Source: an uncultured Gemmatimonadales bacterium
Lineage (GTDB): Bacteria > Gemmatimonadota > Gemmatimonadetes > Gemmatimonadales > Gemmatimonadaceae
Length of the DNA stretch: 64,000 nt
Reading direction: 5' to 3'
Assembly: GCA_963701965.1 (NCBI GenBank)
Contig: OY969695.1
Span: 4,736,001-4,800,000 of the forward strand
The position numbers were made by a program, and so were the translations under genes. Positions 1 to 64,000 of the stretch are shown here, piece by piece. The first letter of the stretch is position 1. Every line of letters starts with the position of its first letter. The notes beneath the pieces were generated by a model that was not told the origin of the DNA, ran no database searches, and worked only from the letters and a program-made list of their open reading frames with translations.

Positions 1-5
1 CCCGT

Positions 6-1214
6 GTGTCGGGCGCGTACCGGTTCCTCAACCTGTTGCCCGGTGTCGAGGAGATCAAAGTGCGCGGCGGTTGGGGCGAAACTGGAAATCGGCCCCCGTA
101 CGGCGCGCGCGATCAGGTGCTGTCCACGGGTCCGATCATCGGCGGCCTGACGAGCACGGTCGCCAACCTGAACGTCGGCGATCCCGCCATCACGCCGGAA
201 ATACTGACCGAGATCGAGGGCGGCGCCGATGTGACGGGTCTCGGCGGACGTTTGCACCTGGAAGCGACGGGATACCAACGGACGATCACCAACCTCCTCC
301 TGCAGCCCACCCTGGCGCCGACCAGCGGCTTCACGAGCGCCTTCATCAATGGCGGAGAGCTGCAAACGCGGGGCATCGAGGTCGGGGTGACGGGTACACC
401 CGTGCGGGCGCGCGACTGGTCGATAGACGCGGGCGTGAGCTTCGAGCGGAATCGGGAGCACACCGTAAGTCTTCCGGCCTCGGTGGCGCCGTTTGCCGCG
501 CCGAATAATTTCGGCGCGTCGTTCGGCACGAACCGGATTCAGGGTGGAACGCTCACCACCGCTATCTGGGGCAACGTGCCCGTCGATGCCGCGGGGCGCG
601 TCCTCCCGGTCGGGAGCTATGTCACGCGACCCGGTCTGGTCGCCGCGACGAAAGACACGATCATCGGCGACGCGAACCCCAGGTACACCGTGGCATTCAA
701 CAACACGGTCCATTGGCGGGCGTTCGATCTCGCGTTCACGCTGGACTGGCGGAACGGCGGTGATGTCGCCAACACGACCATGAAGTTGTACGACGAGGGA
801 GGCACCAGCCGGGATTGGACGACGCCAGTGACGGTGGGCGATCGCCCCGCTGGCCTGCCCGCGGGCGATGTGGGACTCATCCCGTCGGGCTCGCAGGGCC
901 TCGGCAACTTTCGCTACCTGGCGTGGCACGGCGGGTCCGACGCGCGTCTCTATCTCCAGGATGGCACGAACGTGCGGGTGCGGGATATCCGCCTGAGTTA
1001 CAGTGCGCCTGCGGCCGTCGCTCGAGCGATCAAGACGTCGTCCCTTCGCTTCTCGCTCGAGGCCCGGAATCCGTTCCTGTGGACGCACTATTGGAGCTAC
1101 GACCCGGAGTTCAACAACTTCGGCGATCAGAATCTCAACCGGTTCATCGATACGGCGCCGTTCCCGGCCGTCCGTTCGTTCACCTTCCAGATCGATCTGG
1201 GACTCTCGTCATGA
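6..1214 (+). CDS. SusC/RagA-type TonB-dependent receptor, C-terminal part (5' truncated)
   Basis: KVRGGWGETGN, ITPEILTEIEGG, NGGELQTRGIE, IIGDANPRY and YDPEFNNFG motifs; followed by a SusD-like gene. Confidence 0.9.
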   Translation: MSGAYRFLNLLPGVEEIKVRGGWGETGNRPPYGARDQVLSTGPIIGGLTSTVANLNVGDPAITPEILTEIEGGADVTGLGGRLHLEATGYQRTITNLLLQPTLAPTSGFTSAFINGGELQTRGIEVGVTGTPVRARDWSIDAGVSFERNREHTVSLPASVAPFAAPNNFGASFGTNRIQGGTLTTAIWGNVPVDAAGRVLPVGSYVTRPGLVAATKDTIIGDANPRYTVAFNNTVHWRAFDLAFTLDWRNGGDVANTTMKLYDEGGTSRDWTTPVTVGDRPAGLPAGDVGLIPSGSQGLGNFRYLAWHGGSDARLYLQDGTNVRVRDIRLSYSAPAAVARAIKTSSLRFSLEARNPFLWTHYWSYDPEFNNFGDQNLNRFIDTAPFPAVRSFTFQIDLGLSS

Positions 1215-2605
1215 TCCGATATGCCCTGTTGTTGGCGCTGCTGCTCAGTGCGTGCGCGCCCGACCGGCTGGTCAATCCAAACAGCCCGACACCCGCCTCC
1301 GTCGGATCGAGCCCGCTGCAAGCGCTACAGCTGGGAGCCACCGGCGTGGTGGCGAGCCAGCGCAACTCGATGCCGGCCTATCTCATCGCGACGGGTCAGT
1401 TCGGTCGGGAGATGTTCGACGTCGTGCCGACGGAGAGCCGGTCGGTAACGGCGTACTACGAGAACTTCAGCGATCCGACGAGTGGGGCGTCGGGCGACTG
1501 GACCGACCGGTACGCGACGCTGCGCAACATTGCGGCGTTCGCGACGACTGTGGCGGCGGCGACAACGGTGCCCGCCGCCCAACGTTCGGCGGCGCTGGGA
1601 TTCGCCGAGACATTGCAAGGACTGGAGCTGTCGTACCTGGCCGCCACACGCAACAATCTCGGGATCGTGGTCCAGATTCTCCCTTCGGCGACCGCGCTCG
1701 CGCCGTTCGTCTCGCGCGACTCGGCGTGGACGTTCGTGTCCGCGGTCCTCGACTCCGGCTACGCCGCGCTGACGGCTGCCGGCAACGTCGCGTTTCCCTT
1801 TTCGCTACCCGAAGCGGCTGGGCAGGGCTGGAGCGGGTTCGACACGCCCGCGACATTCGCCACGTTCAACCGCGCGCTCAAAGCGCGGGTCGAAGCCTAT
1901 CGCGCGTCACTGGCCGGGAACAACACCGCGGGCTATCAACGCGTCCTTACCGCGCTGCACGGATCCTTCCTGACGCCGCTGGTCGCGGACGGGAGCAATT
2001 TGGGCCTGGGGCCGTCCTATCTGTTCGGCAACCAGGGCACCGACGTGGCCAACACCGTGAGCGCGACGTTCCAACCGATCTATGCCCACCCGTCGATCCG
2101 CGACGATGGGACGGTGAGCGCGACCGACAAGCGGTATCTGGCGAAAATTCTCGCCGGCCAAGCGCTCCAGACGCCATCCGGCGCCAACGTGACGACAGAT
2201 CTCAGGCTCCAGGTGTACGCGACGGCGACGAGCCCCATTCCGATCGTCACCAACGAAGAGTTGGTGCTGCTGCGCGCGGAAGCCGAGTGGTTCACCGGTG
2301 ACGCCAACGGCGCGCTCGCGGACATCAATGCGGTACGCACGGTGAGTGGCGGACTCTCATCCCGCGCCGCGTTCACGGGGACTCAAGATTTCGTGACGGA
2401 GCTGTTGGCCCAGCGGCGCTTGTCGCTCCTCTTCCAGGGTCATCGCTGGATCGACGTGCGCCGGTTCGGGCGCCTGGCCGCGCTCCCGCTCAGCGGGAGC
2501 ACGTTTGGCCTGACCTCGAACCAGGTCATTCCCCAGGCCGAGTGCCTCGCGCGGCAGGACGCGGGGAGCGCCTCACTCGCGTGCCCCGCGTTTACCGCGC
2601 AGTGA
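1211..2605 (+). CDS. RagB/SusD-family outer-membrane lipoprotein
   Basis: ATGA overlap with upstream gene; lipobox LSAC; EELVLLRAEA and QRRLSLLFQGHRWIDVRRFG motifs. Confidence 0.9.
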   Translation: MIRYALLLALLLSACAPDRLVNPNSPTPASVGSSPLQALQLGATGVVASQRNSMPAYLIATGQFGREMFDVVPTESRSVTAYYENFSDPTSGASGDWTDRYATLRNIAAFATTVAAATTVPAAQRSAALGFAETLQGLELSYLAATRNNLGIVVQILPSATALAPFVSRDSAWTFVSAVLDSGYAALTAAGNVAFPFSLPEAAGQGWSGFDTPATFATFNRALKARVEAYRASLAGNNTAGYQRVLTALHGSFLTPLVADGSNLGLGPSYLFGNQGTDVANTVSATFQPIYAHPSIRDDGTVSATDKRYLAKILAGQALQTPSGANVTTDLRLQVYATATSPIPIVTNEELVLLRAEAEWFTGDANGALADINAVRTVSGGLSSRAAFTGTQDFVTELLAQRRLSLLFQGHRWIDVRRFGRLAALPLSGSTFGLTSNQVIPQAECLARQDAGSASLACPAFTAQ

Positions 2606-2623
2606 TGTCCCCGATTACGACAC

Positions 2624-3352
2624 TCACGTGGCCCTGATATAGGCGCACCCGCCCTGCTCGGCGCGAATGACGCCGAAGATCCCCGACGGCACGAGCGTGA
2701 CGCCGGGGATCAGGGCCGCGGTCAGCTCCTGCTTGACGACGTCGGCCTTTTGCTTGGTGCGCTCGGCAATGCGCCCGGCGAAACCGCTGAACGCCAAGTT
2801 GCAGGCAAGCGCGATCGTTCCGCGTCCGATCAGGGTGTCCAACCCGCCGTCGGCCCCGATCGTGGCGTACTTGTCGTCGGCCTTGGCATTCAGGAACGGG
2901 TTGCGCAGCGCCCATTCGCCCGTCGTGGGGTCCTTGAGCTTCGTGATCTTCTTTCCAATGAAGGGGTAATTCGCCCACGCGGCGTCTCCCAGGACCATCG
3001 GAATCGCCAGGTGCCGGAACACGAGCACCGCACGGAGGTCCGTGTCGGCCGTGTTGTAGACCTCCTTGTAGTTCATGTAGAACATCCGAGCCTGGTCCAG
3101 TACCGTGCCCTCGGCGATCTCCGGCGCATCGAACACCTGCTTATGCGTGCCATCGCCGGCGAGACGGTTGGTCCACGAGAGATCCCAATCATGGTGCGGA
3201 GCGGCGGGCGGCGGCGGAGCCGGCGTGGGCGCGACCGCCTGCGCCGTGGCTTGGGCTCTGGCGCAGGCCGTCGCCGCGAATGCCGCGGCGCCGCCGACGA
3301 GTTGTCCGAGGAACCGGCGGCGCCGGGTGGGCTCAGGCTGGATGATCGACAC
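2624..3352 (-). CDS. Tat-exported DsrE-like protein
   Basis: RRRFLGQL twin-arginine signal; ALACNLA, LIPGVTLVPSGI and GCAY motifs. Confidence 0.65.
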   Translation of the reverse strand: MSIIQPEPTRRRRFLGQLVGGAAAFAATACARAQATAQAVAPTPAPPPPAAPHHDWDLSWTNRLAGDGTHKQVFDAPEIAEGTVLDQARMFYMNYKEVYNTADTDLRAVLVFRHLAIPMVLGDAAWANYPFIGKKITKLKDPTTGEWALRNPFLNAKADDKYATIGADGGLDTLIGRGTIALACNLAFSGFAGRIAERTKQKADVVKQELTAALIPGVTLVPSGIFGVIRAEQGGCAYIRAT

Positions 3353-3427
3353 GGGTGCCCTTCGAGATGGAGGCGGTCGGGCGCCCCGGTGCGGGCGCCG
3401 CGAACCGGAAAACTGGCCGCCCGAGGG

Positions 3428-4408
3428 CTATCGCGCGAGGCGGATGACTTCGACGACGACCAGAAACACGCCGATCAGCGCCGCCACAATGACGAGGCGG
3501 GGCAACAGATTGCGCACCGTGGGCACCACTCCGGCGTCGAGCGCGGCGGTCAGCGAGCGGGCGCTCGTGTACCGGTCGAATCGCGAGATCGCCAATCCCT
3601 TTCTGACGACCGCATCGATCCCCCGCGGCACGTCCGCGCGCAGAGCGCGGGCCGACGGTGGCGGCGATGTCATCATCTTGGCGATCGCCGCCTGCGCCGT
3701 CTTGGCCACGAACGGCGGATCGCCGGTGATCATTCTCGTAGAACACCGCCGACAACGAATACACGTCGGTCCGCGCATTCAATGTCGCGCTCGGCGCTGG
3801 CCTGCTCGGGACTCATGTAGTTGGGCGTGCCGACCGTCGTCCCCGATCGCGTGAGCGGGCGAGTGGTCGTCGAGCGCATTCGGGCGCGCCACGCCGAAAT
3901 CGGCGAGCAGCGCGTCGCCGTCCGGCGTGAGCAGGATGTTCTCCGGCTTCACGTCGCGGTGCAGCACCTCTTGCCCGTGCGCATAGTCGAGGGCGCCGGC
4001 CACCTCGCGGACGATCCGCAACGCGTCCGGCATGGGCAGCCGCCGCTCCCGGCTCAGCCGGTGTCGCAGCGACTCGCCGGCGACGTACGGCATGGTAAAC
4101 CACAACTGTCCGTCCGCGGTCTCGCCCGAATCATAGACCGACAGGATGTGGGGATGCTGCAGGCGCGCCGCGAGCGCGATCTCCCGCCGAAAGCGTGCCG
4201 GCCCCAAGGACTCGGAGAGATCGGCCTGGAGGACCTTGAGCGCGACCGGCCGGTCGTGCTTGAGGTCGACCGCCAGATAAACGGTCGCCATGGCCCCGCG
4301 ACCAATCTCGCGCTGGAGCTCGTAGTGAGCCCCCAGCGTTCTCTGGAGCTCGCGCATATCCTCGGGCTCGTCCAGGGCGCGCCTCCGTCTGTGTTTTATC
4401 CGCAGCAA
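3428..4408 (-). CDS. Hanks-type Ser/Thr protein kinase (three apparent 1-bp insertions)
   Basis: IGRGAMATVY, VALK, HRDVKPEN, DFG; frame-corrected GTPNYMSPEQ and DVYSL; C-terminal TM helix. Confidence 0.85.
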
Positions 4409-4455
4409 GTTAAGAATACCCGGGGTGACCGGCCCGCGCCGGCCACCCCTTTGAT

Positions 4456-4752
4456 TCAGCGCCGGCTGGCCAGGACCGCGGACTCCGCGGTCGTGGGATC
4501 CATGATCGTGCGAATCCGCGCGATCCGATTGGCGGGAAACCCGCCGAGCCGCGCGTGCTCCCGGATCATCGCATCATCCTCGGCGATGTAGATGCAGGTG
4601 ATCTTGTCGTCGGTCACGAAGCTCTGGATCCACTGGATGTCCGGCCCCAGCTCGCGCACGACCCGGCACGACCGCCGGGCGATCTCCTGAAAAGCCTCCA
4701 CAGAGAGCCCGCCGACACTGGGGAGCTCACGTTCGATGAGAAATCGGGGCAT
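4456..4752 (-). CDS. DUF4242 family protein
   Basis: MPRFLIERELP, IQWIQSFVTDDKITCIY, IREHARLGGFPANRI. Confidence 0.85.
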   Translation of the reverse strand: MPRFLIERELPSVGGLSVEAFQEIARRSCRVVRELGPDIQWIQSFVTDDKITCIYIAEDDAMIREHARLGGFPANRIARIRTIMDPTTAESAVLASRR

Positions 4753-5026
4753 GGTTCGCTTCCTCGTTAGTGGGCAGAATTGCAAGTAACGCGCGGATTC
4801 CAGTCGGCAACGTGCCCGCCGGGTTGTCGCCGAGCGGCGGCATCGTCATGCACGCGGTCAGCTTGGTGCTGTAGCCCGCGGCCACGGCCGTGTCGAATAC
4901 CTGGAATCGTGACGTGGCCGCGCGAAGTGCCGCGAGATCGCGGTTCACGCCGTCATTGCTCGACGTCGGCGAGCTCGAGCACGCTACGAGAAGAAGGAGC
5001 GAAAGAATCGTGATGTGGTGCCACAT
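4727..5026 (-). pseudogene. Lipoprotein remnant, probable internal deletion plus 1-bp frameshift
   Basis: Lipobox LVAC and DLAALRAATSRF N-terminus joined directly to a tail that reads DNPAGT(F)ADWNPRVTC if one base is added. Confidence 0.5.
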
Positions 5027-5101
5027 GCGAAGCCTCCCGGATGGCGTTGAAGGGTCTGTCCCTAGAACGCAATCGCCGCCGGAAAGCGGACACGCCGCCG
5101 G

Positions 5102-5623
5102 TTATCCGGGATCGACCGGGAGAATGGCGTGGTGCAGCAGCACACGCGCGTTGCGCCAGTCCCGGCGCACCGTCCGCGTCGAGACCCCGCGTGCCGCGGC
5201 GATCTCCTCGAACGTATACCCACAGAAAAAATGCAGATCGACCAGCTCGGCCAGCGCGGGCTCGACGGTGGCCAGCTCGTTCAGCGCATCCCCCAACTGC
5301 TCCAGCTCCACCGCCAAGCGTTCGGCATCCGGCGATGGCGGCTCGTGTCCGCTGAGCGTGATCTCGAGATGCTTGCCCCGTTTCGTCGCTTGCCGGCGGC
5401 GCGCGTAGTCGATCACCAGCGTACGCATCGCGCGCGACGCGTACGCCAGGAAGTGCGCGTGATCGGGGAAGTCGCCGTCATGTCGAGCCACGCTGAGGTA
5501 GGCCTCGTGCACGAGCGTCGTCGTGCCCAGCGTGAGCCCACCGCCGCGCCGCAGACTGCGCTCCGCGAGTCGGTGCAGCTCGGCGTAGAGCACCTCGAAC
5601 AAACCGTTGGGTGCGTCAGTCAT
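5102..5623 (-). CDS. ECF sigma factor, kinase-associated type (TIGR02999-like)
   Basis: LYAELHRLA, TTTLVHEAYL, HFLAYASRAMR, LHFFCGYTFEEIA, TVRRDWRNAR; divergent from a kinase gene. Confidence 0.9.
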   Translation of the reverse strand: MTDAPNGLFEVLYAELHRLAERSLRRGGGLTLGTTTLVHEAYLSVARHDGDFPDHAHFLAYASRAMRTLVIDYARRRQATKRGKHLEITLSGHEPPSPDAERLAVELEQLGDALNELATVEPALAELVDLHFFCGYTFEEIAAARGVSTRTVRRDWRNARVLLHHAILPVDPG

Positions 5624-5668
5624 TGGGCAAATTAGCGGAAGCGCCAGGTCGGCACTACAGTTCGACGC

Positions 5669-8306
5669 ATGATCGATCGCGATCGGTGGAAGATTCTCGA
5701 ACCGCTCCTCAATCGCGTCCTCGATCTCCCAGTGCCGGAACGGGAGCCGTGGCTCGCGCAGTTGCGGTCGGAGTCGCCGACCCTCGCCGCCGACGTGGCG
5801 ACTTTGTTGGCCGCGGAATCCGACGCCGAGCGAACCGGCTTCCTCGCCGAGCCGCTGCGCATGACGTCCGACGACCTCGCCGTCGGCGCCTACGAGCTCG
5901 AGCGTCCGCTCGGCCATGGGGGAATGGGGACGGTCTGGCTCGCCCGCCGCACGGACGGTCGCTTCGAGGGACGCGCCGCGGTCAAGGTCCTCAACGTCAC
6001 GCACTTGAGCCCGACCGGTGAGGAACGCTTTCGCCGCGAAGGCTCCATGCTGGCGCGCCTCGCCCATCCGGGTATCGCCCGTTTGCTCGACGCTGGCGTC
6101 GCTTCGAACGGGCAACCGTATCTCGTGCTCGAGTATATCGACGGGAAACCGATCGACGTCTACGCCGCCGACGCCGAGCTCGCGACCGACGCGCGCATTC
6201 ACCTCATCCTGCAAGTGCTGGCCGCCGTCGGCCACGCGCACGCCAACCTGATCGTGCACCGCGATCTCAAGCCGAGCAACATCCTCGTCACCCGCGACGG
6301 CGCGGTCAAGCTGCTCGACTTCGGCATCGCGAAACTCCTCGATCCCGAGGGGCGCGGCGATGCGGCCGCGCTGACTGTCGAGGGCGGACGCGCGCTGACA
6401 CCGGAGTTCGCGGCGCCCGAGCAGTTGTGGGGCGATCCGATCACCACGGCGACCGATGTGTACGCCGCCGCCGTGTTGCTGTACGTGCTCTTGGCCGGCC
6501 GTCACCCGACGGCCGCCGGCTGCCGCACGCCGGCCGACGCCATCCGGGCGCTGGTCGAAGTGCAGCCGGCGCGACTCGGCCTCGGCGATCTCGACGTCGT
6601 GCTCGCGAAGGCGCTGCGCAAGGCGCCCGAAGAGCGGTACCAGACGGTCGGCACTTTTGCCGAGGATCTGGAGCGCTATCTGCGAGGCGAGGCGGTCAGC
6701 GCACGCCGCGCGACGGTGCTTTATCGCGCGCGCGCATTCGTTCGCCGCTATCGCGTTGGTGTGGTCGCGGCGGCCGCGGTGTTGGCGTCCCTGGCCGGCG
6801 CGACGGCGTTTTCGACGGCGCAGATGCGAGAGGCGCGCCGTCAGCGCGACGCCGCGTTGCGCGGCGTGAAGCGCTCGCAAGTGATGTCCGACCTCCAAAC
6901 CGTGCTCGCGGGCGACTCGCGGGGACTGGATGGCCGATTGCTCTCCCAGGCCGAGCGCATCGCGCTCGCCGAGCGCATGCTGGCGCCCTACGTGCGGCGC
7001 GAACCGTGGCTCGCCGCCGAGGTCACGGCGGACCTGGCCCAACGCTTCTACGAGAGCGGCGATCGGGAGACCCAGCGCCGGATGCTGGCGCGGGCTCGCA
7101 CGATCGCCCGCGACGCCGCGCTCCCGGCGCAGATCGCGCTGACGGATTGTGAGCGGGCGTACAGTTTCGTGTACGACGATCAGTTCGACTCGGCGCGCGT
7201 CGATCTCGCCGAAGCCAAGGCGGCGCTGGCCCGCCCGGCACCGCGACCGGATTCGGCGGTCGAGAGCGGGTGTCTCGACGCCGAGGGACAGCTGCTCGTC
7301 GGCACCGGAAGTCCCGACTCGGGCATCGCCCTGCTGCGGCGCGCCGTGGCACTCGTGAATACGGACCACGGCGGGTCGGACCGCTTGAGCGCCATCAACG
7401 ATCTCGCGGAGGCGCTCCGGTTGAGCCACCGGATGCGCGAGGCCGTGCCGTACCAGCGGCAGGTGATGGCGGAGCTCGATGCCGCGGGCTATGGGGACAC
7501 GGAGCAGCTGCCCAATGCCCTGTCATTTCTCGACGGGTCGCTGTGGGAGCTCGGTGAGCCGGAGGCCGAGGATGCGGCGATCGCGCCCTTCATCCGCGAG
7601 CAGGAGCAGCGGCACGGTGCCGGCCAGGTCTCGACCCATTCTCGCGTTCCTTTATGGGCAAGCCAAGCTCCGGCGCGGGGACATCGATTCCGCGGATCTG
7701 TGGATCGGCCGCGCCATGCGCGACACGACGGCGGGAGGGAGCGGCATCGGCGACTGGTTGCCGCCGGCGCTCACCCAGCTCCGATTGGAGCAGGGTAGGG
7801 TGGCGGAGGCGAAGCGGGCCAGTGCGGGGCTGGCCGGAGGTCCCCGCGGCCGGCGCGCCAACACCGCCATGCTCCAGGCGCGCATCCGGCGGGCCGAGGG
7901 CGACCCCGGGGGGGCGTCGGCGCTGTTGGAAAACGAGCTCCGGTCCGTGACCAGCGACGGAGGTCCATTGCTCACCCTCTTCGCCATTCCATTGGTGACC
8001 GCCGGCGAGTGGCGCCTCGCAGCGGGCGATGCGCGGGGAGCGGACTCCCTCGCCCGCCTCGCGCTGCGCAGCGCGCTCGTGGACTCCCTCTCGGCTTCCC
8101 GCAGCGCCTTCGCTGGCCGCGCCCAACTGCTCTTGTCGCGCGCCCAGCGGTCGCTCGGGAACGTCGATGTGGCGCAAAACGCCGCCCAGCGTGCGGTCAT
8201 CGCCCTGGCCAACGGTTACGGCGGGGCCAGCGGCGCGGCGCGCGAGGCGCGCGCGCTCGTGGATTCCCTCCTGACCGTCAAGATGCAGCGTCCAGCGGCG
8301 GACTAG
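5669..8306 (+). CDS. Ser/Thr protein kinase with TM helix and TPR-like C-terminus (frameshift near 7640)
   Basis: LGHGGMGTVW, HRDLKPSN, DFGIAK, TPEFAAPEQ; C-terminus continues in ORF 7479-8306. Confidence 0.85.
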
Positions 8307-8324
8307 GGGCCCGAACCGCTACCC

Positions 8325-8340
8325 CTTGTACTTCTACAAG
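8325..8340. promoter_or_regulatory. Palindrome CTTGTA-cttc-TACAAG, putative PadR operator
   Basis: 6-bp inverted repeat 20 bp upstream of padR; related copy at 16637-16652. Confidence 0.6.
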
Positions 8341-8360
8341 AGCGGAGGTATCGTGCGGTC

Positions 8361-8690
8361 ATGTCCGAACGGCTCGATCTCCCGCAGGGCACGCTCGACC
8401 TGCTGATCCTGCGCGCGTTGTCGCTCGGCCCGCGACACGGGTGGGCGATCTCGGAACGCATCCACAATGTCTCGCGCGCCACATTGCAGATTCCCCAAGG
8501 CTCGCTCTACCCTGCGCTGCACCGGTTGGAACGCCGGGGCTGGATCAAGGCGCAGTGGGGCGCGTCCGACAACAACCGCCGGGCCAAATTCTACGAGCTG
8601 ACCCGGGCTGGCCGCCGGCAGCTCGGCGTCGAGACCGATGCCTGGCGCCAACTCACCGCCGCGGTCGCGCTGGTGCTCGACCTGGCCTGA
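8361..8690 (+). CDS. PadR-family transcriptional regulator
   Basis: QGTLDLLILRAL, GSLYPALHRLE, NNRRAKFYELT. Confidence 0.95.
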   Translation: MSERLDLPQGTLDLLILRALSLGPRHGWAISERIHNVSRATLQIPQGSLYPALHRLERRGWIKAQWGASDNNRRAKFYELTRAGRRQLGVETDAWRQLTAAVALVLDLA

Positions 8691-11416
8691 TGTTCAGCGA
8701 CCTCCGCTTCCGCCTACGGGCGCTGTTTCGGCGCGGCACGATGGAGCGCGAGCTCGATGAGGAGCTGCGCTTCCATATCGAGCAGGCCATCGGGAAATAC
8801 GTCGCCGGGGGCATGGCGCCGTCCGAGGCGGCCCGGCAGGCGCGGCTCGCGTTCGGCGGCGTCGAGCGCATCAAGGACGAGAGCCGCGATCAGCGCGGGA
8901 TCTCGTGGTTCGAGCGCCGCGGCGCCGACCTGCGCCTCGCTACGCGTGGCATGCGACGCCAACCCGCGTTCACCGCGGTGGTGGTCGCCACGCTCGGCCT
9001 CGGTCTGGGCGCGAATGTCGCCGTCTTCCGCATTGTCGACCGGCTGCTGCTCCAGCCTCCGGCTTATCTGCACGATCCCGCGCGGGTGCACCGCGTGTAT
9101 CTGCAAGGGCTTCCGGGGCGGATCTTCGTGTTTGGGCGTGGCGGCGATGCCGGCATTCCGTCCATCGGCACCATGGCCTATCCGCGCTTCCGCGATTTGC
9201 AGCGGTGGACGACGTCGTGCGACCGCGTCGCGGCGTTCGCCGACGTCTCGCTGGCCATCGGCACCGGGCAGAACACCCAAGAGCGGTGGGTCAGCGCGGT
9301 CTCCGGCGACTATTTCGACTTGTTTGATGCGCGCCCGGCCGCGGGGCGGTTCCTGGCGCCGCCGGACGACCGCGCTCCCGCGGGATCACCCGTGGCCGTG
9401 TTGAGCCACGCCTTCTGGCGATCGCAGTATGGTGGGCGCCCCGACATCGTGGGCACGGCGCTGCAAATCGGGCCGTTGATCTATACGATCGTCGGCGTCG
9501 CGCCGGAAGGATTCGTCGGTGTCGAGACCACGAACCCACCGATCGCTTTCATCCCGCTCACGAGCTACGCGTACACCCGCGGCGTGCTCGAACACCCGGA
9601 CGCCTACGTCACGAGCTACAACGCCTGGATCGTCACCGTGCTGGCACGGCGCCGCCCGGGGGTCGGTACCACGGCCGCTGCCGCCGATCTCACGAATGCC
9701 TTCCGCCGCAGTCTCTTGGCCGAGCGGGCATCCAGCGCGCGCCGCACGGACTCCCTCGATCTCCATCGCGCCCGGGCGCTGGTGACTCCGGTGATAGAGA
9801 ATCGCGGGCCGGACCGGAACTCGCCGGCCCGGCTCGCGACGTGGACCGGTGGGCTGGCGATGATCGTGCTCCTCATTGCGTGCGCGAACGTCGCCAACCT
9901 GTTGTTGGCCCGGACACTCCAACGTCGCCGGGAATTCGCCATGCGTCTCGCTCTCGGCGTCACGCGCGGTCGTCTCCTGGCGCAAGTGCTCACCGAGACG
10001 CTGGTCCTCGCCGCTCTTGGGGTTGTGGCGGCGATCGCGATCGCCGAGGCCGGCGGCGCCGTGTTGCGGCCGCTGTTCGTGCCCGATGCGCCGTCCTCGG
10101 CCGTCATCGCCGATGGCCGCGCGCTCGTCTTTGCCGGTCTCGCCGCGCTCGTTGCCGGCGTCTTCACCGGTCTCGTGCCGGTGTTCGCCATCGATCGCTC
10201 CGATTGCGCCGACGCGTTCAAGGCCGGCCTGCGGGACACGACGTACCGCGGGTCGCGCGCCCGCGTGGTTCTGCTCGTATTCCAAGCCGCCCTGTCCGTC
10301 GTACTCGTCGTCGGCGCCGGTCTCTTCGTGCGCAGTCTCCAAGCGGCGCGGGCGGTGCGTCTGGGTCTCGACGTCGAGCATCTGATCGCCGTGCAGGCGA
10401 ATCTCCGGGGGCTGGCCCTTCCGGTTGGGCAGCAATACGCCCTGGCGCACCGGCTGGTCGACGGCGCCCGCGTCATCCCGGGTGTCACCGGGGTGGCGCG
10501 CGCCGAATCCGTTCCTTTCTGGTCGATCATGTCCGAAGACTTCACCGTGCCGGGAGTCGATTCGGTCGATCGGCTCGGATTCTTCACGCTGCAGGCGGTG
10601 TCGCCCCAATACTTCACGACCGTGGGCACGCGGATCCTGCGCGGCCGCGGCATTCTGGAGACGGACCGCGCGCGTGGGCCCCGCGTCGTCGTCGTGAGCG
10701 CGGCGATGGCGCGGACGCTGTGGCCGGGCCGCGACGCCCTGGGGCAGTGCATGAAGTTCGGCGCCGATACCAACCCCTGCACGACGGTCGTCGGTATCGC
10801 CGAGGATGCGCGGCAGGTGAGCATCGCGGACGACATCGGGCTCCGATACTATCTGTCTGTCGAGCAGTACGACTCGACGGCCGGCCTCCTGTTCGTCCGC
10901 GTGCGCGACCAGGCGGACGGTTCGATCCAAACGGTGCGGCGGGAGCTGCAGCGTCTCATGCCGGGAGCGACGTACGTCACGGCGACTCCGCTCCGCGCCA
11001 TCGTCGACACCCAGGTCAAGTCGTGGGAGCTGGGCGCGACGATGTTTTTGGTCTTCGGCGCGCTGGCGCTGGCCTTGGCCGCGGTCGGCCTGTACAGCGT
11101 CATCGCCTACGCCGTCGCCCAACGTACGCACGAGCTGGGCGTGCGGGCCGCCCTCGGCGCGCGTCTCGGTGATGTCCTCCGGCTCATCATCGCCGACGGT
11201 CTCCGTTTCGCGGTCGCGGGCATCGTCATTGGCAGTGGCATCGCCTTGGTCGCCGGCCAATGGGTGCGACCCTTGCTGTTCGGCGAGCAGCCGGCCGACC
11301 CCCTCGTGTTCGGCATCGCGATCGGCGTGCTCCTGATGACCGCCGCGGCGTCGAGCGTCATCCCGGCATGGCGCGCCGCGCGCGTCGACCCCATGGAGGC
11401 CCTGCGGGCTGATTAG
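8690..11416 (+). CDS. ADOP-type duplicated MacB/FtsX ABC permease
   Basis: ELDEELRFHI prefix domain, LLIACANVANLLLAR, GLYSVIAYAVAQRTHELGVRAALGA, DPMEALRAD. Confidence 0.92.
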   Translation: MFSDLRFRLRALFRRGTMERELDEELRFHIEQAIGKYVAGGMAPSEAARQARLAFGGVERIKDESRDQRGISWFERRGADLRLATRGMRRQPAFTAVVVATLGLGLGANVAVFRIVDRLLLQPPAYLHDPARVHRVYLQGLPGRIFVFGRGGDAGIPSIGTMAYPRFRDLQRWTTSCDRVAAFADVSLAIGTGQNTQERWVSAVSGDYFDLFDARPAAGRFLAPPDDRAPAGSPVAVLSHAFWRSQYGGRPDIVGTALQIGPLIYTIVGVAPEGFVGVETTNPPIAFIPLTSYAYTRGVLEHPDAYVTSYNAWIVTVLARRRPGVGTTAAAADLTNAFRRSLLAERASSARRTDSLDLHRARALVTPVIENRGPDRNSPARLATWTGGLAMIVLLIACANVANLLLARTLQRRREFAMRLALGVTRGRLLAQVLTETLVLAALGVVAAIAIAEAGGAVLRPLFVPDAPSSAVIADGRALVFAGLAALVAGVFTGLVPVFAIDRSDCADAFKAGLRDTTYRGSRARVVLLVFQAALSVVLVVGAGLFVRSLQAARAVRLGLDVEHLIAVQANLRGLALPVGQQYALAHRLVDGARVIPGVTGVARAESVPFWSIMSEDFTVPGVDSVDRLGFFTLQAVSPQYFTTVGTRILRGRGILETDRARGPRVVVVSAAMARTLWPGRDALGQCMKFGADTNPCTTVVGIAEDARQVSIADDIGLRYYLSVEQYDSTAGLLFVRVRDQADGSIQTVRRELQRLMPGATYVTATPLRAIVDTQVKSWELGATMFLVFGALALALAAVGLYSVIAYAVAQRTHELGVRAALGARLGDVLRLIIADGLRFAVAGIVIGSGIALVAGQWVRPLLFGEQPADPLVFGIAIGVLLMTAAASSVIPAWRAARVDPMEALRAD

Positions 11417-11464
11417 CTGGGGAGGGCCTCCCGCCGCGGCCCCGCTCGGTGTATATCAGGGGAC

Positions 11465-12094
11465 ATGACAATGTGTGCAGGGCAGTGGACGAGACGGGCC
11501 GCTCTTCTGGTCCTGGCTCTCTTCTCGCCGCATCGGACGCTCGTGGCGCAGTCCACGGACTCCGCCGACGTCAAGTTCTTGCAAGGCATGATCGCGCACC
11601 ACGCCCAGGCTCTGGCTATGGTCGCGCTCATTCACGACCATACGACCAGTCCCCAACTACAGTTGATCGGCCAGCGGATCAAGATCTCGCAGCAGGACGA
11701 GATCGCGTTCATGCAGCAATGGCTCGAGGATCACCACCAAGTCGTTCCCACGGTCGACTCGAACAATGTCGCCCACATGCCCGGGGCGGCCATGGCGGGC
11801 ATGTCCATGCCGGGCATGACGATGATGATGCCGGGCATGTTGACGCCGGAGCAAATGCAGCAACTCGCCGCGGCCAAAGGCGCGGCGTTCGATCACCTGT
11901 TCCTCGAAGGGATGATCCGGCACCACCAAGGTGCCCTGTCCATGGTGAAGGACTTACTGGGCACGTCGGGTGCGGCGCAGGCGCCGGAGGTTTTCACGTT
12001 TGCCTCCGATGCCGACGCCGACCAGCGCGCCGAGATCAAGCGTATGCGCGCCGTATTGGAATCCACACATCAGACAGGAGATGCGAATCAATGA
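11465..12094 (+). CDS. DUF305 (ferritin-like) secreted protein with Met-rich linker
   Basis: DVKFLQGMIAHHAQALAM and FLEGMIRHHQGALSM. Confidence 0.9.
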   Translation: MTMCAGQWTRRAALLVLALFSPHRTLVAQSTDSADVKFLQGMIAHHAQALAMVALIHDHTTSPQLQLIGQRIKISQQDEIAFMQQWLEDHHQVVPTVDSNNVAHMPGAAMAGMSMPGMTMMMPGMLTPEQMQQLAAAKGAAFDHLFLEGMIRHHQGALSMVKDLLGTSGAAQAPEVFTFASDADADQRAEIKRMRAVLESTHQTGDANQ

Positions 12095-13863
12095 ACTGGC
12101 GTTCAGGCACAGGCTCTGCCGCCGTGGCTCTGCTCACTCTCGGGGGCGTCGCCGGAGCACAAACGGGCGGCTCCGGTTCCAGTGACCCGCGAGTAGGCCT
12201 CGCCGGAGGGCACTACGTCGAGGCCAGCTCGGCGATCAGCAATCTCGAGTTGGTGTCGCACTCCGACCGGCCCAAGGGATTCTTCAATCCCGGGAACCCG
12301 GGCGACTTCGGCGTCATCAACTCCGATCTCGCGTTCAGCGGGAAGTACGTGTTCCAGGGCAATTTCCACGGGATCCAGATCTGGGACATCTCCAATGTCC
12401 GGAATCCGGTCCTCAAGACGACCCTCGTGTGTCCCGGCGGCCAGGGCGACCCGTCGGTCTTCGGCAATCTGATGTTCATGTCGGTCGAGGAGACCCGCGG
12501 GCGGCTCGACTGCGGTACGCAGGGCGTGAAGGACTCGGTCAGTGCGGAGCGTTTCCGCGGCGTGCGCATATTCGACATCACGGATATCGAGCATCCCAAG
12601 CAGATCGCCGCCGTCCAGACGTGCCGCGGCTCGCACACGCACACACTGATCCCCGACCCCAAGGACAAGAACGTCCTCTACGTGTACGTCCAGGGCACGT
12701 CGCCCGTGCGCCCCGGTGCCGAGCTGGCCGGGTGCTCGGCGCTGCAGCCGGAGCAGGATCCCAACACGTCCCTGTTCCGCATCGAGATCATCCGCGTGCC
12801 GTTGGATGCGCCGCAGGACGCCAAGGTCATCAACGCGCCGCGCATCTTCGCCAACGCCGGCCAGATCAATGGTCTGTTCAAGGGCGGCAGCCACGGCGAA
12901 GGGACGCAGGTCGGCAACGTGACCGACCAGTGCCATGACATCACGGTCTATCCGGCGGTCGGCTTGGCGGCTGGCGCCTGCTCGGGGAACGGTATTCTCC
13001 TCGACATCCGCGACCCGGCCAATCCCAAGCGCGTCGCCGAGGTGACCGACCCGAACTTCGCCTACTTCCATTCGGCGACGTTCAGCAATGACGGGAAGAA
13101 GGTGATCTACACCGACGAATGGGGCGGCGGCACGCAGCCGCGGTGCCGGGCCAACGATCCGACGAAGTGGGGCGGCGACGCCATCTTCAACATCACGGCC
13201 GACAACAAACTGCAGTTGGGCGGATACTACAAGCTGCCGGCGCCGCAGACGGAGACGGAGAACTGCGTGGCGCACAACGGCTCGCTCATTCCGGTGCCGG
13301 GCCGCGATATCGCGGTGCAGGGCTGGTATCAGGGTGGCGTGTCGGTGTTCGATTTCAGCGATCCGGCCCACGCGACCGAGATTGCGTACTTCGATCGCGG
13401 CCCGCTGGATGTCAACCGCCTGATGATCGGCGGCGACTGGTCGGCCTACTGGTACAACGGCAACATCTTCGGCTCCGAGATCGCGCGCGGTCTCGACATC
13501 TTCGCGCTCAAGCCGAGCCAGTACCTGACCCAGAACGAGATCGACGCGGCGAGTCAGGTGCGGATCGGGACGTCGAACCCGTCGGATCAACCGAAGGTCA
13601 GTTGGACGCCGAGCTTTGTCGTCGCCCGTGCCTATCTCGATCAGCTCGAGCGTGGCAAGGGACTGGCCGCCGATAAGATCTCGGCGCTCCGGGACGATCT
13701 CGACAAAGCGGAGCACATGGACGCGTCGGCCCAGCGTGGCGCGTTGCAGAAGTTGGGCAAGCAGGCGGACGGCGACGCCAAGGGCGCGTCGGACGCCGAG
13801 CGCGTGCGTTGGTTGGCCGGCACCATCAAAGAGTTGGCGTCGGGCAAAGCGAACGGCGGCTGA
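12091..13863 (+). CDS. Secreted LVIVD-repeat protein
   Basis: Signal peptide; NSDLAF, CPGGQGDPSV, CRGSHTHT, CHDITV, CVAHNGSLIP; ATGA overlap with DUF305 gene. Confidence 0.85.
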   Translation: MNWRSGTGSAAVALLTLGGVAGAQTGGSGSSDPRVGLAGGHYVEASSAISNLELVSHSDRPKGFFNPGNPGDFGVINSDLAFSGKYVFQGNFHGIQIWDISNVRNPVLKTTLVCPGGQGDPSVFGNLMFMSVEETRGRLDCGTQGVKDSVSAERFRGVRIFDITDIEHPKQIAAVQTCRGSHTHTLIPDPKDKNVLYVYVQGTSPVRPGAELAGCSALQPEQDPNTSLFRIEIIRVPLDAPQDAKVINAPRIFANAGQINGLFKGGSHGEGTQVGNVTDQCHDITVYPAVGLAAGACSGNGILLDIRDPANPKRVAEVTDPNFAYFHSATFSNDGKKVIYTDEWGGGTQPRCRANDPTKWGGDAIFNITADNKLQLGGYYKLPAPQTETENCVAHNGSLIPVPGRDIAVQGWYQGGVSVFDFSDPAHATEIAYFDRGPLDVNRLMIGGDWSAYWYNGNIFGSEIARGLDIFALKPSQYLTQNEIDAASQVRIGTSNPSDQPKVSWTPSFVVARAYLDQLERGKGLAADKISALRDDLDKAEHMDASAQRGALQKLGKQADGDAKGASDAERVRWLAGTIKELASGKANGG

Positions 13864-13929
13864 TCGTCGGGCTCGTCGAGTCTGTCCCGGGGGCCTGGCG
13901 GCGAGTTGCCGTCGGGCCCCCGTGGCGCG

Positions 13930-16617
13930 TTAGTCCGCCCGCAACGCGACGTTGGGCGCGACGCGCGTAGCGCGGAGCGCCGGGATGACGGATGCCGCAA
14001 CGGCCGCGGTCAGGAGAATGCCCATGGCCGCCCCGAAAACCAGCGGATCCGTCGGCGGCTCCTGAAACAGCAGGGGAGCGACCCATCGGGCCAGCGCCAC
14101 CGCCACGATGCCCCCCAGCACGATCCCGGCAATGGCGAAGCGTACGCCGTCGGCCAGCACCAGCCACAGGATGTTGGCGGACCCCGCGCCCAGCGCCACC
14201 CGCACGCCCAGCTCGCGCGTGCGCTGGGCGACGCTATACGCGATCACGCTATAGAGTCCGATCGCGGCGAGCGCCAGGGCCAGGGCACCGAAGGCCACGA
14301 ACATTGTCGCGCCCAGTCGCCACGATTGCTGTTCCGGGCCGATAATGGTGCGCATCGGCATCACGGTGACGTAGGCGGCGCCCGGCATCAGCCGTTGCAG
14401 CCGGCGCCGCGTCGACTCGGCGATGACACGCGCGTCCTGCCGGGTCCTGACGAAGAGCCTCGCCTCCTCCGGATTCCACTGCCGGATGGGGAGATAGTAC
14501 TGGAGTCCGGGATCGTCCGTGAGGCTGCTCTGCTTGATGCCATCCGTGATGCCCACAACCGTCGTGCAGGGCATCGTGTCCGCGTCGACCTTGAGGCACT
14601 GGCCGATCGCGTCCCGATCCGGCCACAACGTGCGCGCCATAGGCTCGCTCACGAGCATCACCCGGAGGGCTCCCTCGCGATCCGCGTCCGTAAACCCGCG
14701 GCCCCGCACGACGCGCGTCCCGACGGTCTCGAAGTACTCCGACGACGCCGCCTGAATCGTGAATCGACCTGCCCGGGGGATCGAATCGCCGTTGGGGCGA
14801 AACAAGTCCAGGGTCCACGTGGTCCAGAATGGCACCGAAAACCCCAACGCCGCGTGCGCGATCCCCGGCATGCTCCGCACCTCGTCGAGCATCCGCTGCG
14901 CCAACTGGATGCGCTCCGGCGCAGTTGGCGTCGTGCCGCGCCACACCGGACTGATGTACAACAGCTGATCCACGTCGTAGCCCAACCGCAGCGTGCGCAC
15001 GTGATGCAGGCTGCGGACGAAGAGCCCGGCTCCGACGAGAAGAACCACAGACAGCACTCCCTGAAAGAGCAACAGCGCAACGCGCAAGCGGGAATGGTGT
15101 CGTCTCGTATCGCGCGCTCCATCCTGCATCGTTGCCGCCAGATTCGAGCGACCTGCATGCAGCGCCGGACCGATGCCCGTCAGCGAGGCGGCCGCGATCG
15201 CGCCGACGGCGGCGAAGATCAGCGTGCGGGTGTCGCCCCAGACATTGATCGCAACGTCCGGCAGAAACAGGACTCGCAGAACAGTGTCGGCGCCCGCGGC
15301 GATAACGACGCTGGCGAGGGCGCCCAAACCCGCGAACACGAGCGATTCCGTGAGCACTTGGGCGAACAGGCGGCCGCGGCTCACGCCGAGTGCCAGGCGC
15401 AGCGCGATCTCCCGACGACCTTGCATCGCGCGGAGAAGGAACAGGTTCGCGACGTTCGCGCAGGCTATGAGCAGTACGGCGACGGCGACGCCGCCAACCC
15501 ACAGGGCCACGCGGGCCACGCCGCTGGTGCGTGGACCGCGATCGACCTGGATCGGCCCGGCCAGGGCTCGCGGACGCGCGGCGCTGGCGGGCGAGACCGT
15601 TCGGGTCGTGGCCTCCGCCGCGTAGCTTCGCTGGAAGGCCTCGGTAAGGTCGCGCCCCGTCGCGTCCACGCTCACGCCGGATTTTCGGCGCGCGAGCATC
15701 TCCATCCACTGCCAGTTGTACTTGGTGTAATAGTCGCTCGGATTCTTGAACAAGCCGACCGTGGACGCGTAGCTCGTGATCGGGATGAAGAGCGCGGCGG
15801 GCCGCCCGGCATCAATGCCGGCGAATCCCGGAGGCGCGACGCCGATGATCGTGCACGAAAGCGCGCCTACTTTGAGCACGGTGCCGAGGATGTCCCGCCG
15901 TCCGCCATAGTGGGCCTGCCAGAACGCCGACCCGATGACGACGACCGGGGCGCTGGCCCCAATGCTGTCCTCGTGCTCCGTAAAGAAGCGTCCGATGACG
16001 GGCTGGACATCGAAGAACGCGAAATAGCTCGCGCTCGCGATGCCGACTTCCATCTCGCGGGTGTCCTCGCCGCTGCCGACTGCCAGCGTGCTCGATTGAA
16101 ACGCCGCGGTTTGCTCCAGTGCCGTGGACCAACGCCGCAGGTCGCGGTACCGCGTGTACGACATGTGACTCTCGGGCTGGTCGAGGTCGTCGCCGTGCTG
16201 GATCAGATACACCCGGTGCACGAACGCCGGCGACCGGAGGAACCCCGGCGGGCGGAAGAGCAGGCGGTCGACGATGCCGAACATCGCGACGTTGGCGCCG
16301 AGTCCGAGTCCGAGCGTCAAGATGACGGCGACGGCGAAACCCGGACGCCGGCGTATGCGGCGCACGGCATAGCGCACATCTTGGATGCGCCGTTCGAGCC
16401 ACCGCAGACCCCGCGCGTCGCGCGCGTCGTCCTTGATCCGCGCGACACCGCCGAACGCGAGCCGCGCCCGCCGCGTCGCTTCGGCCTCCGTCATCCCCTC
16501 GGCGCAGTGTTGCGCGATCGCCTGGGCGAGATGAAAAGCGAGCTCCTCATCCAGCTCGCGCTCGACGACGTGCCGGCGAAAGAGCGCCCGGAGCCGGTAC
16601 CGGAGATCGCTGAGCAT
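13930..16617 (-). CDS. ADOP-type duplicated ABC permease (paralog of 8690-11416)
   Basis: MLSDLRYRLRALFRR, LLIACANVANLFLLR, GLYSVIAYSVAQRTRELGVR. Confidence 0.92.
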   Translation of the reverse strand: MLSDLRYRLRALFRRHVVERELDEELAFHLAQAIAQHCAEGMTEAEATRRARLAFGGVARIKDDARDARGLRWLERRIQDVRYAVRRIRRRPGFAVAVILTLGLGLGANVAMFGIVDRLLFRPPGFLRSPAFVHRVYLIQHGDDLDQPESHMSYTRYRDLRRWSTALEQTAAFQSSTLAVGSGEDTREMEVGIASASYFAFFDVQPVIGRFFTEHEDSIGASAPVVVIGSAFWQAHYGGRRDILGTVLKVGALSCTIIGVAPPGFAGIDAGRPAALFIPITSYASTVGLFKNPSDYYTKYNWQWMEMLARRKSGVSVDATGRDLTEAFQRSYAAEATTRTVSPASAARPRALAGPIQVDRGPRTSGVARVALWVGGVAVAVLLIACANVANLFLLRAMQGRREIALRLALGVSRGRLFAQVLTESLVFAGLGALASVVIAAGADTVLRVLFLPDVAINVWGDTRTLIFAAVGAIAAASLTGIGPALHAGRSNLAATMQDGARDTRRHHSRLRVALLLFQGVLSVVLLVGAGLFVRSLHHVRTLRLGYDVDQLLYISPVWRGTTPTAPERIQLAQRMLDEVRSMPGIAHAALGFSVPFWTTWTLDLFRPNGDSIPRAGRFTIQAASSEYFETVGTRVVRGRGFTDADREGALRVMLVSEPMARTLWPDRDAIGQCLKVDADTMPCTTVVGITDGIKQSSLTDDPGLQYYLPIRQWNPEEARLFVRTRQDARVIAESTRRRLQRLMPGAAYVTVMPMRTIIGPEQQSWRLGATMFVAFGALALALAAIGLYSVIAYSVAQRTRELGVRVALGAGSANILWLVLADGVRFAIAGIVLGGIVAVALARWVAPLLFQEPPTDPLVFGAAMGILLTAAVAASVIPALRATRVAPNVALRAD

Positions 16618-16636
16618 GCCCTATATATGTCGGCGT

Positions 16637-16652
16637 CCTGTAGAAGCGCAAG
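16637..16652 (-). promoter_or_regulatory. Second copy of putative PadR operator (CTTGCG-cttc-TACAGG)
   Basis: 13/16 identity to 8325-8340; 19 bp upstream of the permease ATG. Confidence 0.55.
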
Positions 16653-16661
16653 GTGAGCGAT

Positions 16662-17675
16662 TCAGGTGCGGCGCAGCAGTCGCAGCGCCGATCGGCCCTC
16701 GGCCGGCAGTTGGTCCATGGTACATTGGCGCGGCGCTTTGTCGGGACGCCAACGGTGGAACGTCGTGCCGTGGCGAAACCGCCCTTCGCTGAAGTGATCG
16801 TAGGCCACTTCGACGACGAGCGTCGGGTCGACGGCGATCCACTCCGCCGAGCGCGCCGTGCTCCATCGACTGGGGCCGCCCGGCGCGCGTCCCGTGAAGC
16901 CCGATCCTCCGGTGACGGGCGCGAGCACGCCAGCCAACGTCGCCCGTTCGGCGGCGGTGAAGGATGACGTGAATCCGACATGGTGGAGCAGCCCCGCGTC
17001 GTCATACAGCCCGAGGAGCAAAGACCCGACAGCGCGGCCGCGCGAGGCGCGCCGGAATCCCCCCACCACGCAGTCCGCGGTCCGGATGAATTTGACCTTT
17101 TGCATCCCGGTCCGTTCGCCGGACTGATATGGGAGATCAGCCCGCTTGGCGACGACGCCGTCCAACCCGGTCCGTTCGCCACCCAGCCAACGCCGGGCCA
17201 TGGCCACACTCCGGGTCACCGGCGAGAGGCGCAGGGTCTTGGCCGCGCCATAGCGTGCCCACGACGCTTCGAGTCTCTCCCGACGATCGGCCAGCGGCCG
17301 GTCGACGAGCGATCCCCGGCCATCCGCGAGCAGATCGAACACGATGAGCCAAGCGGGAGTCAAGGACGCGAGCATCCGGACCCGGCTCGCCGCGGGATGG
17401 ATGCGTTGCAGGAGTTGGTCGAACGAGAGTGCCCCGTGCGCGGGCACCACGATCTCGCCATCGAGCACGAAGCGCGTGCCGCCGACCTCGCCGATGGCCG
17501 CCGCGACGTCGGGAAAGTAGCGCGTCAGCGGTTTGCCGGATTTCGACATCAACGTCACGCGGTCGCCGTCGCGATACGCGAGGCAGCGAAAGCCATCCCA
17601 CTTTGGCTCGTACCACCACTCGCGGCCGACCGGCAACTCATCGACCGGCTTGGCCTCCATCGCTTCGTATCGCAT
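16662..17675 (-). CDS. ATP-dependent DNA ligase, LigC-like
   Basis: YEPKWDGFR, LDGEIVV, DGVVAK, RTADCVVGG, RFRHGT..RWRPDK. Confidence 0.92.
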   Translation of the reverse strand: MRYEAMEAKPVDELPVGREWWYEPKWDGFRCLAYRDGDRVTLMSKSGKPLTRYFPDVAAAIGEVGGTRFVLDGEIVVPAHGALSFDQLLQRIHPAASRVRMLASLTPAWLIVFDLLADGRGSLVDRPLADRRERLEASWARYGAAKTLRLSPVTRSVAMARRWLGGERTGLDGVVAKRADLPYQSGERTGMQKVKFIRTADCVVGGFRRASRGRAVGSLLLGLYDDAGLLHHVGFTSSFTAAERATLAGVLAPVTGGSGFTGRAPGGPSRWSTARSAEWIAVDPTLVVEVAYDHFSEGRFRHGTTFHRWRPDKAPRQCTMDQLPAEGRSALRLLRRT

Positions 17676-17782
17676 GTCCCATTTAGTGGACAAAAACGGA
17701 CGTCGGGGCCGGTTAGAGGCACCCTGCGTTGCAGGCTCGGCTGGCCCGGCACGTGCCCTACTACGAGCCCAACGGAGGAAGC

Positions 17783-18322
17783 ATGATCAAAACATTCGGC
17801 TTTCTGGCGGTGTGCGCCGTTGGGATGGTGTCGGTACCCGCTGTGGCGCAATCCTCGCGCCCGGGCGGCGGCGATCATCACGAAGCACCGGCGCATCATA
17901 TTCCCGATCACGGGCCCCCGGCAATGCGCGAGCCGCACGCGCCTCCGGCCGAGCATCGCGACTACCGCAATGGGCCCGGGCATCCAAACGCGCCGCACGT
18001 GCACGACGACGGGCGGTGGATCGGACACGAGTCCGGGCGCAACGACGTGCACTATCACCTCGATCGCCCGTGGGAACACGGGCATTTCCGCGGGGATCTC
18101 GGCCCGTCGCACATCTATCGGTTAGGTGGCGGCACCCGCGAGCGGTTCGCGTTCGGCGGCGTGTTCTTCAGCGTCGCCCCGTACGACTATGACTACGCCA
18201 ACGATTGGCTCTGGGACGCCGACAACATCGTGATCTACGACGATCCCGACCATGACGGCTGGTACCTGGCCTACAACGTGAGACTGGGCACGTACGTGCA
18301 CGTGGAGTACCTCGGCGGCTAA
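17783..18322 (+). CDS. Secreted His-rich hypothetical protein
   Basis: GGAGG RBS, signal peptide, His/Pro-rich N-half, IYDDPDHDGWYLAYNVRLGTYVHV tail. Confidence 0.7.
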   Translation: MIKTFGFLAVCAVGMVSVPAVAQSSRPGGGDHHEAPAHHIPDHGPPAMREPHAPPAEHRDYRNGPGHPNAPHVHDDGRWIGHESGRNDVHYHLDRPWEHGHFRGDLGPSHIYRLGGGTRERFAFGGVFFSVAPYDYDYANDWLWDADNIVIYDDPDHDGWYLAYNVRLGTYVHVEYLGG

Positions 18323-18399
18323 CGCCACAACGGGTGGGCGCACGGCCATCGTGGGTGCTAGCATACGAGAACCGTATTCTGGCACCCACGAGGCCTCTC

Positions 18400-19138
18400 A
18401 TGGATCGCGCGCATTTTTACGCTACAATGAACGGAGAAGGGACGCTCGACTACGAGCGCTACCTGAACACCAAGGTGTTGCTCTCCGCCCAGAAGGATTT
18501 CGCAGCGTTCTGCAATGCCGACGAGCTGCAATTTCAGATCGTCCATCAGGTCGAAGAGCTGTGGATGAAGCTGATCGGCTATACGCTCCTCGATATCAAT
18601 GACTATCTGCAGCAGGAGAACACCAACCGCATCGTCACGCTGTTTCGCCGCGTGCACCTCGCGCTCCGCCTCATGATCGAACAGCTGGCGCTGCTGGAGA
18701 CAATGTCGCCGCGGGAGTACCAGGAGATCCGCTTGCAGCTGGGGAACGGCAGCGGCCAGGAATCGCCCGGCTTCCGGACGATCATCAAGATGCCGGGACA
18801 TCTCTGGGAGTCGTTCAAGAGCGCCTATCTCGACCGCCACGGCCTCACTATCGAGAAGATCTACAACTCCGAATATGCGCACGGGGACGCCTACGTCGTC
18901 GCCGAGGCGCTCGCCGAATTCGACGAGCTGTTCCAGCGGTTCCGGTTCTGCCACATGCAATTGATCCAGCGCACGATCGGCTTCGGCGCCAAGTCACTCA
19001 AAGGCCGGCCCGTCGACCGGCTGGTGGAGGGCCAGAACGTCAAATTCTTCCCGGAGCTATGGGAGATCCGGAACCAGAATGACCGACGCGTGGGGCGGCC
19101 AGTACGGCGTCGTCCGGGACTCCCTGGGCGCGCACTGA
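18400..19138 (+). CDS. Tryptophan 2,3-dioxygenase family protein (1-bp insertion near 19078)
   Basis: YERYL, DELQFQIVHQVEELWMKL, LGNGSGQESPGF, FFPELWEIR. Confidence 0.85.
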
Positions 19139-21256
19139 TCAGCGGAGCAGGTCGACGCGCCAGCTGAATTCCTCCGCCAGAGACCCGCTCCACCCCTCGC
19201 GGACGAACGCCAGGCGGCCGGTGCGGTCCAGGAACCAGGTCGTGGGGAACCCGCGAATCCCGATCCGTTCGACGTAGGCGTTGTCGACGAGAATCGGAAA
19301 TGACAGGTGTCGCCGCGCGACGAATTGCTCGGCGGCCGGCGGCTCGTCGAGATAGTCGACCGCGAGCACGACGACCGACGTGTCCTGGCGGATGCTCTCG
19401 TACCATCGCGCGAACTCCGGCATCTCGGCCACACATTCGGCGCACCAGGCGCCCCAGAAATGGAGTACCACGATCTTGCCGCGGACCGCGTCGCTGGTCA
19501 CCGTGCTGTCGCTGCCCAAGCGCGTCAGGTGGAAGGCGGGCACCAGCGCCGGCGTCCGCAGCCGGGACGCCGCGACCATCGCGCGGCGCCGCCGGCGGTC
19601 CTCGACGCTCAGGGAGTCCACGTACGCCGCGAAGTCGGGCGGCGCGCCGCCGCGCGCCGCGAAAAGGCGCCGCAGCGCATCGCCATTTCTGGTCCCGTCG
19701 AATCCGTGGTTGATGAGCTCCATCTGGTGGCCGGTCACATAGCGCTGCTGCGCCAACCGGCGCCGCCCATCCGCCTCGGCCACGCGTCCCATGTGGTAGT
19801 ACACGAGGGGATTGGCCGAGTCCGCGGACTTGGCCTCGGTGAGGAGGCGCCGCGCGTCGGCGATCCGTCCTTCGTTGAAGTACACCCACCCGAGCGCATC
19901 GCGCTCCTCACCGGTGAGCCGCGCCCACTCTTGCGCGCGCTGGAGCGGATTGAGGCGATCGAAGCGTGGCGCGAAATCCCGGTGGAAGATCGAATCCCCG
20001 CCGCGGGCCAGTCCCTCGGCGTACCGTAAGGCAATGCGACGGTCGGCGAGGGTCAGTGGCGCGAAGACGTACAACCACTGCGGGTTGGCGTTGTTGTAGC
20101 GTACCATGCCCTGCACGTTGCGCAGCACTTCGGCGCTAGAGACCGTCGAGTCGTGCGCCTCGCTGGCGAACAGCTCGAAATACGCGGCGCCCCGCATCAG
20201 GCTCTCGTGGTGCGTGGAGGGCTCCACGAAAGCCGAGAGGCGCGCCCGGTAGACGGACACGGTGTCCTTGGCCTTGCGCACGCGTTGCATGCGAAGATAG
20301 TCCGCGAAGGGACTTTCGGGGTGCTCTCGCAGGAGCCGATCGTGCAACGCCTGGGCGCGAGAGGTGTCGCCGAGCAGATCGTAGCCGTCCGCCGCGTGAA
20401 AGAGTGCGGATGCCGCTGCGTCGCGGCGGCCAAGCAACCCCGCGATGTCGTCGATGACCGCGGTCTGGGGTCTGTGGGCGCGGATGAGCGCCTGCCAGTA
20501 GTCCGAGTGGATGCCGGCGGCGTATGGCGCGTGCGCGGCGGCGCGGGCCAGGGCGGCTATGTCCCCGGTGTCGCTCATCCCCCGTCTGTCGTAGATGGCC
20601 TGGAAGTAGTCGGCGTCGACGTTGGTCGAGTCCAGCCGCCGCGCGGCCGCGAACGCGGCCTCGGCCCGGTCCCAGGTCGCCGAGTCGCCCGGGAGAAAGA
20701 ACGCCACTTGGCTCAGGGCCGCACCCTCCAGGGCGTACAGCTCCGCGGACTCCGGTACGCCCCGAAGTTGTCCCGAGTCGAGGGCCGCTACTGCCGCCGC
20801 GCCTCGCTGGTGCGTGAAGAGCGCGAAGGCGTAGGCCCAGAGGAAATCCGGCTCAGGCGATCCCCTGGTCGCTAGGGCGTGGCCGAGGGCAATCGCTTGG
20901 TAGTCATCGGGTCCCTCGGCGAGGGCCACGACGCGGGCAAACACGCGCCAGAGAGACGTCTTCGGGATCGAGTCAGCGGCGGCCAGGGCCTCGTCGGCCA
21001 GCCCGTACCGCGCCTCGTTGGCCACGAACCACGCCAGGAACTCAGGTGTCTTGGCCGTCTGGGGCGCCGCCAACCCGGCCCGGTAGCCCCCCTCGAAATC
21101 GTGCTGGAAGAACAGCGTCCGCAGGTCGGCGGCCGACTGGGCACCCGCCGGGAAAGCGAGAACCATCGCTGCGATTGCGGGAGCCACGGATTGGCCATAT
21201 CGTCTGAGGCTGCGGTGACGCGCTGGCCCAGACGTTACAGTTGTGACGGGGGTCAC
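19139..21256 (-). CDS. TPR-repeat protein with C-terminal TlpA-like thioredoxin domain (start uncertain)
   Basis: DALGWVYF TPR; VLHFWGAWCAECVAEMP; GFPTTWFLD. Confidence 0.8.
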   Translation of the reverse strand: MTPVTTVTSGPARHRSLRRYGQSVAPAIAAMVLAFPAGAQSAADLRTLFFQHDFEGGYRAGLAAPQTAKTPEFLAWFVANEARYGLADEALAAADSIPKTSLWRVFARVVALAEGPDDYQAIALGHALATRGSPEPDFLWAYAFALFTHQRGAAAVAALDSGQLRGVPESAELYALEGAALSQVAFFLPGDSATWDRAEAAFAAARRLDSTNVDADYFQAIYDRRGMSDTGDIAALARAAAHAPYAAGIHSDYWQALIRAHRPQTAVIDDIAGLLGRRDAAASALFHAADGYDLLGDTSRAQALHDRLLREHPESPFADYLRMQRVRKAKDTVSVYRARLSAFVEPSTHHESLMRGAAYFELFASEAHDSTVSSAEVLRNVQGMVRYNNANPQWLYVFAPLTLADRRIALRYAEGLARGGDSIFHRDFAPRFDRLNPLQRAQEWARLTGEERDALGWVYFNEGRIADARRLLTEAKSADSANPLVYYHMGRVAEADGRRRLAQQRYVTGHQMELINHGFDGTRNGDALRRLFAARGGAPPDFAAYVDSLSVEDRRRRRAMVAASRLRTPALVPAFHLTRLGSDSTVTSDAVRGKIVVLHFWGAWCAECVAEMPEFARWYESIRQDTSVVVLAVDYLDEPPAAEQFVARRHLSFPILVDNAYVERIGIRGFPTTWFLDRTGRLAFVREGWSGSLAEEFSWRVDLLR

Positions 21257-21352
21257 GCGATAAGCTGTGGTGAGGCGTTCTCTTACGTTATGTGCACGAC
21301 AGTACCCGCCGCCAGTTGACTAAAACGCAGCACGAGCCGGAGGGCTCCTACC

Positions 21353-21845
21353 ATGGCATTCGACGCCTATCTCAACCTGCAGGGCATCACGGGCGAAGCG
21401 ACCCGCAAAGGCTTTGAAGGCTGGATCGAGATCGAGTCGTTCAGCTTCGGCGCCTCGAACCCCGTCAGCATCGGCACAGCCAGCACGGGCGCCGGCGCCG
21501 GCAAGGTGTCCTTGAGCTCCTTCAACACGCTGAAGCGCACGGATTCCTCGAGCCCGGTGCTCTTCCAAAAGTGTTGCTCGGGTCAGCACTTCGCGAAGGT
21601 CTCGCTGGCGTTGAACAAAGCGGGCGGCGACGCCGCCGTGAAGTTCTTGCAGTACGACTTCACCGAAGTGTTCGTCGACAGCATCCAGTGGTCCGGTTCG
21701 GGCGGGGGCGAGGAGACGCCGTCGGAGTCCCTGTCGTTCGCCTTCGCGTCGATCAACGTGACGTATACGCCGCAGAAGGTGACCGGCGAGGCGGGATCGG
21801 CCATTGTCGCCGGGTGGGACGTCAAGGCCAACAACAAGAATGTAA
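21353..21845 (+). CDS. hcp: Hcp type VI secretion tube protein (orphan); runs to 21904 if the GAATG at 21838 is not corrected
   Basis: MAFDAYLNLQGITGE, WIEIESFSFGASN, DSSSPVL, PSESLSFAF, AGWDVKAN. Confidence 0.92.
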
Positions 21846-21920
21846 GCCGGGCGCCCGCACGGGCGCCTCATGGCCTGGCCGTCACGCTCCTTCCCGGGGC
21901 GTGACGGCTATGTTTTTGGG

Positions 21921-22583
21921 GTGATCATTCGGCCGGCTCCGGGGTCACCCCTGCTCATCACCCAGCCCGATCACGCGGCGCTGGCCGCGCGCATCATGGC
22001 GCAGTGGCGCGCCGACGAACTGCCCGAGTCGTCGCGCCGGGCCGACATCCTCCTGGCCGTTACCGAGCATGATGGCGGGTGGCTCGAGATCGACCATACG
22101 CCCATGCGAAACGACGCGGGCGAAATCCTGGACTTCATGACGGCGCCCGTCGAGATCCGCCAGGGCGTCTGGCCGCGGGCGGTGGCGCGGTTGGGCCACG
22201 CGCCCTATGCCGCGGCCCTCGTGGCCCAACACGCGATCCATGTCTATGCGCGCTACCGCGCGGATGACCGCTGGCAGGCGTTCTTTCGGGACATGGAGCT
22301 CCGGCGCGACGCGCAGCTGCGCGCGGCGGCGCCGGCAACCCCCGAGGAGCTCCTCGCCGACTATCGATTCGTACGCATCGGCGATCTCTTGTCGTTGACC
22401 TTCTGCGCGGGGTGGACCAATGCCCAGACCGATCCCTACGGCTACGTCGCGCGCCTGGATGACACCCGATTGACGATCGAGCCCGACCCGTTCGCGGGCG
22501 GTCAGGTGGCGTTGGTCGTGCCGGCGCGCGCCGTGGGTGATCTCCGCGCGTTGACGGTCACCGGGGTTGCGTCGGGTCGGTGA
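21921..22583 (+). CDS. DUF3891 family protein
   Basis: LITQPDHAALA, EHDGGW, PYAAALVAQH, DLLSLTFC. Confidence 0.8.
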   Translation: MIIRPAPGSPLLITQPDHAALAARIMAQWRADELPESSRRADILLAVTEHDGGWLEIDHTPMRNDAGEILDFMTAPVEIRQGVWPRAVARLGHAPYAAALVAQHAIHVYARYRADDRWQAFFRDMELRRDAQLRAAAPATPEELLADYRFVRIGDLLSLTFCAGWTNAQTDPYGYVARLDDTRLTIEPDPFAGGQVALVVPARAVGDLRALTVTGVASGR

Positions 22584-23106
22584 CCACGCCGGTCGCTTGC
22601 CCGAGCGCGGCGAGCGCGGCGCGGAGAGTACGCGACAGGGTGTCGTCCGCCGCAATGGTCGCGCCGTCCAGTCCCCGGGCCAGTAAGGGGACCGCGACGC
22701 TGGCATCGGGTATGACGCGCGCCGACATGGTCGTGAGCGTCTCGACGAGGGACGCCTGGGCGTGGATGGCGCGGGGCAATGTGTTGATCAACGCCACCGG
22801 CTTCCCGGGAAACTCGAAGCCGCCGACGAGCCAGTCGAGCGCGTTTTTGAGTACGCCGGGCATGCCGTGCGCGTACTCCGGACTCGAGATCACGATGGCG
22901 TCGCTCGCGCCGACCGCGTGCCGGAGCGCGGCGACTTCGACGGGGACGGTGGCGCCGTCGAGATCGGGATTGAAGTAGGGCAGGCGGTCGAGTCGGTCGT
23001 AGCGCTCGACAATGACGTCCGGCGGGGCGAGGAGGCGGAGTGCGTCGAGGACGGCGGTGTTGCTCGAGCCTGCGCGGAGACTGCCGGAGATGGCGAGGAT
23101 CAGCAC
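22558..23106 (-). CDS. NADPH-dependent FMN reductase
   Basis: ISGSLRAGSSN, SPEYAHGMPGVLKNALDW. Confidence 0.92.
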   Translation of the reverse strand: MLILAISGSLRAGSSNTAVLDALRLLAPPDVIVERYDRLDRLPYFNPDLDGATVPVEVAALRHAVGASDAIVISSPEYAHGMPGVLKNALDWLVGGFEFPGKPVALINTLPRAIHAQASLVETLTTMSARVIPDASVAVPLLARGLDGATIAADDTLSRTLRAALAALGQATGVVTDPTQPR

Positions 23107-23192
23107 GACGCGAAAGATATCCGCGTCAATGGTGGGATCAGTTTATGCAGCGCTCGCGGTTACCTTCGTGTTCCTCTCCCGGGAGCAAACCC

Positions 23193-23699
23193 ATGGGCGT
23201 GCTCAATGAGCTCGGCAGCATTCTGAAGCAGTATCAAGGTCAGGCCACGGGCACGGTGCCGGCCGCCGAAGTCGCCACCCATTTCGACCAAGTGGCCACG
23301 GCCGTGCCGCCGGATCAGCTGGCGGACGGTGTCGCCCACGCAATGCGGTCCGATCAGACGCCGGCCTTCTCCCAAATGGTGAGCAGCCTGTTCAGCCAAG
23401 CGAACGGCGCCCAGAAAGCCGGGATGCTCAACCAACTCCTCGCCTCACTGGGGCCGAAGGCGGCTCCGATGTTGGCGGGCGGCACGCTGGCGGGTCTCGC
23501 CGACCGGGGCGCCACGCCCGAGGACGCGCAGAAAGTGACACCCGAGACGGTGCAACAGCTCGCCGATCACGCCCAGAGCAACGATGGATCGATCGTCGAC
23601 CGTCTCAGCGGCTTCTACGCGCAGCATCCCACGCTGGTCAAAGGCCTCGGCGCGTCGGCGTTGGCCTTGGTGATGTCGCGGATCTCGCGACGCCAGTAG
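23193..23699 (+). CDS. Conserved hypothetical protein (YidB/DUF937-like)
   Basis: AMRSDQTPAF, IVDRLSGFYAQHPTLVK; GGAG RBS. Confidence 0.6.
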   Translation: MGVLNELGSILKQYQGQATGTVPAAEVATHFDQVATAVPPDQLADGVAHAMRSDQTPAFSQMVSSLFSQANGAQKAGMLNQLLASLGPKAAPMLAGGTLAGLADRGATPEDAQKVTPETVQQLADHAQSNDGSIVDRLSGFYAQHPTLVKGLGASALALVMSRISRRQ

Positions 23700-24432
23700 C
23701 CGGGTAGCCCAGGCCCGCCGACACGGACCGGGCGGCGGCGGCAACCGCATGGCCAATGGCGTGCACCTTGGCGCCGGCGCGAAAGCGCGGGCCGCCGACG
23801 GTGAGCGCGGCGGCCACCTCCCCCCGGTGATTGTACACGGGGGCGCCGACGGCGACGACGTGATCATGGTGTTCGCCGTCGACCATGGCGTACCCGCGGG
23901 CCTGCGACTGCTCCAGTTCGCGCATCAGCACGCGCACGTCGGTGATCGTCGCCGGCGTGAACCGCTGCAGGGGCGGCCGGATGAGCGCGCGTTGCCGGGC
24001 GGGAGACGACCACGCCAGGAACGCCTTGCCGCCGGCGCTGGCGTGCAGCGGGGCCCGGCCCCCGAGGAGTCCGGGGATCATCAAGGGTTGATAACTCTCC
24101 ACGACCTGCACCGTGACGCCGGCAGCGCCGTCGAGCAGCATCACCGTCGCCGTCTCGCACGTCTCAGCGCTGAGTCGTCGGAGCACCGGATCGGCGATCC
24201 GTTGCAGTGTCGTCGAGTTCCGGGCCAACTCGCCGAGCACCGCCAGCCGCATCCCCAGCCGATAGAGGCCGCTCTGGGGGTCCCGGTCGAGAAATCCGGC
24301 GGCCTCAATGCCATGGAGCAGGCGATAGGCCGTGCTCTTCGGCCAGTGGAACCGGGTCGCGATCTCCCGGGCCGAAAGCTCCGGGCGCTCGTTGGAAAAG
24401 AGCGCCAGGACTTTGTTGAGTTTGAGCAGCAT
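23638..24432 (-). CDS. IclR-family transcriptional regulator
   Basis: PKSTAYRLL HTH, YRLG, PLHASAGGKAFLA, VGAPV. Confidence 0.92.
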   Translation of the reverse strand: MLLKLNKVLALFSNERPELSAREIATRFHWPKSTAYRLLHGIEAAGFLDRDPQSGLYRLGMRLAVLGELARNSTTLQRIADPVLRRLSAETCETATVMLLDGAAGVTVQVVESYQPLMIPGLLGGRAPLHASAGGKAFLAWSSPARQRALIRPPLQRFTPATITDVRVLMRELEQSQARGYAMVDGEHHDHVVAVGAPVYNHRGEVAAALTVGGPRFRAGAKVHAIGHAVAAAARSVSAGLGYPATGVARSATSPRPTPTRRGL

Positions 24433-24505
24433 CGGGCGACTAACGTACGAAGACCCGTGCCCCACCGCAACGGCCCGGTCCGGCGCCGGGTGCCACGCTC
24501 AGCCG

Positions 24506-24895
24506 CTACCGCGGCCGTACATAGAAGCTCGACATGTTGACGGCCGGCATGAGCTGCAGGCACGGTTCCCCCTCGGCGTCGACGTGGACGACGTCGGTCA
24601 CGTAATCGCCGCCTCCGCCGATGAGGTGCACGTACAGTCGCAGGTCACCATCCTCGAGCATCGAGACGGGGACTTGCACTGTGGTCGAGCTGTGGGCGAT
24701 CGCCCAACCAACGCGGTAGCGCTGTCCCACGCGTACCGCATAGATGTCGGCGTCGGCCATGTTCTGATTGTCGATCGAGACCGAGACCTTCGAGCCGAGC
24801 TGCAAGGGTGGACCCGTATCCGGTGCGCGCCCCGCGCATCCGAGCGTGGCGATGGTCAGAAGAGCAAGGCCGAGCGATAGCTGAGGGCCGAGCAT
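24506..24895 (-). CDS. Hypothetical lipoprotein
   Basis: Hydrophobic signal ending TLGC; short beta-rich domain. Confidence 0.6.
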   Translation of the reverse strand: MLGPQLSLGLALLTIATLGCAGRAPDTGPPLQLGSKVSVSIDNQNMADADIYAVRVGQRYRVGWAIAHSSTTVQVPVSMLEDGDLRLYVHLIGGGGDYVTDVVHVDAEGEPCLQLMPAVNMSSFYVRPR

Positions 24896-25034
24896 AAGCC
24901 CCGACTCCGGCTTGAGATGGGAGCGTGGGCCGCAATCGCTATACCCGCGCCGGCGCGCGCCGACGGTTCCGTGCAATTGGCGTGATGTCGCTCTTGGTCT
25001 ATGTTGTGGCGTGCACCGCGTACTCCGGCTCGCC

Positions 25035-25576
25035 AACCTCCTTCTCGCATCGCTGGGGCTCGTGGCGGGTGTCGCGCGTCCGGTGCAAGCGCAGGCCCGC
25101 GACTCGACCTACGACGATCACATCGACGCTGCCCAACGCGCCGACTCCGCGCGCGACACCGGCGCCGCCCACGCCCATCTGCTCCGCGCGTTGGCCCTGC
25201 TCCACGGCCACCCCGACATCGTGTAGCTGCTGGCCCGCAACGCCGTCCGCGGTGACGTGGCTCGCGCATCCGGATACGATCGCCGTGAGCGGCATCAATG
25301 GGATGTATCTCGTCGGCCACGCCCTGATCGCGATCCAGAACGGCGCCGACCCGGCGCGCATCGTCCGGCTCGATCTCGATGCGACGCTCCAACGCGTTGT
25401 CCGATGCACCCGTCATCGCGCGCGGCGCCAACTCACTCGGCCAACCCACGCACGGTGTGTTGGTGGACGGCGCGTTCTACTTTCTCGCCAACACCGGGTG
25501 GGACCGGTTTGGCGACGATGGCGCCATTAAGGGCGCCGGGACCCCCGCCCGGTTGGTGCGCGTCGACGAGCATTGA
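25035..25576 (+). pseudogene. Remnant of a secreted beta-propeller-like protein
   Basis: Signal/TPR-like start ends at in-frame TAG (25224-25226) and is joined to GINGMY..LIAIQNG..PTHGV..ANTGWDRF fragments in other frames. Confidence 0.5.
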
Positions 25577-25609
25577 CAAATGCCGTGACGTGGTGAAAAT
25601 TCAGCACAC

Positions 25610-26002
25610 ATGGCCAAGACACGCGGGGAAGGCGCCCTCAGCCGGCGCGAGCGGCAGGTGATGGACATTCTGCATCGCCGGGGCGAGGCGACGGTCGCCG
25701 ATATCATGGACGAGCTGCCCGACCCGCCGACCTACTCGGCGGTCCGGTCGGTCCTGCGCATCCTTGGGCACAAGGACCTGGTCCGCTACAAGCAGGACGG
25801 GCCGCGCTACGTCTATCTCCCCGCGCTCCCGACCGAGCGGGCGCGGGACGCGGCGCTCGAGCACGTGGTCGACACCTACTTCGCCGGCTCGGCGGAGCAG
25901 GCGGTCACGGCGCTGCTCAAACTGTCGGATGCCGACTTGAGTATGCAGGATATCAATGCGCTGCGCGAGCAGATCCGGCGCGCGCGCGCCAATGGGAGGT
26001 GA
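25610..26002 (+). CDS. BlaI/MecI/CopY-family repressor
   Basis: LSRRERQVMDIL, PTYSAVRSVLRIL, DTYFAGS; TTGACA at 25573. Confidence 0.92.
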   Translation: MAKTRGEGALSRRERQVMDILHRRGEATVADIMDELPDPPTYSAVRSVLRILGHKDLVRYKQDGPRYVYLPALPTERARDAALEHVVDTYFAGSAEQAVTALLKLSDADLSMQDINALREQIRRARANGR

Positions 26003-26006
26003 TGCC

Positions 26007-27935
26007 GTGCCTGACTCCACCGTCGTGATGGTTCTGGGCAGGATCACGATCCTGCTCGTGTTGGCCTTTGCCGCCGCGACCCTGCTGCGCCGGTCGTCGG
26101 CCGGCGCGCGGTATCTCGTGTGGCTGGCGACCCTTGTCGGCGTCGTGCTCTTGCCCGCGGCCGCCGTGTGGGCGCCGGTGCGCGTGGCGGTGCTCCCGGC
26201 CGCCGTGGCGCCCTCACACGCGATCCGTCGGATGCCGGCTGTCGCCAACGTCTCGACAGAGACCGTGGCGGAGCCTACGGTCGCACCTGCGGTTGCTCCT
26301 GCGGCCCACGCCGCGCCGGCACGCCCGTCTCCATTCTGGATCCTCGGCGGTCTCTGGCTCGGGGCGATGCTGGCACTCGCCGCGCGATTGATTCACGGGA
26401 TGATCACCGTACGCCGGATCGCGCGCCGCGCGCGACCGCTCGAGACTCCCGAGTGGCGCGCCGCGCTGCTCGAGGTCTCCGATCGCTTGGGGCTCGAGGA
26501 GCCGCCCCGGCTCGTCCTGTCGGACGACGTCACGGTGCCGTTCGCCTGCGGCCTGCGACGGCCCACCGTCGTGTTGCCGGCGCCGGCCGCGGCGTGGACC
26601 GATGATCGCCGGCGCGCGGTCCTGTTGCACGAGTTGGCCCACGTGGGGCGCGGCGACATGATGGGACACCTGCTGAGCCGCATCGCCTGCGTGGTGTATT
26701 GGTTTCACCCGCTGGTGTGGACGGCGGCGCGGCGGCTGCGCGCCGAGAGCGAGCTGGCGTGCGACGATCTCGCTTTGCAGTCCGGGGCGCGGGCCAGCGA
26801 TTATGCGCAGCATCTGCTCGACATCGTGACGGGCATGCGTGGTCCGGCGACGCCCGCGGCGGCGGTCGCCATGGCGCGCCGCCGGGAGTTCGAGGGTCGC
26901 CTGCTCGCCATCCTCGATCCCGCCCGGGCGCGCGCCACGCCGAGCCGGATGCGCGCCGCGGCGCTGGTGGTGGGATTGGCCGCGGTGTACGGCGCGGTTG
27001 GTCTCGTGGTGTTGGGCCCCCGGTCCGCCGCCGCCGTGACGCCGCAGTCCGTGGCGATGACCGCGACTCCGGCCACGCCGGCGCGGCCGACGGCGGCTTC
27101 GCCCGCTTCGCCGCCCCCTTCGCCGGCCGCGGCGGCCCCACGCCCGGCGCGCGTCGCCAGCCCGGCGCGTCCCACACCCGCCCCGGTGGCCAGCGCGCCC
27201 GAACAGCCGTCGAGCGATTCGTCCGGCCGGCGCGTCACGCTGCTCGCCACGATCCTCCGGACCGATTCCAGCGCCGAGCTACGCAAAGTGGCGGCTTGGG
27301 GCCTGGAGCAGTTCGCCGAGTCCGACGCCGCCCGCGACGCGCTGGCCAAAGCGCTCCGCGGCGACGCCAGCGCCACGGTGCGCGAGATGGCGGCCTGGGC
27401 CCTGGAGAGCGCCAGCGGGGAACCTGGAACGTCCGCGCTGATCAACGCCATGACGAATGACCACGACCGGTCGGTCCGCTCCACGGCCGCGTGGGCGCTG
27501 GCCCACGAGTCGTCGCCCGCCGTCGTCCCCCTCTACGTGGCGGCGCTCCGGGACTCGAGCGCCGAGGTCCGCGCCACCGCGGCCTGGGCGATGGGGCAGA
27601 GTGATCTCGAGCACGCGCCACCGGGACTCATCGCCGCCATCGCCGACAAGGACCGGCACGTGCGCCTGGTGACCGTCTGGGCGCTGTCGCAGATCAAGGA
27701 CCCCGCTTCCGCGCCCGCGCTCACCGCCGCGCTGGAAAAGGAGACCGACGACGGCATGCGCGAGCATCTCGTCCGTGCGATCGCCTCAATGGGCGAAGGG
27801 TCTCCGGATGTCGTCGAGAAGTTGCTCGACTCTCCCGACCACGCCACCCGCGCGCTCGCCGTGCGCGAGCTGGCCGGCGACCACCAGGCCTCGGTGTGGC
27901 CGATGCCGTGGCCGCGCCCGCGCCCATTCCCCTGA
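26007..27935 (+). CDS. M56 (BlaR1-like) metallopeptidase with HEAT repeats
   Basis: LLHELAHV, WFHPLVW, ELACDD, YAQHLL; Pro/Ala linker; VR..AAWAL repeats. Confidence 0.9.
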   Translation: MPDSTVVMVLGRITILLVLAFAAATLLRRSSAGARYLVWLATLVGVVLLPAAAVWAPVRVAVLPAAVAPSHAIRRMPAVANVSTETVAEPTVAPAVAPAAHAAPARPSPFWILGGLWLGAMLALAARLIHGMITVRRIARRARPLETPEWRAALLEVSDRLGLEEPPRLVLSDDVTVPFACGLRRPTVVLPAPAAAWTDDRRRAVLLHELAHVGRGDMMGHLLSRIACVVYWFHPLVWTAARRLRAESELACDDLALQSGARASDYAQHLLDIVTGMRGPATPAAAVAMARRREFEGRLLAILDPARARATPSRMRAAALVVGLAAVYGAVGLVVLGPRSAAAVTPQSVAMTATPATPARPTAASPASPPPSPAAAAPRPARVASPARPTPAPVASAPEQPSSDSSGRRVTLLATILRTDSSAELRKVAAWGLEQFAESDAARDALAKALRGDASATVREMAAWALESASGEPGTSALINAMTNDHDRSVRSTAAWALAHESSPAVVPLYVAALRDSSAEVRATAAWAMGQSDLEHAPPGLIAAIADKDRHVRLVTVWALSQIKDPASAPALTAALEKETDDGMREHLVRAIASMGEGSPDVVEKLLDSPDHATRALAVRELAGDHQASVWPMPWPRPRPFP

Positions 27936-28014
27936 TGGCGAACCGGTAACGGCGTCACCCGACGCTGGCGCCTTGTCGTAGATGCTGATTTTTCACCCGA
28001 CTCACGGAGTCCTG

Positions 28015-29322
28015 ATGCTGCCTGTGCTCGCCTCTCTCGCCCTGTGGTCCCAGAACGCGAGTGCGCCCATCGCGTCGTTGCTCGCGGCCGCGCACGGTGT
28101 CGCCCCGACGGTGTGCGCGCTGACGGCCGACGCCGTATGGTCCGGCAATCGGTTCGACGGCGCGGCACCCGTGACGCCGATCGGCGCCCAGGCCCGCGCC
28201 AACGTGCGCGACCTTCACGCCCGGCGTCTCGGCGACGCCAATGTGCGCGTCTTGATCGATAGTCTGGGGAGCACCGACGCGTGCGTCCGGGAGTTGGCGA
28301 TCCGCCTCGCCGGTGCCTCGCGCAGCAGCGTCGTCGCGCCGGCGTTGATCGAACGCCTGGCCTCGGCGTCGCCGGCAATGCGCGAAGTCGCCGCCTTCGG
28401 ATTGGGGTTGGTCGGATCCGAAACGGCCCCCCCAGCCGCGGTCGGTCCGCTGATCGGCGCCCTCCGCGATCGCAATGCGGCCGTCCGTGCCAATGCCGCG
28501 TGGGCGCTCGGCAACATCGAGGATGGCCGCGCCGTCAGGCCGCTGGTCGCGACACTCGGTGACGACAGTGCGGTGGTGCGCGAAGCCACGACGATCGCGC
28601 TCGGGCATCTCGACTCCGCGTCGGCGATTCCCGCGCTCATCGCCATCCTCCGGCGCGACCCGGTGCCGGACGTACGCCGCACGGCGGCCTGGGCGCTCGG
28701 CCAACTCGACGATGCTGGCGCCGATACCGCGCTCGTCGCCGTCCTCCAGCAGGAACGATCCGCCAGCGTCCGCGAGATGATTGTCTGGGCCATCGGCGAG
28801 CGGGAGGTGCATGCCGGGCCGGCCCTTGTCGGCGTGCTCAAGACCGACGCCACGGACGATGTGCGGGAGATGGCCGCGTGGGCCCTGGGACAAATCGGGG
28901 AGGCGGCCGCCACGGATGCGCTGGGGCAAGCGGCGGCGGGCGATCGCGACCCGAAGGTCCGCGGTGCGGCTGCCTGGGCCTTGGGTCAGATCGAGCCCCA
29001 CCCGGCACCCGCCGGACTGACGCACGCATTGGGCGACGCCGACGAGGATGTGCGCCAGCGGGCCGCTTGGGCGCTGTCTCAGATTGGCGACCCGCACACC
29101 GTGCCCGCCATCCAAGCCGCGCTCCGCCAGGAGCAGTCGTCCAATGTGCGGAAGGCGCTCGTGCGCGCGATGATCCGCTCGGGCGCGCACTCCGAAGAGG
29201 CCCTCGCCGATCTGCTGCGTTCGTCCGATCCGGCCGTCCGCAAGGCGGCCATCCGCGGCCTCGCCGGGGCTAGCAACGACCCGTGGCCGTGGCCCTGGCC
29301 CCGCCCGCGGCCGTTTCCGTGA
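28015..29322 (+). CDS. Secreted HEAT-repeat protein
   Basis: About ten VRxxAAWALG repeats; signal peptide; WPWPWPRPRPFP tail. Confidence 0.88.
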   Translation: MLPVLASLALWSQNASAPIASLLAAAHGVAPTVCALTADAVWSGNRFDGAAPVTPIGAQARANVRDLHARRLGDANVRVLIDSLGSTDACVRELAIRLAGASRSSVVAPALIERLASASPAMREVAAFGLGLVGSETAPPAAVGPLIGALRDRNAAVRANAAWALGNIEDGRAVRPLVATLGDDSAVVREATTIALGHLDSASAIPALIAILRRDPVPDVRRTAAWALGQLDDAGADTALVAVLQQERSASVREMIVWAIGEREVHAGPALVGVLKTDATDDVREMAAWALGQIGEAAATDALGQAAAGDRDPKVRGAAAWALGQIEPHPAPAGLTHALGDADEDVRQRAAWALSQIGDPHTVPAIQAALRQEQSSNVRKALVRAMIRSGAHSEEALADLLRSSDPAVRKAAIRGLAGASNDPWPWPWPRPRPFP

Positions 29323-30646
29323 GACGCGCGGGGTGACGCTCGTAGATGTCGCGTCGCGAGAGGGGCAGCGCGACGCGACCCTGGGCGTCAGGCCGTCCGA
29401 AGAGCATCTGCGCCAGACTCAAATGTCCCGTCGCGAACGCGTGGGCCGATCCGGCCAGATAGAGACGGAACACCCGATAGGTGCGGGGACCGACCAATGA
29501 CTCGACCGCCCCGCGATGACGTTCCAGCCGGTGCATCCACTCGCGCAGGGTGTGCGCGTAGTGATCACGCAGCGTCTCCACGTCGCGCGTCTCCAAGCCG
29601 CAGGTCTCGGCGGCGTTGATGGCGTCGCCGAGGGGCACCAACTCGCCGTCGGGAAACACGTAGCGATCAATGAAGGCGCCGCTGCGCCACAGCACGTGAT
29701 CGCGCCACGTCCAGTGGTGGGAGGGCGGCGAGGCCACGATGCCGTGATTGAGCAGGAGCCCGCCGGGCACCAGCAGCGCGAAGAGCCGGCCGAAATACGA
29801 CCCGAGCATGGATCGGCCGACGTGCTCGAACATTCCGACGCTCGCGATCTTGTCGAATGGCGCGTCCGTGGCCAGATCGCGGTAGTCGCACACCTCGACG
29901 CGGCAGTGTGCGCCTAGTCCCAGCTCGCGAATGGCCGCGCCGGCCCACGCCGCCTGGCGTTCGCTCAGGGTGATGCCGAGCGCGTCGACGCCGTAGTGGC
30001 GGGCGGCGTGGCGGACGAGCGCACCCCATCCGCATCCGACATCGAGCAGGCGCTCGCCCGGCGCCAGCCGCAGCTTGCGGCAGATGTGATCGAGCTTCTG
30101 CGTCTGCGCCGCATCGAGACTCTCGTCACCTGTCTCGTAGTATGCGCAGGAGTAAGTGAGCGACCGGTCCAACCACAGGGCGTAGAATTCGTTGCCCAGG
30201 TCGTAGTGCGCGCATACCACCGTCGCGTCGCGGGCCGGTGAGTGGCGCCGGCCGTCGCGATGGGCCCCGTTGTGATCCGACGCGTCGGCCTCGCCGCGGC
30301 CGGCGCGCGGCAGACGGCGGGCGTGCGCGGCGATGCGCAGCAGCGGGCCGGGCGAGCTCAGGTGGGCATGCAATCGATCACGGACGGCCATCGCGGCTTC
30401 CATGTCGCCGTCGATCTCCAAGTCGCCATCGATCAGTGACTCCGCGAGGGCCAGCTCCGATGGCCGTGCGAAGGCCCGTCGCAACGCCGCGGCGTTGTTG
30501 ACCAGCAGCGTAAAAGCAGGGGGGCGGACCGGTGAGGAGTCCTCATCGCCGGTCCAGTACCGGATGGTGAACTCGCGCCCGGAGGGTGGCCCGAACACCA
30601 GCCGCGCCACCGTGCGGGCGTGCACGAGCGGTATATGGGCGCGCAT
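29270..30646 (-). CDS. cfa: Cyclopropane-fatty-acyl-phospholipid synthase
   Basis: HYDLGNEFY, YSCAYY, LLDVGCGWG, SVGMFEHVG, FIDRYVFPDGEL. Confidence 0.92.
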   Translation of the reverse strand: MRAHIPLVHARTVARLVFGPPSGREFTIRYWTGDEDSSPVRPPAFTLLVNNAAALRRAFARPSELALAESLIDGDLEIDGDMEAAMAVRDRLHAHLSSPGPLLRIAAHARRLPRAGRGEADASDHNGAHRDGRRHSPARDATVVCAHYDLGNEFYALWLDRSLTYSCAYYETGDESLDAAQTQKLDHICRKLRLAPGERLLDVGCGWGALVRHAARHYGVDALGITLSERQAAWAGAAIRELGLGAHCRVEVCDYRDLATDAPFDKIASVGMFEHVGRSMLGSYFGRLFALLVPGGLLLNHGIVASPPSHHWTWRDHVLWRSGAFIDRYVFPDGELVPLGDAINAAETCGLETRDVETLRDHYAHTLREWMHRLERHRGAVESLVGPRTYRVFRLYLAGSAHAFATGHLSLAQMLFGRPDAQGRVALPLSRRDIYERHPARLTETAAGGARATATGRC

Positions 30647-30710
30647 ACGATATCGGATCTTTGCCAAACTCGTGCCGCCCATCGCGCGCGGCGCCGTTGC
30701 TCCGGTCGAG

Positions 30711-31064
30711 TCAGGTCCAACGCCGGCTGAGGAGGGTGGCGAGCGGCTGGACGAGCGCCAGGGGATCGGCGTCGGGCTCAATGGCGATGGACACGTGACC
30801 CCACGTGGTGGGCACCACGAGCTGGTACATGCGGCCGTAGCGAATGAGCACGAATCGCAGGCCGCCGACATCAATGTTGCCGCGTTGGGTCGCCAACGTG
30901 AGAATCGTCGGATTGACGAGCAATTCTTCGTAGCGGTCGGACTCGGGACTGGATGCGCCCGCGCGATTCGGCCGGCTGCGCAATGTGAGCACGCCGGAGT
31001 TATAGGTGGCCACGTAGCGGACTACGGGAGACACCGCCAGGATCGCTTCGATGAGTGCATCCAC
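30711..31064 (-). CDS. Small hypothetical protein, possibly roadblock/profilin-like fold
   Basis: 117-aa ORF with RBS; alpha/beta pattern VRYVA..RGNIDVGGLRFVLIRYG. Confidence 0.55.
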   Translation of the reverse strand: MDALIEAILAVSPVVRYVATYNSGVLTLRSRPNRAGASSPESDRYEELLVNPTILTLATQRGNIDVGGLRFVLIRYGRMYQLVVPTTWGHVSIAIEPDADPLALVQPLATLLSRRWT

Positions 31065-31254
31065 GAGCAGGAAATCTAACGAGGCGGACGAGCGCGCTCA
31101 GCGTATTCTGGCCATCCGCCGCCTGTGGCGTCCTGTCTTGAACGCGCCACGCACGAGTTGAACGCAGCGACCCCGGAGTCGTCCCGGGATTCGGGAGTTT
31201 CGTCCCGCCGGTTCTCCGTGCTCCGTCCCAGTGCGCTACAATGTTGTTGTGCCG

Positions 31255-31938
31255 ATGCGAACGATCGTCACCGTCGCGCTCGTGCTGGGGACGAGCGCCG
31301 GCGGACAGCAGCCCACCGTCGTCGCGCTTGCCGCGGAGCCGAGCCATCACCACGTGATGACGACGGAGCGCGTGCGGGTGTTCGACGTCCGGGTCGCGCC
31401 CCACGCCACGACGCTCATCCACCGCCACGATGCCGACTATCTCTTCGTCGCGCTCGGCGCCTCGGACATCACCAGCGTCCCCGTGGGCGACACGGCGGTG
31501 CACCTGGTCTTGGCCGATGGCGACGTCCGGTACGCGAAGGGCGGCTTCGCGCACGCGGCGGCCAACAACAGTAGCCGGGTCTTTCACAACGAGACGATCG
31601 AGCTGGTGCAACCCGCGACGCACGTCGTCCGTTGTGCCAGCGCCTGTGGCGATACGGTGATGACGGCCGATCAGTGGGTGGTGCGGCGCGTCACCATCCC
31701 GGCGTCCGGTCATCTCACCGTCGCCCGACCGACCCTGGCCGTCGCCGTGTCGGATGTGCGTCTCTCGCTCGGGACCTCGTCCATGCGCGGTGCGCCGGGC
31801 ACCCTGGCATGGATCTCGGCGCAGCCGAGACCACCTAAACCGACGGCGGATCTGGCGACGCCCAGCGTCGCCCTGATCGATCGGGCCACCAACGTCGCGC
31901 CGACCGACGCCAGGGTCGTGCTGATCGTGTTTCGCTAG
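31255..31938 (+). CDS. Secreted cupin-domain protein
   Basis: EPSHHHV, VRVFDV, HRHDADY, GGFAHAAAN. Confidence 0.7.
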   Translation: MRTIVTVALVLGTSAGGQQPTVVALAAEPSHHHVMTTERVRVFDVRVAPHATTLIHRHDADYLFVALGASDITSVPVGDTAVHLVLADGDVRYAKGGFAHAAANNSSRVFHNETIELVQPATHVVRCASACGDTVMTADQWVVRRVTIPASGHLTVARPTLAVAVSDVRLSLGTSSMRGAPGTLAWISAQPRPPKPTADLATPSVALIDRATNVAPTDARVVLIVFR

Positions 31939-33641
31939 TACACCCAGCTCTTCGTGTCGGCGCCGGGCGGTGCCGTCTTGATCATCCACTTCGCCATCTC
32001 CGGCATGAACCGCTGGTGCACGGTGAGCCGCCCATACCAATTCGGATGCTGGGCGTCGCCCGTCCAGCAGTGCTCGTACCGGTCGCCGTAAACGACCGTC
32101 GCATTGGCCGCTGGACTTTTCGCGCTGTCGAGGAAGGCTTGCAGGTAGGACACGGCGTTATTCAGATAGCCGTTGTCCATCGTGCCGATGTAGACATGGA
32201 GCTTGCCGGTGAGCTTGGGACCGAGCGTGCCCCAGTCCCGCTCCAGGATGTACCGGAGATCGTAGTGGTCCCGCCAATACGTCGCGACGTCCGGGTCGAT
32301 CGCGCCGGTCCGCTTGTCGTACAGCGGCTGGTAGTAGCCATCGGCGCCGACGGGCCCGAAGACCGCGGGCCAGATGTCCTGCTGCCCGCCGGATCGCCCG
32401 TGGGTGCCGAGGACCAATTCCACGAAGTTCCGGTCCTCGAAAGTCGAGTAGAGATGATCCCGGAAATCCCGATAGCCGGGCCGCGGCGTCTGCTTCCACG
32501 GGTTGTCGTCGTAGTAGTACGCGTTCTTGTCGTGATAGATATCGACCGACCGGTAGGCCCGGAAATCCACCGGGTCGGGGCAGAGGCCCCAGGCGCCGTT
32601 GTACTGGTCGGGATAGAAAATCTGCACGCCCAGTGCTTCCCAGCCGCCCGTCGAACCGCCAATGAGCGCGCGCGCCCATCCCTGACCGATGCCCCGGTAC
32701 TGCTTCTCGATGTACGGGAGGAGATCGTTCGTGATCGCGTCGCCGTAGGGTCCCACATTCGCGGAGTTGACCGCGTAGGAATCGTCGAAGTACGGGTTGG
32801 CGTGATTCACCTCGACGTGGATCATCCGGGGGAAATGCGGGCCATTCCACGCCTGGTAGAACGCGTAGGCCAGCTCTTGCTCGGTCCGCTGCTGGCCCGT
32901 CGCGTTGGCGTCCGGCGGCGTTTCGCGCCATCCGTCGGCCGCCATGTCCTTGAGAAAGTGGCCGTGATGCACGAGGACCGGGTAGTGGGCGTTGGGATGC
33001 GTGTCCCAACCCGCCGGCAACAGCACGATGGCGTTCAAGGACATCGGCCGGCCCCAGAACTTCGACAAGCGGTCATTGGGGACCGTGATGTACTTGACCA
33101 GCTTCGTGTCCTTGGGCGGCACGACCGGCGGCACCACCTGATCCATCACGATGCTGATCACGTCGGGCCGCGACGGATCGACGTGCATCTTCACGGGCTT
33201 GCTGTACAGGTTCCCGGGCTTGTTCGCCCAGCGCTGGCCCTCGCCTTGGTCGGGAGGCATCGAGATCGTGTGGCCATCGGATCGCTGGAACGTCTCGTAG
33301 CGATTGAACAGCGCCTGCACCCAGTAGTCCCCAACCGGCACGCTGGCCAAGTGGCGCGCCGGAAACCCGAACGCGGTCGAATCGATGATCGCGGCCTGTC
33401 CCGGCGCCAGACGGTCGACGTCGACGCCGAAGATCGGCCGCGTCGTGTTGGCCCGGTACTGGTCGGCCTGAAACCGCGGCTCGGTGCGCGGATCGTCCGA
33501 TATGAACAGCAGCACCCGGCCACTGAGCGGCTGCGCGTTCGCGGCGGAGGGGAAGGAGAGCGCGAAGCGCAGGGGCGCGCTCCCGCGCGAACAGGCACTG
33601 AGCACTCCGGCGCTCACGACGAGGAGCACGGCTCGTTTCAC
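31935..33641 (-). CDS. Lipoprotein esterase (alpha/beta hydrolase)
   Basis: Lipobox LSAC; GGSTGG nucleophile elbow; SYAVNSANVGPYGDA. Confidence 0.8.
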   Translation of the reverse strand: MKRAVLLVVSAGVLSACSRGSAPLRFALSFPSAANAQPLSGRVLLFISDDPRTEPRFQADQYRANTTRPIFGVDVDRLAPGQAAIIDSTAFGFPARHLASVPVGDYWVQALFNRYETFQRSDGHTISMPPDQGEGQRWANKPGNLYSKPVKMHVDPSRPDVISIVMDQVVPPVVPPKDTKLVKYITVPNDRLSKFWGRPMSLNAIVLLPAGWDTHPNAHYPVLVHHGHFLKDMAADGWRETPPDANATGQQRTEQELAYAFYQAWNGPHFPRMIHVEVNHANPYFDDSYAVNSANVGPYGDAITNDLLPYIEKQYRGIGQGWARALIGGSTGGWEALGVQIFYPDQYNGAWGLCPDPVDFRAYRSVDIYHDKNAYYYDDNPWKQTPRPGYRDFRDHLYSTFEDRNFVELVLGTHGRSGGQQDIWPAVFGPVGADGYYQPLYDKRTGAIDPDVATYWRDHYDLRYILERDWGTLGPKLTGKLHVYIGTMDNGYLNNAVSYLQAFLDSAKSPAANATVVYGDRYEHCWTGDAQHPNWYGRLTVHQRFMPEMAKWMIKTAPPGADTKSWVY

Positions 33642-33669
33642 TTCGACTCCAGTGTTAAGTTGCCGCGCC

Positions 33670-34881
33670 ATGACCACGGCCCCGGTGAAGGGACAACGCG
33701 CGGCGGTGTTGGCGAGCTACCTCGGATGGACGCTCGACGCGTTCGACTTCTTTCTCGTCGTGCTGTCGCTGACCGCGATCGCTGCCGAGTTTCATCGGTC
33801 CGACAAAGAGATCACGTATTCCCTGTTCCTGACGTTGGCGTGCCGGCCGATCGGCGCGATCGTATTCGGCCTCATGGCGGACCGCTATGGTCGCCGCCTG
33901 CCGCTCATGATCAATCTCGTGTTCTTCTCGCTGATCGAGGTGCTGTCCGGCCTGGCGCCGAGTTACCGCACGTTCCTCGTGTTGCGCGCGCTGTTCGGCA
34001 TCGGTATGGGCGGCGAGTGGGGGGTCGGCGCGGCGCTGGCGATGGAAAAAGCCACCCCGCGGCATCGCGGGCTGCTCTCGGCCCTGCTGCAGGAAGGGTA
34101 CGCCACGGGGTATCTGCTCGCGGCGCTCTGCTACTTCGTCGTGTTTCCGCGGTGGGGCTGGCGGCCGTTGTTCTTCATCGGCGGGCTTCCGGCCTTGCTC
34201 GCGATCTACGTACGCTTTCGCGTGACCGAATCCGAGGTCTGGGAACGCACCCGTCACGCCGACTGGCGCAGCTTGTTTCGCAACATCACCGGCCAGTGGC
34301 GGACGTTCCTCATGCTCGCCATCCTGCTCATGGCCATGAATCTCGTGTCGCACGGGACGCAGGATCTCTATCCCACCTTTCTCCAGCGGGACTTCGGGAT
34401 GGGCACCACATCCCGGGTGGCGCTGACGGCGCTGTCCATGGTGGGCGCGCTCATCGGCGGACTGGCCATTGGCGCGCTGTCCGATCATATCGGCCGTCGA
34501 CGCGCCATGCTGTTGGCCCTGGGCGGGGGGATCCTGATGATCCCGCTGTGGGCCTTCGCGCCGAATCTCGGACTCCTCGCGGCCGGCGCCTTTCTCATGC
34601 AATTCATGGTGCAGGGCGCCTGGGGGATCATCCCGGCGCACGTCACCGAGCTCTCGCCCGACGGCGTGCGGGGATTCATGCCGGGATTCGCGTACCAGTG
34701 CGGCGCCATGGGCTCGAGCTACGTGGGGCCATGGGAGGCCCAGCTCGCGCAGCACGTCGGCTACGCGCACGCCTTGGCGGTCACCGCCGTCGGGGTGTGT
34801 GCGCTGGCGATGATCATCGTGTGGCTGGGGGGCGAGCACCGTGGCGTGGTGTTCGGCGTCAGTTCCAGGGCATCCCCTTGA
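33670..34881 (+). CDS. MFS transporter, JEN/NanT-like
   Basis: GWTLDAFDF, DRYGRR, GIGMGGEWG, SHGTQDLYPTFL. Confidence 0.9.
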   Translation: MTTAPVKGQRAAVLASYLGWTLDAFDFFLVVLSLTAIAAEFHRSDKEITYSLFLTLACRPIGAIVFGLMADRYGRRLPLMINLVFFSLIEVLSGLAPSYRTFLVLRALFGIGMGGEWGVGAALAMEKATPRHRGLLSALLQEGYATGYLLAALCYFVVFPRWGWRPLFFIGGLPALLAIYVRFRVTESEVWERTRHADWRSLFRNITGQWRTFLMLAILLMAMNLVSHGTQDLYPTFLQRDFGMGTTSRVALTALSMVGALIGGLAIGALSDHIGRRRAMLLALGGGILMIPLWAFAPNLGLLAAGAFLMQFMVQGAWGIIPAHVTELSPDGVRGFMPGFAYQCGAMGSSYVGPWEAQLAQHVGYAHALAVTAVGVCALAMIIVWLGGEHRGVVFGVSSRASP

Positions 34882-35834
34882 GCTGATCGAGGTTGACGTT
34901 CCCGCCGGAGAGGACGCAGACGACTTTGGCGCCGGCGGGTGCCGGAATCAGCCCCTTGCGGAGCGCGGCCACGGTGGCCGCGGCGGCCCCTTCCACTACC
35001 AGCTTGCAGTGCCCCATGATCCACCGCACGCCGTCGAAGATCTCCGCATCGGGCAGCGTGACGATGTCGTCAACGTAGCGGCGCACCACTTCCAGCGTTT
35101 GCGTGCCGACGCGCTTGACGCGGAGGCCGTCGATGATGCAGTCGACCTGGGGCAGGGTCACGACCTGCGACGCGCGCACGCTCTCCAACATCCCGGGCGC
35201 GCCCGATGACTCGACGCCGAAGATCTTCACCGCCGGCTTGCGCGACTTGGCCGCCATGGAGACGCCGGAGATCAGCCCGCCGCCGCCGATGGGCACGACG
35301 ATGATATCGACGTCCGGATGGTCATCCATGATCTCGTGGCCCAGCGTCCCTTGGCCGGCGATCAGGTCGAGGTCATCGAACGGATGGACGTAGGTGAGCC
35401 CCCGCTCGGCCACGAGCTGCTTGGCATGGTCGTTGGCTTCGTCCCAGATCGAGCCGTGTAGCACCACTTCCGCGCCGTATGCGCGCGTGGCCTCGATCTT
35501 CGAGGGGGTCGCATTCGTCGCCATCACCGACGACGGCGCGCACGCCGTAGATCGCGGCGGCCAGCGCGACGCCCTGCGCGTGGTTGCCCGCGGATGAGCA
35601 GATGACGCCGCGTTGACGCTCCTCCGCCGTCAGCTCGGCGAGCTTGTTGAGGGGCCCGCGCACCTTGTACGACCCCGTCCGCTGAAACACTTCGGCCTTG
35701 AGCCGCACGTCGAGCCCCGTCTCGCGGCTCAGGAGCCGCGACGTCAGCAACGGGGTGTGATAGGCGTGCGCCGACACGCGGCGGCGCGCCTCGGCCCATA
35801 CGGCGGGAGTGAGCGGAATACTGTGACGGGACAT
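34859..35834 (-). CDS. PLP-dependent threonine/serine dehydratase (frameshift near 35527)
   Basis: KAEVFQRTGSYKVRG, SAGNHAQGVA, IGGGGLISG, LSGGN. Confidence 0.88.
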
Positions 35835-35969
35835 CAAATCTCCTACGGTGCGGTGAGAACAGATGCGGAGGCTACCGCGCGGGCGCGACGGGCGCTTGAA
35901 TGCGGGCGCACTCGGTTTGAAGGGGGACGACCTATTGACGCGACATCCCTGGGCTTCTACGATAGCGGA

Positions 35970-36779
35970 GTGCTCCAACTAGCGCACGGCGAGTTTTGGG
36001 GACAGGGCTCGATCATCCGACAGACGGCCGATCTGCTGTTCTTCGAGACGTGCCACGCCCCGAATGTGCGGTTGCCCCGGCATGTGCACGAGCATCCGTA
36101 CTTCTGTTTCGTGGTCAGCGGATCGCTCACCGAAATCTCGCACGGTCACGCGCGCGCCTGCACGCCGGGCACCGTCATCTTCAATCCCGCGGACGCCGAG
36201 CATAGTGACGAGATCGGCGCGCGGGGCTGCCGGTGCTTCGCCGTCCAATTGGAGCCGGCATGGTCGGCCGGACGGTTCGACGCCAAGCGTTATCCGGAAT
36301 GGGTCACGGTGTCGGGTGGCACGGCGTCGTTCCTGGCCGCGCGCCTGCGCCGCGAGGCCCGGAGCTGGGAGCCGACATCGCCGCTCGTGATCGAGGGCAT
36401 CCTGCTGCTGCTGTCGGCGGAAGCCCTCCGTACCGATCGGCGTCACGGCGAGCGCCGGCAACCCGACTGGCTCACGCGCGCCGCCCAGCGACTCGATGTC
36501 GACTTTCGCTCCCCACCCAGTGTGCGCGATCTCGCGGTCAATGCCGGCGTGCACCCCGCCTACTTCGCGCGGTGTTTTCGCGCCTTCCTCGGTTGCGCGC
36601 CCGGGTCCTACGCCCGGACGCGCCGGCTCATGTGGGCGCGCGAGGAGCTGGGCCGCGGGCGCCCGTTCATCGAGATCGCGCTCGAGGCCGGGTTCGCCGA
36701 CCAGGCACACTTCACGCGCGAGTTCAAACGCGGCTTCGGGATCACGCCGTCGGAGTTTCGCCGCACCCTCGTCCGCTGA
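35970..36779 (+). CDS. AraC-family transcriptional regulator
   Basis: PRHVHE cupin; AGVHPAYFAR, GFADQAHFTREFK; TTGACG/TACGAT just upstream. Confidence 0.9.
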   Translation: MLQLAHGEFWGQGSIIRQTADLLFFETCHAPNVRLPRHVHEHPYFCFVVSGSLTEISHGHARACTPGTVIFNPADAEHSDEIGARGCRCFAVQLEPAWSAGRFDAKRYPEWVTVSGGTASFLAARLRREARSWEPTSPLVIEGILLLLSAEALRTDRRHGERRQPDWLTRAAQRLDVDFRSPPSVRDLAVNAGVHPAYFARCFRAFLGCAPGSYARTRRLMWAREELGRGRPFIEIALEAGFADQAHFTREFKRGFGITPSEFRRTLVR

Positions 36780-36818
36780 CCGGTCCCCCGGTACCCGGCT
36801 CCGGTCCCTGGATACCGG

Positions 36819-37929
36819 GTGCCGGTCCCCCGGTCCATAGCTCTCAAGGCGGCGATATATATAGTCCAGCGCGTGGCAGCCTGGACCGGAACTGTCGTGG
36901 ACGACGAGAGGGCGGTGACAGCCGCCCTTTCGCGTGCCCCGGAAATCGAAGGGGACAACGGGGCCACCACGGACCCACGCCTCCGGCCCGCCTATCTCTG
37001 GCTCCGCTCGCCGCGCCCCACCCTCGCGCCACTCGCCGTGCTGGTCCGCGACGATCGCCAACGCCTCGCCGGCGTGGTCTTCGCGCGGGAGGAGTGCACG
37101 CGGGGATTTCGCGCGGGCCTGCTCAAGCTGGGTGACGCGAGCGGGGATAATCTCGTGCTGGCCCGTCCCGGTGCGGCCGCCGAGGTCGTTCGAGTCGCGC
37201 TCAACCGCCTGGTCGCCTTGCGCCGCGTACACAGCTTCGTGATCAACGTGCGATCCGATGCATCGGGTCTGGCCGGCGTTGTCGCCGCGCTGCCCAATGC
37301 CCGCATTGCCTGGGGCTCCTATACCAGCCGCAGTCGCATGCCGCTGCCCGCGACGCTCGAGGATCTGGTGCTGCGGTTCGTGCGGCACAGCCGCCGGAAT
37401 CTGCGCGTCTACCCGGCCCGCGCCGAACGCGCCGGCATCCAATTTCGGTCCGCGCTCGACGCGGCGACGTTCCTCGCGGCGTTCGAGTCCGTGCGCCAGC
37501 AGTGCGATTATTGGAACGGATTCGATCCCAACGCCATGCTGGACGGTCAACCCGAAGCCCTGCGGGCCGGCTTGGTGTCGGCGGCCGGCGAGTGGCTGGG
37601 CGTCGTGGCCGGCTGGCGATACGGTGACCGCGCGTTCGTGGCCGTACAGCTCAATCACCGGGGATATCGCGATGCGTCCCTGTCGATCGTGCAGCGTGTG
37701 CGTCTGATCGAGCATTCTGATCGCGGGCGGCGTGCGCGAGCTGGTGTTCATGGGCGACTGCGCGGGACGCATGCGCTCCGGCTGCCTCGCCGAGCGGGTG
37801 ACCCGCGCGGTGGTGGAGCTGCGCACGCCGGCGACGACGTTGGTCAAACACGTCGTGCATAGCCTCAGGCCGGCGCTGGGCAAGCGGCTCTGGCCCGGCC
37901 TGGGGATCGATCACACCATGCTGTACTAG
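36819..37929 (+). CDS. Hypothetical protein, possible GNAT/CelD-like (frameshift near 37715; start uncertain)
   Basis: LAGVVF, RRNLRVY segments; frame restored to EHLIAGGVRELVFMG. Confidence 0.45.
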
Positions 37930-38113
37930 GTCGGCCGCCGCGGTCGCCAGGCAGCCAGCTCAATTACTTTCGCAACACGACGCTTGATGTGCTTGTGGCG
38001 CAGTGTGTTGACGCGCTGATCTCGAGTTATTTCGAGCCGAAGCAGGCGCGGGTGTCGTGGCGCGCTCGGGAGCAGCACCAGGCCGCGCCGGCCCTCGTCG
38101 AGTGTGTCCACGC

Positions 38114-38518
38114 TCAGCGTCTCGTGACCTGGCGCAGGAGGCGCCGCGTGTCGACGCGGCGCAGCCAGGCGAGGGCGATCAGGCCCCCGCAGCACAGCAC
38201 GGCCGGAGCGGTCGGTTGGGTCGGCACAATGACGGTCGTGTAGATCGCACCGAACATCACCGGGATGAGCGCCAGGGCGGCGAGGCCGCTCAGAGCGGGC
38301 GTGAACAGCAAGAGCCCGCAGGAGATCTCGACGGCGCCGATCGCGTAGCGCAACCACTCGCCGACGCCGATGGCTCGGAACAGGGTCACGAACGCCGCGT
38401 TGCCGGTCAGCTTCCCGAGACCGGCCATGACGTAGACCATTCCGAGACCGATCTGCAGAATCCACACAACGATCGGTGTGGTGGCGGACGTCGATTCGCG
38501 GGGTTGGGCAAGAGCCAT
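38114..38518 (-). CDS. DoxX-family membrane protein
   Basis: WILQIGLG..AGLGKL, WLRYAIGAVEISCGLLL. Confidence 0.85.
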   Translation of the reverse strand: MALAQPRESTSATTPIVVWILQIGLGMVYVMAGLGKLTGNAAFVTLFRAIGVGEWLRYAIGAVEISCGLLLFTPALSGLAALALIPVMFGAIYTTVIVPTQPTAPAVLCCGGLIALAWLRRVDTRRLLRQVTRR

Positions 38519-38673
38519 CGCTAGCGGGCTGAACAGGGGAATGGCACGGAGTGCGAGTACTGAGCGGTCTCCTGGCGAACGTAGGGAGAGCCTGATGCCC
38601 CGGCGACAGGCGTTGGGCAAACGACATCTGGCGCGGGGTGAACGACGCCTGCCGGTGCCTAGATTTCCGCCGC

Positions 38674-39816
38674 ATGAAAAGTCCCGCGCTCCGATTCGTT
38701 CTCCTGCTCGGCGTCGTGAGCTTGTTCGGCGACATGACGTACGAAGGGGCGCGCAGTGTGACCGGTCCGTTCCTCGGGGCTTTCGGCGTGAGCGCCGTCA
38801 TCGTCGGAACGGTCGCCGGCGCGGGAGAGTTGGTCGGCTACGCGCTGCGGTTGGCCTCGGGACTCTTCGCCGACCGGACGCATCGCTTCTGGTCGACGAC
38901 GATCGTCGGATACGCGATCAACCTCTTCTCCGTGCCGCTCCTGGCACTGGCGCACCAGTGGCAAATTGCCGCCGTCCTCATCGTGCTGGAACGCAGCGGA
39001 CGCGCCATCCGGAAGCCGCCGGTGGACGCGATGCTCTCGCACGCGGCCAGCAGCATGGGGCAGGGATGGGCCTTCGGCCTGCGCGAGGCGCTCGACCAGA
39101 CGGGGGCCGTCCTCGGTCCGCTCACCGTGGCCTGGGTTCTGGCGCGGCACCTGGGCTATCCCGTCGCCTACGCGGTTCTCGCGGTCCCCGCGGCGCTTTC
39201 GTTTCTGTTCCTGTTGTTCGCCGCGCGGGCCTACCCGCGCCCGCGCGATCTCGAAGTGTCCGTGCCCGCCGCGATCGACGCCGTGGGTATCCCGCGGCGA
39301 TTCTGGCTGTACGTGGCGGCCGGCGCGTGCGTGGCCGCGGGGACGGTCGATTTTCCGCTCGCCGCCTACCATCTCGCGCGCCACTCGATCGTGCCCGTGG
39401 CGACGGTGCCGATGCTGTACGCACTGGCGATGGGAGCCGCGGCGATCTCGGCGCCTCTCGTCGGCTGGTTGATGGATCGGCGCGGCATGCCGGTGCTCGT
39501 GGCTACGGTGGCCGTGACCGCGGCCGCCGCGCCGTTGTTGTTCCTGACGGGCGCGGCCGGTGTCGTGCTCGGCGCCGGCGTATGGGGTGTCAGCACGGCG
39601 CTCCAGGATGCCACGGTTCGCGCCATGCTGGCGCGGATCGTGCCGCCGGATCGTCGCGCCAGCGCGTACGGTATGTTCGACGGGATCTTTGGTGTCGCCT
39701 GGTTCGCGGGGAGCGCGGCAATGGGCGCGCTGTATGGATGGGCTCCGCTGGCGCTGGTGCTGGTGTCGGTTGGCCTTCAACTCATCAGCATTCCCCTGTT
39801 TCTCTTGGCGGCATGA
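38674..39816 (+). CDS. MFS transporter
   Basis: SLFGDMTYEGARS, ERSGRAIRKPP, EALDQTGA; many TM helices. Confidence 0.9.
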   Translation: MKSPALRFVLLLGVVSLFGDMTYEGARSVTGPFLGAFGVSAVIVGTVAGAGELVGYALRLASGLFADRTHRFWSTTIVGYAINLFSVPLLALAHQWQIAAVLIVLERSGRAIRKPPVDAMLSHAASSMGQGWAFGLREALDQTGAVLGPLTVAWVLARHLGYPVAYAVLAVPAALSFLFLLFAARAYPRPRDLEVSVPAAIDAVGIPRRFWLYVAAGACVAAGTVDFPLAAYHLARHSIVPVATVPMLYALAMGAAAISAPLVGWLMDRRGMPVLVATVAVTAAAAPLLFLTGAAGVVLGAGVWGVSTALQDATVRAMLARIVPPDRRASAYGMFDGIFGVAWFAGSAAMGALYGWAPLALVLVSVGLQLISIPLFLLAA

Positions 39817-40712
39817 GAATTCTCATCATCGGTGCGACCGGGTACGTCGGGTCGGCGGCCAGCGCGGCTCTCCGGCGGCGCGGGCACGAAGTCATCGGCA
39901 CGGCGCGCACCCCCGAGGCGGCCGTCGCGCTCGAGTCGCGCGGCGATCTCGCCGTGGCGGGCGATGTCCAACACCCGCGCGCGCTGGCGGACATCGCCGG
40001 CTCCGCCGACGGGGTGATTTATGCCGTGCAATTGAGCGGCGCCGGGCCCGATGCCGCGTTCGCGACCGAACGGGATGCGCTGTCGGCGATCCTCGAGGCC
40101 TTGGCGGACTCCGACACGCCGTTCGTGTACACCAGCGGCGTGTGGTACTACGGCGCCACCAATGGCGCCGTCGCCGACGAAGACACGCCCCCCAATCCAC
40201 CCGCGCTGGTCGCCCGGCGCCCGGAGCTGGAGCGCCTCGTGTTGGCCGGGGCGGACCGCGGCGTGCGCACGATCGTGCTCCGACCGGGTGTCGTCTACGG
40301 TCTGGGCCGTGGGTTGCCGGCACTGTTCTCCAAATCGGCGCGGAAGGATGGCGCAGCGCGCTACATCGGCGACGGCGCCTACGTCTGGCCGGTCGTGCAC
40401 GTGGATGATCTGGGCGGGCTCTTCGCGCTGGCGATCGAGGAAGGCGAGCCGCGGCACGTCTTCAACGCCTCCGACGGATCGGCCTTTCGCGTCCGCGACA
40501 TGGCCGAGGCGGCCAGTCGTGGCGCCGGCCAGGGAGGACGCACGGTGAGTTGGCCGATCGACGAGGCGCGGCGCACGCTCGGCCCCCTGGTGGATGCCCT
40601 GGTGCTCGATCAGCGCATCTCATCGGATCGCGCCCGCACGTTGCTGGGATGGCGGACGCGCGCATCGACCATTCTCGACGATCTGGAGCGCGGATCGTAC
40701 GCAGACGCGTGA
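39813..40712 (+). CDS. NAD-dependent epimerase/dehydratase
   Basis: IIGATGYVG, YTSGVW, LRPGVVYG, VHVDDL. Confidence 0.9.
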   Translation: MRILIIGATGYVGSAASAALRRRGHEVIGTARTPEAAVALESRGDLAVAGDVQHPRALADIAGSADGVIYAVQLSGAGPDAAFATERDALSAILEALADSDTPFVYTSGVWYYGATNGAVADEDTPPNPPALVARRPELERLVLAGADRGVRTIVLRPGVVYGLGRGLPALFSKSARKDGAARYIGDGAYVWPVVHVDDLGGLFALAIEEGEPRHVFNASDGSAFRVRDMAEAASRGAGQGGRTVSWPIDEARRTLGPLVDALVLDQRISSDRARTLLGWRTRASTILDDLERGSYADA

Positions 40713-43285
40713 GAGGCGCCCTGGGGGGGTGGGTCCTCATCCTCGCGGTGGCGGCGCCCGCCTGGGGTCAAGCCGTCCCCATTCCCGATAGCGTGGCCGA
40801 ATCGCCCGTCGTCAACGGCACGACCAAGCCGGTGCCGATTCTCGACAGCGCGACCGTCACGCCGGGACCTGGTTATCACGCCGGGTGGTTCACGCGGTTC
40901 CTCGTGGGCTCCGGATACCGGGACCTGTGGACCACGCCGGTGCGCGTGCCCGTGATCGATCTCGATCGCTTCGCCGGGGGCGTCACAGTGCTCAAGCGGG
41001 GCGCGACCGGTGGGCAGACGTGGTCGCTGCACGTGCGCGGCGCGGACGGCAACGAGTACACCCTGCGGTCCGTCGACAAGCACGTGAAGTTGAATCCCGA
41101 GGTCGGCTCCGGGACCGTCGCCTGGTTGCTCCGCGATCAGATCAGCGCGGGGTTGGCGACGGGTGCCCTCATCGTCGCGCCGCTGTTGCGCGCGGCGCAG
41201 GTGCCGCACGTGGAGCCGACGCTCGTCGTCCTGCCGGACAGTCCGCGGCTCGGCGAGTACCGCCGGCAGTTCGCCGGCCTCCTGGTGTGGGTCGAGGCGC
41301 GGCCGCGCGACAACGTGGTCCGCACCGACCGGGTCATGCGCGAGATCTCGGGCAAGGTCACCGAGCGGTTCGACAGCCGCGCGTATCTGCGCGCGCGCCT
41401 GATGGACATCGTCGTCGGGGATTGGGATCGCGGGCGACTGCAATGGTGGTACCAGCGATCGGGGCCCAAGCGTGATCATCTCTGGACGCCCATCCCGCAT
41501 GATCGGGATTGGGCATTCGCGAATCATGACGGGTTGCTGTACGATCTGATCCGGCCGAACGTGCCGTGGTTCGTCACCTACAAGCCGAAGTATCCCGCTC
41601 TCCTCGGTCTCGAGGCGCAGGCGTGGGGTGAGGACCGGCGATACTTGCAAGATCTGGAGAAGCCGGCGTGGGACTCGGTGGCGCAGGCGCTGCACGCCGC
41701 GCTGACGGACTCCGTGATCGACGACGCGGTGGCGCACCTTCCGCCGGCGCAACAGCAATTGTTCGGCGAGCGACTCCGGCAGGCGTTGCGGGGGCGGCGG
41801 GATGCGATTCCGTCGATGGCGAGCTCGTTCTATCACACGGTCGCCGGGCAAGCGGACGTCCATCTGGTGAAGGTGCCGTCGATCGTCGACATCCGCCGGT
41901 GGTCGGACACGGTGGAGATTCGCGCTCGGACGCGGGACGATGCGACGGTGTACTACACGCGGCGGTTCGCACGGGTGGAGTCGCGAGAGGTGCGGCTGTA
42001 CCTCGATGGGGGGCCGGACAGCGTCACCATGAGCGGTAGTGGCGACGGCATCATGGTGCGCTTGATCGCCGGGGCTGACGGCAATGTGCTGGTGGAGCAT
42101 CGGGAGCCGGCGTCGGGTCCCACGCGAGTCTATGATGGCGGGCATCCTCTGCGGGTGCTGGCCGGCGAGCCGGCGGTTGATTCGCGGTCGTACGAGACGC
42201 CGAAGTTGCCGGCCGACGTGCTGGAGCCCGAGCGGCAGCCGGTCGCCTACTTGCTCCGCGACGCGGGGTCGAATTGTGTCCCGGTGTCGACCGGGCAGAT
42301 CAGCTCAGTGGCGGGCGTCAGTGTCGAGACGGGGTACACCTGCGACGCCTATGGCTTTCGGCGGATTCCCTTCGCGATCGAGCAGACGGCCACGGTTGGC
42401 TACACGTTCGGGCCCGCGGGGATCATCGGACATTACACCGGCACATTGCGGGCGACCGGTGGCTCGCCGCTGTGGAGCCTCAGGGCCTTCGGCACGTCGG
42501 CAGAGTACACGTGGTTTTACGGCATAGGCAACAACACGCCGCGGACGCTCGACGACAATGACCATCGGGCGCGCCAATCGCATTTCGAGCTGGCGCCATC
42601 GGTTTCCTTCCTTCCCACCGATCATCTGACGCTTACGGTCGGACCGGAGCTCCGCTACTGGGACACGGAGCGATCCCCGCTGTTCTTCGCTCAGACGGTG
42701 CCGTATGGGAGCGGGCCGTTTGGCACGCTGAGCGCGGCGGGAAGCGTGGTGTACGACTCGCGCAGTATCACGGTGGTGGACAGCGCGGGATTCCGTGTGG
42801 CCCTTTCGGGTCGCGGCGTTCCCGCGTGGTGGAATGCGGATCACGCCTACGCGACCGGGCACGCGGAGGCCGCGGGGTTCGTCATCCTCGGGACGATCCC
42901 GACCACTCCAACGCTGGTCGGGCGCCTCGGCGCTGACAAGGTCTGGGGGACGGCGCCGTTTCAGGACCTGGCAAGCATTGGTAGTCCGAACGTCCGCGGG
43001 TTCTTTCCTGGCCGCTTCACGGGGCAAGCGGCGGTGTATCAGCAGTCTCAGATCCTCTTCACGCTGGCGCATGCGACCATCGTCGCGCCCGCCAATCTCG
43101 GCGTCCTGGCGCTCAACAATGTGGGGCGCGCGTTCGCCTCCGGCGAGCACTCGACGCAGTGGCATGATGCCTACGGCGGCGGACTCTGGGGGTCGTTTCT
43201 GGGGCGGCGCTACTTGATCACGCTGACGATCGCCCACAGTCCGGAGCGGAACGTCATCTCCGCGGGGTTCGGGATCGGCTGGTGA
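40709..43285 (+). CDS. Omp85-family outer-membrane protein with kinase-like N-terminal domain
   Basis: GYRDLW, LRSVDK, GDWDR, PIPHDRD; VRGF..GRFTG Omp85 motif; terminal W. Confidence 0.7.
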   Translation: MRGALGGWVLILAVAAPAWGQAVPIPDSVAESPVVNGTTKPVPILDSATVTPGPGYHAGWFTRFLVGSGYRDLWTTPVRVPVIDLDRFAGGVTVLKRGATGGQTWSLHVRGADGNEYTLRSVDKHVKLNPEVGSGTVAWLLRDQISAGLATGALIVAPLLRAAQVPHVEPTLVVLPDSPRLGEYRRQFAGLLVWVEARPRDNVVRTDRVMREISGKVTERFDSRAYLRARLMDIVVGDWDRGRLQWWYQRSGPKRDHLWTPIPHDRDWAFANHDGLLYDLIRPNVPWFVTYKPKYPALLGLEAQAWGEDRRYLQDLEKPAWDSVAQALHAALTDSVIDDAVAHLPPAQQQLFGERLRQALRGRRDAIPSMASSFYHTVAGQADVHLVKVPSIVDIRRWSDTVEIRARTRDDATVYYTRRFARVESREVRLYLDGGPDSVTMSGSGDGIMVRLIAGADGNVLVEHREPASGPTRVYDGGHPLRVLAGEPAVDSRSYETPKLPADVLEPERQPVAYLLRDAGSNCVPVSTGQISSVAGVSVETGYTCDAYGFRRIPFAIEQTATVGYTFGPAGIIGHYTGTLRATGGSPLWSLRAFGTSAEYTWFYGIGNNTPRTLDDNDHRARQSHFELAPSVSFLPTDHLTLTVGPELRYWDTERSPLFFAQTVPYGSGPFGTLSAAGSVVYDSRSITVVDSAGFRVALSGRGVPAWWNADHAYATGHAEAAGFVILGTIPTTPTLVGRLGADKVWGTAPFQDLASIGSPNVRGFFPGRFTGQAAVYQQSQILFTLAHATIVAPANLGVLALNNVGRAFASGEHSTQWHDAYGGGLWGSFLGRRYLITLTIAHSPERNVISAGFGIGW

Positions 43286-43356
43286 GCAGCTTGATCTCGG
43301 CGCAGCCGAGATCTGTCCAACCGCCCGATCTAGCAGGTGCGTTGTTCAGCACCCTG

Positions 43357-44635
43357 CTAGATCGCCATCGTCTTCGCGGCGGCCGAGACGTTGCGCAGCA
43401 TGCGGGTCTTGGCTTCCTGGGTTACCGTCTCCTGCAGCTGTGTGCGGGCCCAGGCGATCGCTTCGCGGTAGATCGGCGGCAAGGCCACGGGCGCGATGCC
43501 CACCTCGTGGCTGAGGCGCGTCACGTCGCGCCAGGCGCCCGCTTCGTAGGCCTCGACCAGCGCCAGGGTGGCGCCATAGAAGTCTTCGCGCCCGATCAAT
43601 GCTTTGGCGATATCGGGCGCCAGCTCCAGTTGTTCGACGAGGCGCGGGAGGGGGATCAGCAGCAGGGCGTCCAGCATGGAGAAGAGACCGACCATGAACA
43701 GCGGTCCGCCGGCCTTGGGAATGCCGTAGACCTCGGCGACCCGCTCGCAAAACCGGGCCCGGGTCAGCGCCAGAATGCGCGATCTCGATCTCCACGCCGC
43801 GCTCGGCGACCGAGCTGACCAGCAAGAGCGAGAGCCACCGGTGCAACGTCTCGCGTCCCACGAGACGGATCGCATGGCCAATGGTCGTGATGCCCCGCGC
43901 GCCCATGGCCGCCGAGTTGACCAGGCGGAGCAGCTTATAGGAGAGCGTCACATCCGTCCGAAACCCACGCTCAATGTCGGCATCGGTCGACCGCGCATCG
44001 CGGATGGTCTTGAGGAGGCGAAAGGCCTGCGCGTGGTCGATGCCCACGTCGTGCCGCGCCAGCACCTCCGGTCGCGTGAACCGATAGCCTACGAAGAGAT
44101 CCACCCCCGCCGCCGCGCACGCGTCGCGCACGGTGCGATTGCCAACCCGCTCGGCCACGAGCCGCATCCCCTGGCGGCGATACGACTGGGCGTGGCGCGC
44201 CAGGTCCGCGGCGTCGAGCGCGACGGCGTCGAGTTTGACCATCCGCGCCAGGCGCAATAACTCGGGCGAGCGCCGGGCGTCCGCGTCCGTGATGGCGAAC
44301 CGGTAGCCGTGCCCGGAGAGGGATTGCGCGGCCGCGAACAACTCGGCGTCGGGCCGCGTCCCGGGCGCGAATTGCAGCACGACCCGGCGCGGATGCACCA
44401 CGCGCACGGCGTCGCGCAGGAGCAGCGATCGCGACACCGGAATGAAGGCGGGCAGACCCTCGGCCACTTGATCGAGGCCATAGCCAAGGCAGGCATCGAC
44501 GATCAAACGCTCCACGGCCAACGACGCGCTCAGATCATCGTGCGCGTCGCCGGCCGCGTCGCCGTAGCACAGGTCGAAGGCCAACAGTCGCTCGTCGCGG
44601 TCGAAGATCGGCTGCCGCGCGAGGAATATCTCCAT
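43357..44635 (-). CDS. EAL-like/HDOD domain protein (frameshift near 43775)
   Basis: FLARQPIFD, LVAERV, LSYKLLRLVNSA, FMVGLFSMLDAL. Confidence 0.85.
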
Positions 44636-44732
44636 ATCGCCAGTATCGGCCGATATGGCGGGAACATTAGTTGTGTATAACGCGGGCCAAGAGCTCCGTG
44701 GAGCGGAGCTCAGTTCAACCGACCCGTTTTAG

Positions 44733-46163
44733 CTAAAACAGGTTCCACAAGAACTGGTTATAGACCTCGTGATGGTACTGGACCTCCGGTCCCTTCACGA
44801 ACGTCCCGAGCTGTCGGGGGCACCGGTCCGCCGACGCCTGCTTCAGATCGCCGTAGCGGGCTTTGACGTCCTCGCCGAGCAGCGTCGTCGTCCACTTGGC
44901 GTCGCGAAAGTGCTCCAGCGCGCTGTAGATGTTGTCGGGCAGATACCGCTCCGCCTGGCGGAGATTCTTGATCTTCGCCGTCTCGCCGTCCAACCCGGTC
45001 TTGAAGATCGAGTACATGACCAGGTACGGGTTGGCGTCCGGGGCCACCGAGCGCACCTCGACGCGCGCGCTCTTCTCGTTCCCGATCGGGATGCGGATCA
45101 TGGAGCCGCGATCCACCGGAGACGCCTTGATCTGATTCGGCGCCTCGAAGTGTGGATCGAGACGGCGGTAGGCGTTCACGCTGGCGTTGAGCAGCAGGCA
45201 GATGTCATTGCCGTGCGTGAGGATCCGGTCGATGAACGACCATCCCGTCGCGCTCAGGTTCTCTTCACCCTTCGGATCCCAAAAGATGTTCTTGCCCTTC
45301 TTGCTGATCGAGACGTTGGTGTGCATCCCGTTGCCGTTCACGCCTACGACCGGCTTGGGCAGGAACGACGCGCTCAGACCCATGCGCGTCGCCACCTGGC
45401 GGCAGATCAGCTTGTAGAGTTGAATCTGGTCGGCCGCGGCCACCACCTCGCCATACCCGTAGTTGATCTCGAACTGCGACGGCGCCACTTCCGGGTGGTC
45501 CTTTTCATTCTGGAACCCCATCGCCCGCTGCACTTCGGCCGTCGTGTCGATGAACGTGCGGAGCTGATCGCCCGGCAGGGAGTGGTAGTACCCTCCCGTG
45601 CTCACATAGTCGAAGCGATGCGTCTCGTGAAAACGCTGCTCGGCGTCGACGCTCTGGAACAGGAAGCCCTCGATCTCGTTGGCCGCGTTCAGCGTGTAAC
45701 CCTGCTTGGTGAACAGCGTCTCGGCGTACCCTTTGAGCACGCCGCGGATGTCCGCCGTATAGGGCGAGCCGTCCTTGTCGATGACCTGACCGAACACCAG
45801 CACCTTTCCGGAACCAAAGAAGTCGGCCGGCGCCCAATAGAACGCGCTCCAGTCCATCGCCAGGCGGAGATCACTCTCGCGCTGCGCCGTGAAGCCCCGG
45901 ATCGATGACCCGTCGAAGGTGAGATTGTCCCAAGCCTTCACCAGGAACTTCTTGTCGTAATCGAGCATGTGCAGGCGGCCTTCGAGGTCGCTGAACAAGA
46001 CCGTCACGGCCTTGATGCGCTTCTCGTCGGTCAGATACTTGAGGCGCTCTTCCTGGATCTTGTCCGGCGCCACGCGATTCTTGCGCTGCTCTTTCGCTTG
46101 AAGGTTCAGCTGTTCAAGCTCATCGTACGAGAGGGCCAAGAAGTTGCGCAGGTCGGTTCCCAT
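44733..46163 (-). CDS. glnA: Glutamine synthetase family protein
   Basis: FDGSSIRG, HPEVAPSQFEIN, PKPVVGVNGNGMHTN, EVRSVAPDANPY. Confidence 0.9.
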   Translation of the reverse strand: MGTDLRNFLALSYDELEQLNLQAKEQRKNRVAPDKIQEERLKYLTDEKRIKAVTVLFSDLEGRLHMLDYDKKFLVKAWDNLTFDGSSIRGFTAQRESDLRLAMDWSAFYWAPADFFGSGKVLVFGQVIDKDGSPYTADIRGVLKGYAETLFTKQGYTLNAANEIEGFLFQSVDAEQRFHETHRFDYVSTGGYYHSLPGDQLRTFIDTTAEVQRAMGFQNEKDHPEVAPSQFEINYGYGEVVAAADQIQLYKLICRQVATRMGLSASFLPKPVVGVNGNGMHTNVSISKKGKNIFWDPKGEENLSATGWSFIDRILTHGNDICLLLNASVNAYRRLDPHFEAPNQIKASPVDRGSMIRIPIGNEKSARVEVRSVAPDANPYLVMYSIFKTGLDGETAKIKNLRQAERYLPDNIYSALEHFRDAKWTTTLLGEDVKARYGDLKQASADRCPRQLGTFVKGPEVQYHHEVYNQFLWNLF

Positions 46164-46237
46164 GTCGTTCCTCGGGTAAGGGGCACTGGGGGAAACGCGT
46201 AATATAGATGGCGCTGATCTTGCACCCCAGCGGCGGC

Positions 46238-46450
46238 ATGGCCGCCAAAAAAAAGCGCAGTGCCCGGAAGTACGGACCGGCCGCCAGCAAGAGCGTCGAG
46301 AGCGCCATGCGTCGGGAGAAACGCGGCACGCTCAAGTCGGGGCGCGGAGGAAAGGGTGGGACCGTCACGAATCCCAAGCAGGCGATCGCGATCGGCTTGT
46401 CGGAGGCGCGCAAGAAGGGCGCGAAGGTCCCGCCGCGCAAGAAGTCCTAG
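46238..46450 (+). CDS. DUF6496-like small basic protein
   Basis: KRGTLKSG..NPKQAIAIGLSEARKKG. Confidence 0.85.
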   Translation: MAAKKKRSARKYGPAASKSVESAMRREKRGTLKSGRGGKGGTVTNPKQAIAIGLSEARKKGAKVPPRKKS

Positions 46451-46465
46451 CGGCGGGTCAGCGGG

Positions 46466-46708
46466 TCAGCGCCGCCAACTCAGCTCGCTGAGATCGTGGA
46501 CCGACCGGCGGTACCAGTCGGGAGGATATTCCCAGACGCGCCGGATGGCGTTCGGCGAGGAAAAGATGAGGCACTGGGGACCACGCGCTCCCGGGACGCG
46601 TGCCGCATCGACCTCGCACACGCGCCATGTGGTTCCATCGTCATCAACGTACTCGCGCACACCGCGCCGCTCGGAAGAGGACGGGATGGCGACCTCGCGG
46701 TCCCGCAT
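46466..46708 (-). CDS. Small hypothetical protein
   Basis: DDDGTTWRVCE, CLIFSS, RRVWEYPPDW. Confidence 0.6.
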   Translation of the reverse strand: MRDREVAIPSSSERRGVREYVDDDGTTWRVCEVDAARVPGARGPQCLIFSSPNAIRRVWEYPPDWYRRSVHDLSELSWRR

Positions 46709-46756
46709 GGCCGTCGTCCAGCAGCAAGCTCTGCGCCGTTCTGACAGACCGAGCTC

Positions 46757-47503
46757 ATGAGTGAAAATCATTTCGCGTCACGGGCACGGGAGTACGCCGC
46801 TTTTCGCCCGACTTACCCGGACGCGCTGTACGCCTTTATCGCGGGACTCGCGGAGCGCCGGGCGCTGGCGTGGGACTGCGGGACGGGCAACGGACAGGCG
46901 GCCGTGGCGCTGGCGCGCGACTTCTCGCACGTCGTGGCGACCGACACCAGCGCCGCCCAGCTCGAGCTGGCGCCTCCGCATCCCCGTATCGAGTACCGCG
47001 TCGCGGCCGCGGAGGCGAGCGGTCTGCCGCCGGCATCCGCCGACGTCATTACCGTCGCTCAGGCCCTGCACTGGTTCGACATCGATCGCTTCTACGCGGA
47101 AGCGCGGCGCGTCTTGGCGCCCGGCGGCACGTTGGTGGTGTGGACGTACGGCGAGCCGGGGCTCGATGATGCCGCGCTCAATGACGCGCTGCGGGTGTTC
47201 AACGACGTGACGGTTGGTCCGTACTGGCCCGCGGAGCGGGAGCTGGTACGAACCGGCTATCGCACCGTTTCGTTCCCGTTCGTGCGCCTGCCGGCGCCGG
47301 CGTTCACGTTCGAGCGCACGTGGACGCTCGGCGACTTCACCGGCTATCTCCGAAGTTGGTCGGCCACCGCGCGCTACGTCACGGCCCAGGGTGTGGATCC
47401 GGTCGTAGCGTTCGCATCCACCATCGCCGAACGGTGGGGCGATCCGGCGGCCTCGCGGACCATTCGGTGGCCATTCAGCGTCTTGGCCGGCCGCGTTGGG
47501 TAA
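46757..47503 (+). CDS. Class I SAM-dependent methyltransferase
   Basis: YAAFRPTYP, WDCGTGNGQAA, AQALHWF. Confidence 0.92.
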   Translation: MSENHFASRAREYAAFRPTYPDALYAFIAGLAERRALAWDCGTGNGQAAVALARDFSHVVATDTSAAQLELAPPHPRIEYRVAAAEASGLPPASADVITVAQALHWFDIDRFYAEARRVLAPGGTLVVWTYGEPGLDDAALNDALRVFNDVTVGPYWPAERELVRTGYRTVSFPFVRLPAPAFTFERTWTLGDFTGYLRSWSATARYVTAQGVDPVVAFASTIAERWGDPAASRTIRWPFSVLAGRVG

Positions 47504-47622
47504 CGTAACGATCACCGATTGTAAAATGCCCGCGATTCGTATTGTGCCACACTCCTCGTCCGCGTTGGTTTGGGGCCGCAATACCGTTTCCCTCACCAGC
47601 GATAGCTCCAGAGGAGCCCACA

Positions 47623-49089
47623 ATGGATCGATCCACCGCGCGCGTTCGCCGTCGCGTGTGTCAGTCACTTCCCTCGATGCTGTTGATTGCGTCGTTTGTC
47701 GCGCCGCTCGCGGCCCGCGCGCAAGAGCTCACCGAGGACACCACGTTCAAGATCAGATACAAGGGCGTGACCATCACGCCGGTGGGTTTCGCCGCGGGTG
47801 AAGCCGTGTTTCGCTCCCGCAACGAGACCGCGGACATGGGTTCGTCCTTCAACTCGATTCCGTTCACGCACTCGACCAACGCCAACCTGACGGAATTCCG
47901 CGGCAGCGGACGTCAGTCGCGCTTTGGCACCGCCGTCGACGGCAAGATCGGCGACGTGAAAACCGGCGGGTACTTCGAGACCGACTTTCTGTCGGCCGGT
48001 GCTTCATCCAATTCCAACGAGAGCAACAGCTATACGCTTCGTATTCGTCAGTTCTTTGGGAAGGTGCAGGCGGGCGGAACCGAGTTCGACGCCGGTGAGA
48101 TGTGGTCTCTCCTCACGACAGACAAGGCGGGTGTGAGTCCGCGGTCGGAAGCGGTGCCGCTGACGATCGACGCACAGTATAACGTGGGATTCGACTGGGC
48201 CCGGCAGTGGGGCTTCCGTCTCTCCCAAAGGCTCGCCCCCGGCGCGTACTTCGCGATCGCGGCGGAAGAGCCGCAGATGTCGTTCGGCGGTCATGGCACG
48301 CCCGCGAACGTCTTCATCGGTAACACTGGTGGCAGCCAGCTGAATGCCACCACGAACTACTCGACGGATGTGGCCCCGGACGTCATCGCCAAGTTGGCGT
48401 TCGAGCCGGGCTTCGGACACTGGGAGCTCAAGGCCCTGGGCCGTGTGTTCCGCGATCGCATCGTCGACACGGCCTGTACGTTTTCGACGCGCTGCAGCTA
48501 CAACGCCACGCGCCTCGCGGGTGGCGTCGGCGTCGGCTTCTGGCTGCCGTTCATGTATGAGAAGCGCGACGTCCTCGACATCGGTATCTCGGGCCTGTGG
48601 GGGAACGGGATTGGCCGGTACGGGACCAGCATGCTGATCGACGCGACCGCCCGTCCTGACGGCACGATCGTGCCGGTGCGGGCGGCGCACGCGCTGCTCT
48701 CGATCGAGGCGCATCCGACGAGGAAGCTGGACATCTTCGCCTACGGCGGCACCGAGTACGCGTACCGCGAGCAGTTCACGAACGCGGCGGGTGGCTTGGT
48801 CGGCTACGGCTTGCCGAACGCCGTCAACTCGGGTTGCGACAAGGAATTCCCGAACACGGGCAATTTCGCGCCTGGCGCGCCCGGTGCGCTCTGCGTCGGC
48901 GACACGCGCGACCTGTACGAGGTCTCGCTCGGGTTGTGGTACAGCTTCTTCCGTGGCCCGATGGGGCGGTTCGCCTGGGGCCTCGAGTACCACTACGTGA
49001 GCAAGAACACGTGGTCGGGTGCCAACAGTATCCAGCCGCAGGCGATCGAGAACATGGCCTACACATCGTTCCGCTATTACCTGCCGTAA
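47623..49089 (+). CDS. Outer-membrane porin-like protein (DcaP-like)
   Basis: Signal peptide; RQSRFG, YFETDF, LRIRQ; terminal FRYYLP. Confidence 0.7.
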   Translation: MDRSTARVRRRVCQSLPSMLLIASFVAPLAARAQELTEDTTFKIRYKGVTITPVGFAAGEAVFRSRNETADMGSSFNSIPFTHSTNANLTEFRGSGRQSRFGTAVDGKIGDVKTGGYFETDFLSAGASSNSNESNSYTLRIRQFFGKVQAGGTEFDAGEMWSLLTTDKAGVSPRSEAVPLTIDAQYNVGFDWARQWGFRLSQRLAPGAYFAIAAEEPQMSFGGHGTPANVFIGNTGGSQLNATTNYSTDVAPDVIAKLAFEPGFGHWELKALGRVFRDRIVDTACTFSTRCSYNATRLAGGVGVGFWLPFMYEKRDVLDIGISGLWGNGIGRYGTSMLIDATARPDGTIVPVRAAHALLSIEAHPTRKLDIFAYGGTEYAYREQFTNAAGGLVGYGLPNAVNSGCDKEFPNTGNFAPGAPGALCVGDTRDLYEVSLGLWYSFFRGPMGRFAWGLEYHYVSKNTWSGANSIQPQAIENMAYTSFRYYLP

Positions 49090-49396
49090 ACCGCTTGTGT
49101 AGCAGTTACAGAACTGTTACTATGGGACATGCTCCCGCGGGCTAGAACCTTTGTGTGCGACGGCGTCCGATGGCTGGCCTGGCCATCGGTCGCCCCGCCC
49201 GCGGGATCGCGGCGGGGATGCGAGGAGCCGCTGGTCGCCCTCGGGCCGCCCCGCATTCTTCTTCCGTTCGGAGTGCGGTGATTTCTATAGCTGGTGCTAC
49301 GAGGCGGCCTCATGGGGCACAGTGGCGCAGCTGAGCGAGGACGAGCTGTGCGCTGAGCTCCGCCTCGCCACGGCGACCAGCTGACGGCGACGCTCC

Positions 49397-50062
49397 CTAG
49401 GCGGACCGTATCTGGTCGGCGGACGCCGACGGTGCCGCCTTCCAGCTGACAAAAATCCCTGAGCCATCGTCGACCATGATGCGGTCGCCGCGGTGCATGA
49501 CGCGGTAGTGGCTGGGCAAGAGGCCCTCGCGATGGACCCTCTCGACGAAGTCGCGATTGAGGCCGTGCGCGGTGGCGATGGCATCGGGGCGTGCGCCCGA
49601 CCGGAGCTCCATCCAGACGGCGACGCGTGCCTCCCATGGTTCGGGCGGCAGATCGGCCACCGGCGGACGAGCGTCGGTCGCCTCTACCTCGATCGTCTCG
49701 ATCGGGGCGATGTCGGACCGCCGGCGGTATCGGGCGTCCGACGGGCTGCCGAGCGGCGTCCGGATCGCGGCCGGCACGCCAGGCGGCAGGACCCCACGCT
49801 GGATCGCGTCCACGAGCGCCCGCACCTCGGGGTGCCGGCGCAAATCGATCAACATGGTCGCTGACGGCGCCGACAGTCGCGGGCGCTGTCCCCTGGGCCG
49901 CACGATGGACGGCGCCAGGCAGTGCGTGCAGACCACGATGTCGCCCCCACGCGGTTTCCGGGTACCACTGGCGGGCGCGATTGGCATGGTTCCCCGACAG
50001 AATGGGCAGTGCAGTGCGGGAGCCGGCGACGCGAGCGGTGGGGTGCCGAGTTCGGTGGACAT
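49397..50062 (-). CDS. Hypothetical protein with CxxC..CxxC zinc ribbon
   Basis: CPFC and CTHC; start chosen to avoid tRNA overlap. Confidence 0.5.
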   Translation of the reverse strand: MSTELGTPPLASPAPALHCPFCRGTMPIAPASGTRKPRGGDIVVCTHCLAPSIVRPRGQRPRLSAPSATMLIDLRRHPEVRALVDAIQRGVLPPGVPAAIRTPLGSPSDARYRRRSDIAPIETIEVEATDARPPVADLPPEPWEARVAVWMELRSGARPDAIATAHGLNRDFVERVHREGLLPSHYRVMHRGDRIMVDDGSGIFVSWKAAPSASADQIRSA

Positions 50063-50252
50063 ACGAGACGGAGGCGGGATGCCGCTACGGGCGCGTGCGA
50101 GCGGGAGCGGCAACGTCTCGTTCCCCGACAGGGCGTACGCGTGACCCGCTACACCTAACGTCAAAAGGCTCGCGCGTAAAGAGGGATTATTCGGCGAGCC
50201 CCCGCAGAGATCCCGATAGTCAGCCCACGGTATTATCATGTCGCAGCCGTTG

Positions 50253-50336
50253 GCCGGGATGGCGAAATCGGTAGACGCGAGGGACTTAAAATCCCTTGGG
50301 GGTAACCCCATGCGGGTTCGAAACCCGCTCCCGGCA
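50253..50336 (+). tRNA. trnL: tRNA-Leu(UAA)
   Basis: GCCGGGA/TCCCGGC acceptor stem, loop CTTAAAA, long variable arm, GGTTCGAA T-loop; no encoded CCA. Confidence 0.97.
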
Positions 50337-50337
50337 T
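50283..50337 (+). repeat. att core, left copy (55 bp)
   Basis: Identical to 61853-61907. Confidence 0.95.
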
Positions 50338-50363
50338 AGACTTACAAAAATAGTGGTCGCAGG

Positions 50364-50383
50364 CTGGAGCACTATTGGAGCAG
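50364..50383 (+). promoter_or_regulatory. Putative integrase arm-type site (tandem TGGAGCA)
   Basis: 19/20 match to 61752-61771. Confidence 0.7.
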
Positions 50384-50392
50384 ATTGGCGTA

Positions 50393-51565
50393 CTACTTGC
50401 CCGGCTTGGCCCGTTTCTTCGGCTGGGCCTGGGTCGTGCCGCCAGCCGCTCGGGTGACCTCGGCAACCTCCGGCTGATACCGGCCGTAGCGTGTCGCCAC
50501 CAGCATAGTGGACCCATGGCCGAGCTGGTGCGCGATCACGACGTCTGAGACGCCGCGGCGTCGGAGCGTGACCGCGTAGTGGTGCCTGTGGTCGTGCAGC
50601 GTCGACCGGGGCAGGCCGAGCGCCTGGCACGCTGCGTGGTGCGCGTCGAGCGCGAGGTTGTGGTCCAGTTCGGGAAAGAGCAGGGCATTGGGCAGCAGCC
50701 CGGTCACGTGTCCCTCGATGAAGGGTCTCGTCCATCCCTCGGTCACAGCTACCGTCCGGTTGCGCCACGCCGTCTTGCTCCCCGAGGCTTGGACCGTCCA
50801 GGCGTCGAGATCGACGTCGCGCCGACGAAGCCGCTTCGCGACCTGCATCTCGACGCCAGTGCCAGCTAGCAACGCCGCCAGTGCCCGATACTCTAGCGGC
50901 ATAGCCTCCACCAGGCGGCGCACGTCGGAGGGCGCGTACACGGCCGCACGGGCCGCATTCTCGCGTTGCGCCCGGACGTCGCGGACCACGTTGGTCTCAA
51001 GGACCTCCCGCTCGACTAACCAACGGCCGAACTGAGACAACGCCGCCCTGTGTCGGTTGCGCGTGGAAGACGACACTGGCGGCTTCTCGTCGGCCGACGA
51101 CTGAAGGTCAACCAGCCCGGCCAAATGCTCGCTGATGACCTTCCGCCGGAAGCGAGACTTCGGGAAGGGTGCCCCGGCAGGAATCAGCCGACGCACCTGG
51201 GCCAGGTACTTCGCCGCGGTCTCTGGGTGCCGCTGGCGAATCGCGGCGTGCCACGTTTCGACGAGGGGCTCGATGTCCATGTCGTCGAGCTCCACTTTGA
51301 CATCGGACAGCTCCACGTCCGACCGATATTCCGCATACACCTGCAGAAGGGTCTTTCGGCCATCGGCGATCGCGTCGAGCACGTCGAACTCGCCCCTATC
51401 ACGGAGCGACTCGACCATCCGCTCAAGCGCACGGACGGTGCGCTTATCGCTGCTCCCAGTCGAAACGGCGACCAGCCTCCGGTCGGACCGGGGCACCCGC
51501 AGCCGGTACTTGGACCCGTGTAGCCATGCAGCCGCCACCGCCATGCTCCCGTGAGATGTGCTCAC
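50393..51565 (-). CDS. Tyrosine recombinase/integrase
   Basis: STRNRHRAALSQF, GSKT, LHDHRHHYA, QLGHGS, catalytic Tyr in TRYG. Confidence 0.92.
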   Translation of the reverse strand: MSTSHGSMAVAAAWLHGSKYRLRVPRSDRRLVAVSTGSSDKRTVRALERMVESLRDRGEFDVLDAIADGRKTLLQVYAEYRSDVELSDVKVELDDMDIEPLVETWHAAIRQRHPETAAKYLAQVRRLIPAGAPFPKSRFRRKVISEHLAGLVDLQSSADEKPPVSSSTRNRHRAALSQFGRWLVEREVLETNVVRDVRAQRENAARAAVYAPSDVRRLVEAMPLEYRALAALLAGTGVEMQVAKRLRRRDVDLDAWTVQASGSKTAWRNRTVAVTEGWTRPFIEGHVTGLLPNALLFPELDHNLALDAHHAACQALGLPRSTLHDHRHHYAVTLRRRGVSDVVIAHQLGHGSTMLVATRYGRYQPEVAEVTRAAGGTTQAQPKKRAKPGK

Positions 51566-51602
51566 AGTATGGAGCAGAAAATCCCTTGGCGCCAGAGTCC
51601 GG

Positions 51603-51821
51603 TCATGCTGACTTGCGCGCGTACGGGAGGATCACACGTCCCGCTGCGAATGCTTCGAGGTCGGCCGGTCGGTAGCGCCATTGTGGGCGCGTCGCTCCAG
51701 CTGGCGCGATGTCGAGGCGTGGGATATCCGCACGGTCGGCGATCTGCCTCAGGCTGATACCAAGCCAGAGGGCAGCCTCCTTGGCTGTAAAGAGTGCGCC
51801 AGCCGGCCGCACAGGACTCAC
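51603..51821 (-). CDS. Excisionase-like HTH protein
   Basis: LFTAKEAALWLGIS..WRYRPADLEAF; GTGA overlap with sigma gene. Confidence 0.85.
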   Translation of the reverse strand: MSPVRPAGALFTAKEAALWLGISLRQIADRADIPRLDIAPAGATRPQWRYRPADLEAFAAGRVILPYARKSA

Positions 51822-52720
51822 GCCGCGAGCGCCTCAACCAAGCGGCCGGCGTGTCCGGACGCACGCAGTTTCCCTAGGGCCTTTTCTTTGAGCTGCCGCA
51901 CGCGCTCGCGGCTCACCCCCATACGGTCGCCGATTTGCTCCAGCGTCTCGGGCTCTTCGCCGCCAAGGCCGAAAAAGGCATGAAGAACGGCTCGCTCGTG
52001 GTCCGTCACGACGGAGAGAGCGGCGTCTACCGCGCGAACAACATCGGCCTCCGTCAAACTCGCATCTGGAGCGGGGGTCGTTTCATCCGGGATAAATCGC
52101 GCGAATGGAGTTGGCTCGTGCTCGCTCACGGGGGCATCAAGGCTGACCTCTTTCGCCGCGTCGATTGCGAGCAACGCCTTCACGATGTCGATCGACAGGC
52201 CGACCTCTCCGGCTATTTCCTCGGGAGCAGGACTGCGACCCTGACACGCACGGAATGCATCTGCTGCCTTGCCAATCCGCGCCAGATCCGCAGCGCGTCC
52301 GAGCGGCAGCCGGACGGAGCGCCCCGTCGTGGAAATCGACAATAGAATGGCCTGCCGAATCCACCACACTGCATAGCTGATGAAGTTGACCCCGACATCC
52401 GGGTCGTACTTGTCAACCGCGCGGCAGAGCCCCGCGTTGGCTTCGGAGATGAGGTCGTCGAGCGCGAGACCACGGTCGCGATACTTCCAGGCAATCGAAG
52501 ACGCGAACCGCAAGTTCGTCTTAATCAATTCTGCTCTTGCGTACGCACGCTCGTCGGGGGACCGAGTCCTGTCCCGCATCGTCCGGGCAAGTTCTTTCTG
52601 ACGCTCGGCTGGTAGGATCGGCAGGCGCCGGAGTTCGTAGAAGTAGCGTTCGCGAGCAGATTGTGGTGCTGGCTCCCCGCCAATTGGAGCAAGGGCGGCA
52701 CGACCGCGGCGAGTCTTCAT
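51818..52720 (-). CDS. RpoD/RpoS-type sigma-70 factor
   Basis: NLRF, DLISEANAGL, FISYAVWWIRQAI, VRLP, TLEQIG..VSRERVRQ. Confidence 0.92.
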   Translation of the reverse strand: MKTRRGRAALAPIGGEPAPQSARERYFYELRRLPILPAERQKELARTMRDRTRSPDERAYARAELIKTNLRFASSIAWKYRDRGLALDDLISEANAGLCRAVDKYDPDVGVNFISYAVWWIRQAILLSISTTGRSVRLPLGRAADLARIGKAADAFRACQGRSPAPEEIAGEVGLSIDIVKALLAIDAAKEVSLDAPVSEHEPTPFARFIPDETTPAPDASLTEADVVRAVDAALSVVTDHERAVLHAFFGLGGEEPETLEQIGDRMGVSRERVRQLKEKALGKLRASGHAGRLVEALAA

Positions 52721-54116
52721 GCGGCCGCCTCGGGGGCGCTAACTGGGCGACGTCCCGGCCAGCGAGTGGCGTTCTCGAATCGGGTGTACTGTTTGTTGAA
52801 GAACAGATTGACGGTGCCGATGGGCCCGTTCCGCTGTTTGCCGATGATGATCTCGGCCACGCCTTCGAGCGAGTTGTTGTCCTCGTCCTTCGTCTCGCCG
52901 TAGACCTCGGGGCGATGGATGAACAGCACCAGATCGGCATCCTGCTCGATCGCACCGGAGTCACGGAGGTCGGACAACTGCGGTCGTTTGTCAGTCCGGT
53001 GCTTTCCTTCTCGCGAGAGTTGAGACAGGGCGAGTACCGGTACGTTCAGCTCCTTAGCGAGTGCCTTGAGCGACCGAGAGATCGTGGCTACTGCGCGCTC
53101 ACGGGTGTCTTGCCGCCCAGCCGTTCCCTCCGCAATGAGCTGCAGATAGTCGACAGCTACCAAGCCAACCCCACCATCCCGGACCAGCTTGCGGGCCTCG
53201 GCGCGCATCTGGACCATAGTCACGTCCGCGTCGTCGTAGATCTCGATGTCCGCCTTCAACAGGGCACTGCCGGCGCGCGACAACCTGGCCAATTCAGCCA
53301 AATCCTTGGTGCCGCGTCGAATTGACTTATGGAGGTCTAGCCGCCCTTCCATCGCAAGCAACCGATCTGTCAGGGAGTCTTTGCTCATTTCCAGCGAGAA
53401 TACGGCGACGCGCGCACCGGAGGCCGCAGCGTGCTGACAACACTGCAGCATTAGCGCAGACTTGCCCATCCCCGGCCGGGCCGCGAGGATGGCGACATCT
53501 CCCGCGTTGAAATCCTGACGTAAACTCGTCTAGATCGTAAAATCCGCTCGGTACACCCGTTATCGGGTTCCCTGATAATCCGCGGCGCTCGATGCGCTCA
53601 ATCGCCGGGTAAATAAGGTCCCGAAGGGACGCGCGACGGAGGCCGCCCGTTGTGCTGGCCACCGCGATAACTCGTCGCTCGGCCTCGTTTGTCAGGTCCT
53701 CGGCTGATGACTGGGCATTCGAACGCAGACGCCACGATCGCGGTCCCCGCTTCGATGAGCTGGCGCAACCGTGCCTTTTCTCGCACGATGCCAGCGTGGT
53801 GCCCGACGTTCGCGGCAGTGGGCACGGCGTCGACGAGGCGCGAGATGTAGTCCTTGCCGCCCGCTCCATCGAGCTCGCCGCGGCGCTCCAGTTCATCCGA
53901 GAGCGTGAGCGGGTCGATCACGGCGCCGCGCTCGGCGATGGCGATCATGGCGCGGAACAGCCGCCGGTGCGCCGGCCGGTGGAACATCGCGTCGGTCAGG
54001 ACCTCGGACGCGCGCATCACGGCGTCCGTGTCGATCATCATCGCCGCCAGCACCGCCTGCTCCGCATCCTCGGAGTATGGGGGTTGCCGGTCTGCAAACG
54101 GGTCACGTTGAGTCAT
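52717..54116 (-). CDS. dnaB: Replicative DNA helicase DnaB (apparent 1-bp insertions near 53502 and 53718)
   Basis: PPYSEDAEQAVL, VPTAAN, ARPGMGKS, VDYLQL, LSQLSR, LRDSGAIEQDAD, KQRNGPIG. Confidence 0.92.
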
Positions 54117-54436
54117 GCCGCGACCTCAACGTCTTGCTCAGGTACGCACTCGATATGATAGAGCGCGCCTGCGACTTCGATCTCGGGAGCGAAGCCGTTG
54201 CACCCGGCGCAGCATGGTGGTCGCGTCGCGGGTGTGTGCTCGGTCGTTTTACGGCTTTCAGTGACTGCTCTCGTCTCAGCCTGGCCATTCTTGGGGTCCC
54301 AATGATCGTTCGGTCCCTAACGGATCAGCATGTCCGCATGGGCGATCACCCCAGGCCTGTAGTGTTCTCGCATCACCCAGCCTAGCGTTGGACTCCCGTC
54401 AAATCGGCGGGGAGGCTCAAACCCAACGGAGGCTGT

Positions 54437-54568
54437 ATGTCACGCATCGCCACTCGCGTCATCCTGCTCATCACCGCCGCCACGCTGGCCGCTTGTGCGA
54501 CCACGACGGCACCGACGGCGAATGATTGCGGTGGAGGATCTGGCGTAGGCTCAGGCAATCACTGCTGA
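54437..54568 (+). CDS. 43-aa lipoprotein-type peptide precursor (not in ORF track)
   Basis: GGAGG RBS; MSRIATRVILLITAATLAACATTTAPTANDCGGGSGVGSGNHC*. Confidence 0.8.
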   Translation: MSRIATRVILLITAATLAACATTTAPTANDCGGGSGVGSGNHC

Positions 54569-54580
54569 CCAGCCACGTCG

Positions 54581-54617
54581 GCGTTGACGGCTACTGCTCT
54601 CCGGTAGCCGTCAACGC
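54581..54617. terminator. Perfect 14-bp hairpin where the peptide and TPR genes converge
   Basis: GCGTTGACGGCTAC-9nt-GTAGCCGTCAACGC; no U-tract. Confidence 0.6.
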
Positions 54618-56086
54618 TTGCTCGCGCCGTTCACGGAGCCGCTGTGCGAGCGCATCGCGCAATTCCTTCGACATGCCCGCTACCGCTGGCTCGACGGGTG
54701 GGATGTCATCAAGAACCTCGAACCGGTATTGGTTGAGACCATACTCTCGCGCGATCTCCTGCATTCTCGCGAAGGTGTCTGCCGACATGGCGTCGCGACC
54801 GAACCGCCTGAATCCTTGCGCGAGCCGCCAATAAAAGTCGGCCTGCATGTCGACAGGAATCTCGGACGGGTCACCCATCGCCCGGCAATGGTGCTCGAAC
54901 GCCATTTCATCGCTGTCTTTTCATTCGCGAGCCGCAGGAGGCAGATGGTGGCGTGGGCGCGGGTCGCCCTCTGAGCGCCGGTGGCTTGGTTGATCAGGAG
55001 CGCATCCCGCGCGGATTCCCGCTCTCCCACATGCGTGAGGACGTTGGCCAAGTCCTCCAGTGCCCGTTCCTGCTGAAGCACCTCGTCGTAGAGCTCCAGG
55101 GCGGCGAAGAGAGACGCTGCGGCTGACACGTACTTGCCCATCTTCATTTCGGCGAGCCCGCGATCGTGCGTCGCCATCGCCTCCGCAGCCCGGTGACCAT
55201 CCGCCTGCGCAGCGAAGACGACGCCCTCTAGGAGACGGACCGCATCCGGCATGTTGCCGCGGTGCATCGCGAGACACCCTTCGGCATTGCGCACGCGAAG
55301 AACGGCCGCCTGGTCACCAATGGCCGTGGCAATGCGCTCGCCCTCTCGGTATGCATCAGCGGCCTTGTCGAGTAACCCTAACTGGCGGCAGCAATACCCC
55401 AGGCGGACATAGACCAGCGGGAGGCCGCTCTTGTCATCTGGACCCCGCGAATACTCACGCGCTGTCTCGTAGACGTCGATCGCCGGTGCCCACTCGCCTA
55501 GGTCCTCCAGCAAGAGGCCGTAGCTGAACAGCAGGACCGGGATGGGTCCCACGTCCGCGGTCGTGACGGCCTTCACGTTATCGGTCAGTCTGAGGAGCAC
55601 GTCCCGCGCGCAATGATCGTCGATTCCTTCGATGAGCTGACGCAACAGTACAAACTCGCGGAGCGTCGGATCGCGGCCCGAGACATCCCTCGTAGCCCAC
55701 CGATCCAACAGCCGCAAAGTGAGCATGCCCGAGACGAGGACATGCCGTCGCGGCGAATGCGCGTCTCCGAGTGCGGCGAGTCGATCAAAGAAAGCCAGAT
55801 GTGGGAGGGCCGGGCCGACATCCTTCAATTCCGAATTGGATGGGGCCAAGTCCAGATAGGCATCCGTCCCGTGCCAGCGCGGCTCGCGGCCGGCATTGGC
55901 CGTGTCGCCGTCGATAGGCTGCCATCGGTACTCGAGCCTTGCGTCCCCCCGCTCGTCGTAGGCGATCAGCGCGGTTCGCCGATACCCATTGCAGCACTTG
56001 GCCGCATCCGCCGCGCTCTGCCATGAATGCGGCTCTGGGCCAGAGCACAGAAACACACCTGGCGGGTTGGTCTCGTCGTCGGCCAT
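54591..56086 (-). CDS. TPR-repeat protein, putative peptide receptor (frameshift near 54922; start uncertain)
   Basis: TPR helices YGLLLEDLGEWAPAIDVY, LGYCCRQLGLLDKAADAY, HDRGLAEMKMGKY; C-terminus in ORF 54591-54905. Confidence 0.75.
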
Positions 56087-56245
56087 GGGGCGCGGTCGGG
56101 GTTTTTCCGCGTGTCGTGGCGCACACTCACAACACTGTCGTCGGAGGGAACGTACGGCGCCGCACCCTGTTGGCCAGATGCGAGAACACATTGAGCCTGG
56201 TCTGTCGACCATCTTCGCCCGTAGCGTCACGGGCGCGCCGGATGG

Positions 56246-56497
56246 TTAGTGCCGCGTCTTCCGCTTCCCGGTTGGCCGTCTCACCGGTTGCGGGACGTAG
56301 TCGAAGAGTGCCCCCGGTTCGACTTGGAGGACATTGCACAGCGCTTGGAGTAGTCCGAGGCTCACCCGAGTCAGTTCGCCGCGCTCCCGAACGAGCCGGT
56401 AGAGGGTTGACTCCGTCAGGCGACCGCCCGAATCGCGGGCGATCTCGTAGGGGCTCTGCTTTCGCTCGTCGAAGATCTCCGGGATTCGTAAGCGCAT
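56246..56497 (-). CDS. Cro/C1-type HTH regulator
   Basis: SPYEIARDSG..STLYRL..LCNVLQVEPGALF. Confidence 0.85.
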   Translation of the reverse strand: MRLRIPEIFDERKQSPYEIARDSGGRLTESTLYRLVRERGELTRVSLGLLQALCNVLQVEPGALFDYVPQPVRRPTGKRKTRH

Positions 56498-56532
56498 ATG
56501 TGGCACGAAACTACGGCGATCTGCGCGGGCCG

Positions 56533-56586
56533 GTACTGTCGGTAATGAGTGCACGCGTTAACGGGTGCACTCAGTCTTGACAGTAC
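56533..56586. promoter_or_regulatory. 54-bp nested palindrome between divergent HTH genes, contains TTGACA
   Basis: GTACTGTC-N5-TGAGTGCAC-gCGTTAACGg-GTGCACTCA-N5-GACAGTAC. Confidence 0.8.
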
Positions 56587-56615
56587 GGCCGCCATGGCGC
56601 TTATTCACCCCACCC

Positions 56616-56882
56616 ATGGCACCCAATCCCTCACGCCGTCGCGCACTACTCACCTGCGAGAAGGTCGGCCGGGCCGTTCGCGTTCTTCGTGAGCGACGCG
56701 GATTGAGTCAGGCGAAGCTCTCCGCGCTGGCTGGCGTCGACCGACCTGCGCTCGGCAGCATCGAGCGGGGCAAGCAATGGGGGATCCTGAGTACCTATGA
56801 CAAGCTGCTCCTGGCGATGAACGCCAGCTGGATCGAGTTCGCGACCGTACTCGACATGCTCGCCGCTAGCAAGCAGTCGTGA
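56616..56882 (+). CDS. XRE-family HTH regulator
   Basis: VRVLRERRGLSQAKLS..LGSIERG. Confidence 0.88.
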   Translation: MAPNPSRRRALLTCEKVGRAVRVLRERRGLSQAKLSALAGVDRPALGSIERGKQWGILSTYDKLLLAMNASWIEFATVLDMLAASKQS

Positions 56883-57139
56883 CATCGCAAGGGCACCACA
56901 ACTGATCACAAGTGGCAGTCACCGTGAGAGCGCCGGGGGGCGACATGAACAACCGATGTGATGATCTGTTGAGGCGACGAGTAGCTCGATTCGAGCGAGA
57001 GCAACGCTGGGCCGACCTAAACGACGTTCTGGGTCGGTGGCCCTGGCCCGAAGGCGACCGTCCAGACCCGAGATGCGGCTTATGTGCATTTGCTGATCCG
57101 CATCGAGGTCCATGAACTCGGAATGGCGGGTGGAGCGCG

Positions 57140-57736
57140 ATGAGAATCCTTCCCGAAGTCGGCGCCGCCGGGTTCACGGACCGAGAGCGGGTTGCCATTT
57201 TTCAAGCGGTCATCGCGTACAACGGACTTACGGGAGCCGGAGCCGCTGGGCGGCTGGGCGTTTCCTACGCGCACACGCAGCTTGTGCTTAGTGGCGAACG
57301 GTTCGCGTCTCCCGCGCTCAAGGATCGACTCGCGGCCTTCCTCAAACAACCCGCGGAAGTGCTTTTCCCGGAGGAGGAGGAACGGCGCGCCAGACGCCGT
57401 ACGACGCGACAATGGGTTGAACGCGCCCCAGCCGCGCAGCCCCCGAACATGGTGCTACTCCGAGCACGATTGGCTACTTTGAAGATTTCCGGCCCAGCGG
57501 CAGCGAGAAAGCTGCAGTCGATTTACAACCACATGGTGTGCGTGCTGAGCCGCCAGCGAGAGGGGAGTGATGCTTTTAAGGGCCGAATCGCCGCGTTCAT
57601 CGGCAAGTCGGTGGAAGAGCTGTTCCCGTCCGCACGCTCAACGGCGCCAGTACCGCCAATGTCAGGATTCAGTCCTAACCAAGTTCACTCCGTGAGTAAT
57701 CCAGGCCGTACACCACAGCCGGGGATCTCATCGTGA
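57140..57736 (+). CDS. Protein with two tandem HTH-like repeats
   Basis: AAGRLGVSY..VLSGER..DRLAAFL..EVLFP repeated as AARKLQSIY..VLSRQR..GRIAAFI..EELFP. Confidence 0.7.
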   Translation: MRILPEVGAAGFTDRERVAIFQAVIAYNGLTGAGAAGRLGVSYAHTQLVLSGERFASPALKDRLAAFLKQPAEVLFPEEEERRARRRTTRQWVERAPAAQPPNMVLLRARLATLKISGPAAARKLQSIYNHMVCVLSRQREGSDAFKGRIAAFIGKSVEELFPSARSTAPVPPMSGFSPNQVHSVSNPGRTPQPGISS

Positions 57737-57857
57737 GCAACCGAAGGAAGAAGAAGCCGAAGGGCGGCAGCCACGACCAGGTTAGCGCACGCCGCAAGCA
57801 GCGGGACGAGGAGCTAGAGCAGATTGCTCTGTACCCCGATTCGTGAGACAGTTTGGG

Positions 57858-58697
57858 CTAACCCATGAGACCCGCCGCGACGGCGACCGCCGCGCGGTAC
57901 TGCTGTGGCGCCTGGAAGCCGAGTGCCGAGTGCGGCGCGACCGCGTTGTAGTCGGCGATCCAGGCCGGGATCTGCGCGAGGACCGCGGCCGCCGCACTCC
58001 GATCGGCCCCGCTCACGTAGTCCCGTTTGAGGGTGTTGACGAACGCTTCCGACATCCCGTTCGATTCCGGACTCGCCTTGGGCGTGGTGATCGGCTCCAG
58101 ATGCAGGCGCTCGGCCGTGCAGATCGTGTCCAGCGCGGTGTAGATACTGCCGTTGTCACTCAACCACTGGATCGGCGCATTGGGCCGCGCGCCGACCCCG
58201 AAGCGCCCCGTGACCGCGCGGTGCATCAGCTGCTGGATATCGGACGCCACCAGATCGCGCGCTGCCGCCACGTACGCCAGCACCTCGCGATCGTGACAGT
58301 CCAACGCGAAGCCGATCTGCACGTATTCCCCGTTCCAACACGCGATCTCCAGCCCGTCAGAGCACCAGCGCTCGTTCGACACCGGTCGCTGGATCTGCCC
58401 CGTGTGCGCCCGCCCAGTGCGCCGCCGACACCGCCGCGGGAGCGTCCACCCATTCACCGCCATGACCCGGCGGATCCGCTTCACGTTGTACGCGGTGCCG
58501 AACGCCCGGTTGACCAGGGCCCGCACGCGCCGCGACCCGTACGTCGCTCGCGTCCGGATGACATCACGGATCTGCGCCGTCACGACGCGGTCGTCGGCCC
58601 GGGCGTAGTGCGGACCGCGCACCCGCTCCGGGCGATAGGCGCTCGCCCGGCCCATCCCCAGCACGCGACAGATCGCGGCCACCCTCCGACCGGTCAT
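57858..58697 (-). CDS. IS3-family transposase OrfB (DDE)
   Basis: SNERWCSDG, LDCHDRE, WLSDNGS, SNGMSEAFV, PHSALG. Confidence 0.95.
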   Translation of the reverse strand: MTGRRVAAICRVLGMGRASAYRPERVRGPHYARADDRVVTAQIRDVIRTRATYGSRRVRALVNRAFGTAYNVKRIRRVMAVNGWTLPRRCRRRTGRAHTGQIQRPVSNERWCSDGLEIACWNGEYVQIGFALDCHDREVLAYVAAARDLVASDIQQLMHRAVTGRFGVGARPNAPIQWLSDNGSIYTALDTICTAERLHLEPITTPKASPESNGMSEAFVNTLKRDYVSGADRSAAAAVLAQIPAWIADYNAVAPHSALGFQAPQQYRAAVAVAAGLMG

Positions 58698-59047
58698 CGC
58701 TTGGACACGCCGTAGTAGCTGGGCCTTTTTTTTATCTCCTCCCGCGCCGCGTGGAGAATCTCGATCTCCATGGTCTTCTTCCCCAGCGCGCGTTCCAGCT
58801 CCTTGATCCGCTGCTGCGCGGCCCGCAACTCACTCGCCGGTACCACCTCCTCGTTCGCCGTCACCGCCGTCGTGCTCCCGCGATCGGCGAGCTGCTTCCA
58901 GCGCCGGATCACCGACTGTTCCACCGCCAACTCGCGGCTCAGCTCCGCGATGGTGACCTCCTCGCGCAGCACGCGGCTGACCTGCTCCCGCTTGAATGCG
59001 GCGGTGAAGATCCGCCGTCCGTCCGAACCCCGCCGGTGTGTTTCCAT
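58694..59047 (-). CDS. IS3-family transposase OrfA
   Basis: RRIFTAAFK HTH, IKELERALGKK; A8G slippery site at 58725-58733. Confidence 0.92.
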   Translation of the reverse strand: METHRRGSDGRRIFTAAFKREQVSRVLREEVTIAELSRELAVEQSVIRRWKQLADRGSTTAVTANEEVVPASELRAAQQRIKELERALGKKTMEIEILHAAREEIKKRPSYYGVSKR

Positions 59048-59414
59048 TGGATCGATCTCCGTTGAGAAGCCAACCTACACTTCCCAAAGTGCCTCGTCCA
59101 ATCGGGGTACAGAGCAAGATCAGGCGGGCCGGCGAAGAGCTGGCGGCGTTGGGACTGGCCGAGGTGGTGCGCGACGCCGCCGGCAATCAGGTCGGTTTCA
59201 AGATCACAGGGGACGGCGAAGCTTTCGCCCAAGCCATGGTCTCTCCGCGCGCGACTTCCTGCGATAGGCCCCTGGTGCGATCAGGATGCGACTAGGCCAT
59301 CTCGGCCTAGGCGACCTTGCAGAGTTGCAATGTCTTGCCGATCGCCGATTGGTGCACCATTGTCGTGCGCTTGCCGGCCGTCAGTCGATAGAACTCCTCA
59401 CCAATCGGACGTAC

Positions 59415-59801
59415 GTGATCATCTTCCTGGTTTGGGTGGCGTGCGGCGTTCTAGGCGCGGCGCTGGGCGCCGACAAGAACAACGGCTGCATGGGCGCCGG
59501 CCTTGGGTTGCTCCTCGGCCCTATAGGTGTGGTGATCGTGCTGTTAATGCCAGACAACCGGCCAACCCCGACCGCAGATGACGAATCGCCGCTCGACGGT
59601 CGGGAGTGTCCGTTCTGCCGGAAGGACATTCACCCACTGGCGGTGATTTGCCCGTACTGCCGCAGCGCTCTGGCGCCGGCATCTCAGGCCGATCCGGCGC
59701 CCGATGCCGACCCGACTTCACGCGTCACATCGAATCGCGTCCGAGTGCGTCTCAGCGGTGAAATCGCCGCCAGGCCCAAGATCGATCGTAGCGACGGGTG
59801 A
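59415..59801 (+). CDS. Small membrane protein with zinc ribbon
   Basis: Two TM segments (GLLLGPIGVVIV); CPFC..CPYC. Confidence 0.7.
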   Translation: MIIFLVWVACGVLGAALGADKNNGCMGAGLGLLLGPIGVVIVLLMPDNRPTPTADDESPLDGRECPFCRKDIHPLAVICPYCRSALAPASQADPAPDADPTSRVTSNRVRVRLSGEIAARPKIDRSDG

Positions 59802-59861
59802 ACGGTGAAGCGATGGCCGAGCCGGCTCGGCCATCGAGTCGCCAAATCCTTACCAGTGCCC

Positions 59862-60509
59862 ATGATGACTAAGAGCGAACGCGCACACTGCAATGGATGC
59901 GGCGGCGAAACCCTGCACACCATACTGGTGGAGCGTCAGCAACCAGGCTCCGAAGATATCTCCGGCGACGGAAGCCTGAGCATCTCTTGGCTAACGACGT
60001 GGGCAATGCTTGAATGCGCCGGATGCCTGACCGTATGCATGCGTCGGAGTTATTGGTTCTCCGAGACCGATGAAGTCTCGGTCGAGTTCTTTCCACCTCC
60101 CATTGCGCGAAAGCCACCGAGTTGGCTTCCAGCGCTGTCCGACGGCGTGGGCACGTTGCTCACTCAGCTGTATGTCGCACTCAACGCTGGCAGCCTGCGA
60201 CTAGCCATGATCGGGGCACGCTCGCTCATCGACGACGCGGTACAGGCTAAGATCGGTGATGCGGGAGGATTTGAGCGGAAGCTCGACATCATGCTGGAGC
60301 AGCAACTGATTTCGGAACCGCAAAAGCAGCGGCTCCTAGCAGCAGTCGAAACTGGCAATGCGGCGATCCATCGCGGGCACTCTCCATCGTTTGAGGACGC
60401 CGAATTGGTCATGGACATTGTAGAGGGCATGCTGCGCGACGAGTTACTCAGCGAGCGTGCGGCCGACTTGTACGAAAGAACACCTAAGAGGAATCCCCCG
60501 CGATCCTAA
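59862..60509 (+). CDS. DUF4145 (HEPN-like) protein with N-terminal zinc ribbon
   Basis: HCNGC..ECAGC; MIGARSLID; GNAAIHRG. Confidence 0.8.
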   Translation: MMTKSERAHCNGCGGETLHTILVERQQPGSEDISGDGSLSISWLTTWAMLECAGCLTVCMRRSYWFSETDEVSVEFFPPPIARKPPSWLPALSDGVGTLLTQLYVALNAGSLRLAMIGARSLIDDAVQAKIGDAGGFERKLDIMLEQQLISEPQKQRLLAAVETGNAAIHRGHSPSFEDAELVMDIVEGMLRDELLSERAADLYERTPKRNPPRS

Positions 60510-60511
60510 GG

Positions 60512-61492
60512 TCACCGAGAGAAACCACGCTGCCACATCTCGTCGAACTCGAACCCGGTTGATCGCAGGCCCTTGATAACACCTTCAACCAAGCCTCTGG
60601 CATGCCAGTAGGAGAGAGTCCGTCCCTTACCACGAGCGAATGCGGCTGCGCCACCAGTGGCGAACACTACGATCGAAGGATCCCCGCCCTGGATCCAGCT
60701 ATATCCGCGGGCCAGGATCAAGATGGCATTCAGTCGCTCATACCCGGGCCGCCACACGTAGTTGTCGCTGTCATAGGCCAACGCCTTCAACGCACTCAGG
60801 CACCGTCGCGCTTCGCCGATGTAGCTATCTCGCCGTGCCACTGCCTCCGATTCTGGCACCCATCCGAGACCAGGCAACCCTAGTACCTCGGTGAGATCGA
60901 GAAGGGCTGCTCCCGTGACATCATAGTCCCGCAATTGCTTCGCAGCTTCCTCAACGGCGCCCTTAAGGCTCGCCTCATGCTTTGGCCTTTTGACCTCAAC
61001 TCCGTACAGCGACATGCCCTGTTCCACGATGAAATCCGGCGATCTGCCATTCCCGGCGCGGGGAACGCTTGGAAACAGCCCACCATGATCGAGAATGGTG
61101 CCGACCCACAATTGCGTTTGGAACCGGTACGCAGCCTGGCCGCGACGAACATCGCTGCCTCGCCCCTTCTGTGCGGCTTGAAGCTGAGCGGCCATTTCGA
61201 TCGAACGCGCCGCCGGAAGAAGCCGCGCTATCTCGCCGACCTCGATTGAATCAAGAATCGCGTTGCCTACCAGTTTCTGATCGGAGACCGCGTCGGGGAA
61301 GACCCGTGCATCGGCGACTGCTCTGAGCGCCCCGATCTCTTCGCGAAGCCGACCAAACTCGGGCACGCGTACGCCAGAATTGCCAAAGCCGCTAATGGCA
61401 TCTTCGAGACGGCCCGCAAGGGCCGCGCAGTCTGCAGGACGAACGCGAGAATCGAGGGGACCAGGGTAGGGGTGCGGCACGGGCCCAAACAT
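60512..61492 (-). CDS. Hypothetical protein with PD-(D/E)XK nuclease-like motif
   Basis: SPDFIV..YGVEVKR..AAKQL. Confidence 0.6.
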   Translation of the reverse strand: MFGPVPHPYPGPLDSRVRPADCAALAGRLEDAISGFGNSGVRVPEFGRLREEIGALRAVADARVFPDAVSDQKLVGNAILDSIEVGEIARLLPAARSIEMAAQLQAAQKGRGSDVRRGQAAYRFQTQLWVGTILDHGGLFPSVPRAGNGRSPDFIVEQGMSLYGVEVKRPKHEASLKGAVEEAAKQLRDYDVTGAALLDLTEVLGLPGLGWVPESEAVARRDSYIGEARRCLSALKALAYDSDNYVWRPGYERLNAILILARGYSWIQGGDPSIVVFATGGAAAFARGKGRTLSYWHARGLVEGVIKGLRSTGFEFDEMWQRGFSR

Positions 61493-61751
61493 AATTCGCC
61501 GCGTCCGCTGTCGACCCCAGTGTGGTAGACGCGTCTGGCGCGCGCAAAAAGATCGCGGCGCTACCTAGTCTGTGGTGTTGCCTGATCCGTGATATTGTCA
61601 GGATATTCCATTTAGTTGAAATCGCGACTAGTTTTGGCGCACGCTCGATTCTGCCGGCGCATTACGCGGCCTCCGGTTGAGCGCTGGACGGAACCGAGTG
61701 CATAGGATCGGCCCGCGAGCTAGTAGTACTGGCCCCGAGTCACAAATGTGA

Positions 61752-61771
61752 CTGGAGCACTGTTGGAGCAG
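61752..61771 (+). promoter_or_regulatory. Putative integrase arm-type site, second copy
   Basis: CTGGAGCACTGTTGGAGCAG. Confidence 0.7.
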
Positions 61772-61852
61772 TCCGGTGCATTTCGATGCGTTTCTGTGCC
61801 GGGTTATGCGCCAATAGAGGCGGTTAAGTGGGCTATTGATGGTGCCGTGAAC

Positions 61853-61907
61853 GACTTAAAATCCCTTGGGGGTAACCCCATGCGGGTTCGAAACCCGCTC
61901 CCGGCAT
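61853..61907 (+). repeat. att core, right copy (3' part of tRNA-Leu)
   Basis: Identical to 50283-50337. Confidence 0.95.
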
Positions 61908-61911
61908 GCGA

Positions 61912-62787
61912 TTATTGCGTCACGTGAAGTAGTGCCGGCGCGCTCGACGCGGTGAGGAACATACCCGTAACGTCATACTCGCCGGGCCCGGGCACGGCGT
62001 TTAGGGTCTGACCCTCATCGAAAACGAAGCGCCGCGTTGCCCCCGCCGTCCCGGCCGGCGCGAAGGCGACGAAGAAGTCGTTCCCTTGCGCCGAGCTGGC
62101 ACCCACAATCGGACGACCGGCGACCGGAGTGATCAGAAAAGCGAACGAAATTCCCGCATCGCCTTGGGGCATTGGTGGCGAGATCTCCACCCGTACGGCC
62201 CGGGTCGTCCGGTTTGTCACGCTTACCGTGATCGGCAACCAGCCGCTGTCGGCGCTCAGCGATACGGGGTTGGGCGCCAGGAGCGTCGAAATCGCGAGCG
62301 TCGTCACCGCCACGAGAGGGGCTGTCGTCGACGTGTCCGGGGGGCCTCCGGCGTCCTGTACGCAGCGCTCCACACACGAGACAATGTCGCCGCACTGGTC
62401 GAGAAACTGGCCGCGCGGGTGATCGCCGCTCCGCAACAGCGCGTGCAACATTTCGTGTCGAACGAGATCGGAGGCGAATTGTTGCCCCGCGCCGAACACG
62501 ATCTTGTTCCCATCGCCAAACCACGCGGCATTGACGGACTGCCCTTCCAGCGGGAATGAGCTGCCGGCCGGCAGAACGTACCACCGCACGGCGTCGAAAT
62601 CGCCCGTGACGCCGGAGCAAGCCTCAGTCAGGGCCCACCAAGTGCGGTAACGCACCGGAGCGGCGAACGAAACGGCGTCCGAGGGCGGGCCCACCGCATC
62701 GCGACACGCGACGAGACCGGCGCCGAGACACCACGCACTGATAAACCACCGACGGATCGACAACACCGCTCCTGCACATGTGGTCAC
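61912..62787 (-). CDS. Lipoprotein with HExxH motif
   Basis: Lipobox LVAC; VRHEMLHALL. Confidence 0.65.
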   Translation of the reverse strand: MTTCAGAVLSIRRWFISAWCLGAGLVACRDAVGPPSDAVSFAAPVRYRTWWALTEACSGVTGDFDAVRWYVLPAGSSFPLEGQSVNAAWFGDGNKIVFGAGQQFASDLVRHEMLHALLRSGDHPRGQFLDQCGDIVSCVERCVQDAGGPPDTSTTAPLVAVTTLAISTLLAPNPVSLSADSGWLPITVSVTNRTTRAVRVEISPPMPQGDAGISFAFLITPVAGRPIVGASSAQGNDFFVAFAPAGTAGATRRFVFDEGQTLNAVPGPGEYDVTGMFLTASSAPALLHVTQ

Positions 62788-63124
62788 TCAGCTTAGACGC
62801 GCAGTCGTTGCTATCGCAAGACTTGGATTGCCTGCTTCCGCGCCTTGCAATTTCGCAATGATCCAAGCGCATGTGACCGGATAACAACCAGTCAGCGAAA
62901 CCCCCTCCGTCGCTGACGGCAGGAATTGACGCAACATTCGCGAGGGCTTTCGTCACGAGGGAATTGTTACGGCGATCCGCTAATGCCATACGGTTTCTCT
63001 CCTTGAGCGACCGCCAGAAAGGGTCGCCCGACGCTCGGGTCCTTCTTCACTGCTTGTGCTTGCGCGCGAGACTCGTATAGTCGCCGCGCGCTTTTCGGAT
63101 GCACACACATCTCAGGAGACTCAG

Positions 63125-64000
63125 ATGGGGCGACGAATATGGCTGGTGGGGCCGATCGCGCTGGCGGCCGGTATGCTCGTGGGGTGCGGCGAGCGATCGG
63201 CAATGTCGGCTCCCGGAGCATCAGGACTCAGAGCGGACGATCTGGTCGGCGAAGCGGCAGCGGCGCTCGATGCGACCGGACATTTCACGTTGCCGACGCC
63301 GATTCGGCGAACGACGTATCCCGAAATCTCGGCGGACCGCGCCGGCGCGTTGGCAGTCGCCTACATCGGAGACTATGGGCACTTTCTGCTCCCACACTTC
63401 GAGATGAAGCACGGCGGACCGATCGATCTCGCGTCACTTCGGGCCTGTGGCAGCCCCTTGTACGCTGCTACGCCCTACAATGCGGCCTCACTCGCTCAGG
63501 CGTCGGTGCCCACGCGCCGACTCTTGGGACCGTACTGGCTCGTGTCGCTCTGTGCCGCGTCGGGCGGACAGGTCCTCAGCATTGCCGTGTCGGCGCTCGC
63601 AACCGATGAGCAGTTGACGTCAGGACCCATCCGTCTACCTCATCCCGCATCGCTTGCCTACTTTCCCTCGGCGATTCCGCCAAGCCTTCCGGGGCTGCCG
63701 CTCGCCCCGGAACAGGCCGCCGCGATGGCCGCACGCGCGACGGGCCGTCGGGTCGCCAAGGTCCCAGAGCTCATCATGCGGGGACGGCCATTTGCCCCAC
63801 AATTGGCCCAATGGAAGATCACACTCGAGTCCACGATACGCGCTCGCGGCCTCGAAAGCGGCGCTACGACCGTCACGCAAAGCGTCTACGCTGGATTCGT
63901 GAGAAGTGCCCGATCACCGCTAGGCGTGTTCGTCGAACGCAAAAGCGCGTCGTCGACTCTGCCGCTTGTCGATCGCGGAATGCGAGGCGCGGAGCGGACG
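63125..64000 (+). CDS. Hypothetical lipoprotein (runs off window)
   Basis: AGGAG RBS; MGRRIWLVGPIALAAGMLVGC; frame open to window end. Confidence 0.65.
   Translation, partial: MGRRIWLVGPIALAAGMLVGCGERSAMSAPGASGLRADDLVGEAAAALDATGHFTLPTPIRRTTYPEISADRAGALAVAYIGDYGHFLLPHFEMKHGGPIDLASLRACGSPLYAATPYNAASLAQASVPTRRLLGPYWLVSLCAASGGQVLSIAVSALATDEQLTSGPIRLPHPASLAYFPSAIPPSLPGLPLAPEQAAAMAARATGRRVAKVPELIMRGRPFAPQLAQWKITLESTIRARGLESGATTVTQSVYAGFVRSARSPLGVFVERKSASSTLPLVDRGMRGAERT

Follow-up and report, generated by a model that had tools for sequence, protein, structure and literature searches.

A convergent gene pair on a tRNA-Leu island

The window, by which we mean the whole stretch of 64,000 nucleotides analyzed here from an uncultured Gemmatimonadales bacterium of soil (family Gemmatimonadaceae; a presumably diderm organism), contains a gene for a 43-aa predicted lipoprotein that converges on a gene for a TPR protein. 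The pair is flanked by helix-turn-helix (HTH) genes on one side and by replication and integration genes on the other, and comprises, with its surroundings, the following features:

50393..54116, minus strand: row of int, xis, sigma-70 and dnaB genes, the dnaB gene with two frame breaks
54362..54374, plus strand: 13-mer GTGTTCTCGCATC with CCAGGC-N8 ahead of it, ending 62 nt 5′ of the peptide ATG
54428..54432, plus strand: Shine-Dalgarno-like GGAGG, 4 nt ahead of the peptide ATG
54437..54568, plus strand: gene for the 43-aa lipobox peptide, with a signal ending in LAAC, post-Cys ATTTAP, a short linker and the tail loop CGGGSGVGSGNHC
54580..54618 (arms 54580-54596 and 54602-54618): junction hairpin of 17 pairs, its right arm within the 3′ end of the TPR coding region
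54591..56086, minus strand: gene for the TPR protein, which would have about 498 aa on read-through, with one frame break between about 54906 and 54925
56177..56189, minus strand: second copy of the 13-mer GTGTTCTCGCATC, again with CCAGGC-N8 ahead of it, ending 90 nt 5′ of the TPR ATG
56246..56554, minus strand: Cro/C1-type HTH gene (HTH_26 in Pfam), directly 5′ of the TPR gene and on the same strand
56533-56586: 27-nt near-palindrome (inverted repeat I3) between the HTH_26 and HTH_3 genes
56565..56882, plus strand: divergent XRE-type HTH gene (HTH_3 in Pfam)

The product of the plus-strand ORF 54437-54568, MSRIATRVILLITAATLAACATTTAPTANDCGGGSGVGSGNHC, has a basic n-region and a hydrophobic core followed by the lipobox L-A-A-C, and its tail forms an 11-residue Gly/Ser loop between two cysteines. 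The strong ribosome-binding site, the lipoprotein signal, the TAP linker and the Cys-bracketed C-terminal loop that the original prediction ascribed to this ORF can all be read in the sequence. An identical 43-aa product is encoded in a second assembly record (P0082), and a purine-rich, AGG-containing stretch (GGAGG, GGAG, GAGG or AGG) lies just 5′ of the start in all seven peptide genes of the genome. Searches with the window peptide recovered no Pfam family at E ≤ 0.01 and no NCBIfam model above its cut-off, the only NCBIfam matches being sub-threshold ones of the signal peptide to LptM and YgdI/YgdR; PHROGs and PADLOC had no match for either member of the pair except one weak generic TPR row.

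In the TPR protein, a CHCC mini-domain at the N terminus is joined by a Pro-rich linker to a TPR solenoid. Pfam detects only TPR families (TPR_1/2/12) in it, and neither an HTH nor a signal peptide is present, in agreement with what had been predicted for this protein. The bounds first given for its gene, 54591-56086, enclose 1496 nt, which is not a multiple of three, and the reading frame is hence interrupted. Matching the intact homologs of 476-486 aa takes both frame A (from 56086 to about 54921) and frame B (from 54905 to 54591), and the break sits between ‘..LLRLAN’ and ‘MAFEHHCRAMGDP’. With one such break in the TPR gene, two in dnaB and an IS3-type element inserted in the island, the window copy might be a decaying remnant, in which these genes are pseudogenes and the pair is inactive whatever the rest of the family does. 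We regard this as rather unlikely. Short-read contigs from a soil run lack one letter at 53718, a deletion that joins two dnaB frames again, and a second record of the element (P0001), which matches the window at 271 of 273 residues of the frame they share, is broken at two other places that are both intact in the window. For these reasons the frame breaks look like assembly errors, and the one in the TPR gene, going by these sequence comparisons, is probably such an error; the peptide, moreover, is identical in both records. That soil DNA run contains a fraction of just 0.17 of the stretch, its contigs covering 11 of 30 bins and missing the TPR frame break and all of the peptide coding sequence past the first bases, and no RNA run is listed as holding the stretch.

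With the peptide stop ending at 54568 and the convergent TPR stop codon starting at 54591, the coordinates bear out the 22-bp gap originally noted between the two genes. The perfect 14-bp hairpin reported at this junction is likewise real, its core extending to 17 pairs. On the plus strand it folds at -33.9 kcal/mol (z -5.1), which none of 200 shuffles equaled, and on the minus strand at -31.4 kcal/mol (z -3.6); comparable hairpins with z < -2 are seen at the convergent junctions of 30 of 54 pairs. It is likely to be a two-way terminator of the convergent genes; a promoter and terminator scan found neither a T-run terminator at the junction nor a sigma-70-like promoter. The 13-mer GTGTTCTCGCATC occurs exactly only twice in the 5.1-Mb genome, once upstream of each gene of the window pair (the two copies were also picked up as inverted repeat I9), and a one-mismatch copy precedes the peptide gene of the paralog at 945199-946653. 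These positions make it a candidate promoter or operator element shared by the two genes. We counted this rare sequence in favor of an RRNPP-like reading of the pair, namely that it encodes a signaling peptide and its TPR receptor.

The window pair belongs to a genus-specific expansion; this copy has been captured by a tRNA-Leu island of 11.6 kb (Rfam detects only tRNA here). The flanks are as the original prediction described them, with the HTH genes on one side and the dnaB-sigma-xis-int genes on the other, the peptide gene being divergent from the latter over a 320-bp spacer. The int-xis-sigma-70-dnaB row stands where ancestral loci of the module have an operon of AraC-type and receiver-domain genes. 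Judged by gene order, an XRE-type HTH takes the place of AraC on the island, and the HTH_26 protein, at the position that AraC holds in other loci, is a candidate DNA-binding partner of the TPR protein. The paralogous locus L012 has the same layout, with an HTH_3 gene upstream of the TPR gene and a divergent HTH_31 gene; the HTH genes upstream of the TPR genes of the window, L012 and L011 show no clear orthology when compared, at 16-30% identity.

Conservation and expansion of the pair in Gemmatimonadales

Taken by itself the window ORF proves nothing, because 206 ORFs of at least 30 aa overlap 16 kb here in a genome of 67% G+C. It is nevertheless more than a chance ORF, as judged by the family pattern and by the TPR adjacency of all seven real-looking matches in the genome. 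Indeed, the peptide family pattern has 16 matches genome-wide, of which 7 look real, and all 7 are convergent with a TPR paralog at a distance of 8-148 bp; a stricter pattern gives 7 matches, 6 beside a paralog and 1 spurious. Conducted from the side of the TPR gene, the scan for short lipobox ORFs downstream of TPR homologs, which had been proposed as a check on the pairing, recovered a convergent lipobox ORF just downstream of 7 of the 17 paralog matches of the TPR gene in this genome. One intact pair joins the paralog at genome positions 644230-645561 to a peptide of 39 aa. Six of the seven pairs are without AraC; one pair lies on the integrated island and one beside IS21.

The same arrangement extends across the order. 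A convergent lipobox peptide is found at 48 of the 52 best TPR loci of other Gemmatimonadales genomes. In two sets made up of the best locus of each genome, it lies at -36 to 241 bp from the TPR stop in 27 of 30 and in 22 of 23 loci. TPR matches number 8-28 per genome in the window genus versus mostly one elsewhere. Five congeners contain 39 full-length peptide matches, of which 34 converge with a TPR match, 3 lie upstream of one in tandem orientation and 2 have none listed, such that the peptide adjoins a TPR gene in 37 of 39 matches, and 35 of their 71 TPR matches of at least 900 nt have a peptide. Thus, in the window genome and the five congeners scanned for the peptide, it almost never occurs without a TPR gene, and some of the presumptive TPR receptors have no peptide gene at all. 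The peptide-TPR pair is conserved and duplicated as a unit.

The window TPR protein, which we placed in a tree by a quick IQ-TREE search, has as its closest relatives loci of the P0002-P0007 type and orthologs of the paralog L009, which carry no peptide. No lipobox ORF lies downstream of its closest metagenome relatives in the 14 loci scanned of 20, the rest being fragments; the single lipobox match among them, at L058, looks spurious. A search of the genome contigs with a close TPR alignment retrieved five named loci, and one with the window TPR protein alone found no relative in them. We count both the broken window TPR frame and these peptide-less closest relatives against the RRNPP-like reading.

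The original prediction cast the module as a device of a mobile element. Instead, it is mainly chromosomal and mostly single-copy in Gemmatimonadales, with AraC-type and receiver-domain genes as its usual partners, and the island copy is one offshoot. The usual order is the TPR gene, then the peptide gene on the opposite strand, then the AraC-type regulator and the receiver domain: of 47 loci, 39 have the AraC-type gene downstream on the TPR strand and at least 18 have a receiver-domain gene after it, and in 38 loci the spacer across which the peptide and AraC-type genes diverge has a median length of 120 bp. An SBP_bac_5 gene lies upstream of the TPR gene in 5 of the 47 loci, at most a lead toward re-import of the peptide by an oligopeptide permease, and genes for a dedicated exporter, protease or importer do not recur beside the pair.

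This context fits a regulator with its target gene just as well as it fits a receptor with its signal, which we count against the RRNPP-like reading, and it underlies the main rival to that reading. The small lipoprotein could be the output of the system, an envelope lipopeptide whose transcription the TPR protein controls jointly with AraC or the XRE-type HTH, and whose lipid-anchored disulfide loop has a periplasmic function, for instance that of a feedback connector acting on the membrane sensor of the neighboring receiver domain; MgrB-type small membrane regulators offer a parallel. Such a role is possible, if on the doubtful side. The divergent placement of the peptide gene relative to AraC, the AraC and receiver genes 3′ on the TPR strand, the same 13-mer before both window genes and the lack of conserved export or import genes beside the pair would all suit it, and the invariant lipobox (see below) argues for a membrane-bound product. 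However, the pair has been duplicated many times without AraC and with divergence of the peptide tail, as is typical of cognate recognition pairs and less easily reconciled with a simple regulated structural product; in the window genome and the five congeners, moreover, the peptide is almost never found apart from a TPR gene.

The peptide family itself, aligned over 31 sequences that include the window peptide, has as invariant features the A-C of the lipobox and a proline six residues past the Cys (31 of 31), which answers positively the question of whether the short ORF is conserved. The lipobox Cys lies 17-30 residues from the start, the precursors have 39-50 aa and the Gly/Ser/Thr-rich mature part has about 20-28 aa, with a Cys-Cys loop, usually of 7-13 residues, in 22 of the 31 peptides. 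The tail differs between genera and is conserved inside each: over 17 within-genus pairs, identity is 89% (95/107) in the post-Cys motif, 61% in the signal, 59% (123/209) in the tail and 37% (37/99) in the linker, the C-terminal tail hence being better conserved than the linker, in a layout like that of a propeptide. Among 1.84 billion representatives, the peptide profile matches 434 protein clusters at E ≤ 1e-3; most of the 150 matches listed are 39-55 aa long and cover nearly the whole profile, and those members that we checked in public data are named only “hypothetical”. The genome encodes matches over the cut-off to Lgt (PF01790, one match) and LspA (PF01252, two matches), which we counted in favor of the RRNPP-like reading, and the sequence of the small protein predicts its export and its processing as a propeptide of the lipoprotein type.

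Precursors of this size with a lipobox and a Gly/Ser/Thr-rich body also recall entericidins and colicin lysis proteins, which are comparable in size. With one copy on a mobile island, the peptide might accordingly be a membrane-active small lipoprotein, that is, a lytic, release or antagonistic lipopeptide with the TPR protein as its regulator or guard. We hold this to be very improbable: the database searches described above, which included the entericidin and colicin-lysis families, gave no family, most genomes have a single chromosomal copy with regulator neighbors, and the tail is a short disulfide loop with no evident amphipathic helix. More generally, the peptides share with MgrB, entericidins and colicin lysis proteins a length below 50 aa, a predicted membrane anchor and periplasmic cysteines or a Gly-rich mature part, and differ from them in matching no family and in their strict genomic coupling to a cytoplasmic TPR protein.

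The TPR solenoid and its structural relatives

An AF2 model of the TPR protein (pLDDT 95, pTM 0.90, 21 helices) presents it as a soluble all-helical solenoid of the cytoplasmic TPR-repeat type. Its best matches among bacterial structures are NprR (Z 22.6), Rap of pLS20 (21.3), RapH (21.0) and RapI (20.8), with the Rap proteins as a group at Z 19-21, and the N-terminal helices 17-92 of the model fall within the Rap alignments when these are taken from their first to their last aligned position (residues 32-376 of the model versus 4-370 of RapH). However, the eukaryotic LGN (Z 24-25.7) outranks every RRNPP protein, and OGT (20.6) and designed TPRs (19.4) are about level with them; hence, the TPR fold does not discriminate RRNPP receptors. 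The N-terminal CHCC mini-domain is modeled with moderate confidence (pLDDT 69 overall, 76-94 over residues 11-60) and has no PDB match at E ≤ 0.001 by Foldseek. Polar positions conserved in the TPR protein include R153, D177, N197, H233-D234-R235, D271 and N308 (model numbering). Prediction of the TPR-peptide complex with both alignments gave ipSAE values of 0.02 and 0.02, which, coming from runs without controls, speak neither for nor against binding.

At the sequence level, Pfam, NCBIfam and PHROGs do not place the TPR protein in the Rap, NprR, PlcR, Rgg, PrgX or AimR families, yielding generic TPR matches only and none above the NCBIfam cut-offs; the ESM Atlas likewise holds only unnamed or generic TPR clusters of Gemmatimonadota. 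That no sequence family joins it to the RRNPP receptors is a point against the RRNPP-like reading, as is the absence of an HTH from the protein. One NCBIfam match, to the LcrH/SycD chaperones (TIGR02552; E 4.3e-5, 23.3 bits), is weak, far below its cut-off of 104.8, and thus does not make the protein a member of the SycD/LcrH/SicA class II T3SS chaperone family. It does bring to mind a partner switch, in which the pre-peptide, before its export, would be retained in the cytoplasm by the TPR protein, and the latter, freed once the peptide has left, would co-activate the AraC-type regulator, as the T3SS chaperones SicA and IpgC do with InvF and MxiE. The shared set of a TPR protein, an AraC-family regulator and an exported partner, the adjacency of TPR and AraC-type genes in 39 of 47 loci and the 4-nt overlap of these two genes at L010 are consistent with such a switch. 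Even so, we consider it improbable, since the TPR protein, at about 430 aa, is much larger than those chaperones (about 165 aa), most of the expanded pairs, including that of the window, are without AraC, and the Pfam-scanned flanking ORFs include no T3SS genes. Moreover, we know of no Sec substrates of 40 aa that require such chaperones.

Possible roles of the pair

Because the same pair recurs across Gemmatimonadales, we lean toward a signaling peptide and its receptor, and our best guess among the readings, a tentative one, is that the window pair is an RRNPP-like peptide-receptor signaling pair. The mini-protein would be exported and lipidated as a propeptide, and its tail then released. 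After re-entry of the peptide, or by transmembrane sensing, the variable C-terminal loop would be sensed by its own cytoplasmic TPR protein, bound in the TPR groove. The latter may then act via a separate DNA-binding partner, AraC in the ancestral loci or the XRE-type HTH in the window island, where it could control the divergent dnaB-sigma-xis-int row. The original prediction, of an RRNPP analog in a diderm, survives in part: duplication of the pairs as units, peptide-less receptors, a tail better conserved than the linker and NprR and Rap as the best bacterial folds speak for it, and its description of the module as a mobile-element device is not supported. In a diderm, a lipid-anchored peptide needs release, passage through the outer membrane and import, which counts against the RRNPP-like reading, as does the convergence of the two genes, which precludes their co-transcription.

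As in the RRNPP(A) systems (Rap-Phr, NprR-NprX, PlcR-PapR and AimR-AimP), a cytoplasmic TPR-type protein is encoded beside a short gene for a propeptide, here predicted to be exported, in which the C-terminal part is conserved and specific to the lineage; genomes contain many paralogous pairs, in an expansion pattern resembling Rap-Phr, with some receptors lacking a peptide and some copies on mobile elements. Unlike in those systems, the genes are convergent rather than tandem, which is unusual in comparison with the Bacillus-type systems, the lipobox never varies, a disulfide loop of 7-13 residues usually takes the place of a linear 5-10-mer as the tail, the TPR protein is without an HTH and adjoined by a separate AraC-type or XRE-type gene, and the phylum is Gemmatimonadota, without a sequence-family link. 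In the enterococcal sex pheromones, too, lipoprotein precursors are coupled to a cytoplasmic RRNPP receptor, PrgX, in the control of mobile-element transfer. There, the signal peptide cleaved from an ordinary, larger lipoprotein, whose gene lies elsewhere on the chromosome, itself serves as the signal, whereas here a dedicated mini-lipoprotein gene adjoins the TPR gene and it is the mature tail that stays conserved within a genus. SPII-type propeptides, as predicted for the present family, occur in the RRNPP(A) systems as well: one survey predicts 211 of 2,734 RRNPPA propeptides of Firmicutes to be Sec/SPII substrates, with enrichment on mobile elements, and describes pheromone-less receptors as common (PMC9765709).

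Peptide signaling via cytoplasmic TPR receptors is framed as a Firmicute trait in two papers (PMC10075063, PMC9765709), and our literature search found no work joining ‘Gemmatimonad’ and ‘RRNPP’. The pair might represent the first case outside Firmicutes of a peptide pheromone sensed through a cytoplasmic TPR receptor, order-wide in the diderm Gemmatimonadales, with disulfide-looped mini-lipoprotein propeptides, expansion to about 10-25 cognate pairs in each genome of one soil genus, and capture by an integrative element to time its replication and excision; this fuller proposal we put forward as a doubtful possibility. Irrespective of it, a compact, testable and widespread gene pair, with hundreds of peptide clusters, is now defined in an abundant and poorly studied soil phylum. 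Should the small lipoprotein be a regulated component of the envelope, the pair would constitute a new mini-lipoprotein family with a dedicated control circuit of TPR, AraC and receiver proteins. If the pairs are signal and receptor, they would provide an example of a lipid-anchored precursor serving as a signal and would extend to diderm bacteria both peptide communication between cells and the capture of such communication by mobile elements.

Coupling of a mini-lipoprotein gene to a TPR gene

Our analysis establishes a conserved, previously undescribed module in which the gene for a mini-lipoprotein is coupled to that for a cytoplasmic TPR protein. Its copy in the window, positions 4736001-4800000 of a single-contig genome (5.12 Mb, 67% G+C), and the genes around it are the following:

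51818-52720, minus strand: sigma-70 family gene with regions 2, 3 and 4 complete, between dnaB and xis
52717-54116, minus strand: dnaB, spread over three frames
opposite flank from the HTH genes, minus strand, with dnaB and the sigma gene: xis and tyrosine integrase genes
54437-54568, plus strand: peptide ORF, product MSRIATRVILLITAATLAACATTTAPTANDCGGGSGVGSGNHC
54580-54618: junction hairpin of 17 pairs (-33.9 kcal/mol, z -5.1; 0/200 shuffles as stable)
54591-56086: TPR stretch, 1496 nt
55900-56086, minus strand: N-terminal mini-domain of the TPR protein, ~45 aa
56246-56554, minus strand: Cro/C1-type HTH gene
56565-56882, plus strand: XRE-type HTH gene

As the original prediction had it, a small ORF with a strong ribosome-binding site (a Shine-Dalgarno-like GGAGG 4 nt ahead of the ATG) ends 22 bp from the stop codon of the convergent TPR frame, a hairpin marks the junction, and the pair is flanked by the HTH genes and by the dnaB-sigma-xis-int row; the large protein likewise lacks an obvious HTH, with Pfam finding TPR families alone. 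A 27-nt near-palindrome (56533-56586; 81% complementary, abutting arms) lies precisely between these divergent HTH genes and looks like a candidate operator for the HTH switch.

The TPR protein has 17 matches in its own genome. Downstream of seven lies a small ORF in convergent orientation, whose product has a T-[AG]-P motif behind a signal peptide and a lipobox with A-C at its end. The C..C tail is present in six of these seven peptides, and each of the seven genes starts directly downstream of a purine-rich stretch containing AGG (GGAGG, GGAG, GAGG or AGG). A genome-wide pattern of signal and lipobox followed by x2-5-[ST][AG]P and at most 45 further residues returned 16 matches: nine are Arg/Ser-rich off-frame artefacts and the remaining seven are exactly the paralog-linked ORFs, 8-148 bp from the paralog. 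A looser lipobox pattern gave 410 matches, 16 of them within 900 bp of a paralog vs 4.3 expected.

Searches with a profile built from 14 paralogs (A1) recovered the TPR protein in 33/61 genomes of relatives at E <= 1e-10 (own included; families f1 23/36, f2 9/12, f3 0/12) and in 118/301 genomes of the phylum at E <= 1e-20 (own included; f1 39/69, f2 71/125, f4 3/6, f5 1/1, f7 3/47), the latter search giving no match in the other six families scored; genomes G102 and G216 are counted solely in these phylum tallies. Most genomes have one copy, and each of five congeners has 8-28 matches. The named relatives are soil MAGs of Gemmatimonadaceae or Gemmatimonadales, and ESM Atlas matches indicate the same phylum, the Gemmatimonadota, which are expected to be diderm. 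The proposed presence of short lipobox ORFs downstream of TPR homologs was borne out in 48/52 loci, own-genome locus L022 omitted. Of 30 best-per-genome loci, 27 (L022 included, and L051 with an atypical 81-aa ORF) have such an ORF in convergent orientation, at a distance of -36 to 241 bp from the stop codon of the TPR gene, whereas L025, L026 and L050 have none; so do 22 of 23 further loci, with L085 as the sole exception. L025 gave a weak match in a later search with the peptide profile, and L030, from the unpublished genome G012, is one row in the pairing counts and alignments. The five congeners yielded 39 full-length peptide-profile matches (E <= 1e-4; 7 matches covering the signal-peptide part only are omitted), of which 34 are convergent with a TPR match, three are in tandem upstream and two are without a listed TPR; conversely, a peptide accompanies 35 of the 71 congener TPR matches of at least 900 nt. 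In this tandem layout, another way of arranging the pair, the three peptide genes (G005:C261:23699-23821, G003:C5:1270389-1270505 and G001:C89:136232-136363) lie on the TPR strand, 110-246 bp upstream of the TPR gene.

The peptide has no family in Pfam or NCBIfam. Its A-C and a proline six residues past the Cys are invariant in 31/31 aligned peptides, and a C-terminal Cys-x(6-13)-Cys loop is present in 22/31, the others retaining a Gly/Ser/Asn-rich tail. Its profile (E <= 1e-3) matches 434 clusters at 50% identity among 1.84 billion representatives; most of the 150 matches listed are 39-55 aa long and align over nearly the whole profile, and the few named members are all "hypothetical protein" of Gemmatimonadaceae. 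Within genera (17 comparisons), identity is 89% in the post-Cys motif, 61% in the signal, 59% in the tail and 37% in the linker, which argues that the tail is constrained within a genus; it differs between genera among the pairs compared. The own genome codes for lipoprotein machinery in the form of Lgt and two LspA genes.

TPR fold, shared elements and ancestral context

A model of the paralog at 644230-645561 (42-row alignment) has 21 helices (pLDDT 95, pTM 0.90). In Foldseek, LGN/Pins, designed TPRs and OGT come out on top, with Rap of pLS20, NprR and RapJ at ranks 35-47; VIA Z scores are 24-25.7 for LGN, 22.6 for NprR, 21.3 for Rap of pLS20, 21.0 for RapH, 20.8 for RapI, 20.6 for OGT and 19.0 for MalT domain III. 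On the predicted structure, peptide-sensing RRNPP receptors are the closest bacterial matches, yet no better than generic TPR solenoids. The N-terminal mini-domain also occurs in paralogs L009, L010, L011 and L014 and is confined to one TPR subclade; its invariant pattern C-x-G-x3-H-x-W-x4-DA-x2-CCNG-x2-R is possibly a CHCC metal site. It is predicted to fold as beta-beta-alpha-beta-beta at pLDDT 76-94, leads into a Pro-rich linker and has no PDB match at Foldseek E <= 0.001.

The exact 13-mer GTGTTCTCGCATC has two copies in the whole genome. One stops 62 nt short of the start codon of the peptide gene, the other 90 nt short of that of the TPR gene; both are oriented with their gene and preceded by CCAGGC-N8. 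This shared candidate element suggests that the two convergent genes may be under common control; at the 945199 paralog, a one-mismatch copy lies upstream of the peptide gene. In 30/54 pairs the junction holds a hairpin of z < -2 against mononucleotide shuffles.

Pfam searches of 133 flank ORFs from 47 loci of other genomes uncovered an AraC-type HTH_18 gene in 39/47 loci, downstream of the TPR gene and on its strand. In 38 of these 39 the oppositely oriented peptide gene lies in between and diverges from AraC (median start-to-start distance 120 bp). A single-domain receiver gene comes next in at least 18 loci (flanks stop at 1.5 kb); upstream of the TPR gene, a polysaccharide deacetylase gene is seen in 16 loci and SBP_bac_5, of peptide-binding type, in five. 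Ancestrally, the module comes with AraC and a receiver. In the own genome only two paralogs retain AraC, one of them with a peptide; the other, L010 (genome 4333115-4342665), lacks it, and its TPR gene overlaps the AraC gene by 4 nt. L010 (ORFs 4049-9165) also has PqqD-like and asparagine-synthase-like genes behind AraC, a combination typical of lasso-peptide clusters, and an ABC transporter upstream. In place of AraC, the window copy and that at 945199-946653 have, directly upstream, an XRE-type HTH gene, plus a divergent second HTH gene.

A TPR tree (quick search, SH-aLRT supports) places the peptide-bearing state as basal and gathers the genus expansion, with several losses, in a single clade (support 96). 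Sister to the window TPR (support 97) are metagenome proteins without a peptide; the gene after theirs codes for a PALP-type enzyme or, in convergent orientation, for a secreted protein of 170 aa. Orthologs of L009 (genome 4916949-4926529), including L059, L061, L062 and L069 on metagenome contigs, have after the TPR gene a convergent gene for a 169-173-aa signal-peptide protein, a different partner occupying the mini-lipoprotein's place; in these four metagenome loci it is followed by a gene whose product has an anti-sigma-like Cys/His motif near its N terminus.

The tRNA-Leu island

The window pair sits in an 11.6-kb integrated island at tRNA-Leu(taa), with G+C of 63.5% vs 67% for the window and GC3 below its surroundings:

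50253-50336: tRNA-Leu(taa), island border
50276-50337 and 61846-61907: direct repeat of the tRNA 3' end (62 nt, 95% identical), island borders
57824-59117: IS3-type insertion, the type taken from its layout alone
58694-59047 and 57858-58697, minus strand: its two overlapping transposase ORFs
57824-57841 and 59100-59117: perfect 18-bp inverted repeats flanking these ORFs
59286-61492: cargo genes for a 171-aa protein, a DUF4145 protein and a 326-aa protein

The GC3 of the insertion (0.86-0.88) is above that of the island genes. The sigma-70 family protein resembles phage sigma factors (phrog_351, 1.8e-57) and the sigma portion of MzaA, from the MZA defence system (PADLOC 5.4e-30; in NCBIfam 178 bits, far under the cut-off of 800). 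Among the cargo, the 171-aa protein combines a part resembling a double zinc ribbon with a membrane stretch, the DUF4145 protein matches phrog_1305 ("DNA binding protein"), and for the 326-aa protein Pfam, NCBIfam, PHROGs and PADLOC all give no family.

Both the TPR and dnaB frames are broken. Intact TPR homologs (476-486 aa, 47-50% identical) match frame A up to "..LLRLAN" and frame B from "MAFEHHCRAMGDP" on. Contigs of a soil DNA run, whose coverage excludes this TPR break, lack one letter at 53718, and its removal rejoins the first two dnaB frames; the second dnaB break (about 53330-53470) is outside their coverage. For dnaB this points to assembly indels. On a second public record of the element, the TPR product (P0001) is identical to that of the window at 271/273 residues over the shared frame, departing from it at two different points, at both of which the window follows the homologs, and the peptide (P0082) is identical. 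Because the soil contigs rejoin dnaB frames and the second record breaks elsewhere, these data suggest assembly errors rather than decay, the TPR break itself lying outside run coverage.

Reading of the module

Lipobox propeptides also occur in RRNPP systems, enriched on mobile elements (PMC9765709); PMC10075063 frames RRNPP-type systems as Firmicute. We found no paper joining Gemmatimonad with RRNPP; among the matches listed, those joining it with lipobox concerned, by title and abstract start, other subjects, and those for Gemmatimonad, quorum sensing, peptide and tetratricopeptide held nothing relevant.

We tentatively favor, at rather less than even confidence, a cognate recognition pair for which RRNPP signaling would be the closest working analogy, because the bare pair duplicates, peptides without a TPR gene are nearly absent from the six genomes scanned, TPR genes without a peptide exist, the pair has spread to a mobile island, and the tail is constrained within a genus and different between the genera compared. 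Our confidence is held there because there is no family link to RRNPP, the fold is undiscriminating, the envelope is expected to be diderm, no export or import genes are conserved, and the divergent AraC/peptide pair has the look of a regulator and its target. These same points leave a regulated envelope lipopeptide nearly as likely as the cognate recognition pair. The proposal of a mobile-element module applies to the window copy; elsewhere the usual context is AraC and receiver. Since the dnaB-sigma-xis-int row of the island occupies the position of AraC and receiver elsewhere, it is reasonable to infer that the island pair would control replication and excision.
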